Assembly (NCBI GenBank): GCA_964482725.1
Contig: CAYZYT010000003.1
Coordinates: forward strand, 116,010-180,009
Length of the DNA: 64,000 nt
Direction of reading: 5' to 3'
Source of the DNA: an uncultured bacterium
GTDB lineage: Bacteria > Omnitrophota > Omnitrophia > Omnitrophales > Aquincolibacteriaceae
Shown piece after piece: positions 1 to 64,000 of the stretch. The number at the start of each line of letters is the position of its first letter. The stretch's first letter is position 1. A model generated the notes under the pieces. The model ran no database searches, had not been told where the DNA came from, and saw only the letters and a list, made by a program, of their open reading frames with translations. Position numbers and translations under genes: made by a program.

Positions 1-243
1 GTTTTTGCGATTCTGGGGCTTCGGGCTCTTTATTTTGTGATCGCGGAGCTGATGCGGCTCTTCCACCATCTGCACTACGGGCTTTCTCTTATCCTGGTGC
101 TGATCGGGGTCAAGATGCTGATAGCCTCCTTCATCCACATTCCCACGGCGATCGCGCTCGGAGCGATCTTACTGATCTTGGCGGCTTCCGTCGTTGCGTC
201 CATTATTTGGCCCCAAAAAGCGGGGGAGTGTGGTCACGGTTGA
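1..243 (+). CDS. TerC-family integral membrane protein, C-terminal fragment (5' end outside window)
   Basis: Frame-1 ORF runs from the window edge. The translation is hydrophobic (...VFAILGLRALYFVIAELMRLFHHLHYGLSLILVLIGVKMLIASF...), resembling the TerC C-terminus. It is followed by an intrinsic terminator. Confidence 0.45.
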   Translation, partial: VFAILGLRALYFVIAELMRLFHHLHYGLSLILVLIGVKMLIASFIHIPTAIALGAILLILAASVVASIIWPQKAGECGHG

Positions 244-274
244 GTTCCTGCCTTTTCTGAGAGACGCTTAGATC

Positions 275-318
275 TAAAAAAAAGCGCCTCGCCGAATTAA
301 CGGCGAGGCGCTTTTTTT
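275..318. terminator. Bidirectional rho-independent terminator between convergent TerC and H+-PPase genes
   Basis: A-run, then GC-rich inverted repeat gcgcctcgccg/cggcgaggcgc with a 6-nt loop, then T-run. It lies between two convergent stops (243 and 382). Confidence 0.65.
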
Positions 319-381
319 GTGTCCAAAATAATCGAAACAGGGACGGTTCTCTTTTGGAGAACCGTCCCCGGAAGACAAGCC

Positions 382-2850
382 TCAGGCTTTAGCTTTTTTC
401 GGGATGCCCAGCACCGGGATCCGCATTTTGTAGAAGGACCTCCAGACGAAGAACAGGCCTGTAATGAAAAAGACCGTTCCGCTGATGCGCGTCGTGGCCG
501 GATTCATCTTGATCGCGATCTCGACGGCAAGCATGCCGAAGAGGGTCGAGAACTTGATGATCGGATTGAGCGATACCGAAGTGGTGTCCTTGAAAGGATC
601 GCCCACCGTGTCGCCGATGACCGTGGCGGCATGAAGTGCTGTGCCCTTTTCTCCCAGATCGACCTCCACAACCTTTTTCGCGTTATCCCACGAGCCACCC
701 GCGTTCGCCATGAACATCGCCTGGAAAAGCCCGAAGGTGGCGATGGCGATCAAGTAAGCGATAAAGAAATAGGGGTCGAACATCGCAAAGGCGAGCGTGA
801 GCATGAGCAGCCCCACGAAAATATTCCACATGCCTTTTTGAGCGTACTCGGTGCAGATCTTCACGACCTGAATGGAATCCGCGCGATCGGCCTCTTTTTT
901 ATCGAGGTTCAAATTCTTCTTGATGTACTCCACTGCGGAGTAGGCCCCGGTGGCCACGGCTTGAATGGAAGCGCCGCAGAACCAGAAGATCACCGCACCG
1001 CCGCAGAGGATCCCCAAAAGGATCGGCGCGGCCGTGAGGGACAGTTTTGCGTTGAGCAGGGTCTCGCCGATGTTCTCGGGAACGAATCCGCCCAGCGCGG
1101 CGGCAACGGCGCCCTCATGGAGATGCTGCTGGAGGAGCAGGATGATCGAGAAGATCATCGTCGTCGCTCCGGCGACGGCCGTTCCGATCAGCACCGGTTT
1201 TGCGGTCGCTTTAAAGGTGTTGCCCGCCGAGTCGTTGGCTTCGAGATAATGTTTGCCGAGCTTAAAATCAGGCTTGAATCCGAAATCCTTCTCGATCTCT
1301 TTCTCGATCCCGGGGATCGACTCCGTCTGGGCGAGTTCGAAGATCGACTGGGCGTTATCCGTCACCGGACCGTAGGAGTCCACGGCGATGTTCACCGGGC
1401 CCATGCAAAGGAACCCGTAAGCCACAAGACCGAACGCGAAAATGGAAGCGTGCGGCATGATATTCTGGAGCCCCGTTCCTGAGATCAAGTAGGCGCCGAA
1501 CATCAGGGCTGCGATGAGGATGCCTTTCCAAAAGGCTGAAAAGTAGCCAGCCACGAGTCCCGAGAGGATCGTGAGCGATGCGCCGCCTTCGCGCGAAGCG
1601 GTGACGATCTCCTGGACATGCTTGGAGTGGGAGGAGGTAAAAGCCTTAGTGAATTCCGGAATGAGGTAAGCTGCCAAAGTCCCGCACGTGATGATCGAGG
1701 CGAGTTTCCACCAAAGCGTCGGATCGGGAAGGTCCCCGACGAGCAGGTACGACATCCCGAACGAGGTGGAGATGCAGAGGGCTGAAGCGATCTGGATGAG
1801 GCGCGTGAGCGGCTCCTCGAAATTGAACTCTTTCAAGCCCTTATACTTGCGTTCGGAGATGGCTTGGTTGATGAAATAGGAAAGACCTGACATGAAGTCC
1901 ATCAAAAAGCGCATGGCGAAGATCCAGACAATGAGCTTTGCCTGAAGCGAGGGATCTTTGACCGCCAGGGTGATGAACATGATAAGCGCGACGCCGGTCA
2001 CGCCGTAGGTCTCGAAACCGTCGGCGGTAGGTCCCACCGAGTCGCCGGCATTGTCCCCGGTGCAGTCGGCGATGACGCCGGGATTGCGTGGGTCGTCCTC
2101 TTTAACGTTAAAAACAATCTTCATGAGGTCGGAGCCGATATCAGCGATCTTGGTGAAGATGCCGCCCGCGATACGCAGCGCGCTTGCCGCAAGCGATTCT
2201 CCGATGGCGAACCCCAAAAAGCAATACCCGACGATGTTGCGCGGCACGAAGAGCAGGATGATCACCATCATCACCAGTTCGATCGAAATCAGGAAAAGGC
2301 CGACCGACATCCCGGAGCGCATGGGAATATTGACCACATCCCAGGGTTTTCCGCGCAGGGAAGCGAACGCGGTTCTTGAATTGGCATAGGTGTTAACGCG
2401 GATCCCGTAATACGCCACCAGGGAAGATCCCGCCATGCCCACGATCGAGAAAAAGAGGACGAGTCCCAAGGTTCCGAGAGGCTCGTGCTTGAGTCCCAGG
2501 AAGTAATAACTCATCGCGCAGGCAATGATCGCGAACAGGATCGTAAGGAACTTGACCTGCTGCTTGAGGTAGGTCTTGCAGGTTTGGAAGATCGTTTCGG
2601 AGACGTCCAGCATCGACTTGTGGGCGGGAAGAGCCTTCACATTCAAAAACTGGTAAAGGGATAGCCCGACCGTCCCCAGGATCACCATCGCTCCGTAGAG
2701 GAGGATCTGGAAGCCCGAAAGGCCGCCGAACATCGCGAAGTGCCCTTCGTGAAGGTCCGGGATCTTCAGGTCCGCTTCGCTGGCCCATGCGGCGCCATGC
2801 CACAGGAAAAGCATTCCTAGAAAAGAGAGTCGGGTAAAAAGTTTTTTCAT
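382..2850 (-). CDS. hppA: Membrane-bound proton/sodium-translocating pyrophosphatase (V-type H+-PPase)
   Basis: 822-aa polytopic protein carrying the PPase signature motifs GDNAGD...GDTVGDPFKDT; GGGAGA RBS 5 nt upstream of the ATG on the minus strand. Confidence 0.9.
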   Translation of the reverse strand: MKKLFTRLSFLGMLFLWHGAAWASEADLKIPDLHEGHFAMFGGLSGFQILLYGAMVILGTVGLSLYQFLNVKALPAHKSMLDVSETIFQTCKTYLKQQVKFLTILFAIIACAMSYYFLGLKHEPLGTLGLVLFFSIVGMAGSSLVAYYGIRVNTYANSRTAFASLRGKPWDVVNIPMRSGMSVGLFLISIELVMMVIILLFVPRNIVGYCFLGFAIGESLAASALRIAGGIFTKIADIGSDLMKIVFNVKEDDPRNPGVIADCTGDNAGDSVGPTADGFETYGVTGVALIMFITLAVKDPSLQAKLIVWIFAMRFLMDFMSGLSYFINQAISERKYKGLKEFNFEEPLTRLIQIASALCISTSFGMSYLLVGDLPDPTLWWKLASIITCGTLAAYLIPEFTKAFTSSHSKHVQEIVTASREGGASLTILSGLVAGYFSAFWKGILIAALMFGAYLISGTGLQNIMPHASIFAFGLVAYGFLCMGPVNIAVDSYGPVTDNAQSIFELAQTESIPGIEKEIEKDFGFKPDFKLGKHYLEANDSAGNTFKATAKPVLIGTAVAGATTMIFSIILLLQQHLHEGAVAAALGGFVPENIGETLLNAKLSLTAAPILLGILCGGAVIFWFCGASIQAVATGAYSAVEYIKKNLNLDKKEADRADSIQVVKICTEYAQKGMWNIFVGLLMLTLAFAMFDPYFFIAYLIAIATFGLFQAMFMANAGGSWDNAKKVVEVDLGEKGTALHAATVIGDTVGDPFKDTTSVSLNPIIKFSTLFGMLAVEIAIKMNPATTRISGTVFFITGLFFVWRSFYKMRIPVLGIPKKAKA

Positions 2851-3074
2851 GATGTCTCCCGTTGAATTAGTAACTCAAGTCTTGCAGCTTTTCGATGGAA
2901 TGACCAGGAAATGCAGAGCCCAAGCTAATAATTTTTTTTGATTGTTGAAGTTGAATAAGGGTCTTGAGGGACCAATATGCCGAATGGGCTTGTATGATAG
3001 CGAAATGGCGTAAAAATACCACTCAAATCTTCGACTTCACGGAGTCGCCTTCATAGGAAGTCGACGCACATCTA

Positions 3075-4841
3075 TTGATTGTCCGTCCCTTTCTGCTATA
3101 TTACCCTGCTTATATGGCACTTATGATCAAACGGGTCGAAAGACCTCGCGAACTTAAATGGTATCACGCCGGCGCCATGCTCTATGGCGACTGGGGCACT
3201 TCGAAGGCCTATGTCCTCGGGATCGCTTTTGCTCTCGCCGGCCACGCCTCGTGGTTCTTCCTCGGGCTCATGTCCCTGCTCATGATCCTGATCGGGGTCT
3301 GTTATATGATCGTCTGCCGCATCTATCCTGACGGCGGCGGCGTTTACTCCTCAGTCAAACACCGTTCCCAGACGTTGGCCGTGATCGGCGCTTTCCTTTT
3401 GATCGCGGATTATGTTGTCACGGTTTCTTTAAGCGTCCTGGATGCTTTCCATTATTTCAATGTCCCGAATCCTGAACTCTGGGCGGTCGGGGCGATCCTT
3501 ACCATCGGAACTTTGAGCTGGGTCGGGCCTGCGAAAGGCGGTACGGTTGCCACCGTGATCGCTGTTTTTGCATCCCTCACGGCGTTGGTCCTTTTTGCTT
3601 TTACCGTGCCGGGTCTTTCGCATGTTCAGCTTACGATGCCGGTGGGCGGGTTCATGAAGAATTGGCCGGTCTTTGTCGGGATCGTGCTCGCGCTTTCAGG
3701 CGTGGAGGCTATTGCAAATCTGACCGGCGTGATGGTGGAGCCTGTCAAAAAAACTTCCCGCCGTGCTATTCTTCCGGTGATGATCGAAGTGGCGATTCTA
3801 ACCTTCCTGTTGGGGGTTGCGATGAACGCCATCCCGGGCCTGAAAGGGCACACGGAAGATATGCTCCGTGCGCTCGGCGATCATTACATCGGCCCCTGGT
3901 ACGGGACCGTGATCTCCATCGTCTTCGGGTGTTTGCTCCTGTCTGCAGGTAATACAGCGATCATGGGGCTTGTGAGTATTCAGTTTGCCTTGGCCAAAGA
4001 TCGCGAATTGCCGCCTGTTTTTGCAAAACTCAACCGCTTCGGGATGCCTTGGCTCGCGCTGATCATTGCGACGCTGGTGCCGATCATTGTGATCCTTGTC
4101 GAGAAGGACATCGTCCACCTGGCGGCCCTTTACGCGATTGGTGTCGTCGGGGCGATCGCGCTCAACCTTGCGACGAGTGCCACGAATTTTTCGATCCGGC
4201 TGAAGCTTTGGGAGCGTGTCCTTTTGGGTGCCGGTGCGATCATCACGCTTTTTATCGAAGTGACGATCGCGATCCAGAAACAGAACGCGCTTTTCTTCGT
4301 CCTGACCATCCTGGGCGTAGGCCTCGCGCTCCGTTATGCGGCGAAGATGATCGTGCCGGCGCCGATGCCGGAATTGGCTTCCAATGTCAATTTGCTCACT
4401 GTAGCCGAGGCCAAAGAACTTACCTCGCTTTACAAAAGTTCGGCGCTTGTGGCTCTGAAGTCATACAATCCAGTGCTGCTTGAAGAGGCCGCCCTTCATG
4501 TGAAGGCGATGGGTGAGAATTCGGTTTATTTGAGCTATGTGGAAGAGACGCCCCCGTCGCCTGAATTGCCTACCGAAATGGAACCGTCGCGGGAATCGGT
4601 GATGGTCCTGGCGCAGGCTCAGGAAGATATGGAAAAGCGTGGCATCACGGCGGTCCCGATCTGGATGGTGGGGGACAATCCCGGCCGGTTGATCGCACGC
4701 GCGGCCCAAGAACTGGATGTCCGGGCCGTGGCGATCGGCGCCACGAAGCGCAGCGCCCTCATCAGCCTTCTTCGCGGCGACGTGCTGCGGACGCTGGCCC
4801 ATAACCTTCGCAAAGATTGCCATTTATTGATTGTCGGTTAG
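3075..4841 (+). CDS. APC-family amino-acid/polyamine permease fused to a C-terminal universal stress protein (UspA) domain
   Basis: About 12 TM helices typical of APC transporters, plus a C-terminal ~140-aa Usp-like alpha/beta domain (..VPIWMVGDNPGRLIARAAQELDVRAVAIGATKRS..). Start is uncertain (3075 or the downstream ATG near 3117). Confidence 0.7.
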   Translation: MIVRPFLLYYPAYMALMIKRVERPRELKWYHAGAMLYGDWGTSKAYVLGIAFALAGHASWFFLGLMSLLMILIGVCYMIVCRIYPDGGGVYSSVKHRSQTLAVIGAFLLIADYVVTVSLSVLDAFHYFNVPNPELWAVGAILTIGTLSWVGPAKGGTVATVIAVFASLTALVLFAFTVPGLSHVQLTMPVGGFMKNWPVFVGIVLALSGVEAIANLTGVMVEPVKKTSRRAILPVMIEVAILTFLLGVAMNAIPGLKGHTEDMLRALGDHYIGPWYGTVISIVFGCLLLSAGNTAIMGLVSIQFALAKDRELPPVFAKLNRFGMPWLALIIATLVPIIVILVEKDIVHLAALYAIGVVGAIALNLATSATNFSIRLKLWERVLLGAGAIITLFIEVTIAIQKQNALFFVLTILGVGLALRYAAKMIVPAPMPELASNVNLLTVAEAKELTSLYKSSALVALKSYNPVLLEEAALHVKAMGENSVYLSYVEETPPSPELPTEMEPSRESVMVLAQAQEDMEKRGITAVPIWMVGDNPGRLIARAAQELDVRAVAIGATKRSALISLLRGDVLRTLAHNLRKDCHLLIVG

Positions 4842-4953
4842 CGCCTTTTGGGAGTATTCTAAACGCCGTTGCTGGGTTACGGCGACGATGCCCGTTTCGT
4901 TTTTGGATTACGGTTACGTTCCCGTGGCCGTCACCATTTCATTCGTCGAGGAA

Positions 4954-5277
4954 ATGCCCGTGAAAAAATATTTGATTGCTGCGCTCATATTTTCCCTCCT
5001 GATTCTTGGGGCGAGGGCGTCATTTGCGGAATGGTTCGATGGAGAAGTCCAGAAGATCGATGCCAAGGCCAAGACGATCACCATCAGTGAGATCGATCCG
5101 ATCACGGATACCGAAGAAAAAAAAGAAATCCTGACCGATCAAACCACCGTCTTTTTGGGCGTCACTTCTCTCCAGGATATCCGCGGGAACGATAATGTCA
5201 CGATTGAGGCCCAATACGATGAGCCGGCCGACGTCTGGAAAGCCCTTTCCGTTGAGGTCGCCGAGGCCGGCGCGTGA
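4954..5277 (+). CDS. Small secreted/periplasmic hypothetical protein with signal peptide
   Basis: ATG at 4954 preceded by a GAGGAA RBS; N-terminal signal peptide MPVKKYLIAALIFSLLILGARASFA; acidic mature part. The annotated longer ORF start (4831) lacks an RBS. Confidence 0.55.
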   Translation: MPVKKYLIAALIFSLLILGARASFAEWFDGEVQKIDAKAKTITISEIDPITDTEEKKEILTDQTTVFLGVTSLQDIRGNDNVTIEAQYDEPADVWKALSVEVAEAGA

Positions 5278-6254
5278 AACCTCGGGGAATCCACCGCACT
5301 TCGGGTTCCCGATCGCGGTGTTCAAAGGGATCTCTGGCTAAGCGGCGCTCATATGTTTTCGGGATCCTAACCACCCCTGCTAAAGATATCTTCCATTCGA
5401 ATTACCACCTCGGACTTCTTGCCGGGATTCTTCCGAAGATCAAGGCCGCGAAAAGCTGTTTGAAGATTGTCATGATGCCCTCCCAAACTTATAAGAGTCT
5501 CGATCAGATTCTTACTGAGCATGGACTAGACGGACTTTTGATCCTGACCTGGCGATGGATCCATCCTGAGATCGCGCGGTTGATCGAAACTTCCCGCCAC
5601 GATCGAGTGCTTGTGATTAATGACCCGGTCCCTGGGTTTCGAGTGAATAATCTTTACACCGATACCGATGCGGGCATGGCTCAGGCGGTGACGCATCTCG
5701 TCAAAAAGGGTTATCGGAAGATCGGCATGCTGCACGGGCCGTGGGAAGTGTCCTTTCAAATAAAAGGGACAGGTCTGAAAAAGCGCAGCAGACCTCTCCC
5801 TGACAAGAAGATCAAAGTGCCGTTCATTGATACCCAGCTCAAAGTGCGAGGGCTTCTCCGGGCGCTGAAGGCCAAGCGTGTCCCTTGTGATCCAACGTGG
5901 CTCCGGTCGGGAGCCGCCAACAGCGAGGCTGAGGGCTATTGCGTGATGACAGACTGGCTGCGTGAAAAAGATCTTCCCGAAGCGATCGTCTGCGGGAATG
6001 ACGACCTTGCCTTCGGGGCGATCAAGGCTTTGAAAGAAGCCGGCAGAAGTATTCCCCGGGATATGGCGGTGATCGGGTTCGATGACAATGAACGCGCAAA
6101 AAGTTTTTCGCCGCCGCTCTCGACCGTTCGCCAGCCGCTCGGGAAAATGGGGAAGGACGCCGTGGATATCCTGATCCGGCAGATCGAACGTCCTGCTTCC
6201 CAGCCTGTTTCCAGACGGTATCTCCCTAAACTCGTCGTTCGGAAGACCACCTAA
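5274..6254 (+). CDS. LacI-family periplasmic-binding-fold (sugar-binding core) protein apparently lacking the N-terminal HTH
   Basis: PBP type-1 core motifs of LacI/GalR regulators (..GILTTPAKDIFHS.., ..CGNDDLAFGAIKALKEAGRSIPRDMAVIGFDD..). No helix-turn-helix is visible in the ~25 residues before the core. True start uncertain. Confidence 0.5.
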   Translation: MKPRGIHRTSGSRSRCSKGSLAKRRSYVFGILTTPAKDIFHSNYHLGLLAGILPKIKAAKSCLKIVMMPSQTYKSLDQILTEHGLDGLLILTWRWIHPEIARLIETSRHDRVLVINDPVPGFRVNNLYTDTDAGMAQAVTHLVKKGYRKIGMLHGPWEVSFQIKGTGLKKRSRPLPDKKIKVPFIDTQLKVRGLLRALKAKRVPCDPTWLRSGAANSEAEGYCVMTDWLREKDLPEAIVCGNDDLAFGAIKALKEAGRSIPRDMAVIGFDDNERAKSFSPPLSTVRQPLGKMGKDAVDILIRQIERPASQPVSRRYLPKLVVRKTT

Positions 6255-6450
6255 AAGCAGGGTGTTGGATGGCGGAGGGTGGATGGCGCAAAAAGATGGG
6301 ATGGCGGGTATCGGGTGACGAAAAACAAAAGGTTTGACGCCATCCGCCCTCCTCCATCCGTTATCCTAAAATGTTTGTTCCCGCATCAATAATAGTCTGC
6401 GTATTGCCGTAACTATACCTAGGGTCTAAATAATTTTCAGAGGGGGAAGT

Positions 6451-7239
6451 ATGCTTACCACGGCCATTGCCATCGTGATCGGGTTCGGGTATTTTTTCTA
6501 TCCGTTCAAACTTGCCTGGGTCAGATTATTGCTCAAGTATATCGCCGGGCTTTTCTGCTTCTGGGCGGCATTTTTTTTCGCCGGTCCTTCGGTTGAGGCT
6601 CAGTTCGTGTCTCTTGCCGGGATCGTGATCCTTGGCATTGCTGCCGGGCTCATTTGTACGGATATGGTGGTCTCGGTCGTTCTGTGGCTTGTCGAACTGC
6701 TCGGGAATATCTTCCATAAGACGCCCCAGCTCCCGCAGTATCTGCTCGAGATCTGGTCAGCCATGGAGCGGATGGCCTCTCGTAAAGTGGGGGCTCTCAT
6801 CATCCTTCAACGCAAACAGCCGCTGCGTCCCTTGATGAAAGGCGGAATGCCGTTTGACGCGGAGATCAAGTCCGAGATCCTTGTCCCTCTCTTTTTGACC
6901 TCCTCTCCCGTGCATGACGGCGCACTTGTGGTGAATAAGGGCCGAGTGCAAACGGTGAAAGGGATTCTCCCGCTCGCGTCACTTTCCGATCTTTCTCCGA
7001 GTTTTGGGACACGGCATCGGGCAGCGATCGGGATCACGGAAAAGACGGACGCGGTCGCGCTCGTGGTCTCCGAAGAACGCGGCCAGATCAGCGTGGCTTA
7101 TCGCGGTTGTCTGGTTCATATTGCCGACCGTTCCGAATTTCTTAAGACCCTGCAGTGGGTGCTTAAGGGCAAGAATATCCTTCGCCTCAAGAACGCGAGC
7201 TTCATTGTTACCACCAAAGTGCTGGACGATCTGACATAA
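6451..7239 (+). CDS. cdaA: Diadenylate cyclase (c-di-AMP synthase, CdaA/DacA-like) with N-terminal TM segments
   Basis: DAC-domain hallmarks DGA...GTRHRAA and VVSEERGQIS; AGGGGGAAG RBS upstream of ATG 6451. Confidence 0.85.
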   Translation: MLTTAIAIVIGFGYFFYPFKLAWVRLLLKYIAGLFCFWAAFFFAGPSVEAQFVSLAGIVILGIAAGLICTDMVVSVVLWLVELLGNIFHKTPQLPQYLLEIWSAMERMASRKVGALIILQRKQPLRPLMKGGMPFDAEIKSEILVPLFLTSSPVHDGALVVNKGRVQTVKGILPLASLSDLSPSFGTRHRAAIGITEKTDAVALVVSEERGQISVAYRGCLVHIADRSEFLKTLQWVLKGKNILRLKNASFIVTTKVLDDLT

Positions 7240-7264
7240 GGTGACTGCCACCATTTTTATTAGA

Positions 7265-7301
7265 GCACACTAAGGTAGGTCACGTTTAAACGTGACCTAC
7301 C
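7265..7301. repeat. Intergenic 37-nt element with a 28-bp perfect palindrome (ggtaggtcacgtttaaacgtgacctacc), copy 1
   Basis: Exact 37-nt identity with 31293..31329. Palindrome checked base by base. Sits 46 nt upstream of the glpK ATG. Confidence 0.8.
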
Positions 7302-7346
7302 CCAGGAATAGAAAAAAGGTGCCAGACCCCAAGGCTAAGGAACCCT

Positions 7347-8825
7347 ATGAAAAAATATATCTTGGCGATCGATCAAGGGACGACGGGTTCCCGGGCCATT
7401 CTTTTTGATGTGGCGGGAAAGACTGTCGCAAGTGCCTACCGCGAGTTCAAACAATATTTCCCTAAGCCCGGCTGGGTGGAACACGACGCCCAAGAGATCT
7501 GGCGCTCCTGCGAGACTGTGATTCGGGAGACCGTTCGTAAAAGCAAAATTGCTCCCAAAGAGATTCTTGCCATCGGCATTACGAACCAGCGCGAGACCAC
7601 TGTCCTGTGGGATCGCGAGACTTCGAGGCCTGTCCATCACGCCATCGTTTGGCAATGCCGCCGCACCTCAGACCTCTGCCGTGCTCACAAAAAACACGAG
7701 TCCGTGATCCATAAGAAAACCGGTCTTGTCCTTGATCCGTATTTCTCCGGCACCAAGATCGAGTGGCTGCTTGGCCATGTTCCGGGTCTTCGGAAAAGGG
7801 CTGTGGAGGGGAAGATTGCGTTCGGGACGATCGACAGTTGGTTGATCTGGAAACTTACAGGGGGTCGATCGCATGTAACGGATCTGACGAATGCGTCACG
7901 AACCATGCTTCTTAACATTAAAACAAAAAAGTGGGATTCCGAGCTTCTCAGGATCTTCGGTGTCTCTGCCAAGGTGTTGCCGAAGCTTCAGCCCTCCGGA
8001 TCGATCTTTGGGACGACTCAAAATGTTGCCGGACTTCCGGCCGGTATTCCGATCGCGGGCGTGATGGGGGATCAGCAGGCCGCGCTTTATGGCCAGGGCT
8101 GCTACGAAACCGGTACGAGCAAGAATACCTACGGCACAGGTTGCTTCATTATGATGAATACCGGCAAGAAATTTGTCACTTCAAAGGCGGGACTTCTTAC
8201 GACGCTTGCTTGCGACTTCAAAGGCCGGCCGGTTTACGCGCTCGAGGGGTCCGTTTTTATCGGCGGGGCCGTGGTCCAATGGCTTCGGGACGGTCTCAAG
8301 GTCATTAAGAGTTCTGTGGCGACTGAAAAAGCGGTCCGGAAGTTGAAGGACAACGGCGGCGTCTATGTGGTGCCGGCATTTGTTGGGTTGGGCGCGCCTT
8401 ACTGGAAAAGTGATGCGCGCGGCCTCATTACCGGGATCACGCGCGGGACTACGATGCCTCATATCATCCGGGCATGCCTTGAAGCGATCGCCTATCAGAG
8501 CCGCGATGTTTTTGATATTATGCAAAAGGCGTTCGGGGGTCGGATCCATGAACTGAAAGTCGATGGCGGCGCCTGCAAGAACGATCTTCTCATGCAATTC
8601 CAGGCGGATATTCTGAACGCGAGGATCCTCCGGCCCAAAGTGATCGAACTCACGGCCCGCGGTGTGGCGCATCTGGCGGGGGTGACGATGGGGCTCTGGA
8701 AAAAGAGCCACGACCTCAAGAAGCAACACCAGGTCGATCATATTTTTTCTCCGGCTATGAAGCCGGGGAAGCGAGCGAAGCTTTATCAGGGATGGCAGAA
8801 GGCCGTGGAACGAGCGATGCTCTAA
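7347..8825 (+). CDS. glpK: Glycerol kinase
   Basis: MKKYILAIDQGTTGSRAILFD... FGGY-family sugar-kinase motifs along the full length; 492 aa. Confidence 0.95.
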   Translation: MKKYILAIDQGTTGSRAILFDVAGKTVASAYREFKQYFPKPGWVEHDAQEIWRSCETVIRETVRKSKIAPKEILAIGITNQRETTVLWDRETSRPVHHAIVWQCRRTSDLCRAHKKHESVIHKKTGLVLDPYFSGTKIEWLLGHVPGLRKRAVEGKIAFGTIDSWLIWKLTGGRSHVTDLTNASRTMLLNIKTKKWDSELLRIFGVSAKVLPKLQPSGSIFGTTQNVAGLPAGIPIAGVMGDQQAALYGQGCYETGTSKNTYGTGCFIMMNTGKKFVTSKAGLLTTLACDFKGRPVYALEGSVFIGGAVVQWLRDGLKVIKSSVATEKAVRKLKDNGGVYVVPAFVGLGAPYWKSDARGLITGITRGTTMPHIIRACLEAIAYQSRDVFDIMQKAFGGRIHELKVDGGACKNDLLMQFQADILNARILRPKVIELTARGVAHLAGVTMGLWKKSHDLKKQHQVDHIFSPAMKPGKRAKLYQGWQKAVERAML

Positions 8826-8914
8826 AAATTGGGTGACGGATGGCGGAGGGCGTAAAACCAAAAACTCCATCCACCATCCTCCATCCGATGCGCACTTATA
8901 GAGGCTAAATAATT

Positions 8915-10405
8915 ATGCTTAGGGACATTGGGTGTTTGAGTAGGGGGACATACGATCTTCTTGTGATCGGCGGCGGGATCAACGGCGCTGCGATCGCGCA
9001 TCTTGCGGCCAAGCGTGGCCTGAAGGTGGCGCTCCTCGAAAAAGGGGACTTCGCGAGCGGAACCTCAAGCAAGTCCACCAAGCTCATTCATGGCGGCATC
9101 CGCTATCTCGAAAATCTTGAAGTCGATCTCGTCTGGGAATCCTTAAGAGAACGCCATATCCAGTTGGAGGTGGCACCGCATCTGGTGAAGCCTCTCCCGT
9201 TCGTGATTCCGGTCTACGAAGGCGACAAGCGGCCGCTTTGGATGATGCAGCTCGGGGTTTTTCTCTACGACCTACTTGCTGGGAAGTATCGAGTGAAGCC
9301 GCGCAAGAATCTCACGCGCGAAGAAGTGATCCGTCTGGAGCCCGGCATTGAACAAAAGGGGCTGAAGGGCGGCGTGCTTTATTATGACGCGCAGATGGAT
9401 GACGCGCGGCTTTGTCTCGAGAACGTTCTGATGTCCGCCCAATACGGCGCGCATGTCGCGAATTATGTGAAGGTGGTATCGTTCGTGAAGGAGAATGGTC
9501 GGGTTGCTGGCGTCAGGGCGCATGACATGCTTGGGATCAAGGAGTTCGAAGTGCGCGCGAAGCGGGTGATTTGTGCGGCCGGACCGTGGACGAACGATCT
9601 GCTGCGCCTGGATATCCCGAACGCGAAGAAAAAAGTCCGTACGACCAAGGGTATTCACATTGTCTACAAAGGCGAGATCTCAAAACACGCCGTCCTGATC
9701 GGCTCGCAAAGCGACCGGCGCATCTTCTTCGTCATTCCCTGGATGGGGAACTCTTTGATCGGTACGACCGACACGGACTATGTTGCGAGTCCTGATAAAG
9801 TGAAGGTAGAGAAAGAGGATATCGATTATCTTGTGAGAGAATCCAAGCGCGTTTTTCCGAAGATCGATCTCAGCTCCGGTAATATCCTTTCAACGTTCGC
9901 AGGCCTCCGGCCGCTGATCCGTCAGGGAGGCTCGCCGCGCAAGGTCTCGCGCAAGCATCTTTTTTATAGCTCGAAGTCCGGCGTTATCTTCGTGGTTGGC
10001 GGCAAATACACGACCTACCGGAAAGTCGCCGAGGATTGCATGAATCGCATCCACCGGATCTATGAAAAAGAAACATTCGCAGTCTATGGCAGCGGAGCTA
10101 TTACGGAAACCGTTGAAGCTGCGGCCGTGCGCTCGGGTCTCGAGAGGGAAGTCGTACAGTCGCTCATGGATCTTTACGGCAGCCGCTACAAAGATGTTCT
10201 GAAACTTATCGAAAAAGATTCCGGGCTTAAGGGAAAGATTTCAGACAACCCGCCTGTGATCAAGGCCCAGCTTGTCTATTCTGTCGAGACCGAAATGGCA
10301 CGGACCGTAGAGGACATCACCGACCGCCGTCTCTCACTCGTTTTCCGTGGCCCCGTCTCTGAAAAGACCCTCTCTGCCATCAAGGTCGCTCTTCCCAAGA
10401 AATAA
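8915..10405 (+). CDS. glpD: FAD-dependent glycerol-3-phosphate dehydrogenase
   Basis: N-terminal FAD fold DLLVIGGGINGAAIAHLAAKRGLKVALLEKGDFASGTSSKSTKLIHGGIRYLE; adjacent to glpK. Confidence 0.9.
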   Translation: MLRDIGCLSRGTYDLLVIGGGINGAAIAHLAAKRGLKVALLEKGDFASGTSSKSTKLIHGGIRYLENLEVDLVWESLRERHIQLEVAPHLVKPLPFVIPVYEGDKRPLWMMQLGVFLYDLLAGKYRVKPRKNLTREEVIRLEPGIEQKGLKGGVLYYDAQMDDARLCLENVLMSAQYGAHVANYVKVVSFVKENGRVAGVRAHDMLGIKEFEVRAKRVICAAGPWTNDLLRLDIPNAKKKVRTTKGIHIVYKGEISKHAVLIGSQSDRRIFFVIPWMGNSLIGTTDTDYVASPDKVKVEKEDIDYLVRESKRVFPKIDLSSGNILSTFAGLRPLIRQGGSPRKVSRKHLFYSSKSGVIFVVGGKYTTYRKVAEDCMNRIHRIYEKETFAVYGSGAITETVEAAAVRSGLEREVVQSLMDLYGSRYKDVLKLIEKDSGLKGKISDNPPVIKAQLVYSVETEMARTVEDITDRRLSLVFRGPVSEKTLSAIKVALPKK

Positions 10406-10420
10406 CAATAAGGAGAAAAT

Positions 10421-10750
10421 ATGGGATCAAACTGGAAACACGCAGTCACTGTTTATACGAAGACAGCGAAACTGTTTTATGCGGTTTCTGTGTTTTTGCT
10501 AATTATTCCTGCGGCATGCTTGCCGGTAACTAGAAATATGTTTAAATGGAATTTTCCAGCATGGAAATGGCTTCAGGATTTTGCGCAGGCTCCGCAGGGG
10601 AACTTTCTTAAATTTCCGGCAGCATTATGGCTGCTGGGCGTTGCTTTTTTTATATTGGCTGTGACCGTCAATATATTTGATCATTATTATCGAAGATCGA
10701 GAAAGGAAGATTTTAAAGAAGGCGGCCTTCTGAAAGATGCTCAGAAATAG
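10421..10750 (+). CDS. Small hypothetical membrane protein (2 TM), low-GC island
   Basis: 109-aa ORF with GGAG RBS, two hydrophobic helices and a Trp-rich loop. Local GC is markedly lower (~40%) than its surroundings. Confidence 0.45.
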   Translation: MGSNWKHAVTVYTKTAKLFYAVSVFLLIIPAACLPVTRNMFKWNFPAWKWLQDFAQAPQGNFLKFPAALWLLGVAFFILAVTVNIFDHYYRRSRKEDFKEGGLLKDAQK

Positions 10751-11016
10751 GTTGGTTGATACTCCGCGGACGGTTTAGTTTTTCTTGCACAAAACCTCTT
10801 CTGTCATTCAGTCGGTCCTTCCCAAGATGTAAGCCCTAGCATACCTTCCTGATTGAGTTCGCGGGATTTTGTGGTAGGATACGCCCTCTAGCAAAGGGGG
10901 GAAGGCCCCTTTGCCCGGTCAACGTACAACGGACAACGAAGATGACGTTGACCGTTGATCGTTGCGCCCGCAAATGGCGTTGTCCCCCATTAATTCACTC
11001 TTACGGAAGTTTTATC

Positions 11017-12639
11017 ATGATCTCAGCGAATGGTGTTACTTTACAATACGGGAAACGCGTGCTCTTCGAGAACGTGAATATCATGTTCTCGCCAGGGAAT
11101 TGCTATGGCTTGATCGGGGCCAATGGCTCCGGGAAGTCCACGTTCCTGAAGATCCTCGCGGGCCTGCTCGAGTCCAATGCCGGATCCGTGGCCGTGGGGA
11201 AGAACGAGCGCATTTCCTTCCTGAAACAGGACCAGTTTGCCTATGACGAATATACGGTCCTGACGACGGTTATCATGGGCCACGAGCGGCTTTATAACAT
11301 TATCAAAGAAAAAGACGCAATCTATGCCAAGCCCGATTTCTCGGACGCGGACGGCATCCGGACCGCGGAGTTGGAGCATGAATTCGCGGATATGAGCGGC
11401 TGGGACGCGGAGCCCGAGGCCGCGAAACTTCTGAGTGACCTTGGGATCCCGGACGCCATGCATCAAATCCCTATGAAGCAGCTCGAGGCGAGCGAGAAGG
11501 TGCGCGTGCTTCTGGCGCAGGCGCTTTTCGGAAATCCCGATGTCCTGCTTCTCGACGAACCAACGAACCACCTCGATGTCGAGACCTGCATGTGGCTTGA
11601 GGATTTCCTTTATGAGTTCAAAAATACAGCCATCGTCGTCTCGCACGATCGCCATTTCCTCGACCGGGTCTGCACCCATATCGCGGATATCGATTACGGG
11701 AAGATACAGCTTTTTACAGGCAATTTCACATTTTGGTCGGAATCCAGTCAGCTTGCGCTCCGTCAGAAGAACGAAGCGAATAAGGACACCGAAGCCCGGC
11801 GCAAGGAACTTCAGGCTTTCATCGCGCGGTTCAGCGCGAACGCGTCGAAAGCCCGGCAGGCTACGTCGCGCAGAAAACTGCTGGAAAAGCTGACGCTCGA
11901 GGATATCAAACCGTCTTCTCGAAAATACCCTTATGTGGCGTTCAAGTATGAAAAGGATTCCGGCAACGATCTTCTGGAGATCGAAGGATTGGAGAAGTCG
12001 ATCGAAGGGGAGGTGCAGTTCACCGGACTCAATCTCCGGATCGATAAAGGCGACAAGATCGCGTTCCTCGGGCCGCTCGACCGTGTGAAGACCACGCTTT
12101 TTCAGGTGCTTATGGGGGAACTCGCGGCAGACAAAGGGGTTTTTAAGTGGGGAGCCTCCACGACGCGGGCTTATTATCCGAAAGAGAACGGAAAATATTT
12201 TGAAACAGATCTCTCCCTCGTCGATTGGCTGCGCCAGTTCTCCAAAGAAACGGATGAAAATTTTATCCGGGGATTTCTCGGGCGCATGCTCTTCTCGGGC
12301 GAAGAGTCACTTAAGAAAGCCTCGGTGCTTTCCGGAGGCGAGAGGGTTCGTTGCATGCTTTCCCGCATGATGCTTGTCGGGGCAAACGTAGTCATCCTGG
12401 ACGAACCGACGAACCATTTGGACCTGGAGTCCATCACCTCACTCAATAAAGGCCTCGAGACTTTCAACGGCACCGTGCTTTTTTCCTCGCATGACCATCA
12501 ATTCGTCCAGACCGTGGCCAATCGCATTATTGAGCTTACGCCCCGCGGCATGATCGATCGCCGGGATATCACCCTGGACGATTACCTCGCCAATCCCGAG
12601 CTGAAAGCCAAACGCGCCGCACTTTACGCCAAAGTCTGA
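11017..12639 (+). CDS. ABC-F family ATPase (tandem ABC ATP-binding cassettes, no TMD; EttA/Uup/YbiT-like)
   Basis: Two Walker A motifs (GANGSGKST; second cassette), linker and ABC signature; start set at the ATG preceded by GGAAG. Confidence 0.85.
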   Translation: MISANGVTLQYGKRVLFENVNIMFSPGNCYGLIGANGSGKSTFLKILAGLLESNAGSVAVGKNERISFLKQDQFAYDEYTVLTTVIMGHERLYNIIKEKDAIYAKPDFSDADGIRTAELEHEFADMSGWDAEPEAAKLLSDLGIPDAMHQIPMKQLEASEKVRVLLAQALFGNPDVLLLDEPTNHLDVETCMWLEDFLYEFKNTAIVVSHDRHFLDRVCTHIADIDYGKIQLFTGNFTFWSESSQLALRQKNEANKDTEARRKELQAFIARFSANASKARQATSRRKLLEKLTLEDIKPSSRKYPYVAFKYEKDSGNDLLEIEGLEKSIEGEVQFTGLNLRIDKGDKIAFLGPLDRVKTTLFQVLMGELAADKGVFKWGASTTRAYYPKENGKYFETDLSLVDWLRQFSKETDENFIRGFLGRMLFSGEESLKKASVLSGGERVRCMLSRMMLVGANVVILDEPTNHLDLESITSLNKGLETFNGTVLFSSHDHQFVQTVANRIIELTPRGMIDRRDITLDDYLANPELKAKRAALYAKV

Positions 12640-12747
12640 CCGTTTCAAGCTTTTAGCGGTGGCCTATAAACGCTATACTACGCATCATGCTGTTCCGACT
12701 TTTGGGGCTTCACTGATTTCCAAAAAATCTTTTTAAATGAGGATTCT

Positions 12748-14406
12748 GTGCTAACCCAACTTCATATTAAAAATTTCGCGCTGATCGAAGATCTGACCCT
12801 TGAATTCTCCGGGCAGATGAATGTGCTCACCGGGGAGACGGGCGCGGGTAAATCTATTTTAATCGACGCGATCCGGTTCGTTTTGGGAGAACGCATGGAC
12901 GGACTCCGGGTCGAGGTCCAGGATAAGCCCTGCCAGGTGGAAGCCGCGTTTGAGCTCCCAAAGGCCTTTCTCAAAAATCAATCCGCTCTTGAACCGTATC
13001 TCGCTGAAGAGGATCTGCTTATCCTGCGCCGGGAATTTTCTCAAGGCAAGACCCGCGCCTGGATCAATAACCGATTGGTTTCGCGCACTCTTTTGAAAGA
13101 AGCCGGCGCTTATCTTATCGATATCCATGGTCAGCATGATCACCAACGACTTCTCGATAGCGGGTCTCACCTTGATATCCTTGACCGTCTCGCAAACGTG
13201 GAAGCGCTGAAGGAAAGTTACCGGACTCTTTATGAACAGTATGCCCGCCTGATCCAAGGACAGGAAGAGCTGGCTTCGCTTGAGCAGAACAAGGAGCGGG
13301 AGTTGGACGTGCTTAAATACCAGATGGATGAGATCGAGCGGGCGGAGATCAAAGATCTTAGTGAGGAAGCCCTGGAGCTTGAACGCATGCGGCTCGCGAA
13401 TGCTGAAAGGCTTTCGGAGATAGTGTCTCATGCCCTTGCGGTCTTGGATGAGAATGAGATCAATGCGGATAGTTTTTTGTCCGAAGCGGTTCGCGATCTT
13501 AAGGGGTTGGTCAAATTCGACAGCTCGGTTGAGAAAACAAAAACCGATTGCGAGAACGTCCAGTATTCCTTGCAGGAAACGGTCCAGGCGCTCCGGGACT
13601 ATAGAGACAAACTCACGTTTGATCCGGATCGTCTCCGGGAGCTTGAAAAAAAAGCGGATCTCCTGGATCATCTCAAGCGGAAATATGGCGGCACCCATGC
13701 CAAGGTGCTTGAGTTCTACCGGGAGGCGAAGGCAAAATATGAAAAATTAATCGATATGGAAATGACTCAAAGCGATCTTCAAAAAGATCTGCGGGACCTG
13801 GAGCCGAAACTTCGTGAGGCCGCGCTGAAGTTCTCCGAGAAACGGAAAAAGGCAGGGGGGCTTCTTAAAAAGACGATCGAATTCGAGCTGAAGGACCTTC
13901 AGATCGCGCACGCGGAGTTTGAGGTGCGCATCGAAAAGACGGATTTCTCAGCGACCGGGATGGATCGCGTGGAATTTATGGCGCGCATGAATCCGGGCCA
14001 GCCGATGCTCGCGATCGCAAAGATCATTTCCGGCGGCGAGGCTTCCCGCGTGATGCTTGCCATGAAAAAAGCGCTTATGGAAGTTGACCCCGTGCCTGTC
14101 CTTATCTTTGATGAGATCGATACCAATATCGGAGGTCGTCTGGGGCAGGTCACCGGCCAGAAGCTCAAAAGCATCTCCGGAGAGCGGCAGGTGCTGCTCG
14201 TGACCCATCTTCCGCAGATCGCGTCTTTTGCGGACCGGCACATCAAGGTCACGAAGTCTGTGCAAAAGGGCCGGACTCTGGTTCAGTATCAGATGTTGGA
14301 AGGAGAGGACAAGGTTCGTGAATTGGCGCAGATGATGAGCGGGCAGCAGGAAAGTGAGATTTCGCGCCGTCATGCCCAAGAAATGCTCAGCCGCGCGAAT
14401 TCCTGA
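12748..14406 (+). CDS. recN: DNA repair protein RecN
   Basis: GTG start with GAGGA RBS; MLTQLHIKNFALIEDLTLEFSGQMNVLTGETGAGKSILIDAI... SMC-like coiled-coil protein, 552 aa. Confidence 0.9.
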   Translation: MLTQLHIKNFALIEDLTLEFSGQMNVLTGETGAGKSILIDAIRFVLGERMDGLRVEVQDKPCQVEAAFELPKAFLKNQSALEPYLAEEDLLILRREFSQGKTRAWINNRLVSRTLLKEAGAYLIDIHGQHDHQRLLDSGSHLDILDRLANVEALKESYRTLYEQYARLIQGQEELASLEQNKERELDVLKYQMDEIERAEIKDLSEEALELERMRLANAERLSEIVSHALAVLDENEINADSFLSEAVRDLKGLVKFDSSVEKTKTDCENVQYSLQETVQALRDYRDKLTFDPDRLRELEKKADLLDHLKRKYGGTHAKVLEFYREAKAKYEKLIDMEMTQSDLQKDLRDLEPKLREAALKFSEKRKKAGGLLKKTIEFELKDLQIAHAEFEVRIEKTDFSATGMDRVEFMARMNPGQPMLAIAKIISGGEASRVMLAMKKALMEVDPVPVLIFDEIDTNIGGRLGQVTGQKLKSISGERQVLLVTHLPQIASFADRHIKVTKSVQKGRTLVQYQMLEGEDKVRELAQMMSGQQESEISRRHAQEMLSRANS

Positions 14407-14446
14407 AGAGGGTGACGAAGAGGGTAAGACAAAGGAAGTGCGTTCC

Positions 14447-14746
14447 ATGGCAAAACTAACAAGTGGGCCGGGCTGGTCTCTGAGTGCTGACGAGCCGTCT
14501 CCCGTGATCAAAAAAGAGAATCCGAACACGCCCAAGCCTGTCGTTCGTTTGGAAAAAAGAGTCGGGAAATACGTGACGGTGGTTTCCGGTCTCCACACCT
14601 ACGGTTCCGAGAGGCTGAATGGCATGGCGAAGGAGTGGAAAACGTTTTGTGGGACCGGAGGCACGGTCAAGAACGGAACGATCGAGATCCAGGGGGATCG
14701 GGTTAAGACGATTCAGGAATGGTTTTTAAAGAAGGCTTCCCGGTAA
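14447..14746 (+). CDS. yciH: SUI1/YciH-family translation initiation factor-like protein
   Basis: AAGGAAG RBS; core ..KRVGKYVTVVSGL...KEWKTFCGTGGTVKNGTIEIQGDRVKTIQEW.. typical of SUI1/eIF1 fold proteins. Confidence 0.75.
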   Translation: MAKLTSGPGWSLSADEPSPVIKKENPNTPKPVVRLEKRVGKYVTVVSGLHTYGSERLNGMAKEWKTFCGTGGTVKNGTIEIQGDRVKTIQEWFLKKASR

Positions 14747-15023
14747 TTTTTTATTGAAATAAATCATTGGAGATGAGTCGTTCTTTTCCCCCCGACGGAT
14801 CTTCGCTTTGTCCTGACTTTCACCCTCCGCGCGGCTCCTTAAGCCGGGGCTTACCCCCTTCATCCAATCTCCGCGGTTGGGAAAGGTCGCGGTAGGTTTT
14901 GACGCAGGGTCGCAGGCAGGATACAATCCATCCGCTACAGGATGTTCATTAATTTTAAGGAAGCGACAATCATGATTAGCATTGCTTCCTTAATTTAAAA
15001 AAGTGAAATGAGAGCCAGGGCTT

Positions 15024-15806
15024 ATGTTGACCGACATGCATCTTCATTTACAGGATATTCCGGACCTTCACATGTGCAAGAGTGTTTTGGCTCTGGCGCA
15101 GGATCTTCGGGTAGGGCAATTTGTGTGCAATGGCACCCGGCCGGAGGATTGGCCGGCGGTGGAAAAGTTTGCGCAAGAGGACCGGCGGGTCGTGCCGTTC
15201 TTCGGGGTCCATCCCTGGTATGCAGGCAAGCTCCCGGTGGATTGGTACAAAACGCTTGAGGATTTTTTAAAAAGAAATCCGGCGGCGGGGGTCGGCGAGG
15301 TGGGTCTCGATAAGGTGCGGAATGTGGATCTTGCGCGGCAGACCGAGGTATTTCACCGCCAGCTCGAGATCGCCGGCCGTTTGGCGCGGCCGTTGGCGAT
15401 CCACTGCGTTCGGGCGTGGAGCGACCTTGTGAATGTCCTGAAAAGAAGTCTTCCTCCCAAGACGCGTTTCATGGTCCACTCCTTTCAAGGTTCCCCGCAA
15501 GTATTGAAAGATCTTTTAAACCTCGGGGCCTATATCTCGTTCTCATGGAAAAGTCTCCAGCGTGACAGCGAGGAATCGATCGCGCTGATGCGCGGCGTGC
15601 CGCTCGACCGGTTGCTTCTTGAAACAGATTTTCCTTATACGGAACCGGGACGTATCGGCGCCGATGTGCATGATGAGAAATATTACGAAACGCTCCAGGG
15701 GGTTTATGATCTTGCGGAGCGCGCCAAAGGGGTCGATGTTGAAGCTTTAGAGAAAGCGGTGTGGTCGAATGGAACGGCTTTTCTGTCTGGAGCTTCTGCT
15801 CGGTAA
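15024..15806 (+). CDS. tatD: TatD-family metal-dependent hydrolase/DNase
   Basis: MLTDMHLHLQD... plus conserved HCVRAW, HSFQGS and ETDFPY motifs of TatD. Confidence 0.85.
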   Translation: MLTDMHLHLQDIPDLHMCKSVLALAQDLRVGQFVCNGTRPEDWPAVEKFAQEDRRVVPFFGVHPWYAGKLPVDWYKTLEDFLKRNPAAGVGEVGLDKVRNVDLARQTEVFHRQLEIAGRLARPLAIHCVRAWSDLVNVLKRSLPPKTRFMVHSFQGSPQVLKDLLNLGAYISFSWKSLQRDSEESIALMRGVPLDRLLLETDFPYTEPGRIGADVHDEKYYETLQGVYDLAERAKGVDVEALEKAVWSNGTAFLSGASAR

Positions 15807-16518
15807 GGAAAAGGTCGAGCGGCTCAAAAAGGCTTTTGTGGTGGTGATCGGGATCGGCGCGGTGGGAAGCTACGCGACCGAGGCTCTCGCGCGTTCCGGT
15901 ATTGGCCGCCTGCGGCTTGTGGATTTTGACACGATCAAAGTGACCAATTTCAACCGCCATATCCTCGCGATCACTCCCAATCTCGGAAAACTCAAGGCGG
16001 AAGCCGCCAAAGAACGCATTGCCCAGATCAATCCCCATTGCAAGGTCGAGGTCGTGAGCGAATTTGCGGCCGAGGAAACGATGGGCCGCATCACAGAAGG
16101 GCGGCCGGACCTTGTGATTGATGCCGTGGATTCTCTGAACCCCAAAGTCCAGATCCTCGCCTACTGCCATGAGAAGAAGATCCCCGTGATCTCTTCGATG
16201 GGCGCTGCGCTCCGTATGAATATCTTTTCGATCAAAGCCGGGGATCTTTTTAAAACAACCGGTTGTCCGCTTGCCCGCTATGTTCGTTCCCGTCTCCGGC
16301 GGCGTGGAATCCAGAAGGGGATCTTCTGCATTTATTCCGATACGCCGGTTTCCGAGGAGCCCATCCAGAAGACGAACATTCTCAACGAAGAGCAGGATCA
16401 TGACCGCGGACGGAAACGGCAAAAATTGGGTAGCACGCCCACGGTGACCGGCGCCTTCGGTCTTGCCGTCGCTCATCACGCTCTTCTCCATCTGGTCGGC
16501 GATCTCAAACTCGGCTGA
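15769..16518 (+). CDS. tcdA: tRNA threonylcarbamoyladenosine dehydratase (TcdA/CsdL, ThiF/E1-like)
   Basis: Rossmann motif VVVIGIGAVGSYATEALARSGIGRLRLVDFDTIKVTNFNRH; overlaps the tatD 3' end by 38 nt. Confidence 0.8.
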   Translation: MERLFCLELLLGKEKVERLKKAFVVVIGIGAVGSYATEALARSGIGRLRLVDFDTIKVTNFNRHILAITPNLGKLKAEAAKERIAQINPHCKVEVVSEFAAEETMGRITEGRPDLVIDAVDSLNPKVQILAYCHEKKIPVISSMGAALRMNIFSIKAGDLFKTTGCPLARYVRSRLRRRGIQKGIFCIYSDTPVSEEPIQKTNILNEEQDHDRGRKRQKLGSTPTVTGAFGLAVAHHALLHLVGDLKLG

Positions 16519-16603
16519 TCCCTGCTTTTTAAAGTGACTTTGCGGGAAGGTCTGATATACTTCGCGGCATGAATAATTTGCATAATGAATTAATGGAGGG
16601 ACT

Positions 16604-17041
16604 ATGAGCCGTTTGAGCCTGGAAGCTTTTGCGGACCGAGCGACCGAGATCTTTCCGCAGTTGGTTCGCGGTATGACCCGGCACGAGAATAATTATCTGA
16701 CCAAGGGGGTTGTTACGCTGCCCCAAGTCTGGGCCCTAAGGTATCTGTCCCGGCAACCTGAATGCCCGATGCGTGAACTTGCGGATTTCATGAAGATGGG
16801 GCTTTCCTCTGTGACCGGACTGGTGGACCGCCTTGTGAAGCAGGGGCTTGCGGTGCGGAGGCGGACTGAAAAAGACCGGCGGGTTGTTTTTGTGGAAATT
16901 ACCGCCAAAGGGCGCAAAGCTCTCAAAGAGATCTTGGATCAACGGCGCAAGACGACTCTGAATCTTTTTGAATCGCTCACTTCCGAAGAGAGATCGACCT
17001 ATTTGTGTATTCTTGAAAAGCTTGTCAAAAAGCTTTGTTGA
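16604..17041 (+). CDS. MarR-family transcriptional regulator
   Basis: Winged HTH LPQVWALRYLSRQPECPMRELADFMKMGLSSVTGLVDRLVKQGLAVRRRTEKDRRVVFVEITAKGRKAL. Confidence 0.85.
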   Translation: MSRLSLEAFADRATEIFPQLVRGMTRHENNYLTKGVVTLPQVWALRYLSRQPECPMRELADFMKMGLSSVTGLVDRLVKQGLAVRRRTEKDRRVVFVEITAKGRKALKEILDQRRKTTLNLFESLTSEERSTYLCILEKLVKKLC

Positions 17042-17080
17042 AATAAATACGGATTTAGCTAAAAAACGGAGTTTGTTTTT

Positions 17081-17869
17081 ATGAGTCAGCCTCAAAGTCC
17101 CGCGCCGAAATCGCCGACTTCACATCTTCATGTGATCAACCTTGTCGTCGCGTTGCTTGCCGGGGTGATTTCGATCACGGGCGGGATCTATTCTCTCAAG
17201 AACAACCTTTTTTCAGGGCCGGCCTACGGAAGCCTCCAGGGGATCGTTCGGGATGAAAGGATCGCAAAGCCCCTCAAACTCGCATCGGTTGAGATCGCCG
17301 ACCTGGCCGGGGCCGTGGTGAATACCGCAGCGACAGACGATAACGGGCATTATTTGGTCGAGGCGCTCAAGACCGGAAATTATGTCGTGAAATTTACGGC
17401 GCCGCTCCATAAGGTCGAAACCAAGACCATCAAGATCGAGAAGGATCTCACGTCTTCGATCCATGTAGACCTTGTCCCGGAGGTTCCGCAGACGAACCTG
17501 CCGTCCGTCGAATCCGTGGTCGCCATGCCGCAAAATATTCGAGCGCCTTACGTTCCAGCGACGACTTATCAGGCGACCGCTCCTGTCGTGACCGGCTACA
17601 ACGTTCCAACGAATGTTGCTTCTGTTCCGATGGCCTCTCCGACCTATTCTCACACAGAACCAGTGCAAGACCCGTCACTTTCCGGTCCGCCGCGCCAGGG
17701 TTCTCGACGGCATCCCCGTCGCAGTTACTCCGGGGATTCCACCGCCGGTTCGTCTGCCACTTCTCAGACTACTTCCCAGGGAAGTGCTTTTGCGGAGACA
17801 GGCGCGCAGTTGCTTCAAGCCTTGCTGAGCAAGAAATCAGACACCAGCTCATCGACGACATCGAATTGA
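17081..17869 (+). CDS. Membrane-anchored protein with carboxypeptidase-regulatory-like (CarboxypepD_reg) beta-sandwich domain and S/T/P-rich tail
   Basis: N-terminal TM helix, then GSLQGIVRDE...VEIADLAGAVVNTAATDDNGHYLVEALKTGNYVVKFTAPLHK matching CarboxypepD_reg; low-complexity Ser/Thr/Pro C-terminus. Confidence 0.6.
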   Translation: MSQPQSPAPKSPTSHLHVINLVVALLAGVISITGGIYSLKNNLFSGPAYGSLQGIVRDERIAKPLKLASVEIADLAGAVVNTAATDDNGHYLVEALKTGNYVVKFTAPLHKVETKTIKIEKDLTSSIHVDLVPEVPQTNLPSVESVVAMPQNIRAPYVPATTYQATAPVVTGYNVPTNVASVPMASPTYSHTEPVQDPSLSGPPRQGSRRHPRRSYSGDSTAGSSATSQTTSQGSAFAETGAQLLQALLSKKSDTSSSTTSN

Positions 17870-17945
17870 TCGGGAAGGTTTGCGCTTTTTTGTCCCACAG
17901 GGACTGCAAAAAACGCTGTCATTCCCGCATGCTTTAACAAAGTTT

Positions 17946-19286
17946 ATGATGAAAAGAAAAAATATGAATCCTTTTCAGAAATTATTCATAACCGTGCTGG
18001 CGGTCCTTCTTCTCGGAGGGTGTCTCTCAGTTCGTTTGCCGGGAGTTAAAATCAGACAGGCGGCGGAGCCTCAAACTCTGACGTGGGATGGGCTTGTCCG
18101 TCAGACGCTCACGCTGAACCCCGATCTCCAGATGGCGCGGTACCTGATCACCTCAAGCGCCCGGAGCCGGGATATCGCTTTCGGGGATTATCTCCCGTCG
18201 GTGGATGGAGGATTTCAGAGAGATATTTCAAGGACGACAGGGACGGCCCCGTCCCAGGACGGGTTGGGATTGGATCTCGCGGCCCAACAGTCGCTTTTTA
18301 ACGGTTTTGGGACCACGGGGAATTGGCTGAAGGCGCGAAAAGATCTCGAGGCCGTGAGATTGGCTTATGTGGAAACCAGCGCGGAAGTCCGGTTCCGCTT
18401 AAGATCGGTCTATGTGGATATCATAAGGCTGGAAAGACTTCTTGAGACGAACCGTCTGATCTATGAGAGGCGCAAGCAGAACTCAGATCTCGTCCGACTT
18501 CGTTATGAAGCGGGACGGGAGAATTTGGGTTCCGCCTTACGTGCGGAGGCGATCACCGGACAGGCGGATTTTGATGTCAAGCAGACGGAACGCTATCTGG
18601 AGAGCGACGCGCTGAGACTTGCGCGTGAAAGCGGTGGGGAATTCGTTTTTCCCGTTCGTATGGATGATGACTTGGAAAAGATGCTCCCCAAAGTGGCGCT
18701 TACCAAGGCGGATTACGCGGCTCTTGCTGAGAAAACGCCCAAGGTGATGCGTCTTATCAAGACGGCAGAAGCCGCCAAGGCAGCCGTCGTGAAGGCGCAG
18801 TCCGTGGTGTGGCCTCAAATCGACGGCAATTATGATTATGGTTATTCGGGTGAGCGCGCGTCTGCTCTGAAAGATTCGAGTTTCCTCGGAGTGAATGTCA
18901 CCGTGCCTTTCTTTAACGGCGGGAAGAACATTGCCGCGATCCGCAAAGCCGTAGCGGATTACGATGCCGCCCAGAAGGCCGCCCAAGGTGCGCGGGACGA
19001 AGCGATCGCCGCACTGGCCGCCGCGTGGGTGCCTTACATGGACGCCATCGAGTATGTGGGGGTCCGCGAGAAGTTCCTGGAATCTTCGAAGAAACGCGCT
19101 GAGATCATCCGGGCGGAATATGCCATGGGACTTGTGAATTTCACGGATTTTGACGCGGCGGAGCAGGAAAATGCGACCGCGGAAAAAGATTATGTGGCGA
19201 GTCTTGCGAATGTTTTTATTCAGCAGGCCAACTGGGAAAAGACCCAGGGGGCCACTTTGGAGGATGCTTACCATGAAAATAAATAA
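17946..19286 (+). CDS. TolC-like outer-membrane efflux protein (lipoprotein signal)
   Basis: ATGATG start; lipobox LLGGC. Two OEP repeats with a coiled-coil-rich alpha/beta-barrel pattern. Heads a macA-macB-like operon. Confidence 0.75.
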   Translation: MMKRKNMNPFQKLFITVLAVLLLGGCLSVRLPGVKIRQAAEPQTLTWDGLVRQTLTLNPDLQMARYLITSSARSRDIAFGDYLPSVDGGFQRDISRTTGTAPSQDGLGLDLAAQQSLFNGFGTTGNWLKARKDLEAVRLAYVETSAEVRFRLRSVYVDIIRLERLLETNRLIYERRKQNSDLVRLRYEAGRENLGSALRAEAITGQADFDVKQTERYLESDALRLARESGGEFVFPVRMDDDLEKMLPKVALTKADYAALAEKTPKVMRLIKTAEAAKAAVVKAQSVVWPQIDGNYDYGYSGERASALKDSSFLGVNVTVPFFNGGKNIAAIRKAVADYDAAQKAAQGARDEAIAALAAAWVPYMDAIEYVGVREKFLESSKKRAEIIRAEYAMGLVNFTDFDAAEQENATAEKDYVASLANVFIQQANWEKTQGATLEDAYHENK

Positions 19287-20256
19287 TTTGTCGCGGCCGG
19301 TGAAGTTCGGATTGATCCTTTTGGGTGTGTTTCTTCTTGTGCGGATGTTCTCTTCATGCGGCTCGTCGAAAGATCCCTTGCAGATCGTTCGTGCCGTAAA
19401 GGTCTCTCGAGGGGATCTCTCGGTCGCGGTCACGGCGACGGGAACGGTCAAACCGTATAACCGGGTCGAGATCAAGGCTCCGATCCCGGGACGCATCGAG
19501 GAAGTTCTTGTGCACGAGGGAGAAAATGTGAAGCTAGGGCAGGTGCTTGCTTGGATGAGTTCGGTCGAAAGGGCGGCGCTTCTTGATGCAGCGCGATCTC
19601 AGGGAGAAGCCGCGGTCAAACGCTGGCAGGAGGCTTATAAGGCCGCGCCGCTTCTCGCCCCGTTGGATGGGATGATCATTGTCCGTTCTGTAGAACCCGG
19701 ACAGACCGTGACCACGATCGATCCGGTGGTGGTACTTTCGGATCGGCTGATCGTGGAAGCGCTGGTGGATGAAACCGATCTTTCCATGATTAAGCTCGGA
19801 CAACGAACGGAGATCCGCCTGGATGCTTATCCCCAAGAGGTCTTTGAAGGCAAAGTCGATCACATCACGTTCGAAAGCAAGCTTGAGAATAACGTGAATG
19901 TCTACGCGATCGATATCCTTCCGGAAAAGGTTCCCGAGTCATTCCGGAGCGGGATGACCGCCAATGTTATTTTTATCGTGAAAGAAAAAAAAGGTGTCCT
20001 GCTCGTTCCTTCCGAGGCCGTTGTGGAATGGCCGAAAGGTCTTCGCAAACCTGAGGATGCGGTTTTTGCTGTTTATAAAAAAACGTTTGGTGGAAAACCG
20101 GGACCGGTCCCGGTCAAGGTCGGGGAATCTGATGGCCGGATGACTGAGATTACGGAAGGCCTGAAGGAAAGGACGGAAGTGGTGATCGTCCGGAAGAAAG
20201 AAAAGCAGCAATCTTCCAATCCGTTCAGCCCCGGGGGCGCTCCCAAAAAAAAGTGA
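19273..20256 (+). CDS. macA: Periplasmic adaptor (membrane-fusion, HlyD/MacA-like) subunit of ABC efflux pump
   Basis: GGAGGA RBS; signal anchor. Biotinyl-lipoyl, beta-barrel and MP domains typical of MFP. Overlaps the tolC-like stop by 14 nt. Confidence 0.8.
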   Translation: MKINNLSRPVKFGLILLGVFLLVRMFSSCGSSKDPLQIVRAVKVSRGDLSVAVTATGTVKPYNRVEIKAPIPGRIEEVLVHEGENVKLGQVLAWMSSVERAALLDAARSQGEAAVKRWQEAYKAAPLLAPLDGMIIVRSVEPGQTVTTIDPVVVLSDRLIVEALVDETDLSMIKLGQRTEIRLDAYPQEVFEGKVDHITFESKLENNVNVYAIDILPEKVPESFRSGMTANVIFIVKEKKGVLLVPSEAVVEWPKGLRKPEDAVFAVYKKTFGGKPGPVPVKVGESDGRMTEITEGLKERTEVVIVRKKEKQQSSNPFSPGGAPKKK

Positions 20257-20417
20257 TAAGCCGGGACAAGGACGGTAAGTGATCAAGCGAAAGTTCTTGG
20301 GTCTTTCGTCATCCTGAGCCCCGAAGAGGGCGAAGGATCTTATTTGAGATGCTTCGCTTTGCTCAGCATGACGAAATTCTGAAAAGCACAGAAACTCAGT
20401 AATGTCTAAGGAACCTC

Positions 20418-22379
20418 ATGAAACTATTGGAAGTCGAGCGCATCTCAAAAACGTACAAGATCGGTGAAGTCGAGGTCCGGGCGCTCCAGGATGTTTCGCT
20501 TACTATTGAAACCGGCGAATTTGTCGCGATCATGGGGCCTTCCGGTTCCGGCAAATCCACACTGATGCATCTCATGGGGTTTTTGGATACGCCTGACAGC
20601 GGCGCCTTTCGCTTGATGGGAAAAGACACCTCTCGCTTAAAAGAAGAAGAATACGCCTTTCTGCGCAATCGCGTCATCGGCTTTGTATTTCAACAATTCA
20701 ATCTAATGACGCGTTCCACCGCCCTCGAAAATGTTTGTCTCCCTTTGCTTTATTCGGATGATCGGGTCAGGGATCTTGAGCGATCGAAGGAGATGCTTGC
20801 CAAGGTCGGGCTTGCCAACCGTGTGGGGCACCGTCCCAATGAACTGTCGGGGGGACAGCAGCAACGTGTTGCGATTGCCCGGTCGCTTGTGACCCAACCG
20901 CTCATGATCCTCGCGGACGAGCCCACCGGGAATCTTGATTCCAAATCCGGGACCGAGATCCTGGAGATCTTCAGGGATCTCCACAAGCAAGGCATGACCA
21001 TCGTGCTTGTCACGCATTCCGAAGAGGTTGCGAACGCGGCGGAACGGGTCATTCGCATGCACGACGGAAAGATCGTGAGCGATGAAAAGCGCAAGACTTT
21101 AGGAAAGAGGCCGGGTTCCGAGATCAAGGCGCCGGATTTCCGCGAATTGTCCAAAGAGAAAAAGTACAATTATGAAGAATTTCTGGAACACTTTAAACAG
21201 GCCAGCCGCGTGATCCTCGGTAACAAATTAAGATCGTTCCTCTCCATGCTGGGCGTTCTGATCGGGGTGGCTTGCGTGATCACTATGCTCGCGCTGGGTC
21301 GGGGCGCGCGCGAAGCGATCACCGAACAGTTGTCCCGCATGGGTTCCAATCTTCTTTCCATCCGCCCGGGTTCGGTGAAAGTGCACGGGGTTGAAGCTGT
21401 GGCCGCGACGCGGTTGACCTTCGACGATGTCCGGGCCGTCAAGGAAGTCTCTTCGGTCAAACAAGTGGGGCCGCAGGTCACGGGGCAAGGGCAGCTTGTT
21501 TTTGGAAATAAGAATTGGAGCACTCGGGTCATTGGGGCCACTCCGGAATTTGCAAGTATGAGAAACCAGGAGCCTGTGGCCGGTCGTTTTTTTACCGCAG
21601 ATGAGGATCAGGGACGTCAACGTGTGGTCTTGATCGGCAAGACAGTGCAAACGGCCCTTTTTGGAGATGAGGATCCCCTGGGGCAAACAATCAAGATCAA
21701 TCGTGTGAGCTTTCAGGTCACGGGCATTCTGCCTTCCCTGGGGGCCAATGCCTTTCATGATCAGGATGACGTTGTGGTGATCCCTCTTATGACAGCGATG
21801 AAACGGCTTATGGGGAAGGACTATGTCGACCAGATCGATGTGGAGATCTCAGACCTGAAGCAGATGCCTCTTGCGCAGGAAGAGATCAACCAGCTGATCA
21901 TTCGGAGGCATCGTCTGACTCCGGATCGATATGATAGTTTTAATATCCGTAATTTTGCGGATATTCAAGCCGCGCTCTCAAGCACGACCAAGACTTTTTC
22001 TGTGCTGCTGGGCGCTGTGGCGACGATCTCGCTGGTGGTCGGAGGGATCGGGATCATGAACATCATGCTCGTTTCTGTCAAAGAAAGAACGCGCGAGATC
22101 GGTCTGCGCAAGGCCCTGGGAGCTACCCCCCGGGATATTCTGATGCAATTTCTTGTGGAGGCGGTCATGATCACGTTTCTGGGAGGGCTGGTGGGGATCG
22201 CGCTCGCCGGAGTGATCTCCTGGCTTATCGCGGCTCTGGCGCAGTGGGAAATGATCATCACGATAGACTCTTTATTGTTAGCGTTTATTTTTTCAGCGGG
22301 AGTCGGGATCGTTTTCGGTCTCTGGCCTGCCAAACAAGCCGCGGCACTCGATCCGATCCAAGCTTTGCGGTATGAATAA
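20418..22379 (+). CDS. macB: MacB-type ABC transporter (fused ATPase + FtsX-like permease)
   Basis: N-terminal ABC ATPase ([38 protein letters not shown]) followed by 4-TM FtsX permease with periplasmic domain; 653 aa. Confidence 0.9.
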
Positions 22380-23724
22380 GGGTTGCATGAAATCCTCGCA
22401 CGATTCTTCTCAGAGATCGGGTGGACTCAGGAACGTCTTCCGTGCGCTCCGGCACAGAAATTATCGTCTGTTCTCGGCCGGACAGTGCATTTCACTCGTG
22501 GGGACCTGGATGCAGTATATCGCTGTGAGTTGGCTCGTTTACCGCCTGACGAATTCGGCTTTCATGCTCGGGCTTGTGGGATTCGTGGGCCAGCTTCCGA
22601 CCTTTGTGATCTCGCCTTTGGCGGGGGTGCTCGGGGATAGGCATAATCGGCGGCGCATGTTGATCAAGATCCAGTCGCTGGCCATGCTCCAAGCGGCGAT
22701 CCTGGCTTTCTTGGTGCTTTCTCACCAGATCCAAATTTGGCAGATTATCGCCCTGAGTGCTTTTCTTGGGATCATTAACTCTTTTGACATGACGATCCGG
22801 CAGGCCTTTACCGTGGAGCTGCTCGACGATCGTGAGGATCTCGGGAATGCAATCGCGTTGAATTCGACGATGCTCAATGCTGCGAGGCTGATCGGGCCGT
22901 CGATCGCGGGGCTTTTGATCGTTTCCGTGGGCGAAGGGATCTGTTTTCTCTTGAATGCGATCAGTTACATCGCTGTGATCGCGTCGCTTCTTGTGATGAG
23001 GATCCCTGAGGGCAAGGTTGTCGCGGCGTCGCGCAGGATCCTTGCTGAACTGAAAGAAGGTTTCAGCTATGCCGCGAATTTTCCTCCCATCAAGTGGATC
23101 CTTTTGGTTTTGTCGCTTGTCAGTTTGATGGGGGTTTCGTATCAGACCCTGCTGCCGGTCTTTACGCGCGAAATCTTCCAAGGCGGCGCGAATATGATGG
23201 GTTTTTTTATGACCATGGCCGGGTTCGGGGCGTTGGGAGGAGCCATATTTCTTGCCGCTCGGAAAAACGTTCGTGGCCTTGCAAAGATCATTGCGTGGAC
23301 GGCGGGCCTCTTCGGTCTTACGCTGATGGCCTTCGCTTTTTCGAGGGCGTATTGGCTTTCCATGGGGATCCTTCTGGTTTCCGGTTTTGGGATGATGGTC
23401 CACATGGCCGCTTGCAACACGATCCTGCAGACGATCGTGGAAGAGGACAAGCGCGGCCGGATCATGAGTTTTTACACGATGGCTTTTTTGGGCATGATGC
23501 CCTTTGGCAGTTTGCTGGCCGGAGGCTTGGCCATGTGGATCGGCGTATCCTATACGCTGGCTTTAGAAGGATTTTTCTGTGTCCTGGGAGCGTTTTATTT
23601 TGCTTCCAAACTTCCGTTGATCCGGGCCAAGATCCGTCCGATCTATGTGGAAAAAGGGATCATCTCGGAAGTTGCGAGAGGGATCCAGGTGGCTACGGGT
23701 CTTGAAAGCGTTACGAAGGAATAA
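22372..23724 (+). CDS. MFS transporter (EntS/MefA-like efflux family)
   Basis: 12 predicted TM helices with the MFS pattern; overlaps the macB stop by 8 nt. Start may be the ATG at 22387. Confidence 0.75.
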   Translation: MNKGCMKSSHDSSQRSGGLRNVFRALRHRNYRLFSAGQCISLVGTWMQYIAVSWLVYRLTNSAFMLGLVGFVGQLPTFVISPLAGVLGDRHNRRRMLIKIQSLAMLQAAILAFLVLSHQIQIWQIIALSAFLGIINSFDMTIRQAFTVELLDDREDLGNAIALNSTMLNAARLIGPSIAGLLIVSVGEGICFLLNAISYIAVIASLLVMRIPEGKVVAASRRILAELKEGFSYAANFPPIKWILLVLSLVSLMGVSYQTLLPVFTREIFQGGANMMGFFMTMAGFGALGGAIFLAARKNVRGLAKIIAWTAGLFGLTLMAFAFSRAYWLSMGILLVSGFGMMVHMAACNTILQTIVEEDKRGRIMSFYTMAFLGMMPFGSLLAGGLAMWIGVSYTLALEGFFCVLGAFYFASKLPLIRAKIRPIYVEKGIISEVARGIQVATGLESVTKE

Positions 23725-23839
23725 AAGCGACCCCCCGGGGTGTTGTTTTTCCCGAGATTTTTCACCGTCTCGTGGTCAGAATGACGCGAAATCGGTTTAA
23801 AGATATTCTGTTCAACCATGATAAGAAAGGAATCCCAAA

Positions 23840-26095
23840 ATGGCTTCCGGATCACGGAAAAAAATCAAAACCGCACCCCGAAAGCCTCGGTGGCTGGTGG
23901 CGCCGGAGGGAATCGAAGGGATCCTGCGTTTTGAGTCGGGAGATCCTTTTAACGTCTTAGGACCTCATCCGTCCAAGGACGGGCGGGGTATGATCATTCG
24001 CGCCTTTCTTCCGCAGGCTTCCCAAGCCTGGATCCGGCCTCTGGAAGGAAAGAACACGCGCGTTCCGATGACGAAGACCCATCCCGAAGGTTTCTTTCAG
24101 GTTGTTTTCGAAAAAGCCCATGAGATCTTTCCCTATAAGATCGAGACTTGCGATGAAGCGGGTATGTTGAAGGAAGCCTCCGATCCTTATGCTTTTTTCC
24201 CCGACCAGCTCAGTGATTACGATCTGCATTTGATCGGAGAAGGGACCCATCACCGGAGCTACGAAAAATTCGGAAGCCATCTTTTGACCTTGAAAGGCGT
24301 CCGGGGTGTTCTTTTTACGGTGTGGGCGCCGAACGCGAAAAGTATCAGTGTCGTCGGGAATTTCAATGGCTGGGTGCCAGGCGCGCATCCGATGACCCGG
24401 CTTTCCACTTCGAGCGTCTGGGGTCTTTTCATCCCCGGGCTAGAGAATGGGGAAGTTTACAAGTTTGCGATCCGTTCTGCGGTGGATGGTCAGGTTCGCT
24501 TGAAGACCGATCCTTACGCGTTCGGCACGGAATTAAGGCCGCGGAGCGCCGCGGTCGTGACACGTCTGGATACTTTCTCTTGGTCGGACGAGGCATGGAT
24601 GACGCGGCGAAAGCAAAAGGATCCTCTCCGTTCTCCCATCTCGATCTATGAGGTGCATCTCGGTTCCTGGAAGAGAGAAGAGAAGAACGGCTGGGGATTT
24701 CTGAATTACCGGGACCTGGCGCACCAGCTTGTGGAGTATGTCAAATTCATGGGTTACACCCACATTGAACTTATGCCTGTGATGGAGCATCCCCTGGATG
24801 AATCGTGGGGATATCAGGTCATTAATTATTATGCTCCGACGCGGCGTTTCGGCAGTCCGGAGGATCTCATGTATCTGGTGGATTATTGCCACCGCTACGA
24901 CATCGGCGTGATCCTGGACTGGGTGCCGGCGCATTTTCCGCGCGACGGTCACGGCCTTTTCGATTTTGACGGCCGGCAGATCTATGCTTCCGAAAACCTG
25001 AAAAGGGCCGAGCAACGCGAATGGGGAACGATGGTTTTTGACTTCGGGAAAAATGAGGTCAGCAATTTCCTGATCTCCAACGCTCTTTTCTGGCTGGACC
25101 GGTATCACGTGGACGGTCTGCGAGCGGATGCTGTTGCTTGCATGCTGTATCTGGATTATGCCCGCAAGCCGGGGGAATGGGAGCCCAACCGTTACGGCGG
25201 GCATGAGAACCTTGAGGCGATCGAATTTTTGAAAGAATTCAACAAGGTGGTGCATGCCACTTTCCCGGGCGTTCTGACGATCGCCGAAGAATCGACGGCC
25301 TGGCCCGGCGTTTCAAGACCCGTCCACTTGGGCGGGCTTGGGTTCAGCATGAAATGGAACATGGGCTGGATGCATGACACGCTGGAGTATTTTTCCAAAG
25401 ATCCTCTTTTCCGGAAATACCACCAGGGGGTTTTCCCGCTTTCAAGCCACTACGCGTTCTCGGAGAATTTTGTCCTTCCGATCTCACACGATGAGATCGT
25501 TTATGGGAAACGGTCGCTGCTCGAAAAAATGGTCGGCGACGATTGGCAAAAGTTCGCCAATCTCCGGCTTTTCTTCGCCTATCTTTTTTCATTCCCCGGA
25601 AAGAAGCTTCTTTTCATGGGGAACGATTTTGCCCAGAGGAGCGAATGGGATTCCAACCGGTCGCTGGACTGGCACTTGATGCAAGCGCCGCGACACCGGC
25701 GGGTGAACCTTTTGCTCCGGGACCTGCACCGTCTTTACCGGGAGAGTCCGGCGCTTTATGAAGGGGATTTCTCAAATGGATCGTTCGAATGGATCGATTG
25801 TTCGGACTCCGACCGTTCCGTTGTGAGCTTTCTGCGTTGGTCGCAGGATTACAGCCACGTCTTTATTTTCGTTTTCAATATGACGCCTGTGATCCTGGAG
25901 CGCTACCGTGTCGGGGTCCCTCGGTGGGGTTATTACCGGGAGGTTTTTAACAGCCAGGCCTTTGACTATGGCGGCTGTGGTTTGGGGAACCTCGGTGGCG
26001 TTCATTCCGAAGATGTGTCGTGGCAAAACCGTCCCTGTTCGATCAATCTTCAGATCCCACCCTTGGGGGCGCTCATTTTCCGTCTTGCGACCTGA
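23840..26095 (+). CDS. glgB: 1,4-alpha-glucan branching enzyme (GH13)
   Basis: CBM48 N-terminus (VWAPNAKSISVVGNFNGW) and GH13 catalytic motifs (..GLRADAVACMLYLDY.., ..EESTAWPGVSRP..); 751 aa. Confidence 0.9.
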   Translation: MASGSRKKIKTAPRKPRWLVAPEGIEGILRFESGDPFNVLGPHPSKDGRGMIIRAFLPQASQAWIRPLEGKNTRVPMTKTHPEGFFQVVFEKAHEIFPYKIETCDEAGMLKEASDPYAFFPDQLSDYDLHLIGEGTHHRSYEKFGSHLLTLKGVRGVLFTVWAPNAKSISVVGNFNGWVPGAHPMTRLSTSSVWGLFIPGLENGEVYKFAIRSAVDGQVRLKTDPYAFGTELRPRSAAVVTRLDTFSWSDEAWMTRRKQKDPLRSPISIYEVHLGSWKREEKNGWGFLNYRDLAHQLVEYVKFMGYTHIELMPVMEHPLDESWGYQVINYYAPTRRFGSPEDLMYLVDYCHRYDIGVILDWVPAHFPRDGHGLFDFDGRQIYASENLKRAEQREWGTMVFDFGKNEVSNFLISNALFWLDRYHVDGLRADAVACMLYLDYARKPGEWEPNRYGGHENLEAIEFLKEFNKVVHATFPGVLTIAEESTAWPGVSRPVHLGGLGFSMKWNMGWMHDTLEYFSKDPLFRKYHQGVFPLSSHYAFSENFVLPISHDEIVYGKRSLLEKMVGDDWQKFANLRLFFAYLFSFPGKKLLFMGNDFAQRSEWDSNRSLDWHLMQAPRHRRVNLLLRDLHRLYRESPALYEGDFSNGSFEWIDCSDSDRSVVSFLRWSQDYSHVFIFVFNMTPVILERYRVGVPRWGYYREVFNSQAFDYGGCGLGNLGGVHSEDVSWQNRPCSINLQIPPLGALIFRLAT

Positions 26096-26224
26096 AAAAA
26101 CTCAGGGGCGGTTCTCGAAGGGAGCACCGTCTCTCGAATGCCTCGGAATCATGGAATTACAGTCAATACAGAATCAGAAATTTGTTTGATTTTTCGGGAT
26201 AGCTCGTTATACTCCATTCATTGT

Positions 26225-26400
26225 TCTTTGAAGAAATCAGTGATAGGTGCTGCGGAACTGCGAAAGCGGTTCACGCGGCTTGATAGGGAAGTGAGTCTCG
26301 CGGAAAGATCGCGGGAACTCCACGGTGCCGCCGCTGTAGATGAGAACGAAAGCGAAACAGCCACTGCTCCTTCGGGGGTGGGAAGGTTCGCGATTAGGAA
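26225..26400 (+). ncRNA. Cobalamin (adenosylcobalamin) riboswitch aptamer
   Basis: Conserved core AUAGGGAA (26283-26290) ... GGUGCCGCCGCUGUAGA (variant of CGGUCCCGCCACUGU) ... B12 box CAGCCACUGCUCCUUCGGGGGUGGGAAGGUUC (26358-26390). Close to the E. coli btuB leader (GACACUGCCAUUCGGUGGGAAGUC). Sits upstream of a btuB-like operon. Confidence 0.7.
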
Positions 26401-26540
26401 TGACAAAGCTCATCGAGTCAGAAGACCTGCCTGTTACACAACTCAATATTCAAAATCCTCCGTGCAGAGGAAGCAAAGGTGTCCCGATTCTCCTCTTCTG
26501 AAAATCGGGACCGCGCGGATCAATCAAATGATCCGCTGGC

Positions 26541-26578
26541 CCTTTCTTGCCGATGCCTGAGGCGGAAAGGGTTTTTTT
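26541..26578 (+). terminator. Riboswitch expression-platform intrinsic terminator immediately upstream of the receptor start codon
   Basis: Hairpin ccctttc...gaaaggg followed by a T7 run ending 1 nt before the GTG at 26579. Additional hairpins (gtcccgatt..aatcgggac; cggatca..tgatccg) could form the alternative structure. Confidence 0.6.
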
Positions 26579-28699
26579 GTGTCTGGAAATTCAAAGCTCC
26601 GGAGCGAGCATCTCCGGAAGATCAGTTTTTTGTTTCTCGCCGTTTGCCTTCTAAATATCGGATGGAGCTGGCCGTTCTCTAAAAAAAATGACGGGGAACG
26701 CAAACCTACCGTCGAAACTCAATCTATAGCGCCGATCGCTCCGAAAGCTGAAATTAAAGGCCCTCTCCGTCCCGTCGCCGCAGATGTGACGGTCCTCGAA
26801 GTTACACGAACTGAGGATCCCATTGCGAATGTGACCCGGAGTATTTCGGTCATTGATCAGGAAGAGATCCAAAATTCCACCGCTCGCTATGTGCCGGAAC
26901 TATTGAAATCCAAGGCCGGGATCACCGTGACAAATACCACCGGGAACCCCAAAGGGATGACCGTCGATATGCGCGGTTTTGGCGATACGGCAAATCGGAA
27001 CGTGCTTGTGCTTGTCGACGGCCGCCGGACAAATCCGATGGATATTTCCGGGTCGGATTGGGCCGCTATTCCACTTGAGACCGTCGAGCGCATTGAGATC
27101 ATTCGCGGGCCTTCTTCCGTGCTTTACGGGGACAATGCCGCGGGAGGTGTGATCAACGTGGTGACAAAAAAGGCCGGGCCAGGCGTTCATGCCAAGGCGG
27201 AGACTGAAATCGGATTGCATCAATACAAGCGGACGGGTGCGACAGTCTCCGGGGCTAACGACTGGGCGGACGGTCTCTTCCATTATGAAAACACACAGGA
27301 TGACGGCTGGCGCAACAATACGCAATATTGGGCGAACGACTGGTTCGGCAAGTTCGGGGTCGGGCCTTTTGAAGGAGCGGGAGTGAATTTCACTGCGGGG
27401 CATCATCGCGATCGGTATGGGTTAGCAGGCGATCTCTCTGTGGACGAAATGGCGAGCATGGGTCGAACGGGGAGTACGACTTCAAAGGATCATGCCTGGA
27501 GCCAAGAGACCTATTTCACAGCAGATCCTGAGTGGAAATTTGAGCTAGGCGAAAACGCATTTGTGATCTCCGGGTTTAACTCGTTTCAGCGCCGTTTAGC
27601 TAAGGCGGATTATGTTTCCATGGCCAGCAGTGCCGTGAACAATCTGGATTCCTATGAGTTCCAGCCCAAGATGAGCTGGGCGCGCCCTCTTACCGATTGG
27701 CTCACGAGCAAATTAACGACGGGTCTTGATTTCTTTTCAGGGAAGAATGATGTCAAAAACGTCGGGACCACGTTTACGAAGCTTGCGACCATCACCAAGA
27801 AGTCGCTGGATGTTTATGTGATCGAGAATTTTTCATTGTGGGATAAGTTGCTCTTGAATATGGGATTTCGCGGGGGCTGGGCAAAGTACCGGTTTGATCA
27901 GTCTGGGGATACGACGAACCTTGATCAGACGGGGATGCGGAATGCCTCGTTTGATTTTGGAGTCGGGTACAAAGTGTTTGAGAGGTCTCTTGCCTATTTT
28001 GATATCTCCCGTTCTTTTCGGATGCCAGCGACCGATGAATTTTACAGCACCTTCGGAAGCGGTTTGAATGCGGGTTTGAAACAGCAGCAAGAGATGGATT
28101 ATGAATTGGGTTTCCGTGACAATACATTCAAACCGTTGAATATGAGCATGAATCTCTTTCTGGCTGACATCAAAGATGAAATTTTTTATGACCCGAGTGG
28201 CGGCCCGGGAGGATGGGGGGCTAATGCGAATTACGAATCGCCGACGAGACGGTACGGATTCGAAATGGAATCCTCACTGAAACTTTTTAAAAAACGCTGG
28301 TTCAATATTACGCCGTTTTTTAACCTCACAACACAAAAGCCTTATTTTAAAGGGGGGACCTATTCGGGAAAGCACGTCCCGATGGTGCCTGATTTTAAGT
28401 ATTCCACGGGATATACCCTGGAACCCCTTAAAGGGCTGACGGTTTCGACCGAGCTGAACCATCTCGGGCACCAGTTTGCGATCAACGATCAAAAGAATAA
28501 CCTTCCAAAACTTAAAGCTTATACAGTCGTGGATATGAAGGTCCGCTATCATTGGCGATGGGCCACGGCTTGGATTTCTCTTACGAACCTTTTCAATAAA
28601 AAGTACTCAGAGTACAGCGTCGATAACTACATCGGTGGCACGGACTACTATCCGGCGCAGGGCCGCAACCTGGTCACGGGTTTTTCACTGGAGTATTAG
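26579..28699 (+). CDS. btuB: TonB-dependent outer-membrane receptor (BtuB-like cobalamin receptor)
   Basis: Plug domain (..DMRGFGDTANRNVLVLVDGRRTNPMDISGSDWAAIPLETVERIEIIRGPSSVLYGDNAAGGVINVVTKK..), 22-strand barrel region, C-terminal ..GFSLEY. Riboswitch-controlled. Start codon uncertain (GTG 26579). Confidence 0.85.
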   Translation: MSGNSKLRSEHLRKISFLFLAVCLLNIGWSWPFSKKNDGERKPTVETQSIAPIAPKAEIKGPLRPVAADVTVLEVTRTEDPIANVTRSISVIDQEEIQNSTARYVPELLKSKAGITVTNTTGNPKGMTVDMRGFGDTANRNVLVLVDGRRTNPMDISGSDWAAIPLETVERIEIIRGPSSVLYGDNAAGGVINVVTKKAGPGVHAKAETEIGLHQYKRTGATVSGANDWADGLFHYENTQDDGWRNNTQYWANDWFGKFGVGPFEGAGVNFTAGHHRDRYGLAGDLSVDEMASMGRTGSTTSKDHAWSQETYFTADPEWKFELGENAFVISGFNSFQRRLAKADYVSMASSAVNNLDSYEFQPKMSWARPLTDWLTSKLTTGLDFFSGKNDVKNVGTTFTKLATITKKSLDVYVIENFSLWDKLLLNMGFRGGWAKYRFDQSGDTTNLDQTGMRNASFDFGVGYKVFERSLAYFDISRSFRMPATDEFYSTFGSGLNAGLKQQQEMDYELGFRDNTFKPLNMSMNLFLADIKDEIFYDPSGGPGGWGANANYESPTRRYGFEMESSLKLFKKRWFNITPFFNLTTQKPYFKGGTYSGKHVPMVPDFKYSTGYTLEPLKGLTVSTELNHLGHQFAINDQKNNLPKLKAYTVVDMKVRYHWRWATAWISLTNLFNKKYSEYSVDNYIGGTDYYPAQGRNLVTGFSLEY

Positions 28700-28729
28700 G
28701 GTGTCGAGGAAATTTATTCCGGAAAGGAA

Positions 28730-29242
28730 ATGGGAGCTTATATGATCAAGGTTTTCGCTTTAGCGCTTCTGACGGTGTGCGTTTGTTTGCCGGACCTTTG
28801 CGCGCAGGAGATGGCGGGGCAGGGCTTGACGGCCCCAGAGCCGAGACAACGCTCGTCGAGTGCGATTGCGATGGCCATCCCGGGGAACGATCACAATGTC
28901 ATGCGTGTATCTTCGTCGGATTTGATTCCTCCCGCTATCCAACAACAGGCCGAGGGAGAGAGCCTTCCGCCTTTTCCCGTTCTGATGCCGAAAGCCATTG
29001 TCTATCCACGGAAAGCGATTCGTAAGGGATGGGAAGGTCAGACTGTGGTCGCCGCGGAAGTCCTTGCGGATGGGTCCGTAGGGCGAACGGCCTTGGCGAA
29101 GTCCTCCGGCCATGTAGTTTTAGATCAAGCCGCGCAAGAGGCTATCCAATCCTGGAAATTTAAAAATGAGGCTGAGACAGATGAGACTGTCCCGCAATAT
29201 GTGGATATACCGGTCACGTTCAAGCTTCAGGGCGAGGAATAA
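28730..29242 (+). CDS. tonB: TonB-family energy transducer (C-terminal TonB domain)
   Basis: Signal anchor, proline-containing linker and C-terminal TonB_C motif (..VYPRKAIRKGWEGQTVVAAEVLADGSVGRTALAKSSGHVVLDQAAQEAIQSWKFK..). Confidence 0.75.
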   Translation: MGAYMIKVFALALLTVCVCLPDLCAQEMAGQGLTAPEPRQRSSSAIAMAIPGNDHNVMRVSSSDLIPPAIQQQAEGESLPPFPVLMPKAIVYPRKAIRKGWEGQTVVAAEVLADGSVGRTALAKSSGHVVLDQAAQEAIQSWKFKNEAETDETVPQYVDIPVTFKLQGEE

Positions 29243-29244
29243 TC

Positions 29245-30198
29245 TTGAGCTCCTCTAGAAGGAAATTCTTGATTGGCTTCTTACTCTTTATTTTTTGCGC
29301 TTCAAATAGGTCGTTCACTTTTGCGGCCGATATAAAACAAGCGAGTCCCCAGAGAATCGTTTCCATCAATCTTTGTACGGATGAATTGCTCCTTCAGCTG
29401 GTGACTCCGGAACGTGTGGCGGCCCTGACGAAATTTAGCGCCGACCCTGAAGTTTCGACGGTCGCCTCTCAGGCCAGAGACATCCAAAAGATCCAGGGCG
29501 GCATCGAGGATGTTCAGGCTTGTGGCCCGGACCTTCTTGTGGGCGGAAAGTTCAGCCATAAAGAAACGCTCCGTTTTTTTGAAAGTTCCGGGATCCCGGT
29601 CTTGACGTTTGGCCTTCCCAAAAATTTCGAAGACATTTATGCGGATATTCGTAAACTTGCCACAGCGGTGGGGGAAACGGCCCGAGGGGACCAGATCATT
29701 CAAAGGATGCGATCAGATCTCGCGGCGCTCAAGCCGGAGGCCCGGCACAGCGTCGTCATTCTGAGGCCGGAGGCCGAAGAATCTAAAGATGAGATCCTTC
29801 GCCCCGGAATGGCTCAGAATGACGGAAAAAAGATTTTGAAACGCGCATTCTTTTTTCAGAGTGGGGGGCTCGTTCCAGGTTCGGGGACATTCGAGAATGC
29901 GATCATGGAAGCCGCCGGGCTTGAAAATCTTTCGGCCACGATGGGTATTCGGGATTATGGGAGCCTTTCTTTGGAAAAATTGATTGAGATGAAGCCTGAG
30001 GTTTTGATTTTCTCAAGCGATCAGAAAGAAAAACCCACTATTCGAGGGGAAGTGCTCAGTCATCCCGCGATACGGAAGGCATTGCCTCATGTAAAGACAG
30101 TGATCCTTCCGTCGGCGATCCTCAATTGCGGCTCGCCGGCCTCGGTGGAGGCCGTGAGGATTTTGGTGGAAGAGACTCAAAAATCGGAAGAGGCTTAA
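29245..30198 (+). CDS. btuF: Periplasmic substrate-binding protein, class 8 (BtuF/FecB-like) of B12/iron-complex ABC importer
   Basis: Signal peptide; ..RIVSINLCTDELLLQLV.. motif typical of BtuF/FhuD-type binding proteins. Confidence 0.75.
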   Translation: MSSSRRKFLIGFLLFIFCASNRSFTFAADIKQASPQRIVSINLCTDELLLQLVTPERVAALTKFSADPEVSTVASQARDIQKIQGGIEDVQACGPDLLVGGKFSHKETLRFFESSGIPVLTFGLPKNFEDIYADIRKLATAVGETARGDQIIQRMRSDLAALKPEARHSVVILRPEAEESKDEILRPGMAQNDGKKILKRAFFFQSGGLVPGSGTFENAIMEAAGLENLSATMGIRDYGSLSLEKLIEMKPEVLIFSSDQKEKPTIRGEVLSHPAIRKALPHVKTVILPSAILNCGSPASVEAVRILVEETQKSEEA

Positions 30199-30246
30199 AA
30201 AGCCCCAAAAGCTAAAAAGGGTTTCTTTTTTAGCCTTTCAGGCATC

Positions 30247-31284
30247 TTGAGCATTTTTAGCTTTCAGCCTAGGCGAGGATTCATGAAAAAAAATATTGGC
30301 AAAGAGCTGCCGGCCCTATGGCTTTATGGCCTGCTCGGGATCGCGCTTGCGGCAGCTTTTCTTGGGTCCTTGAATGTCGGTCCTACGAAGATCCCGCTCT
30401 GGAATGCTTTCCTCCATCCTTCGTCGGAGGGGGCTTTTATTCTCTGGGACATTCGTTTGCCACGCGCAATCTTGGGACTTTTGGTGGGAGCGACGCTCGG
30501 GCTTGCCGGTGCCGCGATGCAGGGATTTTTGCGTAATCCTTTGGCGGAACCCGGCGTGCTTGGCGTGACGGGCGGCGCGGCGCTTGGCGCAGTGCTTGTT
30601 TTTTACACCGGGCTTGCCTCGGCGTTTTCGCTGGCATTGCCCCTCGGCGGCATTTTGGGGGCATTTTTTTCCGTGCTTTTGCTCTATCTTTTTGCCGGCC
30701 GTCTCGCGAACGTTCAGACGCTGATCCTGGCGGGTGTGGCGATCAACGTGATTGCGTTCTCGGGGACTTCTCTGGTGCTCAATCTCACGAAAGATCCGTA
30801 CGCCGTTCTTGATATTGTTTTTTGGCAGATGGGTTCGCTCGCGGACCGGAGTTGGACGCATGTCTTTTTGGCGTTGCCTTTCATCCTGATCGGGTGGGGT
30901 TGGCTTTTTTGGGACCGGCGGGCGCTGGACGCGTTAAGCCTCGGCGAAGAAACGGCGGCGAGTCTTGGTCTGGATCTCAAGGCCCTGCGCCTGAGGATGA
31001 TCCTGGGGACGGCTCTTTGTGTGGGCGCGGCAGTGTCGATATGTGGAAGCATCGGTTTTGTTGGACTCGTGGTGCCGCACCTTTTGCGCCCGCTCGTGGG
31101 GCATGAACCGGGAAAACTTTTGGGCGTTAGCGCTTTGGGCGGGGCGCTGCTTCTTCTTTTATCCGATAGCGTGGTACGGCTCATTCCCTCCATGGTGGAA
31201 CTGAAGCTGGGCGTTGTGACGTCCCTGATCGGCGCGCCATTTTTCATTTTGCTGATCTTTCAGATGAGGCGGAAACTTTTATGA
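30247..31284 (+). CDS. btuC: FecCD-family ABC permease (BtuC-like)
   Basis: 10-TM FecCD pattern with conserved ..LPRAILGLLVGATLGLAGAAMQGFLRNPLAEPGVLGV..; start may be the ATG near 30283. Confidence 0.85.
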   Translation: MSIFSFQPRRGFMKKNIGKELPALWLYGLLGIALAAAFLGSLNVGPTKIPLWNAFLHPSSEGAFILWDIRLPRAILGLLVGATLGLAGAAMQGFLRNPLAEPGVLGVTGGAALGAVLVFYTGLASAFSLALPLGGILGAFFSVLLLYLFAGRLANVQTLILAGVAINVIAFSGTSLVLNLTKDPYAVLDIVFWQMGSLADRSWTHVFLALPFILIGWGWLFWDRRALDALSLGEETAASLGLDLKALRLRMILGTALCVGAAVSICGSIGFVGLVVPHLLRPLVGHEPGKLLGVSALGGALLLLLSDSVVRLIPSMVELKLGVVTSLIGAPFFILLIFQMRRKLL

Positions 31285-31292
31285 AGGGACAG

Positions 31293-31329
31293 GCACACTA
31301 AGGTAGGTCACGTTTAAACGTGACCTACC
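31293..31329. repeat. Intergenic 37-nt element with 28-bp perfect palindrome, copy 2 (between btuC-like and btuD-like)
   Basis: Identical to 7265..7301; palindrome ends 16 nt before the ATG at 31345. Confidence 0.8.
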
Positions 31330-31344
31330 TCCATTAGGATAAAT

Positions 31345-32103
31345 ATGGCGACCTTAATTGAAGCGAAAAAAATCAGCGTTTCGTTTGGCGACGTTCCGAT
31401 CCTTCAGGACGTGGACCTTGAACTCCGGAAGGGAGAAGTGCTTGGGCTTATCGGACCGAATGGCGCTGGAAAATCGACTTTGCTGAAAGTGCTTATCGGC
31501 GAAGTGACGCCGGAGTCGGGGAGTGTCAGGATCCTGGACGGGAAGAAGTCCCCACTGGCAAAAAAGGTCGCTTATTTGCCGCAAGGGCAGGTTATCCACT
31601 GGCCGCTTAGCGTGAAGCGGTTGGTTTCCCTGGGGCGCATTCCACACCTTATGCCTTGGGAGCCGTTGGGCCCGGAAGATGAGAAAGCGATCGCTCGTGC
31701 GATGGAAGATACGGACGTGACACGTCTGAAAGACCGTTTTGTTGATCATTTGGCCGGAGGCGAAAGAAATCTGGTTCTCTTAGCTCGCGCGCTTGCGACT
31801 CAACCTTCCGTGCTTTTGGCGGATGAGCCTGTTCAGGGGCTTGATCCGGCACACGGACTTCAAGTGATGGAACTTTTATCCCGGTTTGTGGACCACGAAC
31901 GGGGCGCGATCGTGGTATTGCACGATCTGACGCTTGCGGCTCGGTTTTGTCACCGGCTTGTCCTGCTCGATCAGGGAAAGGTTCTTGCCTCGGGAAAGCC
32001 CGAAGAAGTTCTTTCGCCCGAAAATCTCAAGAAGAGTTATCATGTCGAAGCTAAGTACGGAACCGGCGACGAGTTTTATATCGTGCCTTGGAGAAAGGTC
32101 TGA
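31345..32103 (+). CDS. btuD: ABC ATPase of B12/iron-complex importer (BtuD/FhuC-like)
   Basis: Walker A GPNGAGKSTLLK, signature LAGGERNLVLLARAL, Walker B LLADEP. Confidence 0.85.
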   Translation: MATLIEAKKISVSFGDVPILQDVDLELRKGEVLGLIGPNGAGKSTLLKVLIGEVTPESGSVRILDGKKSPLAKKVAYLPQGQVIHWPLSVKRLVSLGRIPHLMPWEPLGPEDEKAIARAMEDTDVTRLKDRFVDHLAGGERNLVLLARALATQPSVLLADEPVQGLDPAHGLQVMELLSRFVDHERGAIVVLHDLTLAARFCHRLVLLDQGKVLASGKPEEVLSPENLKKSYHVEAKYGTGDEFYIVPWRKV

Positions 32104-32726
32104 AAATGCGGGGAACGGGGAGCGGTCCCAATACTTTTCAATCGAAGCAAAGCGGAGATTGGGGCCGTCCTGACTACCGTCAATCAAACAAAAGCCAAAG
32201 TCAGGACGGGGAACGAGCCAAGGGAAAGAGGCGAGGGCTGATCCTTGTTTTTACCGGTGAAGGTAAAGGGAAGACGACCGCGGCGATGGGAACAGCGCTT
32301 CGAATGATCGCCCAGGGCGGGAAAGTGGGCGCAGTTCATTTTTTTAAACCCCGTACTTCGTGCGCCGTACTTGGTTCTCAATACAAGAGTTGGAGCTTTG
32401 GCGGTGGGTTCACGTGGAAGACGTCGCGGGAAGAAAATTCCGGAGCGGTCCGCCAGGCGTGGAAGAAATGCTGTGAATTATTGAAGGACCCGAAATACAG
32501 CCTTGTGATCTTTGATGAGATCCACATTGCGCTGAAATATAAATTTCTCACAACCGCCGAGGTCCTGAGCGCTCTCCAAAAAAGGCCGGCCCGCCAGCAT
32601 GTGATTCTCACCGGGCGCGGTGCTCCCAAAGCCATCCTTCGTGGGGCGGATCTCGTGACCGAGATGAAATGCGTGAAGCATCCCTTCAAGCGGGGTGTGC
32701 TCGCCCAACCTGGGATTGAATTCTAA
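32088..32726 (+). CDS. cobO: ATP:cob(I)alamin adenosyltransferase (CobO/BtuR/CobA family)
   Basis: P-loop GLILVFTGEGKGKTTAAMG and conserved C-terminal ..DEIHIALKYKFL..VLTGRGAP.. regions. The 5' end is ambiguous (TTG 32088 or ATG 32106 with a GGAGAAAGG RBS). The N-terminal ~35 codons run through a REP-like repeat. Confidence 0.8.
   Translation: MEKGLKMRGTGSGPNTFQSKQSGDWGRPDYRQSNKSQSQDGERAKGKRRGLILVFTGEGKGKTTAAMGTALRMIAQGGKVGAVHFFKPRTSCAVLGSQYKSWSFGGGFTWKTSREENSGAVRQAWKKCCELLKDPKYSLVIFDEIHIALKYKFLTTAEVLSALQKRPARQHVILTGRGAPKAILRGADLVTEMKCVKHPFKRGVLAQPGIEF
32115..32200. repeat. REP-like hairpin repeat, cggtcccaat/attggggccg family, copy 1 (inside the cobO 5' region)
   Basis: About 80% identical to 35425..35520 (agcggtcccaatacNtttc...attggggccgtcc...actacc). 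Confidence 0.6.
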
Positions 32727-32735
32727 AAAATCGTG

Positions 32736-32810
32736 GAACGGGTAACGGGAAACGGGGAACGCATGACCAAACTCGTTTGCCGTTCCCCGTTCAGCGTTCC
32801 CCGATCCTTG
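32736..32810. repeat. REP-like hairpin repeat, gggtaacgggaaacgg / ccgttccccgttcagcgttcccc family, copy 1 (downstream of cobO)
   Basis: Imperfect ~75-nt palindrome, about 80% identical to 34547..34625; a related ggcaacggtaacg...cgttaccg hairpin lies at ~33540-33650. Confidence 0.6.
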
Positions 32811-32845
32811 TCATTTTTCCCACTCTTATTTCGCCTCTCACTTGG

Positions 32846-32853
32846 TGTATAAT
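32846..32853 (+). promoter_or_regulatory. Candidate sigma70-like promoter -10 (TGTATAAT, extended -10) for the FTCD-like/folD/panB genes
   Basis: TGTATAAT motif about 40 nt upstream of ATG 32894; no convincing -35. Confidence 0.35.
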
Positions 32854-32893
32854 GCCTCTTACGGAAAACCTTTAACGTTCAGCGAGCATACAC

Positions 32894-33499
32894 ATGAAAA
32901 AATATACAGATCTCAGTCTCGAAGATTATATCGAAAAGCTTGCCAGCGATGCGCCGGTGCCGGGTGGCGGGAGCGTTTCAGCCTATGCCGGAGCTTTGGG
33001 CATGGCCCTGACGCAGATGGTTTCGCGGATCGCGCTCAAGCGAAAACCCAAAGCGGACCTTACGGCAGAGCAGAAATTCCAGGATGAAGCCAACCGGAAG
33101 CGGATGCAGGAGATCGTCGATTCGCTGGAGAAGACCCGGGCGGATGCCCTTCAGGTAGTGTCGCTCGATCCCCAAGTCTATGATGAAGTGATGGCGTGTT
33201 ACAAAGAAGGGGCGGGGCCCGAGAAACTGGAAGATGCGCTTCAGAATGCGTTCCGGCTGCAGGCGGATCTTGCGCTGATCCTTGTGATGGCAAAGGAATG
33301 GAACGAGCACATGAAAACCCTCGTAAAAGGCGCTGTCGCCAACGATCTGATCGTCAGTGACGGACTTCTCTCCGCGGCATTTGAAGGAGCTTTTCATACC
33401 GCGCATATCAATGTGGTTTACATGAAAAACAAAGAACGGAAAGAGCGTGCCGAAAAGGCGCTGGCGGAACTGAGAGGGCGTTTCACCAAGGGTGCGTAA
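32894..33499 (+). CDS. Cyclodeaminase/cyclohydrolase-family protein (FTCD C-terminal-like; formimidoyl-/methenyl-THF cyclo-enzyme)
   Basis: N-terminal LSLEDYIEKLASDAPVPGGGSVSAYAGALGMALTQMVSRIAL matches the FTCD_C/FchA signature; 201 aa. Confidence 0.75.
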   Translation: MKKYTDLSLEDYIEKLASDAPVPGGGSVSAYAGALGMALTQMVSRIALKRKPKADLTAEQKFQDEANRKRMQEIVDSLEKTRADALQVVSLDPQVYDEVMACYKEGAGPEKLEDALQNAFRLQADLALILVMAKEWNEHMKTLVKGAVANDLIVSDGLLSAAFEGAFHTAHINVVYMKNKERKERAEKALAELRGRFTKGA

Positions 33500-33690
33500 A
33501 ATCTAATATTTATTGCCGGGTGTTAAGTAACGGCAATGGTTACGAAGCCCGTATCGGAAAGGGCAACGGTAACGTAATTTAAAAGAAACGCCACCGCCTG
33601 CGAAGCGGCGGGGTCCCGCCAAAGGCGGGAAAACGGGCATCGTTACCGTAGCCGGACAACATAACTCGGGATTCATCAAAGGAGATTCAT

Positions 33691-34545
33691 GTGGAAGCGA
33701 AAAGACTTGAAGGAAAAGTAATCGCAGCGAGCCTGCAGGAAAAGATCCTTGAGAAGGTAGGGGCCGCTACAAGGGCGGGTCTTCCAAGGCCGTCTTTGGC
33801 TGCGATCCAGACGAGTGATGATCCGTCCGCAGTCTGGTATATCAACAGCCAAGAAAAACTTGCCGCAAAACTCGGCATTGATTTTCGGCGCATTATGCCT
33901 GATCAAGTGAAGGGGGAGAAAGCCCTGATCCAGAAGGTTCAGGAGCTTGGCGCCGATAAAACGGTCCATGGACTTTTCATTTCAATGCCGTTCCCCCAGG
34001 GAATTGACGCCGACAAAGTGTTGCTTGCCATGGATCCGAAAAAGGATGTCGAGGGGGTTCATCCCACAAGCCTTGGACTGATCGTTCTTCGGCGCGGCAA
34101 ACTGATCCCTCCTACGGCATTTGCCGCCTACACGCTCATTAAGGCGAGCGGCATCATGTTACGCGGGAAAAAGGCGGCAATCATCGGTCAAAGCGCCATT
34201 GTCGGAAGACCCCTCCAGCTATTGCTGGGCGAGGCACGGGTGACGACGCTTGTTTGTAATACGGGTACGGCCGAAGAAGATATGAAGAAAATCGTTGGAG
34301 CGGCTGAGATCGTAGTGGCTTGTTCGGGGAAGCCCGGTCTTGTGAAAGGCGCTTGGATCAAGCAAGGCGCGGTCGTGATCGATGTCGGGACGACTGAGGT
34401 CGACGGGAAACTCCAGGGCGATGTCGAATTCGATGAAGCGAGCAAAAAAGCCAGTTTTATTACGCCCGTCCCTGGAGGCGTGGGGCCGCTCACCGTGACC
34501 ATGCTCATGGAAAATCTTATCATTGCGTATGAATGGCAAAAATAA
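33691..34545 (+). CDS. folD: Bifunctional 5,10-methylene-THF dehydrogenase / 5,10-methenyl-THF cyclohydrolase
   Basis: Conserved FolD blocks ..GKKAAIIGQSAIVGRPLQLLL.. and ..TPVPGGVGPLTVTMLMENLI..; 284 aa. Confidence 0.9.
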   Translation: MEAKRLEGKVIAASLQEKILEKVGAATRAGLPRPSLAAIQTSDDPSAVWYINSQEKLAAKLGIDFRRIMPDQVKGEKALIQKVQELGADKTVHGLFISMPFPQGIDADKVLLAMDPKKDVEGVHPTSLGLIVLRRGKLIPPTAFAAYTLIKASGIMLRGKKAAIIGQSAIVGRPLQLLLGEARVTTLVCNTGTAEEDMKKIVGAAEIVVACSGKPGLVKGAWIKQGAVVIDVGTTEVDGKLQGDVEFDEASKKASFITPVPGGVGPLTVTMLMENLIIAYEWQK

Positions 34546-34546
34546 A

Positions 34547-34625
34547 AGCCGGGTAACGGGTAACGGGAAACGGCGAACGCATGCCGGTTTTCGTTCCCCG
34601 TTCAGCGTTCCCCGTTCCCCGAGAA
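34547..34625. repeat. REP-like hairpin repeat, gggtaacgggaaacgg family, copy 2 (downstream of folD)
   Basis: See 32736..32810. Confidence 0.6.
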
Positions 34626-34629
34626 AATT

Positions 34630-35421
34630 ATGAAACTCACCCCTCAAACCATCTATTCAAAAAAGAAGGCCGGCGAGAAGATCGTCTCTCTCAGTCTCTA
34701 CGACTATCCGAGCGCGAGGATCGCCGATGGGGCGGGTGTGGATGTCATCATGGTCGGCGATTCGGTGGGGATGGTGCTTCTGGGGCATGAAAACACGCTC
34801 GGGATGACGATCGAACACATGCTTTATCACACCGCAGCGGTCGTCAAGGGTGTGAAGCGCGCTCTCGTGGTCGCGGATATGCCCATTCATTCCTACAATG
34901 ATCCCGAACTGGCGTTTGTGAACGCAAAACGTTTGATGCGAGAGGCAGGGGCCGATGCTGTGAAGCTCGAAGGCGGTGCGAAGATCCAAGCCCAGATCCA
35001 AAAACTTGTGACCGAAGGCATTTCTGTGATGGGGCATGTCGGGATGCTGCCGCAAAGTGTCGGAGACGGAAAATACCGTGTCTATGGAAAAGATCCGGAC
35101 GAAGCCGAAAGGATCCTTGAAGACGCGAAACTTCTGGACCGGATGGGCGCGTTTGCGATCGTACTCGAATGTGTGCCGGTAAAACTGGCTGATCAGATCA
35201 CAAAAGTCGTGAAGTGTCCGACGATCGGGATCGGCGCGGGTCCCGCGACCGATGGGCAGGTGCTCGTATTCCACGATCTGCTGGGCATTCGTTCCGGTGT
35301 GAGCCCTCGTTTCGTGCGGCGCTATGTGAATCTTGACGCGATCATGAAAAAAGCGGCTGGCGATTACTGCCGTGATGTTCAGAAACAGAAATTTCCTTCC
35401 ACCAAAGAGAGCTTCTCATGA
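34630..35421 (+). CDS. panB: 3-methyl-2-oxobutanoate hydroxymethyltransferase (ketopantoate hydroxymethyltransferase)
   Basis: ..IVSLSLYDYPSARIADGAGVDVIMVGDSVGMVLLGHENTLGMTIEHMLYHTAAV.. PanB signature; 263 aa. Confidence 0.9.
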   Translation: MKLTPQTIYSKKKAGEKIVSLSLYDYPSARIADGAGVDVIMVGDSVGMVLLGHENTLGMTIEHMLYHTAAVVKGVKRALVVADMPIHSYNDPELAFVNAKRLMREAGADAVKLEGGAKIQAQIQKLVTEGISVMGHVGMLPQSVGDGKYRVYGKDPDEAERILEDAKLLDRMGAFAIVLECVPVKLADQITKVVKCPTIGIGAGPATDGQVLVFHDLLGIRSGVSPRFVRRYVNLDAIMKKAAGDYCRDVQKQKFPSTKESFS

Positions 35422-35424
35422 TCA

Positions 35425-35520
35425 AAGGGCGGTCCCAATACCTTTCGATCGTAGCCGAGCGGTCCCAACACCTTTCAATTTCCAGGGAAGTGGAAATTGG
35501 GGCCGTCCAAACTACCATTT
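35425..35520. repeat. REP-like hairpin repeat, cggtcccaat family, copy 2 (with a partial third copy)
   Basis: ggcggtcccaatacctttcgatcgtagccgagcggtcccaacacctttcaatttccagggaagtggaaattggggccgtccaaactacc. Confidence 0.6.
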
Positions 35521-35542
35521 CAGAAAAAAATAAAAAGTTTGG

Positions 35543-37057
35543 ATGGAGATCGGGGCAGTCCTTGATTACTTTACGGAGACATTTATCATGATCAAGGGCA
35601 AGCGGATCCTGGTCGCCGAACGTGACGACGCGACACGGGAGCTTATCCTTATGCGCCTTCATTCCCGCCACCATAAGGTTTTTGAGGCTTCGAAAAGCAG
35701 CCAGGCTGTGAGATTTCTGGATCGTGAGGTCTTGGACCTGATCCTGCTTTCGAGCGATATGGAACCCGTGGGCGGCAAGATGCTTATCCAGGTCATTCGC
35801 TCCCGTTCTCATCTTATGTCGGTCCCCGTGATCATGATCACCGAGGAACACCAGCTGACAGAGCTCATGCTCGGGCATGAAAAAGGTTTCGACGATTTTC
35901 TGGTGAGGCCGTTCAGCCCGCTTGTGTTGCAACTGCGTGTGAATCTGAACATTGCTAAGACGATGGAGAGGATGGAAGCCAATGCGCTCACGCATCTCCC
36001 GGGCAATCATGCGATCGAGAAGCTCGTCCTGAAGAAGATCCAGGCGGGAGAAAAATTCTCGGTTCTTTACATCGATATCAATAACTTCAAGGCGTTCAAC
36101 GATCATTACAGTTTCCAAAAAGGGGATGAGGCGATCCTTCAGACCGCCCGGCTTCTCGTGACGACCAGTCATGCCGTGGCGCGGGACGGGGAGTGCTTCA
36201 TCGGGCATATCGGGGGTGACGATTTCATTGTAGTGCTGCCCGCAGAACTTGAAGAAGTCTTCGCGCGGCAATTCATCGACGATTTTGACCGGATCATTCC
36301 CACTTATTACAATATGAAGGATCGGGATGCAGGATTCATCCGAGTGGAGAACCGGCGCGGCAAAATGGAAAATTTCGCCCTGATGTCCTGCTCCGTCGCA
36401 GGCTGCACCAACCTATACCGGAATTACGTGAATCTCCGCGAGATCGCGCAGGATGCCGCAGAGGTCAAGACGTTTCTCAAAAGCCAGCCGGGGAGCCATT
36501 ATCTCCAGGACCGCCGTTCCTCGCCAATCAAGCAACTGGAGGAGGCTGTCCACATTCTGGAGCCAGAGATCAAACCCGCCAAACCGAAGAAGCGTGTGGA
36601 CCCACTTGGCCAGGTCCTTGTGAGTTCCGGCCTCATCACTGAAGAGCAGCTTGGCAAGGCCCTCAAGCAGCATCTCGAGACAGGACATCGCCTTGGCCAG
36701 ACCCTGATCGATATGAATCTCATCTCAAGCCAAGACGTGGGCAGGATGCTAGAAAAGAAGCTCAAGGTTCCTTATTTCAGTCTGAAGGGATGGACTCCGG
36801 ACCCGGCGATCTTTCATCTTTTTAATGCGGAATTTATTTTTCATCACCGCGTGGTCCCGATCGGCGTGAGTGAAGACTCGGTGAGGATCGCGATGTGCGA
36901 CCCGTTCGATCTGAAGACTTTGGACGCGATCGAGCGGATCACAGGGCTCAAACCCGTGCCTTATCTTGCCTTGGAAGATGAATTTGAACAATTTCTGGAA
37001 AGCCTGGCTCCGGAGACGGACTCCAGGCTCGAAACCGAGACACAAAAAATAGTGTGA
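35543..37057 (+). CDS. Response-regulator receiver + GGDEF-like (variant GGDDF) + MshEN/T2SSE_N-type c-di-GMP-binding domain protein
   Basis: REC domain (KRILVAERDD..DLILLSSDM..). GGDEF fold with ..YIDINNFKAFND..HIGGDDFIVVL... C-terminal T2SSE_N repeats carry the MshEN c-di-GMP motif PLGQVLVSSGLITEEQLGKALKQ and a second RLGQTLIDMNLISSQDVGRMLEKK. Confidence 0.7.
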   Translation: MEIGAVLDYFTETFIMIKGKRILVAERDDATRELILMRLHSRHHKVFEASKSSQAVRFLDREVLDLILLSSDMEPVGGKMLIQVIRSRSHLMSVPVIMITEEHQLTELMLGHEKGFDDFLVRPFSPLVLQLRVNLNIAKTMERMEANALTHLPGNHAIEKLVLKKIQAGEKFSVLYIDINNFKAFNDHYSFQKGDEAILQTARLLVTTSHAVARDGECFIGHIGGDDFIVVLPAELEEVFARQFIDDFDRIIPTYYNMKDRDAGFIRVENRRGKMENFALMSCSVAGCTNLYRNYVNLREIAQDAAEVKTFLKSQPGSHYLQDRRSSPIKQLEEAVHILEPEIKPAKPKKRVDPLGQVLVSSGLITEEQLGKALKQHLETGHRLGQTLIDMNLISSQDVGRMLEKKLKVPYFSLKGWTPDPAIFHLFNAEFIFHHRVVPIGVSEDSVRIAMCDPFDLKTLDAIERITGLKPVPYLALEDEFEQFLESLAPETDSRLETETQKIV

Positions 37058-37115
37058 AGGTTGTGGCCTTTTTGGCCGTTCCTATAGATGGCAGAGAACG
37101 CCATACTGAGGAACT

Positions 37116-37451
37116 ATGGGAATCGAATCCTTTCCAGAGATCGAGAATTTTCAAAAGTTACCGCGCGAAGTGATCATCAAAGGCGCCAGCACCCACTTCA
37201 ATGAAGCGGAAGGCGCGTCCCTCCAAGGCATTGTTATCAACAATATCGGCCATCCTATTAAGAATATCCGCGCTCAATTGGTGATCTTTGATAAGAATCA
37301 GGTCCCTCTCTTGGGGACCAGTGTTCCGACCGAACCAGACCACTTGCCCCAGGGCGGGATTGCGAATTTTCAATTTCGGCTAAAGGAGCATAAAACAGAG
37401 ATTAAAAAATATTTCTTGCACGCCAATTGGGGCTTTGACGAAACGGTCTAG
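37116..37451 (+). CDS. Hypothetical small protein
   Basis: 111-aa ORF with AGGAA RBS; no recognisable motifs. Confidence 0.4.
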   Translation: MGIESFPEIENFQKLPREVIIKGASTHFNEAEGASLQGIVINNIGHPIKNIRAQLVIFDKNQVPLLGTSVPTEPDHLPQGGIANFQFRLKEHKTEIKKYFLHANWGFDETV

Positions 37452-37591
37452 CCCGTTGAAAAGTTATCCGCCAGAGAACGGATCCGCCTGGCAATGGGTG
37501 GTCGGATATAGGGCGGAAAATCAATTGAAACGCCGTGCCAGTTCGTTTAAGCTATGGGCCGTTTCTAGAGGTCTGAAATGCCCCCCGGAGA

Positions 37592-37801
37592 ATGGCCCCG
37601 ATGGAAAATTATGTATGTCCGGTTTGCAAGGAGCAGTTGGAGCACGATTTGATGGTTTTTTTGAAACATACGGACCATCACATTATCGAAGTGATCCTGA
37701 AGGAGCATCCCAAGTGGGCAAACCGGGACGGGATCTGCCGGGAGTGTTTGGATTATTATAAGAAAAGCATCGGCCATACATCTTACATGGACGAGATGTA
37801 A
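37592..37801 (+). CDS. Small zinc-ribbon-like protein (CxxC...CxxC)
   Basis: CPVCKEQ...CRECLDYY cysteine pairs; 69 aa. Confidence 0.4.
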   Translation: MAPMENYVCPVCKEQLEHDLMVFLKHTDHHIIEVILKEHPKWANRDGICRECLDYYKKSIGHTSYMDEM

Positions 37802-37837
37802 TTTCGATCGGTCGGAAGGTAAGGGATCATAAAGGCA

Positions 37838-38287
37838 ATGAAGAAATTTTTGGTGGGCGTTTTCTTGGCGGTCTCGTTCAGCTTTGTTTTTTCAGGCACA
37901 GTTCCTGCGGCCATGGGTGCGGAGGCACTCGAACCTGTGGAGCAATCCCAGGCCTACCAGGAATTCCTTAAAAAGCCCGGGAACGATCTTGCCAAGATGG
38001 TCTGTCTCCTGAATTATTTCCGGACCGCACCGGTCGTGGTTCGGTTCGAAGGGATCGATTACACGGCGCAAGTCGCTTATCCGATCGGGTTGGTGTATTT
38101 GATGACCAATTATCGGAACGAGAAGCCGGATGCCTGGGCGAAGAAGCATTGCTATCGGTCGATTTTTAGTAACAAAATCATTTATTTAAAGTTTGAGGAT
38201 GGCAGTTTGCGGCCGGCCCGCGATGTAATCCTTGAAAAATATCATGAACTTGAGGCGGCCCAGAAGAAGCGGGCTTCCGCGGCCTAA
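37838..38287 (+). CDS. Secreted hypothetical protein
   Basis: Signal peptide MKKFLVGVFLAVSFSFVFSGTVPAAMG; 149 aa. Confidence 0.5.
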   Translation: MKKFLVGVFLAVSFSFVFSGTVPAAMGAEALEPVEQSQAYQEFLKKPGNDLAKMVCLLNYFRTAPVVVRFEGIDYTAQVAYPIGLVYLMTNYRNEKPDAWAKKHCYRSIFSNKIIYLKFEDGSLRPARDVILEKYHELEAAQKKRASAA

Positions 38288-38302
38288 AAGGGAGGTGCTT
38301 GG

Positions 38303-38527
38303 ATGGTGACCGAAATGGACGTCAAACCTGTAAGATCGCGTGATCTCGCGCTGATCGGTTATGATGCTGCGACAGCGATCCTGGAGGTTGTCTTTCGTGC
38401 CGGCGGTGTGTATCGCTATCAAGAGGTTCCCGAAAGTATTTATCACGGATTGATGGCCGCGCCATCGCATGGGACCTTTTTCCAGAAACATATCAAGGTC
38501 CAGTATCCTTTCGTGAAGGTCAGCTGA
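38303..38527 (+). CDS. KTSC-domain protein
   Basis: ..IGYDAATAILEVVFRAGGVYRYQEVPESIYHGLMAAPSHGTFFQKHIK.. matches the KTSC domain; GGAGG RBS. Confidence 0.65.
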   Translation: MVTEMDVKPVRSRDLALIGYDAATAILEVVFRAGGVYRYQEVPESIYHGLMAAPSHGTFFQKHIKVQYPFVKVS

Positions 38528-38535
38528 TCTTTGCG

Positions 38536-39465
38536 ATGAAAAAGAGACTGTTCCTTATTTTCAGCGCGCTTCTTTTTCTCGTTCTTCCCGCACTTTTTTT
38601 CAATGCTCCTGTTGCCCGGGCGGAAGATTCGCTTCTCAAGATCCAGGTGCTTCCCGACCAGAACTCCGTGAAGGGCGGGATGATGTTCCTGGTTCATGTG
38701 CAGGCTTTGAACTCGAGCTCCGATACCTCCGTGGAATTTTGGAGCAATTCCTGCTCTTATGAGAAACATTGGGTGACGGACAATGCCGGGGTGTTTATCC
38801 AATCCTGGACCTGTAATGAAAACACTCTCGAGCCGGTTACGCTGGGTCCTGGCGAGGCTTATGAGAAGAATCTCATTCTCTACATCCCTAAAAAAGATAA
38901 GACCGATCCGGTGGTTTTTCGGCTTGGGTTCAAACGCATGAGCGAGGCCGGCGATGTCTCGGAGCCTCTTTGGAGCGATCCGGTGACGATGAACGTCATT
39001 GTTCCCGAAGAAATGAAGGAAGTCGTGCCGCCTTCTGTTGCGGAGACCGCCTCTCAAACGCCGGATCAAGTTCCGGGCACCTCGGTTAAAATCATCGGAA
39101 CGCCTTCCAAGGCGATGCCGGATTCTGCCGTGCCGGCAGAAAGTCAACCCTTGGTGTTTCAGGATCCCGGCGTGCCTATCAAGATTTCGCCTGGCCAGGA
39201 ATTTTCAATTGCTCTGACGAGCAATCCCTCGACAGGATTTGGCTGGAAGATGACCCTGCCGGTAGACCAGAAGACCGTTAAGCCTTTGGGGTCCGGGTAT
39301 GTCGCTCCTCAGAAAATGTTGATGGGTGCTCCCGGTGAAGAGGTTTATAAATTCAAGGCCATGACCCCGGGCGAGACCAAGGTTGACTTTGTCTATGAGC
39401 GGCCGTGGGAACGTAAAACCACTCCGCCCCGTAAGATCTTCACAATTCTAGTTGAAAAGAATTAG
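38536..39465 (+). CDS. Secreted protein with C-terminal chagasin-family (I42) peptidase-inhibitor domain
   Basis: Signal peptide; C-terminal ..SNPSTGFGWKM.. (NPTTGY.W-type chagasin motif) in a ~100-aa beta-sandwich region. Confidence 0.6.
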   Translation: MKKRLFLIFSALLFLVLPALFFNAPVARAEDSLLKIQVLPDQNSVKGGMMFLVHVQALNSSSDTSVEFWSNSCSYEKHWVTDNAGVFIQSWTCNENTLEPVTLGPGEAYEKNLILYIPKKDKTDPVVFRLGFKRMSEAGDVSEPLWSDPVTMNVIVPEEMKEVVPPSVAETASQTPDQVPGTSVKIIGTPSKAMPDSAVPAESQPLVFQDPGVPIKISPGQEFSIALTSNPSTGFGWKMTLPVDQKTVKPLGSGYVAPQKMLMGAPGEEVYKFKAMTPGETKVDFVYERPWERKTTPPRKIFTILVEKN

Positions 39466-39619
39466 CTCTCCCATAAAGCGCGTTATCCTAAGCAAAGCGA
39501 AGGATCGCGCTTTGAGATTCTTCGCCCTGCTTCTTACTTTCGCAAGAAAGCATCGGGCTCAGCATGACGGACAGTAGGGGCATGCTGTTTAATCCCCGTC
39601 ATTTCTCAGAGATGCTCCC

Positions 39620-40984
39620 ATGAATAAAAAACACGTAATGATCGTGGGGGGCGGCGTCTCTGGCCTGAGCACCGCCTTTTTTCTTTCCCGAAGAGCTTCC
39701 CGGGGACATCTTCCTCTCAAGATCACCGTACTCGAAGCTTCGAACCGTTTCGGTGGGGTGCTTCGTACGCTGGCCTGCGAAGATCTTCAGATGGAAGCCG
39801 GCGCGGATGCTTTCTATGCCGGCCCCAAGGATGATGTCATGGATCTTTGCCGTGAGCTGGATCTCCAGGACGATCTCATCGAAGCGGCGCCGTGTTTTCG
39901 GCATTTCTTCAGCGTTAAAAATAAAAAACCTTATCCTGTCCCCGGTCTTCCCGGATCTTTTGGGGACGTCCTGCGCCTTCTGAGTCATTCCCAGATGAGT
40001 TTCCTCGCGAAATGCCGGATGCTGGGGGAACCGTTCATCTCGCGCCGAAAAGAAAAGGGCGATGAAAGCCTCGCAGATTTCATCCGGCGCCGTCTTGGGC
40101 AGGGCTTCTTCCGGGAATTCGTAAAACCCCTGGTGCGGGGCGTTTACATGATGGACCCTGAAACTATGAGTCTGGAAGCGGCATTCCCGCGCTTACGGCA
40201 GGCCGAGAAAACCTGCGGGAGTCTTACGGCATCTTTTTTGAATAAGAAAAGTGAAAAGGACCCGCCAAAATTTTTCACTCTTAAACAAGGTCTTGAAGGA
40301 CTGATCCGGGCGCTCGAACGGGAATTGGAGCAATGCGAGTTTCGGCTCTCAACGCCTGTTCGTCAATGTGCCTTTCGCAAGGGGTGGGAAATTTTTCTGG
40401 AGAATGGCGAAGTTTTGCATGCGGATAGCCTGTTTCTTGCTATGAACGCTTGCGATGCCGCTCAATTGCTTTCCGGGAACGCTCCGGAACTTTCCGCGGG
40501 ACTCTCGGGTATCCGGTACGATTCGATCGCCACGGTGAATCTCATTTACAGGGTCGAAGACATGCCGTCCGGGGGCTGGGATCCCGGGTTCCTGGTGCCT
40601 ATGGAGGGCGAGCCGTATCCTTTTTCAAGTCTCAAATGGCTCGGCCCGAGCGCGGATGGAAAAACGTTTTCACTGCGAGCATTTCTTTCCGAGGCGATGA
40701 TGCCCGGGCTTTTTAACGAGACCGATGAAGTGCTTCAACGAAAGATCCGGATCTTTTTGAGTGACTCCTGTGGCATTCAGGCCAAGCCGTTGAGTGTCAG
40801 CATCCAGCGCTATCCGGATGCGTTGCCGCAGTATGAAACAGGCCATTTTGAGCGTGTGACACGGATCGAAAAAAGGGTACTTCAATATCCCGGGCTGCAC
40901 CTCACAGGGAATGGATTTCGCGGATTCGGTATTGCCGATTGTATTCACCAAGCTCGGATCGTTGCTTCCAGCCACCAGTTCTGA
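39620..40984 (+). CDS. hemY: FAD-dependent protoporphyrinogen/coproporphyrinogen oxidase (HemY/CgoX-like amine-oxidase fold)
   Basis: N-terminal dinucleotide fold VMIVGGGVSGLSTAFFL...ITVLEASNRFGGVLRT; 454 aa. Confidence 0.7.
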   Translation: MNKKHVMIVGGGVSGLSTAFFLSRRASRGHLPLKITVLEASNRFGGVLRTLACEDLQMEAGADAFYAGPKDDVMDLCRELDLQDDLIEAAPCFRHFFSVKNKKPYPVPGLPGSFGDVLRLLSHSQMSFLAKCRMLGEPFISRRKEKGDESLADFIRRRLGQGFFREFVKPLVRGVYMMDPETMSLEAAFPRLRQAEKTCGSLTASFLNKKSEKDPPKFFTLKQGLEGLIRALERELEQCEFRLSTPVRQCAFRKGWEIFLENGEVLHADSLFLAMNACDAAQLLSGNAPELSAGLSGIRYDSIATVNLIYRVEDMPSGGWDPGFLVPMEGEPYPFSSLKWLGPSADGKTFSLRAFLSEAMMPGLFNETDEVLQRKIRIFLSDSCGIQAKPLSVSIQRYPDALPQYETGHFERVTRIEKRVLQYPGLHLTGNGFRGFGIADCIHQARIVASSHQF

Positions 40985-41045
40985 TGGCTCCGAGGAAGAA
41001 ACCATTCCTAGTAGTACCTCCTTAAATGGGGTATAATTCCTCCCC

Positions 41046-43124
41046 ATGCAAATTCGAGAAAATCCCGTCTCTTCAAACTGTGCCTGCTCTTTGGAGGTCT
41101 CCTCGGAGGCCTCAAGCACGGCAAGTTCCCATCCATACAAACGCCTCCATCTTTTTCTGATCAAGCCCTCCAAGTACGATGATGAGGGGTATGTGATCCG
41201 CTATTGGAAAGGGGTCCTTCCCAGCAATACCCTTTCTTGTCTGAACGGCCTTAGCGAGGACGTTCGCGAACGGGGTGTCTTGGGTAAGGACCTGGCTTGG
41301 GAGATCACGCTGATCGATGATACGGTTCAAGGCATTCCTTATCGAAAGATCATTAAAGAAAACCATCGGGTCGGAACCAAAACCGTGGTCTGCCTGGTCG
41401 GTGTTCAGTCCAATCAGATGCCGCGCGCCGCGGATATCGCGATGAGATTCCGCATGGCCGGGATTGATGTTTTGTTGGGAGGGTTCCATGTCAGTGGCGT
41501 TGTGGCGACTTTGCCCGACCTTACCCCGGAACTCGTGACGCTCCGGAATGCCGGCGTAAGCCTTTCCGCAGGGGAAGCTGAAGGCGGGCATTGGGAGCAG
41601 ATGTTGAATGATGTGATCCATGATCGAATCAAGCCCATGTATAATTTCCTGAATGATATCCCGGATATTTCGAAAGCGCCTTTTCCGCGCATCAATCCTA
41701 AACATCAGACGCGTTACGCGCTCCAGCACTTCGGGACGCTCGACTGCGGCCGCGGTTGCCCCTTTGGGTGCAGTTTTTGTACGGTCATCAATGTCCAGGG
41801 TCGCAAGATGCGCTTCCGGGATGTCGATCTTCTGATCGAAACGGTCCGCGAAGGTTATCGCAGCCACAAGATCTCGCATTATTTTTTTACAGATGACAAT
41901 TTTTGCCGTCACAAGAACTGGGAAACGATCCTGGACCGTTTGATCGAGCTGAAAGAAAAAGAGGGGATCCCGTTCCATTTCATGATGCAGCTGGACACCC
42001 AGGCCCACACGGTGCCGAATTTTGTGGAAAAAGCGGCCCGGGCCGGCTGCCGGCAGGTCTTTATCGGGATGGAAAGCTTGAATCAGGAGAATCTCAAAGC
42101 TGCGAAGAAGAGCCAGAACGATATCGAAAATTTCAAAAAACTCGTCGATTCTTTTCATGAGGTCGGGATCGTTTGCCATTTAGCCTATATCATCGGGTTC
42201 CCTCTGGATACGGTGGAATCCGTCAAGCAAGACATTGAAAAACTCTTGTCCTTCGGTGCGGGGCAAGCTTCGTTTTTTATGATGACGCCGCTTCCGGGGG
42301 CTATGGATTATAAAAACGCTCTCGAGAAAGGGATGCTGCTGGACGCGGACCTTAATAATTATGACACCTTTCATGAAACCCATCGTCACCCGCGGATGAA
42401 ACCGGGGGAATGGCAGGTCGCTTACGAGGCGGCGTGGCAAGCCTTTTACAGCGTGGAGAACATGAAGAAGATCCTGGCCCGGGACCTCAAGGCGGATAAC
42501 TACTGGGGCATTTTTTCAAACTTCATGTGGTATAAGAATTCCATCGATGTGGAAGGCGGGCATCCGATGATCAGCGGTTTCTTTCGCTTGAAGGAACGTT
42601 TGGAGCGTCGGGCGGGCTATCCGATCGAAGGTCGTTGGGTCTATTCCAAACGGAGATTTTGGGATATTCTGCGTGCGGTGAAGGGCCGGTGGAAGCTGAC
42701 ACTCGAGCTTGAAGAAGTTTGGCTCGCGACGCGCCACCGAGGACCTCTCGAGCAGAAAGTGATCTCCGAGATCGCGCGAATGACTCAGTGCGCGAAGGAA
42801 TGGCGGGACCTCAGGACTTCGGAGCTTTTCCTCCTGTATCAGAAAGCCGCCACAGCCCTCGAAAAAAAGAATATTTACCGGTTTCGCATCCCATCACGTT
42901 TCCAGATCTGGATGAACAAGTGGAACCTTTTTTCGCTCCGATTGACTTCGACGCGTGAGCCGCTCCAGAAGTTTTGGGATCATGTTCAGGCATCTTGGAA
43001 ACGGGGGGACGTGCTGCGGGTCAACTATCTCCGGATGTTCCTTGCGATGATCGAGGAGTCCGTTTATTTCATTCGATTTATTCTTTCTATTGTTATCTCC
43101 GGGATCTTTTTAAGGAAACATTGA
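41046..43124 (+). CDS. B12-binding-domain radical SAM protein with C-terminal DUF4070-like extension (paralog 1)
   Basis: N-terminal cobalamin-binding Rossmann-like region and radical SAM core (HFGTLDCGRGCPFGCSFCTV). Paralogous to 43260..44879 along most of its length. About 30 extra N-terminal residues make the start uncertain. Confidence 0.75.
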   Translation: MQIRENPVSSNCACSLEVSSEASSTASSHPYKRLHLFLIKPSKYDDEGYVIRYWKGVLPSNTLSCLNGLSEDVRERGVLGKDLAWEITLIDDTVQGIPYRKIIKENHRVGTKTVVCLVGVQSNQMPRAADIAMRFRMAGIDVLLGGFHVSGVVATLPDLTPELVTLRNAGVSLSAGEAEGGHWEQMLNDVIHDRIKPMYNFLNDIPDISKAPFPRINPKHQTRYALQHFGTLDCGRGCPFGCSFCTVINVQGRKMRFRDVDLLIETVREGYRSHKISHYFFTDDNFCRHKNWETILDRLIELKEKEGIPFHFMMQLDTQAHTVPNFVEKAARAGCRQVFIGMESLNQENLKAAKKSQNDIENFKKLVDSFHEVGIVCHLAYIIGFPLDTVESVKQDIEKLLSFGAGQASFFMMTPLPGAMDYKNALEKGMLLDADLNNYDTFHETHRHPRMKPGEWQVAYEAAWQAFYSVENMKKILARDLKADNYWGIFSNFMWYKNSIDVEGGHPMISGFFRLKERLERRAGYPIEGRWVYSKRRFWDILRAVKGRWKLTLELEEVWLATRHRGPLEQKVISEIARMTQCAKEWRDLRTSELFLLYQKAATALEKKNIYRFRIPSRFQIWMNKWNLFSLRLTSTREPLQKFWDHVQASWKRGDVLRVNYLRMFLAMIEESVYFIRFILSIVISGIFLRKH

Positions 43125-43129
43125 AGACT

Positions 43130-43240
43130 GGTACTTAGTACATAGTACTTGGTACTTGGAAAAACAAGCCGGATTTCAAACGTTTTGCTATGTACCATGT
43201 ACTACGTACCAGGTGCTCAATCCTTTAGAATCTTAATCAG
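43130..43240. repeat. Imperfect inverted repeat built from GTAC heptad repeats (GTACnnn x4 / x3) between the two radical-SAM genes
   Basis: tgGTACttaGTACataGTACttgGTACttgg...ctatGTACcatGTACtacGTACcagg; the arms are approximately reverse-complementary. Confidence 0.7.
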
Positions 43241-43259
43241 AAGAAAAGGTCTGTGAATT

Positions 43260-44879
43260 TTGAAAGTCTATCTCATCAATCCCCGTTTTCAGCCGACGAT
43301 CTGGTCCTTTGAGGGGCTTCAGCCGCTTACCGGGACCCGTTTTTCTACGACGCCCCTCGGCCTTGCCACCGTGGCCGCTCTCACGCCGGAACCTTGGGAG
43401 GTCGAGATCAGTGACGAGAACGTCGAGGACATCAATTTTGATTCTGCTGCCGACCTGATCGCGATCAGTGCTTTCAATGTGCAGTACCACCGGGCGCTTG
43501 AGATCATCGCGGAATTCAGGAGGCGCGGCAAGAAGATCGCCGTCGGAGGGCCTTACAACAGCCTTTTCCCGGAAGCCTTCGAGGGGAAATGTGATTACCG
43601 GATCGTCGGGGAGGCTGAAGAGATATGGCCTGAATTCCTTCGCGATTTTGAACAAGGAAAAGCTCGGGAACTTTATAAGGCAGTCGCCAAGGCCGATATC
43701 AAAAAAAGTCCGATTCCGCGCTATGACCTCATTCGCGGCGACCGTTACAACATGTTCTCACTCCAGACCAGCCGGGGGTGTCCGTACAATTGCGAGTTCT
43801 GTGACATTATTGTGATGGACGGGCGCGTGCCGCGCACGAAGACCGTTTCGCAAGTGCTTGCGGAGGTGGATCATTGCGTGAAGCAGGGAGCTCATTACAT
43901 TGTTTTTGGCGACGCGAATTTCATCGGTAATATTCCGTACGCCCGGGAATTGCTCACAGCCCTGGTGGATTATTCAAAAAAGAACGGCTACCCGATCGAA
44001 TTCTCCTGCGAACTAACGATCAATGTGGCGCATCATCCGGACCTTCTGGAGCTGTTCCAGGAAGCGAATTTTTATGCGCTTTTTATCGGGATCGAATCAC
44101 CTCGGAAAGCGAGCCTTGTGGAGTCGGGGAAGGTGCAGAACACGCGCGAGAATGTGTTGGAAGATATCAAGCGCATCCACTCGTATCACCTGACCGTTGT
44201 GGCCGGGATGATCGTGGGTTTCGATGCGGACGATAAACTGATATTTAAGGAAACTTTCGATTTCTTGCAGGAGCTCGGAATCCCGTTCACCACCTGCGGG
44301 ACGCTCATGGCGCTCCCCAACACCCCCTTGATCAAGCGGCTTGAAGCGGAGGGCCGTCTCTTGAGCCTGGATTGGACGGAGACCAAGGGGCACGGGTCCT
44401 CAGACTGTAATTTCGTCCCCAAACTGATGACCCAGGAAGAACTCCATCAAGGTTATAACTGGCTGAGTCGATGTCTTTACCGGTACGACACTTATGCAGA
44501 TCGTCTGGTGACGGCCTTGAACCGTTTCCGGAATCTGAATCCGGAACACAAACGCGCGTCGTTAGATTTTAAATTTACGAGCCTTCTGATCAAGCTCGCG
44601 GCTTATTATCTGCTGACCTTTGATTTTGTGCGGATGAGATTTTTTACCAGGACCTTTTGGCGCGTGGCGAAGGGCGGGCCGTTCTCGATGAGTAAGTGGC
44701 TGGAATTTTTTCGCTGGATCGCAACGCACCGGGCTTTTCGAAAATATGTGACCGAAACCCAAGGGATCCCGGAAGGACAGGATCCGAAGAAACCGCCCTT
44801 TGAAGGGGCCGGAGTTTCTGAAGATTCGAAAATGCAATCGACCCCAACTGAAAGAACTCCTACAGGGGTGGCCTTATGA
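43260..44879 (+). CDS. B12-binding-domain radical SAM protein with DUF4070-like C-terminus (paralog 2)
   Basis: ..LQTSRGCPYNCEFCDIIVMDGR.. radical SAM motif; N-terminal B12-binding region (..DLIAISAFNVQYHRALEIIAEFRRRGKKIAVGGPY..). Confidence 0.8.
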   Translation: MKVYLINPRFQPTIWSFEGLQPLTGTRFSTTPLGLATVAALTPEPWEVEISDENVEDINFDSAADLIAISAFNVQYHRALEIIAEFRRRGKKIAVGGPYNSLFPEAFEGKCDYRIVGEAEEIWPEFLRDFEQGKARELYKAVAKADIKKSPIPRYDLIRGDRYNMFSLQTSRGCPYNCEFCDIIVMDGRVPRTKTVSQVLAEVDHCVKQGAHYIVFGDANFIGNIPYARELLTALVDYSKKNGYPIEFSCELTINVAHHPDLLELFQEANFYALFIGIESPRKASLVESGKVQNTRENVLEDIKRIHSYHLTVVAGMIVGFDADDKLIFKETFDFLQELGIPFTTCGTLMALPNTPLIKRLEAEGRLLSLDWTETKGHGSSDCNFVPKLMTQEELHQGYNWLSRCLYRYDTYADRLVTALNRFRNLNPEHKRASLDFKFTSLLIKLAAYYLLTFDFVRMRFFTRTFWRVAKGGPFSMSKWLEFFRWIATHRAFRKYVTETQGIPEGQDPKKPPFEGAGVSEDSKMQSTPTERTPTGVAL

Positions 44880-45532
44880 TGAAGGTGACAAGCAAGATCC
44901 CTCTCGATAAACGGGCATGGCCCGGCGTCGTATTTTTGGGAATCCTCATGATCCTGGAGCGAGCCTGGCACATCCCGTATGTATTTCCAGCTCTGGGGCT
45001 TCTCCTCGTGGCGCATCTTCTTTTTTTTAGGGATCCACAACGGGAATCGCCGAGAGAACAAGGGCTTCTCGCTCCTGCGGACGGAACCGTGTCGAAGATC
45101 GACGAGGTCTTTGAGGACCGGTTCCTTCACGAACAAGCGGTCCGCATTCGTATCTTCCTTTCGGTCTTTGACGTTCATACCACGCGTGCGCCTTTGGCCG
45201 GCATTATCAAATATCAGAATTACGTGAAGGGAAAGTTCCTCAACGCTCTGCGCAAAGATGCTTTTGATCACAACGAATCCAATTGGATCGGGATCGAGAA
45301 TCGCGCGCGGCGGGTCCTGGTGCGTCAGTTGACCGGCGCGATCGCGCGGCGTATCTACTCTGACGTAGTGATCGGACAGGTGATGGGACGAGGGGAAAAG
45401 CTGGGCATGATCTGCTACGGGTCCGGGGTTGAGATCACGATCCCCAAGAGGATGTTCCGGGAGAGTGTTCGGGTGGGGCAGCATGTCGCCGGCGGGGTCA
45501 CGGTCCTCGGGACGTGGGTCGAGGAGAATTAA
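44876..45532 (+). CDS. psd: Phosphatidylserine decarboxylase-family proenzyme (short, archaetidylserine-decarboxylase-like form)
   Basis: ..FLSVFDVHTTRAPLAGII.. and the C-terminal ..MICYGSGVEI.. self-cleavage-type motif; overlaps the previous stop by 4 nt. Confidence 0.75.
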   Translation: MMKVTSKIPLDKRAWPGVVFLGILMILERAWHIPYVFPALGLLLVAHLLFFRDPQRESPREQGLLAPADGTVSKIDEVFEDRFLHEQAVRIRIFLSVFDVHTTRAPLAGIIKYQNYVKGKFLNALRKDAFDHNESNWIGIENRARRVLVRQLTGAIARRIYSDVVIGQVMGRGEKLGMICYGSGVEITIPKRMFRESVRVGQHVAGGVTVLGTWVEEN

Positions 45533-45536
45533 GACC

Positions 45537-46277
45537 ATGAAGAAACGTTTTTATTTTACGAGCGCCGCTTTTCCCAACATGATCACGATGCTCAATCTCG
45601 TGGCCGGTTTTTTTTCCATTCTGATGAGCGTCCAGGAAAAATATGAATATGCCGTCTGGCTTGTTTTTCTTGCGCTCATTCTGGATTCGTTGGACGGTCA
45701 TGTGGCCCGGATCTTTGGGAATGAAACGGAATTTGGGCGAGAATTGGATTCGCTTGCCGATGCGGTTTCTTTCGTTGTGGCGCCCTGCATGCTTGTCTAC
45801 AAGGCTTTTTTTCAGAACTCTCCCATGGCGCTTCTTTTGGTCATCGTGTTTTATCTTTGCGCCGGGATCTTTCGTTTGGCGAGGTTCAATGTGAGTCCGA
45901 CCCACGGAGGCTGTTTCGAAGGACTTCCGACGCCGGCTGCCGCCCTGACGCTCATGATGACCATGCTGGCTTTTCATAAGAACCTGTGGACCGACCGTTC
46001 TTTTTCCCTGATAAGCGAAGTGTTTCTTATGACCGCGCTTGGTTTTCTCATGGTGAGTGATATCCCTTACCCGAAGGTCTCCGCTATCAAGTTCCGTTCC
46101 TGGAGGACTTTGTTCGTGGTGCAGGTTGCCGCATTTATTGCCGTGTTTTTCTATCTTAATGTTGAAAGTGCGATCGCCTCGATCTTTTTGACATTTATTG
46201 TGCTGTCTCCGTTCTATTGTGTGTCTTTCCATAAAGCCGTAGGTGAGGATGCCCCGGATGCGGGAGGGAGCGCTTAA
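45537..46277 (+). CDS. pssA: CDP-diacylglycerol--serine O-phosphatidyltransferase (CDP-alcohol phosphatidyltransferase family)
   Basis: GAGGAG RBS; CDP-OH_P_transf motif ..DSLDGHVARIFGNETEFGRELDSLADAVSF..; 6-7 TM helices. Confidence 0.85.
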   Translation: MKKRFYFTSAAFPNMITMLNLVAGFFSILMSVQEKYEYAVWLVFLALILDSLDGHVARIFGNETEFGRELDSLADAVSFVVAPCMLVYKAFFQNSPMALLLVIVFYLCAGIFRLARFNVSPTHGGCFEGLPTPAAALTLMMTMLAFHKNLWTDRSFSLISEVFLMTALGFLMVSDIPYPKVSAIKFRSWRTLFVVQVAAFIAVFFYLNVESAIASIFLTFIVLSPFYCVSFHKAVGEDAPDAGGSA

Positions 46278-46894
46278 TGCTGATCGGGATCTTGACTGGT
46301 TTTTTGGCGTCCTGTTTTGGCTGGCAGATCGATCTGATCGCGATTCAGCGCGGTCTCAAACGGGGGCGCATAGCGGCTTTTTTGGTGGGGTGTGGTGCGA
46401 TCCTGGCGGACATGATATTCCTTTCGGTCGGTTTCACAGGCACCCAACCCCTTTTAGACCACCCAGAATGGTGGGGGATTATCCGATGGCTGGGGATTGG
46501 GGTGATCTTAGTGTTGGCGGCACGTGGTTTTTGGGGCCATAGCCAACCCCGGAAGCAGGACGAAGAGGTGAGCAAAAGGAATCCGACGAAAAACTTTCTC
46601 GTCGGATTCTTGGTGGTCATCACGAATCCCGTGGTTTTCCTGATGTGGGTTGGGATCATCGGTTTTTTGAGGACCCATTTCCCCGAGGCGCGTGAGCCTT
46701 GGTTCAAGGAGCTCTTTCTGGGCGGTTTTCTGATCGGGGCCCTGCTTTGGTTTATTCCTCTCGCTTTCATTTTTTTAAAGAAATTAGAAGGCTGGAGTGA
46801 GGAGAATCACTCGTTCCTCTCGCGGCTTTCTTCCGGGACGCTTGTTTTAGTCGCCCTCTACTTGATCTTTTTTGAAAAACTCAGTTTTTCTTGA
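46277..46894 (+). CDS. LysE/RhtB-family amino-acid exporter
   Basis: 205-aa 6-TM protein with a LysE-type translocator pattern; start overlaps the pssA stop. Confidence 0.65.
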   Translation: MLIGILTGFLASCFGWQIDLIAIQRGLKRGRIAAFLVGCGAILADMIFLSVGFTGTQPLLDHPEWWGIIRWLGIGVILVLAARGFWGHSQPRKQDEEVSKRNPTKNFLVGFLVVITNPVVFLMWVGIIGFLRTHFPEAREPWFKELFLGGFLIGALLWFIPLAFIFLKKLEGWSEENHSFLSRLSSGTLVLVALYLIFFEKLSFS

Positions 46895-47164
46895 TGCTTC
46901 GGGCTCTCGAGAGTTGTTAGACGCAGCATTGGGGAAGTTGAGCTTTTCCGGAATGGAGCGAAGGTGAACGAATTCGCCTGTTGCCATGCTTCCTTCCTTT
47001 TGGTATATTATCGCCGCTTCCCATCCGGTTGCGACCAGTGCCTGGCAGGGTTTCAGCGCTATTTTTTCCGCATTTGATTATAATAGTTTTATTCATAAGC
47101 TAGCGCGTTGAAGTAAGAATGTCATTTCCCTGAGTGCTGCTGGTATTAAAAAAGGACCGGACAG

Positions 47165-48217
47165 ATGGCTTTGTCGCCTCGCAAGAAAGCTAAGGTCGTT
47201 AAGAAAAAGCCTTTGAACAAGGCGCAAGGCAACACCTCCGTAAAAAAAACTGCGGCTAAGTCGGCCGCGTCAACTCTCAAGCGGGTCCCCGTCACTAAAC
47301 GATCTGCTCCGGTCCTTTCCGAAGAGAATCTCCCTGTCATTGTTCACGAAACTGTTCCTGAAGCCGTGATCGTTTCGCCCAAAATTGAGAAACGGACGTA
47401 TCAGGAGATGCCGCGCGAACTTCCCGACAACTACGGCGACAATCAGGTTTATCTTATCGTCCGCGATCCTTATTGGGTCTATGCCTACTGGGAGATCCAG
47501 GAAGACCACCAGCGGCACCATCTTGCGAAACTCGGCGGAAGCTGGGAGAGCGTCGTTTCGGTTCTTCGCGTCTATGACACGACGGAAGAAGGCAAGGCCC
47601 CCTCCGTTTCTGATATCGTTCTCCAGAATATGTGCAAGTGTTGGTATGTCAATACCCAGCCGAACCACAGCTATTTTGTCGAGATCGGGCTCCTGCATCG
47701 TGATGGCCGTTTTATCTGTCTTGCCCGCTCCAATCAGGTGATCACCCCGCGATCCGGGATGTCCGAGGTTATTGATGAGCAGTGGATGAGTGTGGATTTT
47801 GATAAGATGTATGCCCTTTCCGGAGGGTTCGAGGTCGGTAAAAGTTCCGCGGAACTCCGCACGCTCATGGAAGAGCGCTTCAAGAATGCGATAACATCAG
47901 GCTCCGGGGCCGGCGCGGTCTCCAGTTTTTCCAGCCCGGTCAAGATCAAGCCGCGCGGCTTCAATTTCTGGCTTGAGTGCGAACTGATTATCTATGGCGG
48001 CACGGAACCTGACGCCAAGGTGACGATGCAGGGAAGACCCGTTCAGCTCCGGCCGGACGGAACCTTTACGCTTCGTTACGGGTTGCCGGACGGAAAATTT
48101 GTGTTTGATTGTCACGCCGAATCCTCGGACGGTATCGAGGAAAGGGTCATCACCCCGATCGTGAGTCGCAATACAGAAAGGCCCGCTCCTGTCATCAAGG
48201 CAGGAAAGCACTCCTAG
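47165..48217 (+). CDS. DUF4912-domain protein (lysine-rich N-terminus) co-located with a GH57 enzyme
   Basis: ..YGDNQVYLIVRDPYWVYAYWEI.. core typical of DUF4912; immediately followed (3 nt) by a GH57 gene. Confidence 0.65.
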   Translation: MALSPRKKAKVVKKKPLNKAQGNTSVKKTAAKSAASTLKRVPVTKRSAPVLSEENLPVIVHETVPEAVIVSPKIEKRTYQEMPRELPDNYGDNQVYLIVRDPYWVYAYWEIQEDHQRHHLAKLGGSWESVVSVLRVYDTTEEGKAPSVSDIVLQNMCKCWYVNTQPNHSYFVEIGLLHRDGRFICLARSNQVITPRSGMSEVIDEQWMSVDFDKMYALSGGFEVGKSSAELRTLMEERFKNAITSGSGAGAVSSFSSPVKIKPRGFNFWLECELIIYGGTEPDAKVTMQGRPVQLRPDGTFTLRYGLPDGKFVFDCHAESSDGIEERVITPIVSRNTERPAPVIKAGKHS

Positions 48218-48219
48218 CT

Positions 48220-49797
48220 ATGGAAAAAGGTTTTCTTTCCATAGTGCTTCACGCGCATCTGCCGTTCATTCGCCATCCTGAACACGAATATTTCTTGGAA
48301 GAGGCCTGGCTTTATGAGGCCATCACCGAGACCTACATCCCGCTTATCCATATGTTCGAGGGCCTGGAGCGGGACAACGTTCCTTGGCGACTCACGATGT
48401 CGCTCACCCCTTCGCTTATGTCCATGCTGCGCGACGAGCTCTTGCAGAACCGCTATCTGCGGCATCTGGACAAGATGATCGAGTTGGCCAATAAAGAGAT
48501 CGAGCGAACGCGTTTCCAGCCTGAATTCCATGAAACGGCGCTCCATTATTATTGGGAATTCACGCGAGCAAAGGACACCTTCGAGAACCGCTATCACAGG
48601 GATCTGACCCAGGCTTTCCGGAAATTTCAGGATCGCGGGCATCTGGAGATCATCACTTGTGCTGCGACGCACGGATTTCTCCCCTTGATTAGCCGCAATG
48701 AAGGGACTGTCCGTGCGCAGATCAAGACCGCGGCGGAACTTTATGAAAAAGTGCTCGGCCGCCGTCCGATCGGCATCTGGCTTCCTGAGTGCGGTTATTA
48801 CCCGGGCGTGGATAAATACTTAAAAGAGCAGGGCATTCGTTATTTTCTGACCGACACGCATGGTATCCTTCATGCCTCGCCGCGTCCGAAGTACGGGGTT
48901 TTCGCGCCGATCTTTTGTCCGAGTGGGGTGGCCGCGTTCGGCCGCGATGTGGAATCTTCCAAGCAGGTCTGGTCGGCCATTGAAGGATATCCTGGCGACC
49001 CGGATTACCGGGAATTTTATCGCGATATCGGTTTCGAACTGGATTTCGATTATATCCGTCCCTATATTTCCCCCGACGGCCTGCGCGTCAATACCGGCAT
49101 CAAATATCACCGTATCACGGGCAGCGGCGAAGATAAAAAACCCTACGTGCGGAACTGGGCCATGCAAAAGGCTGCTTCACACGCCGCGAACTTCATGTTC
49201 AATCGAGAGAAGCAAGCGGAATACCTTTATGACTTCATGGGCCGGAAACCCCTGATCGTGGCTCCTTATGACGCGGAACTTTACGGACACTGGTGGTATG
49301 AAGGTCCGGATTTCTTGAACCTTTTCGTGCGCAAGTCTGCCTTCGATCAGAAGACATTCCGTTTGATCGCGCCGTCCGATTATTTCAAGGAATATCCCGT
49401 CAATCAGGTTTCCACCCCCTGTTTCTCAAGCTGGGGTTGGAAGGGATATAGCGAAACATGGCTTTCCAGTGCCAACGACTGGATCTATCGCCACCTTCAC
49501 AAAGCTTCCTTGCGCATGAGCGAGATGGCCCAGAAATTCCGTGGTCAGAACGGGAATGTCGGCCGTGCGCTCAAACAGGCCGCGCGCGAACTTTTTCTCG
49601 CGCAGTCCAGTGACTGGGCGTTTATCATGCATACGGGGACCGTGGTGCCCTATGCCGTGAAACGGACGAAAGAGCATCTTCTCAATTTCACAAAGATCTA
49701 TGACGATCTTATGAATAACCGGCTTGATGAAGGCTGGCTCCGCGAACTGGAAGGGAAGAATAATATCTTTCCGGATGTGGATCACGAAGTCTTTTAA
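48220..49797 (+). CDS. Glycoside hydrolase family 57 alpha-glucan enzyme (GH57 branching enzyme / amylase-like)
   Basis: N-terminal ..FLSIVLHAHLPFIRHPEHEYFLEEAWLYEAITETYIPL.. GH57 signature and ..WLPECGY.. catalytic region; 525 aa after start correction. Confidence 0.85.
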   Translation: MEKGFLSIVLHAHLPFIRHPEHEYFLEEAWLYEAITETYIPLIHMFEGLERDNVPWRLTMSLTPSLMSMLRDELLQNRYLRHLDKMIELANKEIERTRFQPEFHETALHYYWEFTRAKDTFENRYHRDLTQAFRKFQDRGHLEIITCAATHGFLPLISRNEGTVRAQIKTAAELYEKVLGRRPIGIWLPECGYYPGVDKYLKEQGIRYFLTDTHGILHASPRPKYGVFAPIFCPSGVAAFGRDVESSKQVWSAIEGYPGDPDYREFYRDIGFELDFDYIRPYISPDGLRVNTGIKYHRITGSGEDKKPYVRNWAMQKAASHAANFMFNREKQAEYLYDFMGRKPLIVAPYDAELYGHWWYEGPDFLNLFVRKSAFDQKTFRLIAPSDYFKEYPVNQVSTPCFSSWGWKGYSETWLSSANDWIYRHLHKASLRMSEMAQKFRGQNGNVGRALKQAARELFLAQSSDWAFIMHTGTVVPYAVKRTKEHLLNFTKIYDDLMNNRLDEGWLRELEGKNNIFPDVDHEVF

Positions 49798-49983
49798 AAG
49801 CCAAGAACATAAACGCTAAATCCTAAGCTCTAGAAAAATCCAAAAAGCAAAGTCTTAAAAGAACCAGGGTTCTGAATTTTTGGTTTTGAATGTTTGAGTT
49901 TATTTAGAGTTTAGTGTTTTATGTTTAGAGTTTTCTATGGACATCGGCGTGCGTTTTGCACATTTTCTTAAAATAGAGAGGGT

Positions 49984-50202
49984 ATGATCATGCAGGAACA
50001 GTATTACGGGATCGGTGAAACGGCGGGAAAGATCTATAAAACGTTGGAACAAAAAGGGGAGATGACCCTCGCGAGGCTTCTTAAAGAAGTCGCGACAGAT
50101 GAGGCTCTTTTCAACCAGGCTATCGGTTGGCTCGCCCGTGAGAATAATATTAATTTTGGAAAGATCGGCAAGATCGTTAAGGTGTCTCTCCTGAAGGGGT
50201 AA
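49984..50202 (+). CDS. Small winged-helix-like protein (possible regulator) upstream of the giant gene
   Basis: 72-aa ORF followed by a strong intrinsic terminator; function unknown. Confidence 0.45.
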   Translation: MIMQEQYYGIGETAGKIYKTLEQKGEMTLARLLKEVATDEALFNQAIGWLARENNINFGKIGKIVKVSLLKG

Positions 50203-50231
50203 CTCTTTCATCAAAGATAATCACGCTTTTA

Positions 50232-50268
50232 AGGCGTGGGGCGATCTCTTGGCCCCGCGCCTTTTTTT
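50232..50268 (+). terminator. Rho-independent terminator
   Basis: ggcgtggggc / gccccgcgcc stem (one G-U pair), 9-nt loop, T8 run. Confidence 0.7.
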
Positions 50269-50496
50269 TCTTTCCCCCTGAGTTCCAGCGTCGGCGTAAG
50301 TGCCGGCTTGTCGGCTCCCCCTGAATGCGATGGGGTGTGTGTTTTCGGATAAAAGAAAGTAGCGGTCAGCTGCTCTTCTCGTTGTTTCTCTCTCTGAAGT
50401 CGCTCGTTCTAATCCATGACGGTTAGGCCCGCATTCATTTTCTCCCCAGTTCAATGATTCTTGAAGGGCCGAATTCTATGATTATTTGATTAACGA

Positions 50497-50540
50497 TGCT
50501 ATAAAGTGCTATAAGCGCTGCTATAAATTGTTATAAACGG
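50497..50540 (+). promoter_or_regulatory. Four phased GCTATAA(A/G) direct repeats (10-12 bp spacing) in the promoter region of the giant gene
   Basis: gctataaag-t-gctataagc-gct-gctataaat-t-gttataaac, about 80-120 nt upstream of ATG 50617; AT-rich context. Confidence 0.45.
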
Positions 50541-50616
50541 TGTTTTTTATTAAAAAAGTGATGCGGAGCTATTGATTTACCTCATTTTGTAGAGTATTCT
50601 TCTATTAGGGAAGAAA

Positions 50617-53600
50617 ATGAAAAATAAAAATGTTGTAGACCAACTATGGGAATGCAGTGACTCGAAACGTGGAATGGGGAATGGGGAACGTTCTGCGAAT
50701 TTCGAACTGCAGAAGACAGACCAGAGACTAGAGACTGCAGCCTGGAATTTTGGAACGTGTGACAAGCGTTTGGTTTATGAGTCTCCGGTCTCCAGTCTCT
50801 TGTCTCGAGTCGTTTTCAAAAAAGCGGTGGCGCTTGCGACAGCCTTTGTATTCCTTTGGTCGATGTGCATCACGCCGGTGATGGCGGAAACGATCAATGT
50901 CCAGGGCGGCAGTATTGATGTGAATGTTCAGGACAATACGACGAACTGGAATGTCCAGGGCAATCCCGTGTGGAACGTCCCCGAGTTCAATGTGGCGCAA
51001 GGAAACATTTATAACATCGCGGGTCTTAATCAGGGCTCCAGTCTTGCGCTTCTTGTGAACGGCGGCAGTGCCTCCAACATCTTCGGAACGATGAACCTCT
51101 CCAATCTGGATTTCATTCTTCAAAATATCGCCGGCATCAACATCGGCGGAAGTGCCATGATCAATCTCTCGAACGCGTCCCTAATCGCCTCGACATTGCC
51201 ACTCAACCTGAGCACGACGGATTTTCTCTCAAGGGATTATCAGTTCAGCGGGCAGGGCGGGTTCCTGATGAATGCTGGGAAGATCGTCGGGACAAATGCC
51301 GATCTTGTGGCCCTGGTTGCGAACGCCATCGAAAACCGCGGGACGATCGAAGTACCGATGGGTACCGTGGCGCTTGCTGCGGGGAATACGGTCACCGTTG
51401 GCATCTCGCCGGACGGCATGGTCTCGATCGGTGTCGATGAAGCGACAGCGAACAAAATGGGCTTGAAGGATCAGATCAAGAACAGTGGAAGTATCACGGC
51501 CGACGGAGGCCGGGTGGTCCTGAATGCTCAGGCCATGGACGGGCTCTTTGACAAAGCCATCAGCATTGAACGGAGCGGGAACTCTGTCGATGCAGTCCGG
51601 GCGGATAACGGTACTGTCGATTTCCAATCCATGGATGATGTCTTTAACGATGCGGTTATCAAAGCATCGGGCGGGACCGTCAAGATCGCATCAACCCAAG
51701 GCGCCGTGATGAATGCCGGAACCCTTGAAGCAAACAAGGGCAAAGTTGAAGTGACAGCTGCCCAAGAAGTGACGAATAAGGCGAAGATCGAGGCGATCGA
51801 AGGAGCGATCAAGATCATCTCTGAGAAAAGCGACGTGGTGAATCAGGGGACGATGAAGGCGGACAAGGGTGAGATCAAGATCGCCTCGACCCAGGGTGCC
51901 GTGACGAATGCCGGGACTGTGGTGGCGGCTAAAGGTAAAGTCGAAGTCGTGGCCGCTAAAGACGTGACGAATCAAGCGACCGTTCAGGCGGATGAGGGTT
52001 CGATCATCGTCGTGTCCACGAAAAGAGATGTGGTGAATCAGGGGACAATGAAGTCAGAGAAAGGCGAGGTCAAGATCACCTCCACTCAAGGGAACGTGAC
52101 GAATGCCGGGACGGTTGCCGCGGATCATGGCAAGATCGAAGTGACCGCTAAAAAGGATATTGTGAACGACGCCATCATGAGCGGCGTGGGAGGAGAGATC
52201 AAGGTCAATTCCACCGAAGGGGCTATCACGAATAAAGGCACGCTGAAAGCCGACGACGGAGCCATCAGACTCACGGCGGCGCAAACGGTTTATAACAAAA
52301 AACTTATGGATGCGCGACAGGGCAAGATCGAAGTTGAGTCCGTAAAGAGTGACGTGGTGAACGAAGGGACGATGGCGGCTGAAAAAGGCGAGATCAAAGT
52401 CACGTCTCTGGAGGGCAAGATCACGAACGCCGGCATCATGCAGGCCCAGAGCGGCAATATCAAGCTCACCGCCGAACAGGCGGTTTACAACAAAATGCTC
52501 ATCGAAGCGCTTGGCGGTAAGGTGGAAGTGACCTCCAAGAAAGCGGAGGTTACGAACGATGGTACGCTTGACGCGGTGGGAGGAAAAGTCGCGCTGACTG
52601 CGGCGGGCGCAGTGGAAACAAAGGGCGTTTTGAAAGCGGCGGAAGTGACCGAGCGTGGCGCGAGCTTCAAGATGGGCGGGCGGGTCGAAGTCGGGACGAT
52701 GGATATGGATAACCTCGACAATCGCGCGGACATCGCGGCGCTGGCCGAACTTTCCGGTGTTTTTTCAGACGAAGATGACATTACCGTCCTCGGCGATTTC
52801 AGTCTTGTCGGAGATACCACGATCTGGACCGATTCCAATGTGACTGGGACGGACGGGACGCTCACCTGGGATGCGGATCATACCGTGACTGGGAACGGCC
52901 ACGACCTCACGCTCAAAGTCTCCAAGAATTCCACCGTCGGCGCGATCACAGGCGTGGATCTTCTCACGCTCGACAAGAACACCGACAAGACGCCGACTTA
53001 TACCGGCTCCACCGCCAATGACATCAGCGTGAACACTTTCAAGACCATGAACGGCGTGACCTTTTCCAAGACCGTCACCGGAAGAGACGGCCTCGCCGCG
53101 AATACAGCCTTTCTTGTCTACGATGTGACCCAACTCCAGGGCATGGCCAATGACCTGGATGCCTTTTATGAAGTCGCCAACAACATTGACGCCTCCGAGA
53201 CCTCAAGCTGGAATGCCGGTGCCGGTTTCGATCCTGTGGGAAATGTCGATCCGGGGACCGAGTTTACGGGAACGTTTGACGGTGCAAACCACACCATTTC
53301 TGATCTTAAGATCAGCACCTCTTCCGACAATGTCGGCCTTTTCGGCTATATCTCCGGGGCCGGAGCCATGATCTCAGATATCCGGCTCTTGAATGTCGCT
53401 GTCGCGGGCGGTACTTACGTTGGCGGACTCGTAGGATTTAATGCCGGCGGCTCCGTTGATAATGCAGGCAGCAACGGGACTGTTAGTGGTAGTAATGTCG
53501 GCGGGCTAGTGGGACAGAATGAAGGTTTTATCAGTAACTCTTACGGCGGCGGAACCCTCAGCGGTGGCAATGTCGGCGGCTTCGTGGGATACAATACGGG

Positions 53601-56600
53601 CACTATCAGCTACTCCTACAGTACGGGGAGTGTCAGCGGCGGTAACAATGTCGGCGGATTGGTGGCGGTGAATAGTGGACCTATCAGTTACTCCTATAGC
53701 AATGCAGATGTTTTTAGCAGCAATTCTTCTATCGGCGGGTTGGTGGGAAATAACTCCTTTGCTACCATCAGTAACTCCTACAGCACCGGACGCGTTTTCG
53801 GCGGTCAGTATGTGGGCGGGTTGGTGGGTATCAACGATAACGGTTTTGTCAATAATTCCTACAGCACAGGAAATGTTGTTGGAAGTGGTTCTTATTATAG
53901 CAATGGTCAGTACATCGGCGGGTTGGTGGGAGGTAACTGGTATGGCTCGGTCACTGATTCCTACAGTACGGGAAGTGTAAGCGGCGGAATCCGTGTGGGG
54001 GGATTGGTGGGTATGAACGATTGGAGTTCCATCAATAATTCCTATGCGACAGGAAATGTATCAGGCAATACCGCGTCTAACAATTTAGTCGGGCCTCTCA
54101 CAGGTACTCAGGGCACTATTAATAATTCCTACTACGTGTCAGGCACTGCCAGCAATAGTGGCGGCGGTACAGTCAATACCTATGGAACCGGGACTGATAC
54201 CGTAGCCAATTTTCAGAATCCGGCTCACACAGCCTTGGTTTACACAGCGGGTGCTTCTCCTTGGACATTCAATGCCTCCAACTGGAAGGTCGTGACCTAC
54301 GATGATGATTATCCCTATCTGACGTTCGAGGAGAATGTTAATACGGCGGCTCAACTTAAAGCTATCTCTGGCGGTGATTTAACGGCCCGATACAGGCAGG
54401 GCGCCGATATCGATCTGACCAGCGTAGATTTTACCTCCTATATCATCGGTAACACTACGGCTTTTACGGGCACATACAATGGCAATGGTTATACTATTTC
54501 TAATCTTACAATAAGTGCGCCGACCACGGATAATGTCGGGCTCTTCGGATCCACATCCAACGCGACGATCCTTTCCAACATACATCTCCAGAACGTGGAT
54601 ATTTCCGGTCAATCGAGCGTCGGCGGATTGGTGGGGTCCAATAGCGGTGCTTTTATCAGCAATTCATCGGTTTCCGGGATTGTAAGCAGTACAGGTGATT
54701 ATGTAGGCGGGCTTGCGGGATCGAGCTTTGGCTCTATCAGTAATTCTTACAGCTCCGGCAGTGTAACAGGCGGTGGCGATTATGCCGGCGGGTTGGTGGG
54801 AAGTGTTTTTTTTAGCACCCTCAGTAACACCTACAGTACTTCGAGCGTAAGCGGTCATGATTATGTGGGCGGGTTGGTGGCATACAGTGAAGGTATAACC
54901 ATTCTTAACTCCTACAGCACCGGGAATGTAAGCGGTGCTAGCTATGTCGGTGGTTTGCAGGGATTTAGTGATGGTTCCATCGATAATTCGTTTAGTACAG
55001 GACGTGTCACTGCTACCGGTAGTTATGTGGGCGGTTTGGTGGGAGGAAATTGGAGCACAATTACCAATTCCGGATGGTATGACAACGCCGGAGATAGTGC
55101 CACTTATGCCATCGGAAGCGCCTCAGCGGACATCACCTACAATGTCGGGAAAGCAGGTACGGACGGAGGCGGCAAATATTACTATGCATCTTCTGACTCG
55201 ACCTGGTTCTTCGATTCCTCGAAGGATATTTATGATACGGGCGCGACTCCGTGGGATATTGCCGCAACGCATGATGGCTCTGCTTGGGCGATGTCGGGGA
55301 GTAATAGCGCGTTCCCGCTCCTGCAGATGCGTTACTCCACGACGATTACTGACGCTGTTCAGCTCCAGTTGATGTTCCTTGATCTCGCAGGTAATTACAC
55401 TCTCGCCAACAACATCAGCGCTGCGGAAACCTCGACCTGGAACGCTGGTCTCGGATTCGATCCGGTGGGAGACAGTACGAATGAATTCAGGGGAATTTTT
55501 GACGGTAATTCGAAGGTGATCACAGGCCTTACGATCAACAGAGAAACCGAGAGTTATGTCGGCCTTTTTGGGCAAACAAGCGCCGCGACAATTTCAGACA
55601 TCGGCCTCTCTGACGTCAATGTCAAAGGCCTCGAGTTTACCGGCGGACTGGTGGGCTACAATTACAACAGCACGATCGAAAATTCTTTTTCAGCAGGTAC
55701 CGTGACGGGCGCTGATGCGAGTTCCCAAATCGGAGGTCTCGTGGGTAAAAATGATTCTTCAGGCGAGATTACCCATTCTTATTCCACCGGGACTGTCACT
55801 GCCGGCAGCGGGAGTTATCGTGTCGGCGGGCTTGTGGGTTATGCCGGCTCTACAAGTAATATCAACGATTCCTATTCCACGGCGGACGTGACAGGCGTCG
55901 GCGATAGTTCTTATCTCGGCGGTCTTTTGGGCTTTAATAATGGCGGTGCCATCGCCAGCTCTTACGCGTCAGGTACCGTAACAGGCGGCGTTGGAAGCTA
56001 CAATATGGGCGGCCTTGTCGGGACGAATTATAACGGCGGCACGATCAATAAGTCCTACTCCACCGGGGCTGTCACGGGAAATGACGACAGTTATCAACTG
56101 GGCGGACTTGTGGGGCAAAACGGTACTGCCGGCGCTGCAAGCGTGGTCAGCAACTCTTATTCCACGAGTAACGTAACGGGCGGCAGCAATAGTTATCGTC
56201 TCGGTGGACTTGTGGGAGAGAACAGCTCCAGCGATATTACCAACGCCTATTCATCCGGAACTGTCGCAGGTGCAGACGGTACCTCCCAAGTGGGCGGTCT
56301 TGTGGGTTTTAATAATTCAGGCGACGTCACGAACTCCTTTTCGGCAGGCGCCGTCACCGGCGGTACCGGCAGCGACCACATCGGCGGTCTTGTCGGTGAT
56401 GATGTCACCGGCACCTACGTCAACAACTGGTATGTTTCCACCAGCCAGGGGATTAGCAATAAAGCGGATGTTGTAGGCGAGGTGAGCAAGGAGACCGACG
56501 GCGCGAGCGCTTTCTTTGATTCTGCGCATCCGGTCTATTGGCTTAATGGCATTCCCTCAGGGACGGCTGCTTGGGATATCCATACGACTTACAATGCCAG

Positions 56601-59600
56601 CAATATATGGGCGATGCAGGGGACAGGCGAAATGCTTCCGATGCTCCAGATGCGCTATGCGACGGACATCACGGATGCCGTATCGTTACAGCTGATGTTC
56701 CTCAACCTCGCAGGCAATTACACCCTCGCAAATAACATCGATGCTTCGGAGACTGCGACCTGGAATGCCGGTCTTGGCTTCGATCCGGTGGGCAATAACG
56801 CGGGCCGGTTCACGGGTTCGTTCGACGGGAACGGATATTCCATCAGCGGGCTGATCATCGATCGGACCACGGATCATACCGGTCTCTTCGGTTACGCGCA
56901 GTCCTCCAACAGTTTCACCGATGTTAACCTCACGGGCGTGTCGATCACGGGCGCCAATAACGTTGGCGGCTTGATCGGAACGAGTGACGGAGTGAGCGTG
57001 TCGGGTTCTTCCGTGGCCGGCGCGGTGAGCGGCTCGGGCCAGCAGATCGGCGGCCTCATCGGTTTTATGACGGAGGGAATTCTTTCGGACTCCTACACGA
57101 CGGCTTCCGTGACCGCTACGGGAACGAGCGATAGCGTGGGTGGCATTGTCGGCGGGCTTACAGCCGGGACGATCGAGAGAGCTTATGCCTCCGGAGATAT
57201 TTCAGGTTATGGGAATGTGGGCGGCATTGCCGGATATGCGGACACTTCCAGCACGATCAAAAATGTTTACTCCACCGGACACGTGACGGGGACTTCCTGG
57301 TGCATCGGCGGTATCGTTGGCTGGTTTGATTCGAGCACGCTTGAAAATTCCTACGCCTCGGGAAGGGTCGAGGGTGGCTCGGGCGACAGCGGGGATGTGG
57401 GCGGACTTGTAGGAACCAACAAATCGACCAGCACGGTGAAGAATTCTTTCGCGACGGGACTGGTCACCGGCCAAACCGATGTGGGCGGCGCAATCGGCGA
57501 TAACGCCAGCGCTACGAATGTGAACAACTGGTGGTACAGCGCCACCGCCCAGGGCGTCGGGGCCGGTTCCGCGTCGGGAGTGAGCCAGGAGACGAACGGT
57601 GCTGCAGCTTTCTACGACCCCAGCCATCCAGTGTATAACGGCACCACAACCTGGGATTTCGCCACACCGGTTTGGGTGGAAACCGCGAATACCTATCCTC
57701 TCTTAGCGTTTCAATTCACAGTCATCTCGACTCCTGAACAGTTAGAGGCGGTGTCGAGTGGTAATCTTGCCGGATACTATCGGCTTGGAGACGATATTGA
57801 TCTGGCCGGTATTGATTTTACGCCTTATATGATCGGGAATGATGCCACGGCATTCTCAGGTATCTTTGCGGGGGCCGGGCATACGATATCCAATCTATCC
57901 ATAAACAGCGGATCGAATAACGTGGGATTGTTCGGATATACGAATGGCGCCCGATTTTCAAATATTGGATTGATCAATACCGATGTCACAGGCACCGGTT
58001 ATGCCACCGGGGGATTAGTGGGGGTGAGTTACTACTCCGCCATAGCCCATGCCTATTCCTTGGGGACTGTAACGGGTTCTTTTATCACCGGCGCCTTGGT
58101 GGGCTATAATTTCTCTTCGCCTATTTCTAATTCTTATGCCGCGAGTACTGTCGTGGGTTATCAAACCACCGGCGGCTTGGTAGGAAGTAATTCCTACTCC
58201 GACATCTCTAATTCCTACTCCACGGGCACTGTCACAGGGACGGGAACCGGCGGAGGTGATTATTCCACCGGCGGCTTAGTGGGATGGAATGAAGCATCCA
58301 CCATCTTTAGTTCTTATTCCGCGAGCGCCGTAACAGGTGCGGGTTATTCCACCGGCGGTTTAGTGGGATGGAATGGTTACGCCATCATCTCGAACTCCTA
58401 TTCCGTCGGTCCGGTCATAGGAACTGGTTATGCCACCGGCGGCTTAGCCGGAGTTAATAATTTGTCCGAGATCACCAACTCCTACTCTGCGGGTACTGTG
58501 GCAGGCAATAATGCCGCCGGAGGGGTGGTGGGATTTAACCGCTATTCCACCATCACCAACTCCTTTGCCACCGGGAGGGTGGATGGTTCTCTGTACATCG
58601 GCGGCCTTGTGGGCGACGATTTCAGTGGCACCTATGCCAACAGCGGTTGGTACAAAGATCCCGCCGGCGATGCCGTCTACGCCATAGGGGACACTTCGAC
58701 GGACGCTACCTATAACGTAGGAAAGTCCGGTACAGATTCAGGGGACCTACATTACTTTTCTACTGCCACCCCGAGCTGGTTCTACGATAAAACGCAGGAC
58801 ATTTATGATACAGGCGCGACGCCGTGGGATTTTGATGCGGATGGTGTTTCGGCTGGACATAACGGCAACTGGATCATGGCGGGCCTGCCGCACCTGCAGA
58901 ATGAATGGACGGACACCATTACCAACGTCGCGCAACTCCAGATGATGGCGCTTGATCTTGATGCCAATTACACCCTCGCCAATAATATCGATGCTTCGGA
59001 TACCGTCAACTGGAACGCTGGCCTCGGCTTTGATCCGGTGGGGTATTCGACCATTGTGAATTCGATGGACCATCCTTATACCGGAAATTTTGATGGGAAT
59101 TCCCATACGATCACGGGGCTTACGATCAATCGTCCCACAGAGGATTTCGTGGGTCTTTTTGGAGGTATCTCGGGGAATGTACACGATGTCGGGCTTACCA
59201 ATGTGTCTGTCACAGGGGCTGCGTATGCCAGCGGCTTAGTTGCCATGAACCTTGGTACGATCGATAAATCATATTCACAAGGTGCCGTTAGCGGTTCAGA
59301 CGCTGTTGGCGTGCTATGTGGATATAATGGATATCTCTCGGGCTCTATTTCGAATTCCTATTCAACGGGAACAGTTCGCACCAGTTGGAGAGACGTGGGG
59401 GGACTGGTCGGGACCAATGCCGGCATCATTCTCAACAGCTATTCATCGGCTGCTGTGACAGGAGGATCGCTTACCACTTCCGGGGGTCTCGTGGGGTATT
59501 TCCCCGCAGGGAGTATCTCTAACAGCTACGCAACGGGGATTGCCACAGGTCCCAGCAATGTGGGCGGGCTGATTGGCTATTATAGTGCCGGTACGCTGAC

Positions 59601-62600
59601 GAACAACTATTGGTACAACGAGACGAATACGGTGGGTATCGGAAATACCACTTCCGCCAACGTAACGAAAGCCGCGTCCTCATCAGCCCTGACGAGTTCT
59701 AGCCACGCGGTTTATTCGGGATGGGATTTTGATGCGGATGGTGTTTCGGCTGGACATAACGGCAACTGGATCATGGCGGGCCTTCCGCATCTGCAGATGG
59801 AATGGACGACAAGTATCACGAATGCCGCCGAACTCCAGATGATGGCCCTCAATCTCGATGCTTCCTATGTGCTCGCCGACAACATTGATGCCTCCGGGAC
59901 CGCGACCTGGAATTGGGACGGGGCAAAGTATCTCGGATTTGATCCGATAGGCAGAAGTGCGCCATATTTTACGGGAACTTTTGACGGACAAAATCACACG
60001 ATCGCGGACCTTGCTATCAATCGGCGAACTGAAACCATGGTCGGTCTTTTTGGGATGACGAGCGGTGCGGAAATTCGGGATGTTGGCCTTGTGGGTGGCA
60101 GCGTGAGTGGCCATGGTTTTGTCGGTTCATTGGTTGCGGTCCATTCTGCGAGTTCAATCATTACAAACGCGTACTCGACGGCTGATGTGATCGGCACTTG
60201 GGCTGTGGGTGGCCTAGTGGGCAATAATCAGGTAGGTGCGAGCGTTGTCGATTCGTACGCGGCTGGGGACATCCACGGTAGTTACAACCAGATTGGGGGT
60301 CTGGTCGGTCATAATGTTAGTTCGAGTATCACAAATTCTTACGCGACTGGCAATGTGACCGGTGAAGGGAACGAAGTTGGCGGTTTGGTTGGGAATAATG
60401 AATTGGGTGCGAGCATTACCGACTCGCATGCTACGGGCAGTGCAAGTGGGGTCGATAGTGTCGGGGGTTTGGTGGGAATGAATGAGGATGAGGATTCCCT
60501 TATTACAAATTCCTATGCTACGGGCGATGTAAGCGGTACGACCAATTTTGGCGGTCTTATTGGACTTAATGTTGCAAGCGGGATCACGGGGATTACCGAT
60601 TCTTACGCTCATAAAGTCTACAACGCCCTCGATCTGCAACTCATGCGGTATGACCTCGATGGTAACTTCACACTTCAGAACAATATCGATGCTTCGGCGA
60701 CCTCGACCTGGAACTCCGGTTCCGGTTTTGTCCCCGTCGGCGATTTTACTAATAAATTTTCCGGATCACTCAATGGCCTTGGCCATAAGATCAGCGGCCT
60801 CTTTATCAACCGATCGACGACAGACAACGTGGGCTTGTTTGGAGCTACGTCAGGAACGGCGGTGCTGAGTAACATCGGCATGGTGGGGAGTAATTTCCTC
60901 GGGAAACGGGAGGTGGGGGGATTGGTCGGCTATCATCTGGGGGCGATCAGCAACTCTTACAATGCTGGGACTCTCTCGGCTGCGGGTGTGTATCTTGGAG
61001 GATTGGTCGGCTACATGGCCGGCGGGTCGATCACCGATTCGTACAATACGGGAACTCTTTCCGGGCTTCAGGCCGTCGGAGGACTGGTCGGGTATAGTGC
61101 CGGTTCCATTACTCGTTCTTATAATTCCGGAAGTGTGACCGGCACCGATATCAATATCGGCGGTTTGGTGGGGAGTAACACGGGCGCGATCACCAATTCG
61201 TTTAACGCGGGGCATGTCACCGGCGTCACCACTTCGACCGGCGGCGCGATCGGCCTTCAGAGCAGTGGTGCGCTTACCAACAACTGGTATGTCGACAGTT
61301 CCGATACCGGGATTACCTGGGGAGTCGGCAGCAACCATACCGACCCCAGCGGCATCAATAAGCAAGCCGGTGCAACGATCGATGTAGCCAAGGCCGCTTT
61401 CTATTCCTCCGGACATACGGTCTATTCGGGATGGGATTTTGATATGAACGGTATTTCAGCGGGGAATGACGGGACCTGGATCATGGCCGGCCTGCCGCAT
61501 CTTCAGAACGAATGGACCACGACGATCACGAATGCCACCGAACTCCAGATGATGAACTTGAATTTTTCTGCCCATTACACTCTCGCCAATGATATCGATG
61601 CCTCCGCGACTTCGACTTGGAATGGCGGTCTCGGTTTTAAACAAGTGGGGTACACGACAGGAAACCAGTGGAGTCCTCCGAACAAGCTGTTCACCGGAGA
61701 ACTGGACGGCGGGGCGCACACGATCACGGGGCTGACGATCGATCGACCGGCGGAGTCCTATGTCGGGTTGTTCGGAGCGACCAGCGGAGCGACGGTCAGT
61801 AACATCGGGCTCCTGGACGTCGACATCACCGGTTACATGTCCGTCGGCGGTCTTGCCGGTTCGAGTGCCGGCGGCAGCAGCATCACCAATGCCTATGTCA
61901 CTGGGATTGTGACCGGGGATATGAGCAACCAGTGTTTTGGCGGGCTTGTGGGGGTCAACGATACCGCCTCTTCCATTGCGAATTCCTATTCGACGGCGGC
62001 GGTCGTAGGCGGGGATCTTGCGGGCGGTCTGGTGGGTTTTAATGACATCGGTTCTACGATCACCAACTCCTTCTCCACCGGAATCGTCACCGGCGGGTGG
62101 GGCATTATCGGCGGCTTTGCCGGTGAGAATGACGGCACGATCACCAATTCTTTTTCAACCGGCGCCGCGACGGGGGCAGGAACGGTGGGCGGAATGCTCG
62201 GGTATGTCAGCGGCGGCACGCTGACGAATAACTGGTGGTTTAACGAGACGAATCGAGTCGCGGTCGGCAATGCGTCTCCTGCCGGCGTTACCAAAGCCAG
62301 CGGCTATGGCGATTTCTACGGGACGGGTTCGGGCACCGGTGGCGCGGTGTATAACCCCGCGGCCAGCAGTCCGTGGGTGTTCGATGCTTCGAATTGGTCC
62401 GCGTCGCTCGACGATATGGATAGCGACCTCTACTATCCGTCCCTTGCTTTCGAGAATAAAGTTTACACAAAGATCTCGGATGAAGCGGGCCTCCGAAATC
62501 TTCATGAAGGAAATCTTGCCGGCAATTACTATCTCGGTGCGGATATTCCGCTCACCGCGCCTTTTACAAGCGACATCATCGGGAACAGTACGACGCCTTT

Positions 62601-64000
62601 CACCGGCATGTTTCTCGGCCACGGCCACACTATCTCAGATCTTGTGATTGACACTTCGAGCAGTAATTCCGGATTATTCGGCAAAACATCCGGAGCGACG
62701 CTCGCCGATATCCAGCTCCTCAACGTGGATGTCTCGGGAGGTAATTCCACCGGGAGTTTGGTGGGTTATAGTGATTTCTCTTCCATCACCTCCAGCTATG
62801 CGACGGGTAGCGTGAGCGGGGCAGACTCCGTGGGTGGTTTGGTCGGCGTGACTAACTACTCCGCCATCGCCTCAAGCTCGACCGGGGGGAGTGTGAGCGG
62901 CGTGAGTTCCGTGGGCGGTCTTGTGGGTCTCAATTGGTCGACGCCTGTCACCTCGAGCCATTCTTCGGCAACCGTTAGCGGTAGCGGCGACTGGACTGGT
63001 GGCCTCGTGGGTTATAACAATTCCTCAGCGATTACCGCGAGCTACGCGACGGGAAATGTTACAGGCGGCGTCAGGGAAGCCGGCGGTCTTGTCGGGCGCA
63101 ATATTGATTCAAGTTCAATCACCGGTTCCTACGCTTCGGGAACGGTTCAGGGTGGCGATGATACCGGGGGCTTGGTCGGGAAGAACTGGGATGCTTCTTC
63201 GGTCACTTCCAGCTATGCCACGGGAAGCGTCAGCGGTGAGAACAGCGTGGGTGGCCTGGTTGGGCGTAACTGGTCGGACAGCGGGACAAGTTCTATCACC
63301 TCCAGTTATGCTTCCGGGAGTGTGATGGGTACGACGAATGTCGGGGGTCTGGTCGGTGAAAATTATGATTCTTCCATCACCAGTTCTTTCAGTACTGGAT
63401 TGGCGAGAGCGTCGGGAAGTGACGAGAGCGGTCTGATCGGGTATTACTGGAGCGGCACGCTGGCGAACAACTGGTGGTTTAGCAGTAATATCTCGGGAGT
63501 TTGGCACACGACTCCCACGGGCGTGACTAAAGCCGCGTCCGCCGAAGCCTTTTTTAATTCCACTCATTCGGTTTATACCGGCGCCAGTCCCTGGGATATT
63601 GCATCCACTTATGACGGATCGGTCTGGGCGCTGTCGGGGAATAATGGCGCGTTCCCGCTTTTGCAGATGCGGTATTCCACGGATATTTCGGATGTCACGC
63701 AACTGCAACTTATGTATCTCGATCTCGATGCTTCTTACACTTTAGCCAATGACATCGACGCTTCTTCGACCGCAACCTGGAACGTTGGCAAAGGGTTTGA
63801 ACCGGTGGGGACTTCGGCCGGAGACCCTTGGGATGCTCCTGTGAACCCATTCATGGGAGATCTTGACGGTGGAAGACATACGATCTCAGGTCTTACGATC
63901 AACCGTCCGACGGAGGACTACGTCGGATTATTTGGCGCGACAAACGGATCCATGATCACCGATGTGGGGTTGGTGGGTGGCAGCATCAGCGGTCATAATA
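50617..64000 (+). CDS. Giant secreted TpsA-like exoprotein: extended leader/signal peptide, TPS (haemagglutination-activity) domain, FHA-like beta-helix repeats and >=11 tandem capped parallel-beta-helix modules of GLUG-like 20-aa repeats (3' end outside window; >4460 codons)
   Basis: ATG 50617 with AGGGAAG RBS. Frame 1 was read through by eye with no stops found (the supplied ORF track lists no frame-1 ORF here), with spot checks at 50941, 51061, 52261, 52861, 53881, 54121, 55201, 56461, 57661, 58981, 59281, 60601, 61321, 62401 and 63901. Signal-peptide-like h-region ..KKAVALATAFVFLWSMCITPVMA. TPS-like region ..NVQGNPVWNVPEFNVAQGNIYNI...ALLVNGGSASNIFGTMNLSNLDFILQNIAGINIGGSAMINLSNASLIASTL.... 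Repeats such as VGGLVGxNxGxIxNSYSTGxVxG recur more than 100 times. Confidence 0.75.
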   Translation, partial: MKNKNVVDQLWECSDSKRGMGNGERSANFELQKTDQRLETAAWNFGTCDKRLVYESPVSSLLSRVVFKKAVALATAFVFLWSMCITPVMAETINVQGGSIDVNVQDNTTNWNVQGNPVWNVPEFNVAQGNIYNIAGLNQGSSLALLVNGGSASNIFGTMNLSNLDFILQNIAGINIGGSAMINLSNASLIASTLPLNLSTTDFLSRDYQFSGQGGFLMNAGKIVGTNADLVALVANAIENRGTIEVPMGTVALAAGNTVTVGISPDGMVSIGVDEATANKMGLKDQIKNSGSITADGGRVVLNAQAMDGLFDKAISIERSGNSVDAVRADNGTVDFQSMDDVFNDAVIKASGGTVKIASTQGAVMNAGTLEANKGKVEVTAAQEVTNKAKIEAIEGAIKIISEKSDVVNQGTMKADKGEIKIASTQGAVTNAGTVVAAKGKVEVVAAKDVTNQATVQADEGSIIVVSTKRDVVNQGTMKSEKGEVKITSTQGNVTNAGTVAADHGKIEVTAKKDIVNDAIMSGVGGEIKVNSTEGAITNKGTLKADDGAIRLTAAQTVYNKKLMDARQGKIEVESVKSDVVNEGTMAAEKGEIKVTSLEGKITNAGIMQAQSGNIKLTAEQAVYNKMLIEALGGKVEVTSKKAEVTNDGTLDAVGGKVALTAAGAVETKGVLKAAEVTERGASFKMGGRVEVGTMDMDNLDNRADIAALAELSGVFSDEDDITVLGDFSLVGDTTIWTDSNVTGTDGTLTWDADHTVTGNGHDLTLKVSKNSTVGAITGVDLLTLDKNTDKTPTYTGSTANDISVNTFKTMNGVTFSKTVTGRDGLAANTAFLVYDVTQLQGMANDLDAFYEVANNIDASETSSWNAGAGFDPVGNVDPGTEFTGTFDGANHTISDLKISTSSDNVGLFGYISGAGAMISDIRLLNVAVAGGTYVGGLVGFNAGGSVDNAGSNGTVSGSNVGGLVGQNEGFISNSYGGGTLSGGNVGGFVGYNTGTISYSYSTGSVSGGNNVGGLVAVNSGPISYSYSNADVFSSNSSIGGLVGNNSFATISNSYSTGRVFGGQYVGGLVGINDNGFVNNSYSTGNVVGSGSYYSNGQYIGGLVGGNWYGSVTDSYSTGSVSGGIRVGGLVGMNDWSSINNSYATGNVSGNTASNNLVGPLTGTQGTINNSYYVSGTASNSGGGTVNTYGTGTDTVANFQNPAHTALVYTAGASPWTFNASNWKVVTYDDDYPYLTFEENVNTAAQLKAISGGDLTARYRQGADIDLTSVDFTSYIIGNTTAFTGTYNGNGYTISNLTISAPTTDNVGLFGSTSNATILSNIHLQNVDISGQSSVGGLVGSNSGAFISNSSVSGIVSSTGDYVGGLAGSSFGSISNSYSSGSVTGGGDYAGGLVGSVFFSTLSNTYSTSSVSGHDYVGGLVAYSEGITILNSYSTGNVSGASYVGGLQGFSDGSIDNSFSTGRVTATGSYVGGLVGGNWSTITNSGWYDNAGDSATYAIGSASADITYNVGKAGTDGGGKYYYASSDSTWFFDSSKDIYDTGATPWDIAATHDGSAWAMSGSNSAFPLLQMRYSTTITDAVQLQLMFLDLAGNYTLANNISAAETSTWNAGLGFDPVGDSTNEFRGIFDGNSKVITGLTINRETESYVGLFGQTSAATISDIGLSDVNVKGLEFTGGLVGYNYNSTIENSFSAGTVTGADASSQIGGLVGKNDSSGEITHSYSTGTVTAGSGSYRVGGLVGYAGSTSNINDSYSTADVTGVGDSSYLGGLLGFNNGGAIASSYASGTVTGGVGSYNMGGLVGTNYNGGTINKSYSTGAVTGNDDSYQLGGLVGQNGTAGAASVVSNSYSTSNVTGGSNSYRLGGLVGENSSSDITNAYSSGTVAGADGTSQVGGLVGFNNSGDVTNSFSAGAVTGGTGSDHIGGLVGDDVTGTYVNNWYVSTSQGISNKADVVGEVSKETDGASAFFDSAHPVYWLNGIPSGTAAWDIHTTYNASNIWAMQGTGEMLPMLQMRYATDITDAVSLQLMFLNLAGNYTLANNIDASETATWNAGLGFDPVGNNAGRFTGSFDGNGYSISGLIIDRTTDHTGLFGYAQSSNSFTDVNLTGVSITGANNVGGLIGTSDGVSVSGSSVAGAVSGSGQQIGGLIGFMTEGILSDSYTTASVTATGTSDSVGGIVGGLTAGTIERAYASGDISGYGNVGGIAGYADTSSTIKNVYSTGHVTGTSWCIGGIVGWFDSSTLENSYASGRVEGGSGDSGDVGGLVGTNKSTSTVKNSFATGLVTGQTDVGGAIGDNASATNVNNWWYSATAQGVGAGSASGVSQETNGAAAFYDPSHPVYNGTTTWDFATPVWVETANTYPLLAFQFTVISTPEQLEAVSSGNLAGYYRLGDDIDLAGIDFTPYMIGNDATAFSGIFAGAGHTISNLSINSGSNNVGLFGYTNGARFSNIGLINTDVTGTGYATGGLVGVSYYSAIAHAYSLGTVTGSFITGALVGYNFSSPISNSYAASTVVGYQTTGGLVGSNSYSDISNSYSTGTVTGTGTGGGDYSTGGLVGWNEASTIFSSYSASAVTGAGYSTGGLVGWNGYAIISNSYSVGPVIGTGYATGGLAGVNNLSEITNSYSAGTVAGNNAAGGVVGFNRYSTITNSFATGRVDGSLYIGGLVGDDFSGTYANSGWYKDPAGDAVYAIGDTSTDATYNVGKSGTDSGDLHYFSTATPSWFYDKTQDIYDTGATPWDFDADGVSAGHNGNWIMAGLPHLQNEWTDTITNVAQLQMMALDLDANYTLANNIDASDTVNWNAGLGFDPVGYSTIVNSMDHPYTGNFDGNSHTITGLTINRPTEDFVGLFGGISGNVHDVGLTNVSVTGAAYASGLVAMNLGTIDKSYSQGAVSGSDAVGVLCGYNGYLSGSISNSYSTGTVRTSWRDVGGLVGTNAGIILNSYSSAAVTGGSLTTSGGLVGYFPAGSISNSYATGIATGPSNVGGLIGYYSAGTLTNNYWYNETNTVGIGNTTSANVTKAASSSALTSSSHAVYSGWDFDADGVSAGHNGNWIMAGLPHLQMEWTTSITNAAELQMMALNLDASYVLADNIDASGTATWNWDGAKYLGFDPIGRSAPYFTGTFDGQNHTIADLAINRRTETMVGLFGMTSGAEIRDVGLVGGSVSGHGFVGSLVAVHSASSIITNAYSTADVIGTWAVGGLVGNNQVGASVVDSYAAGDIHGSYNQIGGLVGHNVSSSITNSYATGNVTGEGNEVGGLVGNNELGASITDSHATGSASGVDSVGGLVGMNEDEDSLITNSYATGDVSGTTNFGGLIGLNVASGITGITDSYAHKVYNALDLQLMRYDLDGNFTLQNNIDASATSTWNSGSGFVPVGDFTNKFSGSLNGLGHKISGLFINRSTTDNVGLFGATSGTAVLSNIGMVGSNFLGKREVGGLVGYHLGAISNSYNAGTLSAAGVYLGGLVGYMAGGSITDSYNTGTLSGLQAVGGLVGYSAGSITRSYNSGSVTGTDINIGGLVGSNTGAITNSFNAGHVTGVTTSTGGAIGLQSSGALTNNWYVDSSDTGITWGVGSNHTDPSGINKQAGATIDVAKAAFYSSGHTVYSGWDFDMNGISAGNDGTWIMAGLPHLQNEWTTTITNATELQMMNLNFSAHYTLANDIDASATSTWNGGLGFKQVGYTTGNQWSPPNKLFTGELDGGAHTITGLTIDRPAESYVGLFGATSGATVSNIGLLDVDITGYMSVGGLAGSSAGGSSITNAYVTGIVTGDMSNQCFGGLVGVNDTASSIANSYSTAAVVGGDLAGGLVGFNDIGSTITNSFSTGIVTGGWGIIGGFAGENDGTITNSFSTGAATGAGTVGGMLGYVSGGTLTNNWWFNETNRVAVGNASPAGVTKASGYGDFYGTGSGTGGAVYNPAASSPWVFDASNWSASLDDMDSDLYYPSLAFENKVYTKISDEAGLRNLHEGNLAGNYYLGADIPLTAPFTSDIIGNSTTPFTGMFLGHGHTISDLVIDTSSSNSGLFGKTSGATLADIQLLNVDVSGGNSTGSLVGYSDFSSITSSYATGSVSGADSVGGLVGVTNYSAIASSSTGGSVSGVSSVGGLVGLNWSTPVTSSHSSATVSGSGDWTGGLVGYNNSSAITASYATGNVTGGVREAGGLVGRNIDSSSITGSYASGTVQGGDDTGGLVGKNWDASSVTSSYATGSVSGENSVGGLVGRNWSDSGTSSITSSYASGSVMGTTNVGGLVGENYDSSITSSFSTGLARASGSDESGLIGYYWSGTLANNWWFSSNISGVWHTTPTGVTKAASAEAFFNSTHSVYTGASPWDIASTYDGSVWALSGNNGAFPLLQMRYSTDISDVTQLQLMYLDLDASYTLANDIDASSTATWNVGKGFEPVGTSAGDPWDAPVNPFMGDLDGGRHTISGLTINRPTEDYVGLFGATNGSMITDVGLVGGSISGHN
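53150..64000 (+). repeat. Tandem coding modules (about 0.8-1.3 kb each, >=11 copies) within the giant ORF
   Basis: Cap motifs recur at ~53179, 54403, 55408, 56731, 57791, 58981, 59878, 60679, 61589, 62539 and 63749. Two cap types: ..LQLM.L.L..NYTLANNIDAS.T.TWN.G.GF.PVG...FTG.FDGN.HTI.GL.I.R.....VGLFG and ..YRLG.DIDL...DFT.Y.IGN..TAF.G.F.G.GHTISNL.I. Confidence 0.75.

Follow-up and report, generated by a model that had tools for sequence, protein, structure and literature searches.

The N-terminal domain of the giant protein described here finds its best matches, by sequence and by fold, in EtpA of enterotoxigenic E. coli and HMW1 of Haemophilus influenzae, both of them beta-helical adhesins that are exported by Sec and carry a two-partner secretion (TPS) domain at the N-terminus. 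The giant protein resembles them in these features, its adhesin role being predicted. The genes for EtpA and HMW1 lie in operons with those for a TpsB transporter and a glycosyltransferase, whereas no TpsB gene is found near the giant gene. Identity to both is about 20%, their NPNG motif is replaced by NIAG in the giant protein, and their passengers lack GLUG modules and are 3–4 times shorter.

The overall design of the giant protein is already common in databases. Proteins of 2,000–4,000 aa that combine ESPR, Haemagg_act and Peptidase_M26_N/GLUG domains, often with MBG/YDG, are found in many cultured Proteobacteria, and annotated examples occur in Cupriavidus basilensis (P0185, 3,859 aa), Cupriavidus (P0191), Azospirillum (P0241, P0249 and the 4,010-aa P0257), Rhizobium (P0259, P0266), Halomonas (P0208), Stenotrophomonas (P0244) and Pseudomonas protegens (P0040). 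The suggestion in an earlier note on this DNA, that a TPS domain feeding GLUG modules is not a standard described architecture, does not hold in view of these annotations. The proteins are named 'GLUG motif-containing', 'MBG domain-containing' or 'filamentous hemagglutinin N-terminal domain-containing' and are uncharacterised, and a search of the open-access literature found no paper treating GLUG together with two-partner secretion or FHA. They share with the giant protein an extended signal peptide, a TPS domain and repeated Peptidase_M26_N/GLUG modules at about 29–36% identity in a search with a 2,357-aa query, but they score with PF05860 and ESPR (PF13018), while the giant protein scores with neither, and no FecR-like C-terminal domain is present in their precomputed Pfam lists. 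The version in this lineage is distinct in having no adjoining transporter gene, and its relatives carry a conserved tail domain.

The same GLUG/Peptidase_M26_N families occur in the N-domain of IgA1 metalloproteases (Streptococcus pneumoniae, 6xja/6xjb; G. haemolysans, 7uvk/7uvl) and in B. ovatus BACOVA_03286 (3n6z). The IgA1 protease has one copy beside its M26 catalytic domain, whereas the giant protein has at least 11 tandem copies behind a type V leader. FhaB of Bordetella is also a giant TpsA, with a C-terminal region that lies outside the shed fibre and is reported to stay with the cell (PMC13232309). The FhaB prodomain may offer a functional analogy for the conserved C-terminal domain of the Omnitrophota proteins. 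The C-terminal part of FhaB is unrelated in sequence to the Omnitrophota one, its gene adjoins fhaC, and it has NPNL/NPNG motifs.

Omnitrophota are uncultured, ultra-small bacteria thought to be attached to, or to prey on, other cells. Attention has gone to their giant proteins rich in transmembrane (TM) helices. The giants described from the phylum (Archaeovorin-type, Dockerin-type and TM-rich) share with the present protein a proposed role in cell-surface contact, but they are 20–147 thousand aa long and contain numerous TM helices, dockerins or SecA-like domains, with genes for type II/IV secretion as neighbours. In contrast, the protein described here has one signal peptide, a TPS domain and none of the dockerin or SecA-like Pfam families, and the neighbours of its gene in the window are housekeeping genes. 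Two papers on the described giants, bioRxiv 10.1101/2023.11.21.568195 among them, make no mention of TPS or GLUG.

The gene occupies the right end of the analysed stretch of DNA (64,000 nt; the window), and its features, with those just upstream, are as follows.

50233–50269, plus strand: intrinsic terminator of the upstream DUF2582 winged-helix gene, read directly (stem GGCGTGGGGC/GCCCCGCGCC, 9-nt loop, T8)
50496–50616, plus strand: conserved upstream block, aligned with L003, L004 and L005
50617–50817, plus strand: N-terminal leader extension, aa 1–67; MKNKN..DQLW start, then a hydrophilic linker
50818–50886, plus strand: signal peptide core, aa 68–90; KK, hydrophobic AVALATAFVFLWSMCI, TPVMA↓ET cleavage motif
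50887–51651, plus strand: divergent TPS domain, aa 91–345; phmmer, AlphaFold, Foldseek
51652–52716, plus strand: beta-helical shaft, aa 346–700; rungs of about 21 aa in 65-aa triple units
52717–53097, plus strand: connector between shaft and module 1, aa 701–827; no family match, bounded by the neighbouring features
53098–54297, plus strand: GLUG module 1, aa 828–1227; module anchor, alignment, GLUG Pfam match
54298–55320, plus strand: GLUG module 2, aa 1228–1568; variant N-cap type, best Peptidase_M26_N match, anchor and alignment
55321–56643, plus strand: GLUG module 3, aa 1569–2009; the longest, with 11 GGLVG-type rungs, anchor and alignment
56644–57687, plus strand: GLUG module 4, aa 2010–2357; AlphaFold (pLDDT 91.0), Foldseek
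57688–58911, plus strand: GLUG module 5, aa 2358–2765; variant N-cap type, anchor and alignment
58912–59802, plus strand: GLUG module 6, aa 2766–3062; anchor and alignment
59803–60591, plus strand: GLUG module 7, aa 3063–3325; the shortest, lacking the C-terminal subdomain, anchor and alignment
60592–61524, plus strand: GLUG module 8, aa 3326–3636; anchor and alignment
61525–62433, plus strand: GLUG module 9, aa 3637–3939; anchor and alignment
62434–63684, plus strand: GLUG module 10, aa 3940–4356; variant N-cap type, anchor and alignment
63685–64000, plus strand: start of GLUG module 11, aa 4357–4461; cut by the window edge, the gene running on

As the earlier note had reported, frame 1 stays open from 50617 up to the window edge. 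Its translation from the ATG at 50617 to 63999 on the plus strand gives 4,461 codons without a stop, while the remaining five frames contain 61–271 stops each across 50617–64000, which rules out chance as the source of the open frame. The closest upstream in-frame stop is at 50590 and the ATG at 50617 is the earliest start codon past it; this ATG, a Shine-Dalgarno-like block (AGGGA(A/C)AG) and about 120 nt of upstream sequence are kept in a related species whose CDS is only about 75% identical. The ORF list for 50617–64000 holds short shadow ORFs only, because the listing program leaves out ORFs that run off the sequence end, and the absence of the giant gene from that list, which had been presented as noteworthy, is a consequence of this rule and not of biology. 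The 90% clusters of the window's proteins bear the name Candidatus Omnitrophota, the closest N-terminal homologs of the giant protein are from Omnitrophota too, and the TolC-like OEP and TonB-dependent receptor encoded within the window indicate a diderm host. These 13.4 kb form the 5' part of a genuine giant gene from a Candidatus Omnitrophota bacterium. The continuation of the gene past 64000 was sought: a protein-guided scan of GTDB genome contigs gave no match for the last module, and a scan of JGI metagenomes retrieved only relatives at 31–41% identity.

The leader of about 90 aa, ending in a segment resembling a signal peptide, was confirmed. The only hydrophobic segment among the 4,461 aa covers residues 70–90, is preceded by KK and ends in VMA↓ET, features that predict an N-terminal Sec signal peptide, and residues A90-E91-T92 are invariant in the family alignment. 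The preceding 67-aa extension is conserved with P0331 (5,861 aa), the closest full-length relative; its start, MK(N/K)EN..TQ, is found family-wide, and the segment LETAAWNFGTCD.RL..ESPVSSLLS is common to P0331. By position, residues 1–67 would be analogous to the extended signal peptide region, and the Pfam model for that region (ESPR, PF13018) gave no match in the leader. The mature protein (4,371 aa within the window) is acidic (pI 4.2), rich in G, S, T and N, almost free of cysteine (3 Cys) and without a membrane-spanning segment. With a beta-helical structure in both models, it has the long, cysteine-poor, beta-helical passenger of a TpsA.

Residues 91–345 had been likened to the TPS fold, and the likeness stands as homology and as structure, although the profile thresholds are not reached and the signature motif is altered. 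A phmmer search of the PDB matched this domain to EtpA (8cpk, E 1.4e-10), and the AlphaFold model of the N-terminal domain (pLDDT 94.6) retains the TPS fold at high confidence, including the cap and extra-helical elements. In Foldseek, all nine matches to this model at E ≤ 1e-3 are TPS domains (EtpA, HMW1, HxuA, FHA), led by EtpA 8cpk (1.8e-12) and HMW1 2odl (1.1e-11). The domain is thus homologous, by phmmer and by fold, to those of the FHA, HMW1, HpmA and EtpA type, and remote homologs of the protein's N-terminus carry PF05860. The recommended check with Haemagg_act (PF05860) itself found no match on this region, even at E ≤ 10, and TIGR01901 (NCBIfam) scored 23.7 bits, under its 29.1 cutoff. 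At the position of NPNG the sequence reads N-I-A-G (LQNIAGI, aa 168), with the N and G alone kept, as in 26 of 37 family members. The motif pattern is present in 28 of 43 distant TPS matches, 16 of which have NPNG (middle residues PN), and 7 more have P as the first middle residue. As modelled, the TPS domain is divergent but structurally unmistakable.

The FHA-like repeats of about 20 aa proposed to follow the TPS domain are genuine as beta-helix rungs. The shaft contains three direct repeats of 195 nt (51680–52264; 62–71% identical) and its model shows regular three-strand rungs up to aa 460; Pfam returned only weak beta-helix-type matches, and none of the Fil_haemagg families matched the repeats.

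Beyond the connector, eleven module starts spaced 263–441 aa apart mark ten complete GLUG modules and one cut by the window edge, in agreement with the earlier count of at least 11. GLUG (PF07581) matches the protein at 457.7 bits (gathering cutoff 20.5; E 2e-143) over 19 stretches, and Peptidase_M26_N (PF05342) at 81.9 bits (gathering cutoff 27.7; E 5.5e-23). The expectation that a single module would form a beta-helix was borne out by the AlphaFold model of module 4, which consists of a helical N-cap, a right-handed beta-helix, a small C-terminal subdomain and a flexible linker. The only significant Foldseek matches of module 4 are the N-terminal domains of the IgA1-protease type, 3n6z (E 6.8e-6) and 7uvl, 7uvk, 6xja and 6xjb (3e-5 to 2.5e-4). 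An IgA1-specific M26 metalloprotease was considered and rejected, as there is no catalytic family match and no HExxH in the 4,461 aa. The protein carries at least 11 discrete GLUG beta-helix modules on short flexible linkers, in a beads-on-a-string manner. Identity between modules is 38–56% at the amino acid level, and the repeats are 60–76% identical in nucleotides; judged by these values, the modules are old and diverged.

The cognate TpsB of a TpsA, with POTRA domains and a 16-stranded ShlB-type barrel, usually shares its operon, and none adjoins the TpsA gene at the loci inspected. In agreement with the earlier note, Pfam searches of 30 window ORFs detected no TpsB/ShlB-type gene in the 50 kb upstream, where the neighbours of the giant gene are housekeeping genes. 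The further proposal that the partner lies just past the window end is unlikely, because three complete relatives on contigs of 130–227 kb have only housekeeping genes, and no TpsB, within 10 kb on both sides. No POTRA_2/ShlB family recurred at 15 further paralog loci, and Pfam searches of 45 TpsB-sized neighbours gave no recurring TpsB family, a single stray TpsB being possible. P0028 fuses POTRA_2, ShlB and TPS in one protein; a phmmer search of 719 ORFs with its POTRA/ShlB part was negative. P0028 was itself considered as an Omnitrophota TpsB and set aside, since its genomic context looks unrelated. A review of these systems notes that a single TpsB may serve several TpsAs and that non-operon arrangements exist (PMC5422565).

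On sequence grounds, the gene is a member of a small clade of Omnitrophota genes with NIAG in place of NPNG. Its TPS domain (FILQNIAGI motif) is 50–78% identical to those of about 35 relatives, all at or above the 50% used to delimit the family. The clade stands apart in the homolog search, in which about 21 clusters reach E ≤ 1e-98 and the general TPS superfamily follows only after a gap. It is also multi-copy, with at least eight paralogs in one MAG and three in another; the MAGs CAZSFZ01 and CAIOAT01 are among the genomes with such genes. Passengers are interchangeable among the relatives (GLUG, RCC1, PATR, YDG), and a FecR-like (PF04773) domain of about 125 aa, with the motif TALTGVRGT(V/I)FEV, forms the last residues of many members; 17 relatives have both a TPS domain of the window type and a terminal FecR-like domain. 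The latter is present in P0331, which has the same extended leader and ends in it, and in P0333, and FecR is last in the Pfam list of the syntenic ortholog (6,102 aa). Complete relatives terminate either in this domain or in EEITTDIRM repeats. The C-terminal domain had no sequence match in the PDB. It is conceivable, if rather doubtful, that these proteins represent an undescribed subtype of type V secretion, a multi-copy cassette of NIAG-TPS and FecR-like ends that cooperate around exchangeable passengers, with no linked TpsB. If so, the TPS N-terminus would provide for outer-membrane passage and the FecR-like C-terminus for periplasmic retention or regulated release, and ultra-small, host-dependent bacteria would possess a modular set of long attachment fibres.

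The giant protein is, in our judgement, likely to be a TpsA-type (type Vb) exoprotein, secreted as a beta-helical surface fibre that is probably an adhesin. The earlier description of a giant, TpsA-like secreted protein is thereby upheld by the signal peptide, TPS fold, beta-helical shaft and tandem GLUG modules, while the adhesin function is suggested by this architecture alone. The precursor would cross the inner membrane via Sec. In the periplasm an Omp85-type TpsB, whose gene would lie elsewhere in the genome, would then recognise its TPS domain, and several paralogs per genome probably share a single channel of this kind. Once outside the cell, the passenger would fold to give a fibre at least about 70 nm long, an adhesin with which the bacterium holds on to host cells or particles, which fits the proposed host-dependent life of ultra-small Omnitrophota. 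By analogy with P0331 and the 6,102-aa syntenic ortholog, the 3' part beyond the window probably encodes repeats of YDG/MBG type and closes with the FecR-like domain of about 125 aa, which may remain periplasmic and hold the fibre on the cell. A role in adhesion has been proposed for giant proteins of host-dependent Omnitrophota (PMC10066038).

Export might instead be non-canonical, with the TPS-like domain using no dedicated TpsB but a general Omp85 (BamA/TamA-like) or another channel, and the FecR-like C-terminal domain serving as the counterpart of the TPS end in a device for secretion and anchoring. In favour of this, a TpsB was found at none of about 20 loci inspected, NPNG is conserved among TpsAs (PMC5422565) but reads NIAG in most of the family, and identity in the TPS domain (50–74%) and CTD (57–95%) is well above that of the swapped passengers (GLUG, RCC1, PATR, YDG). 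However, the search for TpsB around the relatives covered flanks of 10 kb only, unlinked tpsB genes and TpsBs shared among TpsAs are known (PMC5422565), and a TPS fold kept down to the cap and extra-helical elements argues for a retained partner, so that we regard this route as unlikely. Even an assembly artefact or pseudogene, in which mis-assembled repeats give rise to the long frame, has something to recommend it, as repeat-rich giant genes break metagenome assemblies and related short-read contigs all end inside the gene; yet it can scarcely be credited for 13.4 kb with no stops, made of repeats that are too diverged (just 60–76% nucleotide identity) to collapse, and with an architecture that orthologs and paralogs of other samples show independently.

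Other readings accept the secreted protein but differ on what it does. Among right-handed beta-helix proteins, polysaccharide lyases and hydrolases are numerous, and the GLUG modules could form an enzyme array that cuts or modifies a surface polymer of prey or host. Module 4 does resemble chondroitinase B, pectate lyases and phage tailspike depolymerases in Foldseek (E 0.05–0.4), and cell-wall degradation has been proposed for giant Omnitrophota proteins (bioRxiv 10.1101/2023.11.21.568195). These fold matches are not significant, however; neither HExxH nor any other catalytic family match is present in the translated protein, and the homologous IgA1-protease domain is itself non-catalytic, standing beside a separate M26 catalytic domain that is absent in the window, all of which makes an enzyme array improbable. 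More improbable still is a CdiA-like contact-dependent inhibition protein with its toxin tip past the window. CdiA is likewise a giant TpsA in which a TPS domain at the N-terminus precedes a beta-helical shaft (PMC5422565), but there is no VENN/pretoxin motif within the window and no adjoining cdiB, and complete relatives end without a toxin, in the FecR-like domain or EEITTDIRM repeats, and have no recurring small immunity-like gene downstream.

With the secreted adhesin fibre as the preferred reading, the prediction is that Omnitrophota export, in addition, modular beta-helix fibres that are long compared with the cell, by way of a recognisable type V secretion leader. This is not surprising enough, medically or mechanistically, to count as a major discovery, but it presents TPS specialists with the lack of a linked transporter, an altered signature motif and a conserved FecR-like tail to explain, and places GLUG, a domain family without a function, in a clear structural context. 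It also offers testable parts: secretion could be assayed with a TPS fragment of about 370 aa, binding with individual GLUG modules, and localisation with the tail domain.

Upstream of the gene, the block at 50496–50616 is conserved far above the remaining intergenic sequence when compared with L003, L004 and L005. It contains four GCTATAA/GTTATAA-like words, an A/T tract, a TTGATT...TAGAGT promoter-like pair and, at 50607–50613, the ribosome-binding site AGGGAAG, and from its conservation and content may act as a promoter or operator. An Rfam search of the upstream and leader region returned no family at or above threshold. The terminator of the DUF2582 gene, whose winged-helix product is unusually well conserved, was missed by the consensus terminator scan because its loop is longer than 8 nt; it is kept in the related species with compensatory stem changes, and makes the giant gene a separate transcription unit.

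The giant gene is real. Frame 1 is free of stops from ATG 50617 to the window end (4,461 codons by translation), as the earlier note had claimed, and since each of the other five frames carries 61–271 stops across the same 13.4 kb, an open frame of this length is not due to chance. Its absence from the ORF track, where only short antisense or shadow ORFs are listed, was correctly noticed, but the cause is that the lister omits ORFs crossing the window edge. The closest in-frame stop on the 5′ side is at 50590, and ATG 50617 is the earliest start codon after it. The coding sequence is only ~75% identical in a related species; alignment shows the ATG, an AGGGA(A/C)AG ribosome-binding block and the upstream ~120 nt to be nearly invariant, which supports the start at 50617.

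Residues 1–90 form a leader, and residues 70–90 are the sole hydrophobic segment of the protein, preceded by KK and ending in TPVMA|ET; A90-E91-T92 is invariant across the family alignment. The 67 residues ahead of this segment are hydrophilic yet conserved. The family N-terminus begins MK(N/K)EN..TQ, and LETAAWNFGTCD.RL..ESPVSSLLS is common to the leaders of the window protein and P0331, its closest full-length relative. Judged by its sequence, the leader is an extended signal peptide, and such peptides occur in some TpsA and autotransporter proteins (PMC5422565); the Pfam ESPR model gave no match to it. Residues 91–345 are a divergent two-partner-secretion (TPS) domain. No match to Pfam PF05860 was found in this region, even at E ≤ 10, and NCBIfam TIGR01901 scored 23.7 bits, short of its cutoff of 29.1. 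PF05860 is present in almost all of the more remote database homologs, and the one protein matched by phmmer among all PDB sequences was EtpA, a TpsA adhesin (E 1.4e-10 over ~200 residues). Foldseek gave nine significant PDB matches for an AlphaFold model of residues 91–460 (pLDDT 94.6), all of them TPS secretion domains (EtpA, HMW1, HxuA, FHA). The TPS-like domain suggested in the earlier note is therefore upheld by the EtpA match and by fold, but not at the thresholds of the two family models. The NPNG motif conserved among TpsAs (PMC5422565) is replaced by NIAG in the window protein, and likewise in 26 of 37 family members.

The shaft (residues 346–700) extends the beta-helix in ~21-residue rungs, matching the ~20-aa repeats that had been described after the TPS domain, and its 65-aa triple units are visible as three 195-nt repeats (51680–52264). 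A short connector leads to 11 modules, in which the anchor F.G.FDG..H.I..L.I recurs every 263–441 aa; Pfam detected GLUG in 19 stretches of the array (E 2e-143) as well as Peptidase_M26_N (E 5.5e-23), and the anchor spacing and GLUG score bear out the count of at least 11 GLUG-like modules. Module-to-module identity is 38–56% for protein and 60–76% for DNA. At these values the modules are old paralogs, and the DNA divergence means that they are not prone to assembly collapse. The AlphaFold model of module 4 (pLDDT 91.0) confirms the expected beta-helix, and comprises a helical cap, a right-handed beta-helix with the GGLVG repeats as rungs, a small subdomain at the C-terminus and a linker modelled with low confidence. 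By this layout the array resembles beads on a string, not an uninterrupted helix. In fold, the model significantly matches only the N-terminal beta-helix domains of IgA1 proteases and BACOVA_03286. HExxH, VENN and other catalytic or toxin signatures are absent from the part of the protein within the window. With 3 cysteines in 4,371 residues, a pI of 4.2 and 46% G+S+T+N, the mature protein fits what is expected of a type V passenger, and the fibre is estimated to be at least ~70 nm long (~29 shaft rungs, plus 11 modules of 6–11 rungs, plus caps). The structural description in the earlier note was thus largely correct.

The TPS+GLUG design, which had been considered not a standard described architecture, is already annotated in many bacteria. 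Searching with the first 2,357 aa retrieved many annotated proteins of 2,000–4,000 aa carrying ESPR, Haemagg_act and Peptidase_M26_N/GLUG, often with MBG/YDG; among their hosts are Cupriavidus, Azospirillum, Rhizobium, Halomonas, Stenotrophomonas and Pseudomonas. In NCBI records they are titled 'GLUG motif-containing', 'MBG domain-containing' or 'filamentous hemagglutinin N-terminal domain-containing' protein, and shorter TPS+GLUG proteins also occur among the homologs of the window TPS domain. The GLUG module alone gave at least 1,393 matches at E ≤ 1e-10 and is extremely widespread across bacteria and archaea. In the open-access literature, GLUG was not found together with two-partner secretion or filamentous hemagglutinin, and the family seems to be without experimental study.

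The window-type TPS domain represents a small, distinct clade: a HMMER search of 1.84 billion representatives returned 4,467 TPS-type proteins, with about 21 clusters at E ≤ 1e-98 followed by a gap in scores. All carriers from named genomes are Omnitrophota. At least eight copies are found on different contigs of MAG binchicken_co117_453 (CAZSFZ01; loci L018, L020–L025 and L032) and three in Candidatus Omnitrophica AM-2014-D6_bin-627 (L026, L033 and L035). The genes are a multi-copy cassette family with differing passengers, which include GLUG modules, RCC1 propellers, PATR repeats and YDG/MBG repeats. In 17 relatives with the window-type N-terminus, the last residues form a conserved ~125-aa domain, 57–95% identical among them and above the Pfam FecR (PF04773) threshold. 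This FecR-like tail is found whatever the passenger and contains ...TALTGVRGT(V/I)FEV, its Gly-Thr presumably resembling the self-cleavage site of FecR/FoxR-type anti-sigma factors. Carriers are P0173, P0174, P0176, P0177, P0180, P0181, P0186, P0192, P0194, P0199–P0201, P0203, P0206, P0211, P0220, P0221, P0331 and P0333, and the tail lies at these positions in the relatives' loci:
L011, 14621–14992
L013, 17501–17869
L026, 4633–5004
L027, 4979–5350
L028, 17546–17914
L033, 17329–17697
L035, 4099–4461
A second C-terminal type in the same clade consists of tandem 'GVEEITTDIRMxEGG'-like repeats, with no FecR-like domain (P0184, P0178, P0182, P0183). The interest of the giant gene lies mostly in lineage-specific family features, partly outside the window.

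Two relatives indicate how the gene may end. P0331 (5,861 aa; 42% identity over the first ~1,900 aa) has, after its GLUG modules, an extended series of ~80-aa YDG/MBG-type repeats, recognized by eye, and the FecR-like domain last. A syntenic ortholog in another species, called at 6,102 aa and preceded by the same DUF4912, GH57 and DUF2582 genes, is 45% identical over 1,700 aa; its end was computed to lie ~185 nt inside the contig, so the gene is probably complete. Only GLUG/M26_N occurs in its first 3,216 aa, and its Pfam listing places YDG, MBG_2 and FecR after them. By analogy, the giant gene probably runs for another 1–2 thousand codons to the same YDG/MBG-then-FecR-like ending.

Two side observations concern these relatives. 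Just before its FecR-like tail (~aa 5546–5653), P0331 carries a bona fide IF-2 domain (PF11987, 82 bits, E 3e-23), seen in no other protein compared; it may reflect capture of the domain or a chimeric gene call. Loci L021 (3–6092, 9896–18169, 17934–21527) and L023 (9118–12303, 12105–18134) hold two or three same-strand tandem giant ORFs, some overlapping by ~200 nt. Frameshifts, split genes or tandem paralogs could explain them.

Pfam searches of the window ORFs found no POTRA/ShlB (TpsB) gene, in agreement with the earlier note as to the upstream side. Its expectation of a partner just past the window edge is unlikely, because only housekeeping genes occur within 10 kb on either side of three complete relatives (130–227-kb contigs), and among 45 TpsB-sized ORFs flanking 15 further paralog loci Pfam detected no recurring POTRA_2/ShlB family. 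A phmmer search with the POTRA/ShlB half of P0028 likewise had no match in 719 ORFs (all loci plus the window). P0028 itself (L017 10001–13606; GCA_037975565.1, JBBCBH010009131.1) joins POTRA_2, a ShlB barrel and a TPS domain in a single 1,201-aa polypeptide, and looks like a TpsB fused to a TpsA; its genomic context looks unrelated. Non-operon arrangements exist, and one TpsB can secrete several TpsAs (PMC5422565). With so many paralogs per genome, at least eight in one MAG, it is most economical to assume one unlinked transporter; a non-canonical export route is possible. Neither a new architecture nor a downstream partner is supported for the giant gene.

From the domains and folds demonstrated here, and preferring the unlinked transporter, we propose that the protein would be exported by Sec, with the extended leader slowing or controlling targeting, and that the TPS domain would then be recognized by an Omp85-type TpsB encoded elsewhere. 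The passenger would be translocated vectorially and fold outside the cell into a modular fibre acting as an adhesin, and, more speculatively, the FecR-like domain may stay in the periplasm, where it would act as an anchor or a switch for release. An adhesin role agrees with the view of Omnitrophota as ultra-small cells dependent on a host, with giant proteins that have been proposed as adhesins (PMC10066038). The giants described from this phylum differ from the window gene in being TM-rich and dockerin-bearing with adjoining type II/IV secretion genes, and TPS or GLUG is not mentioned in the literature compared here that describes them.

By Pfam, the 50 kb 5′ of the giant gene contains housekeeping and transport genes: H+-pyrophosphatase, glycerol kinase, GlgB, a MacB-type ABC pump with a TolC-like OEP, a TonB-dependent receptor, radical-SAM enzymes and phospholipid synthesis genes; the cell is therefore diderm. 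The 90% clusters to which the window's proteins belong bear the name Candidatus Omnitrophota. The features nearest the giant gene are:
47165–48217 (+), DUF4912 ORF
48109–49797 (+), GH57 branching enzyme ORF
49798–49990 (+), AT-rich intergenic stretch with repeated GTTTAGAGTTT-like words
49990–50202 (+), 70-aa DUF2582 winged-helix protein
50233–50269, intrinsic terminator of the upstream gene, read from the sequence
50496–50560 (+), four GCTATAA/GTTATAA-like words (ATGCTATAAAGTGCTATAAGCGCTGCTATAAATTGTTATAAAC) in a conserved block
The gene order DUF4912, GH57, DUF2582, giant gene is conserved in a related species, where the terminator is kept with compensatory changes, and given its position the giant gene is its own transcription unit. 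The GCTATAA/GTTATAA-like words are also kept and could be an operator. The DUF2582 protein is 100% identical in the related species, all of the ~20 nucleotide differences being synonymous, and the surrounding genes are only ~75% identical in DNA; it may regulate the giant gene. In the AT-rich stretch, Rfam gave only sub-threshold, implausible matches to plant microRNA families. The DUF4912 and GH57 ORFs overlap by ~110 nt. On related contigs the GH57 product is called at 525 aa and starts right behind the stop of DUF4912, so that the window's GH57 gene probably begins 3′ of the listed TTG.
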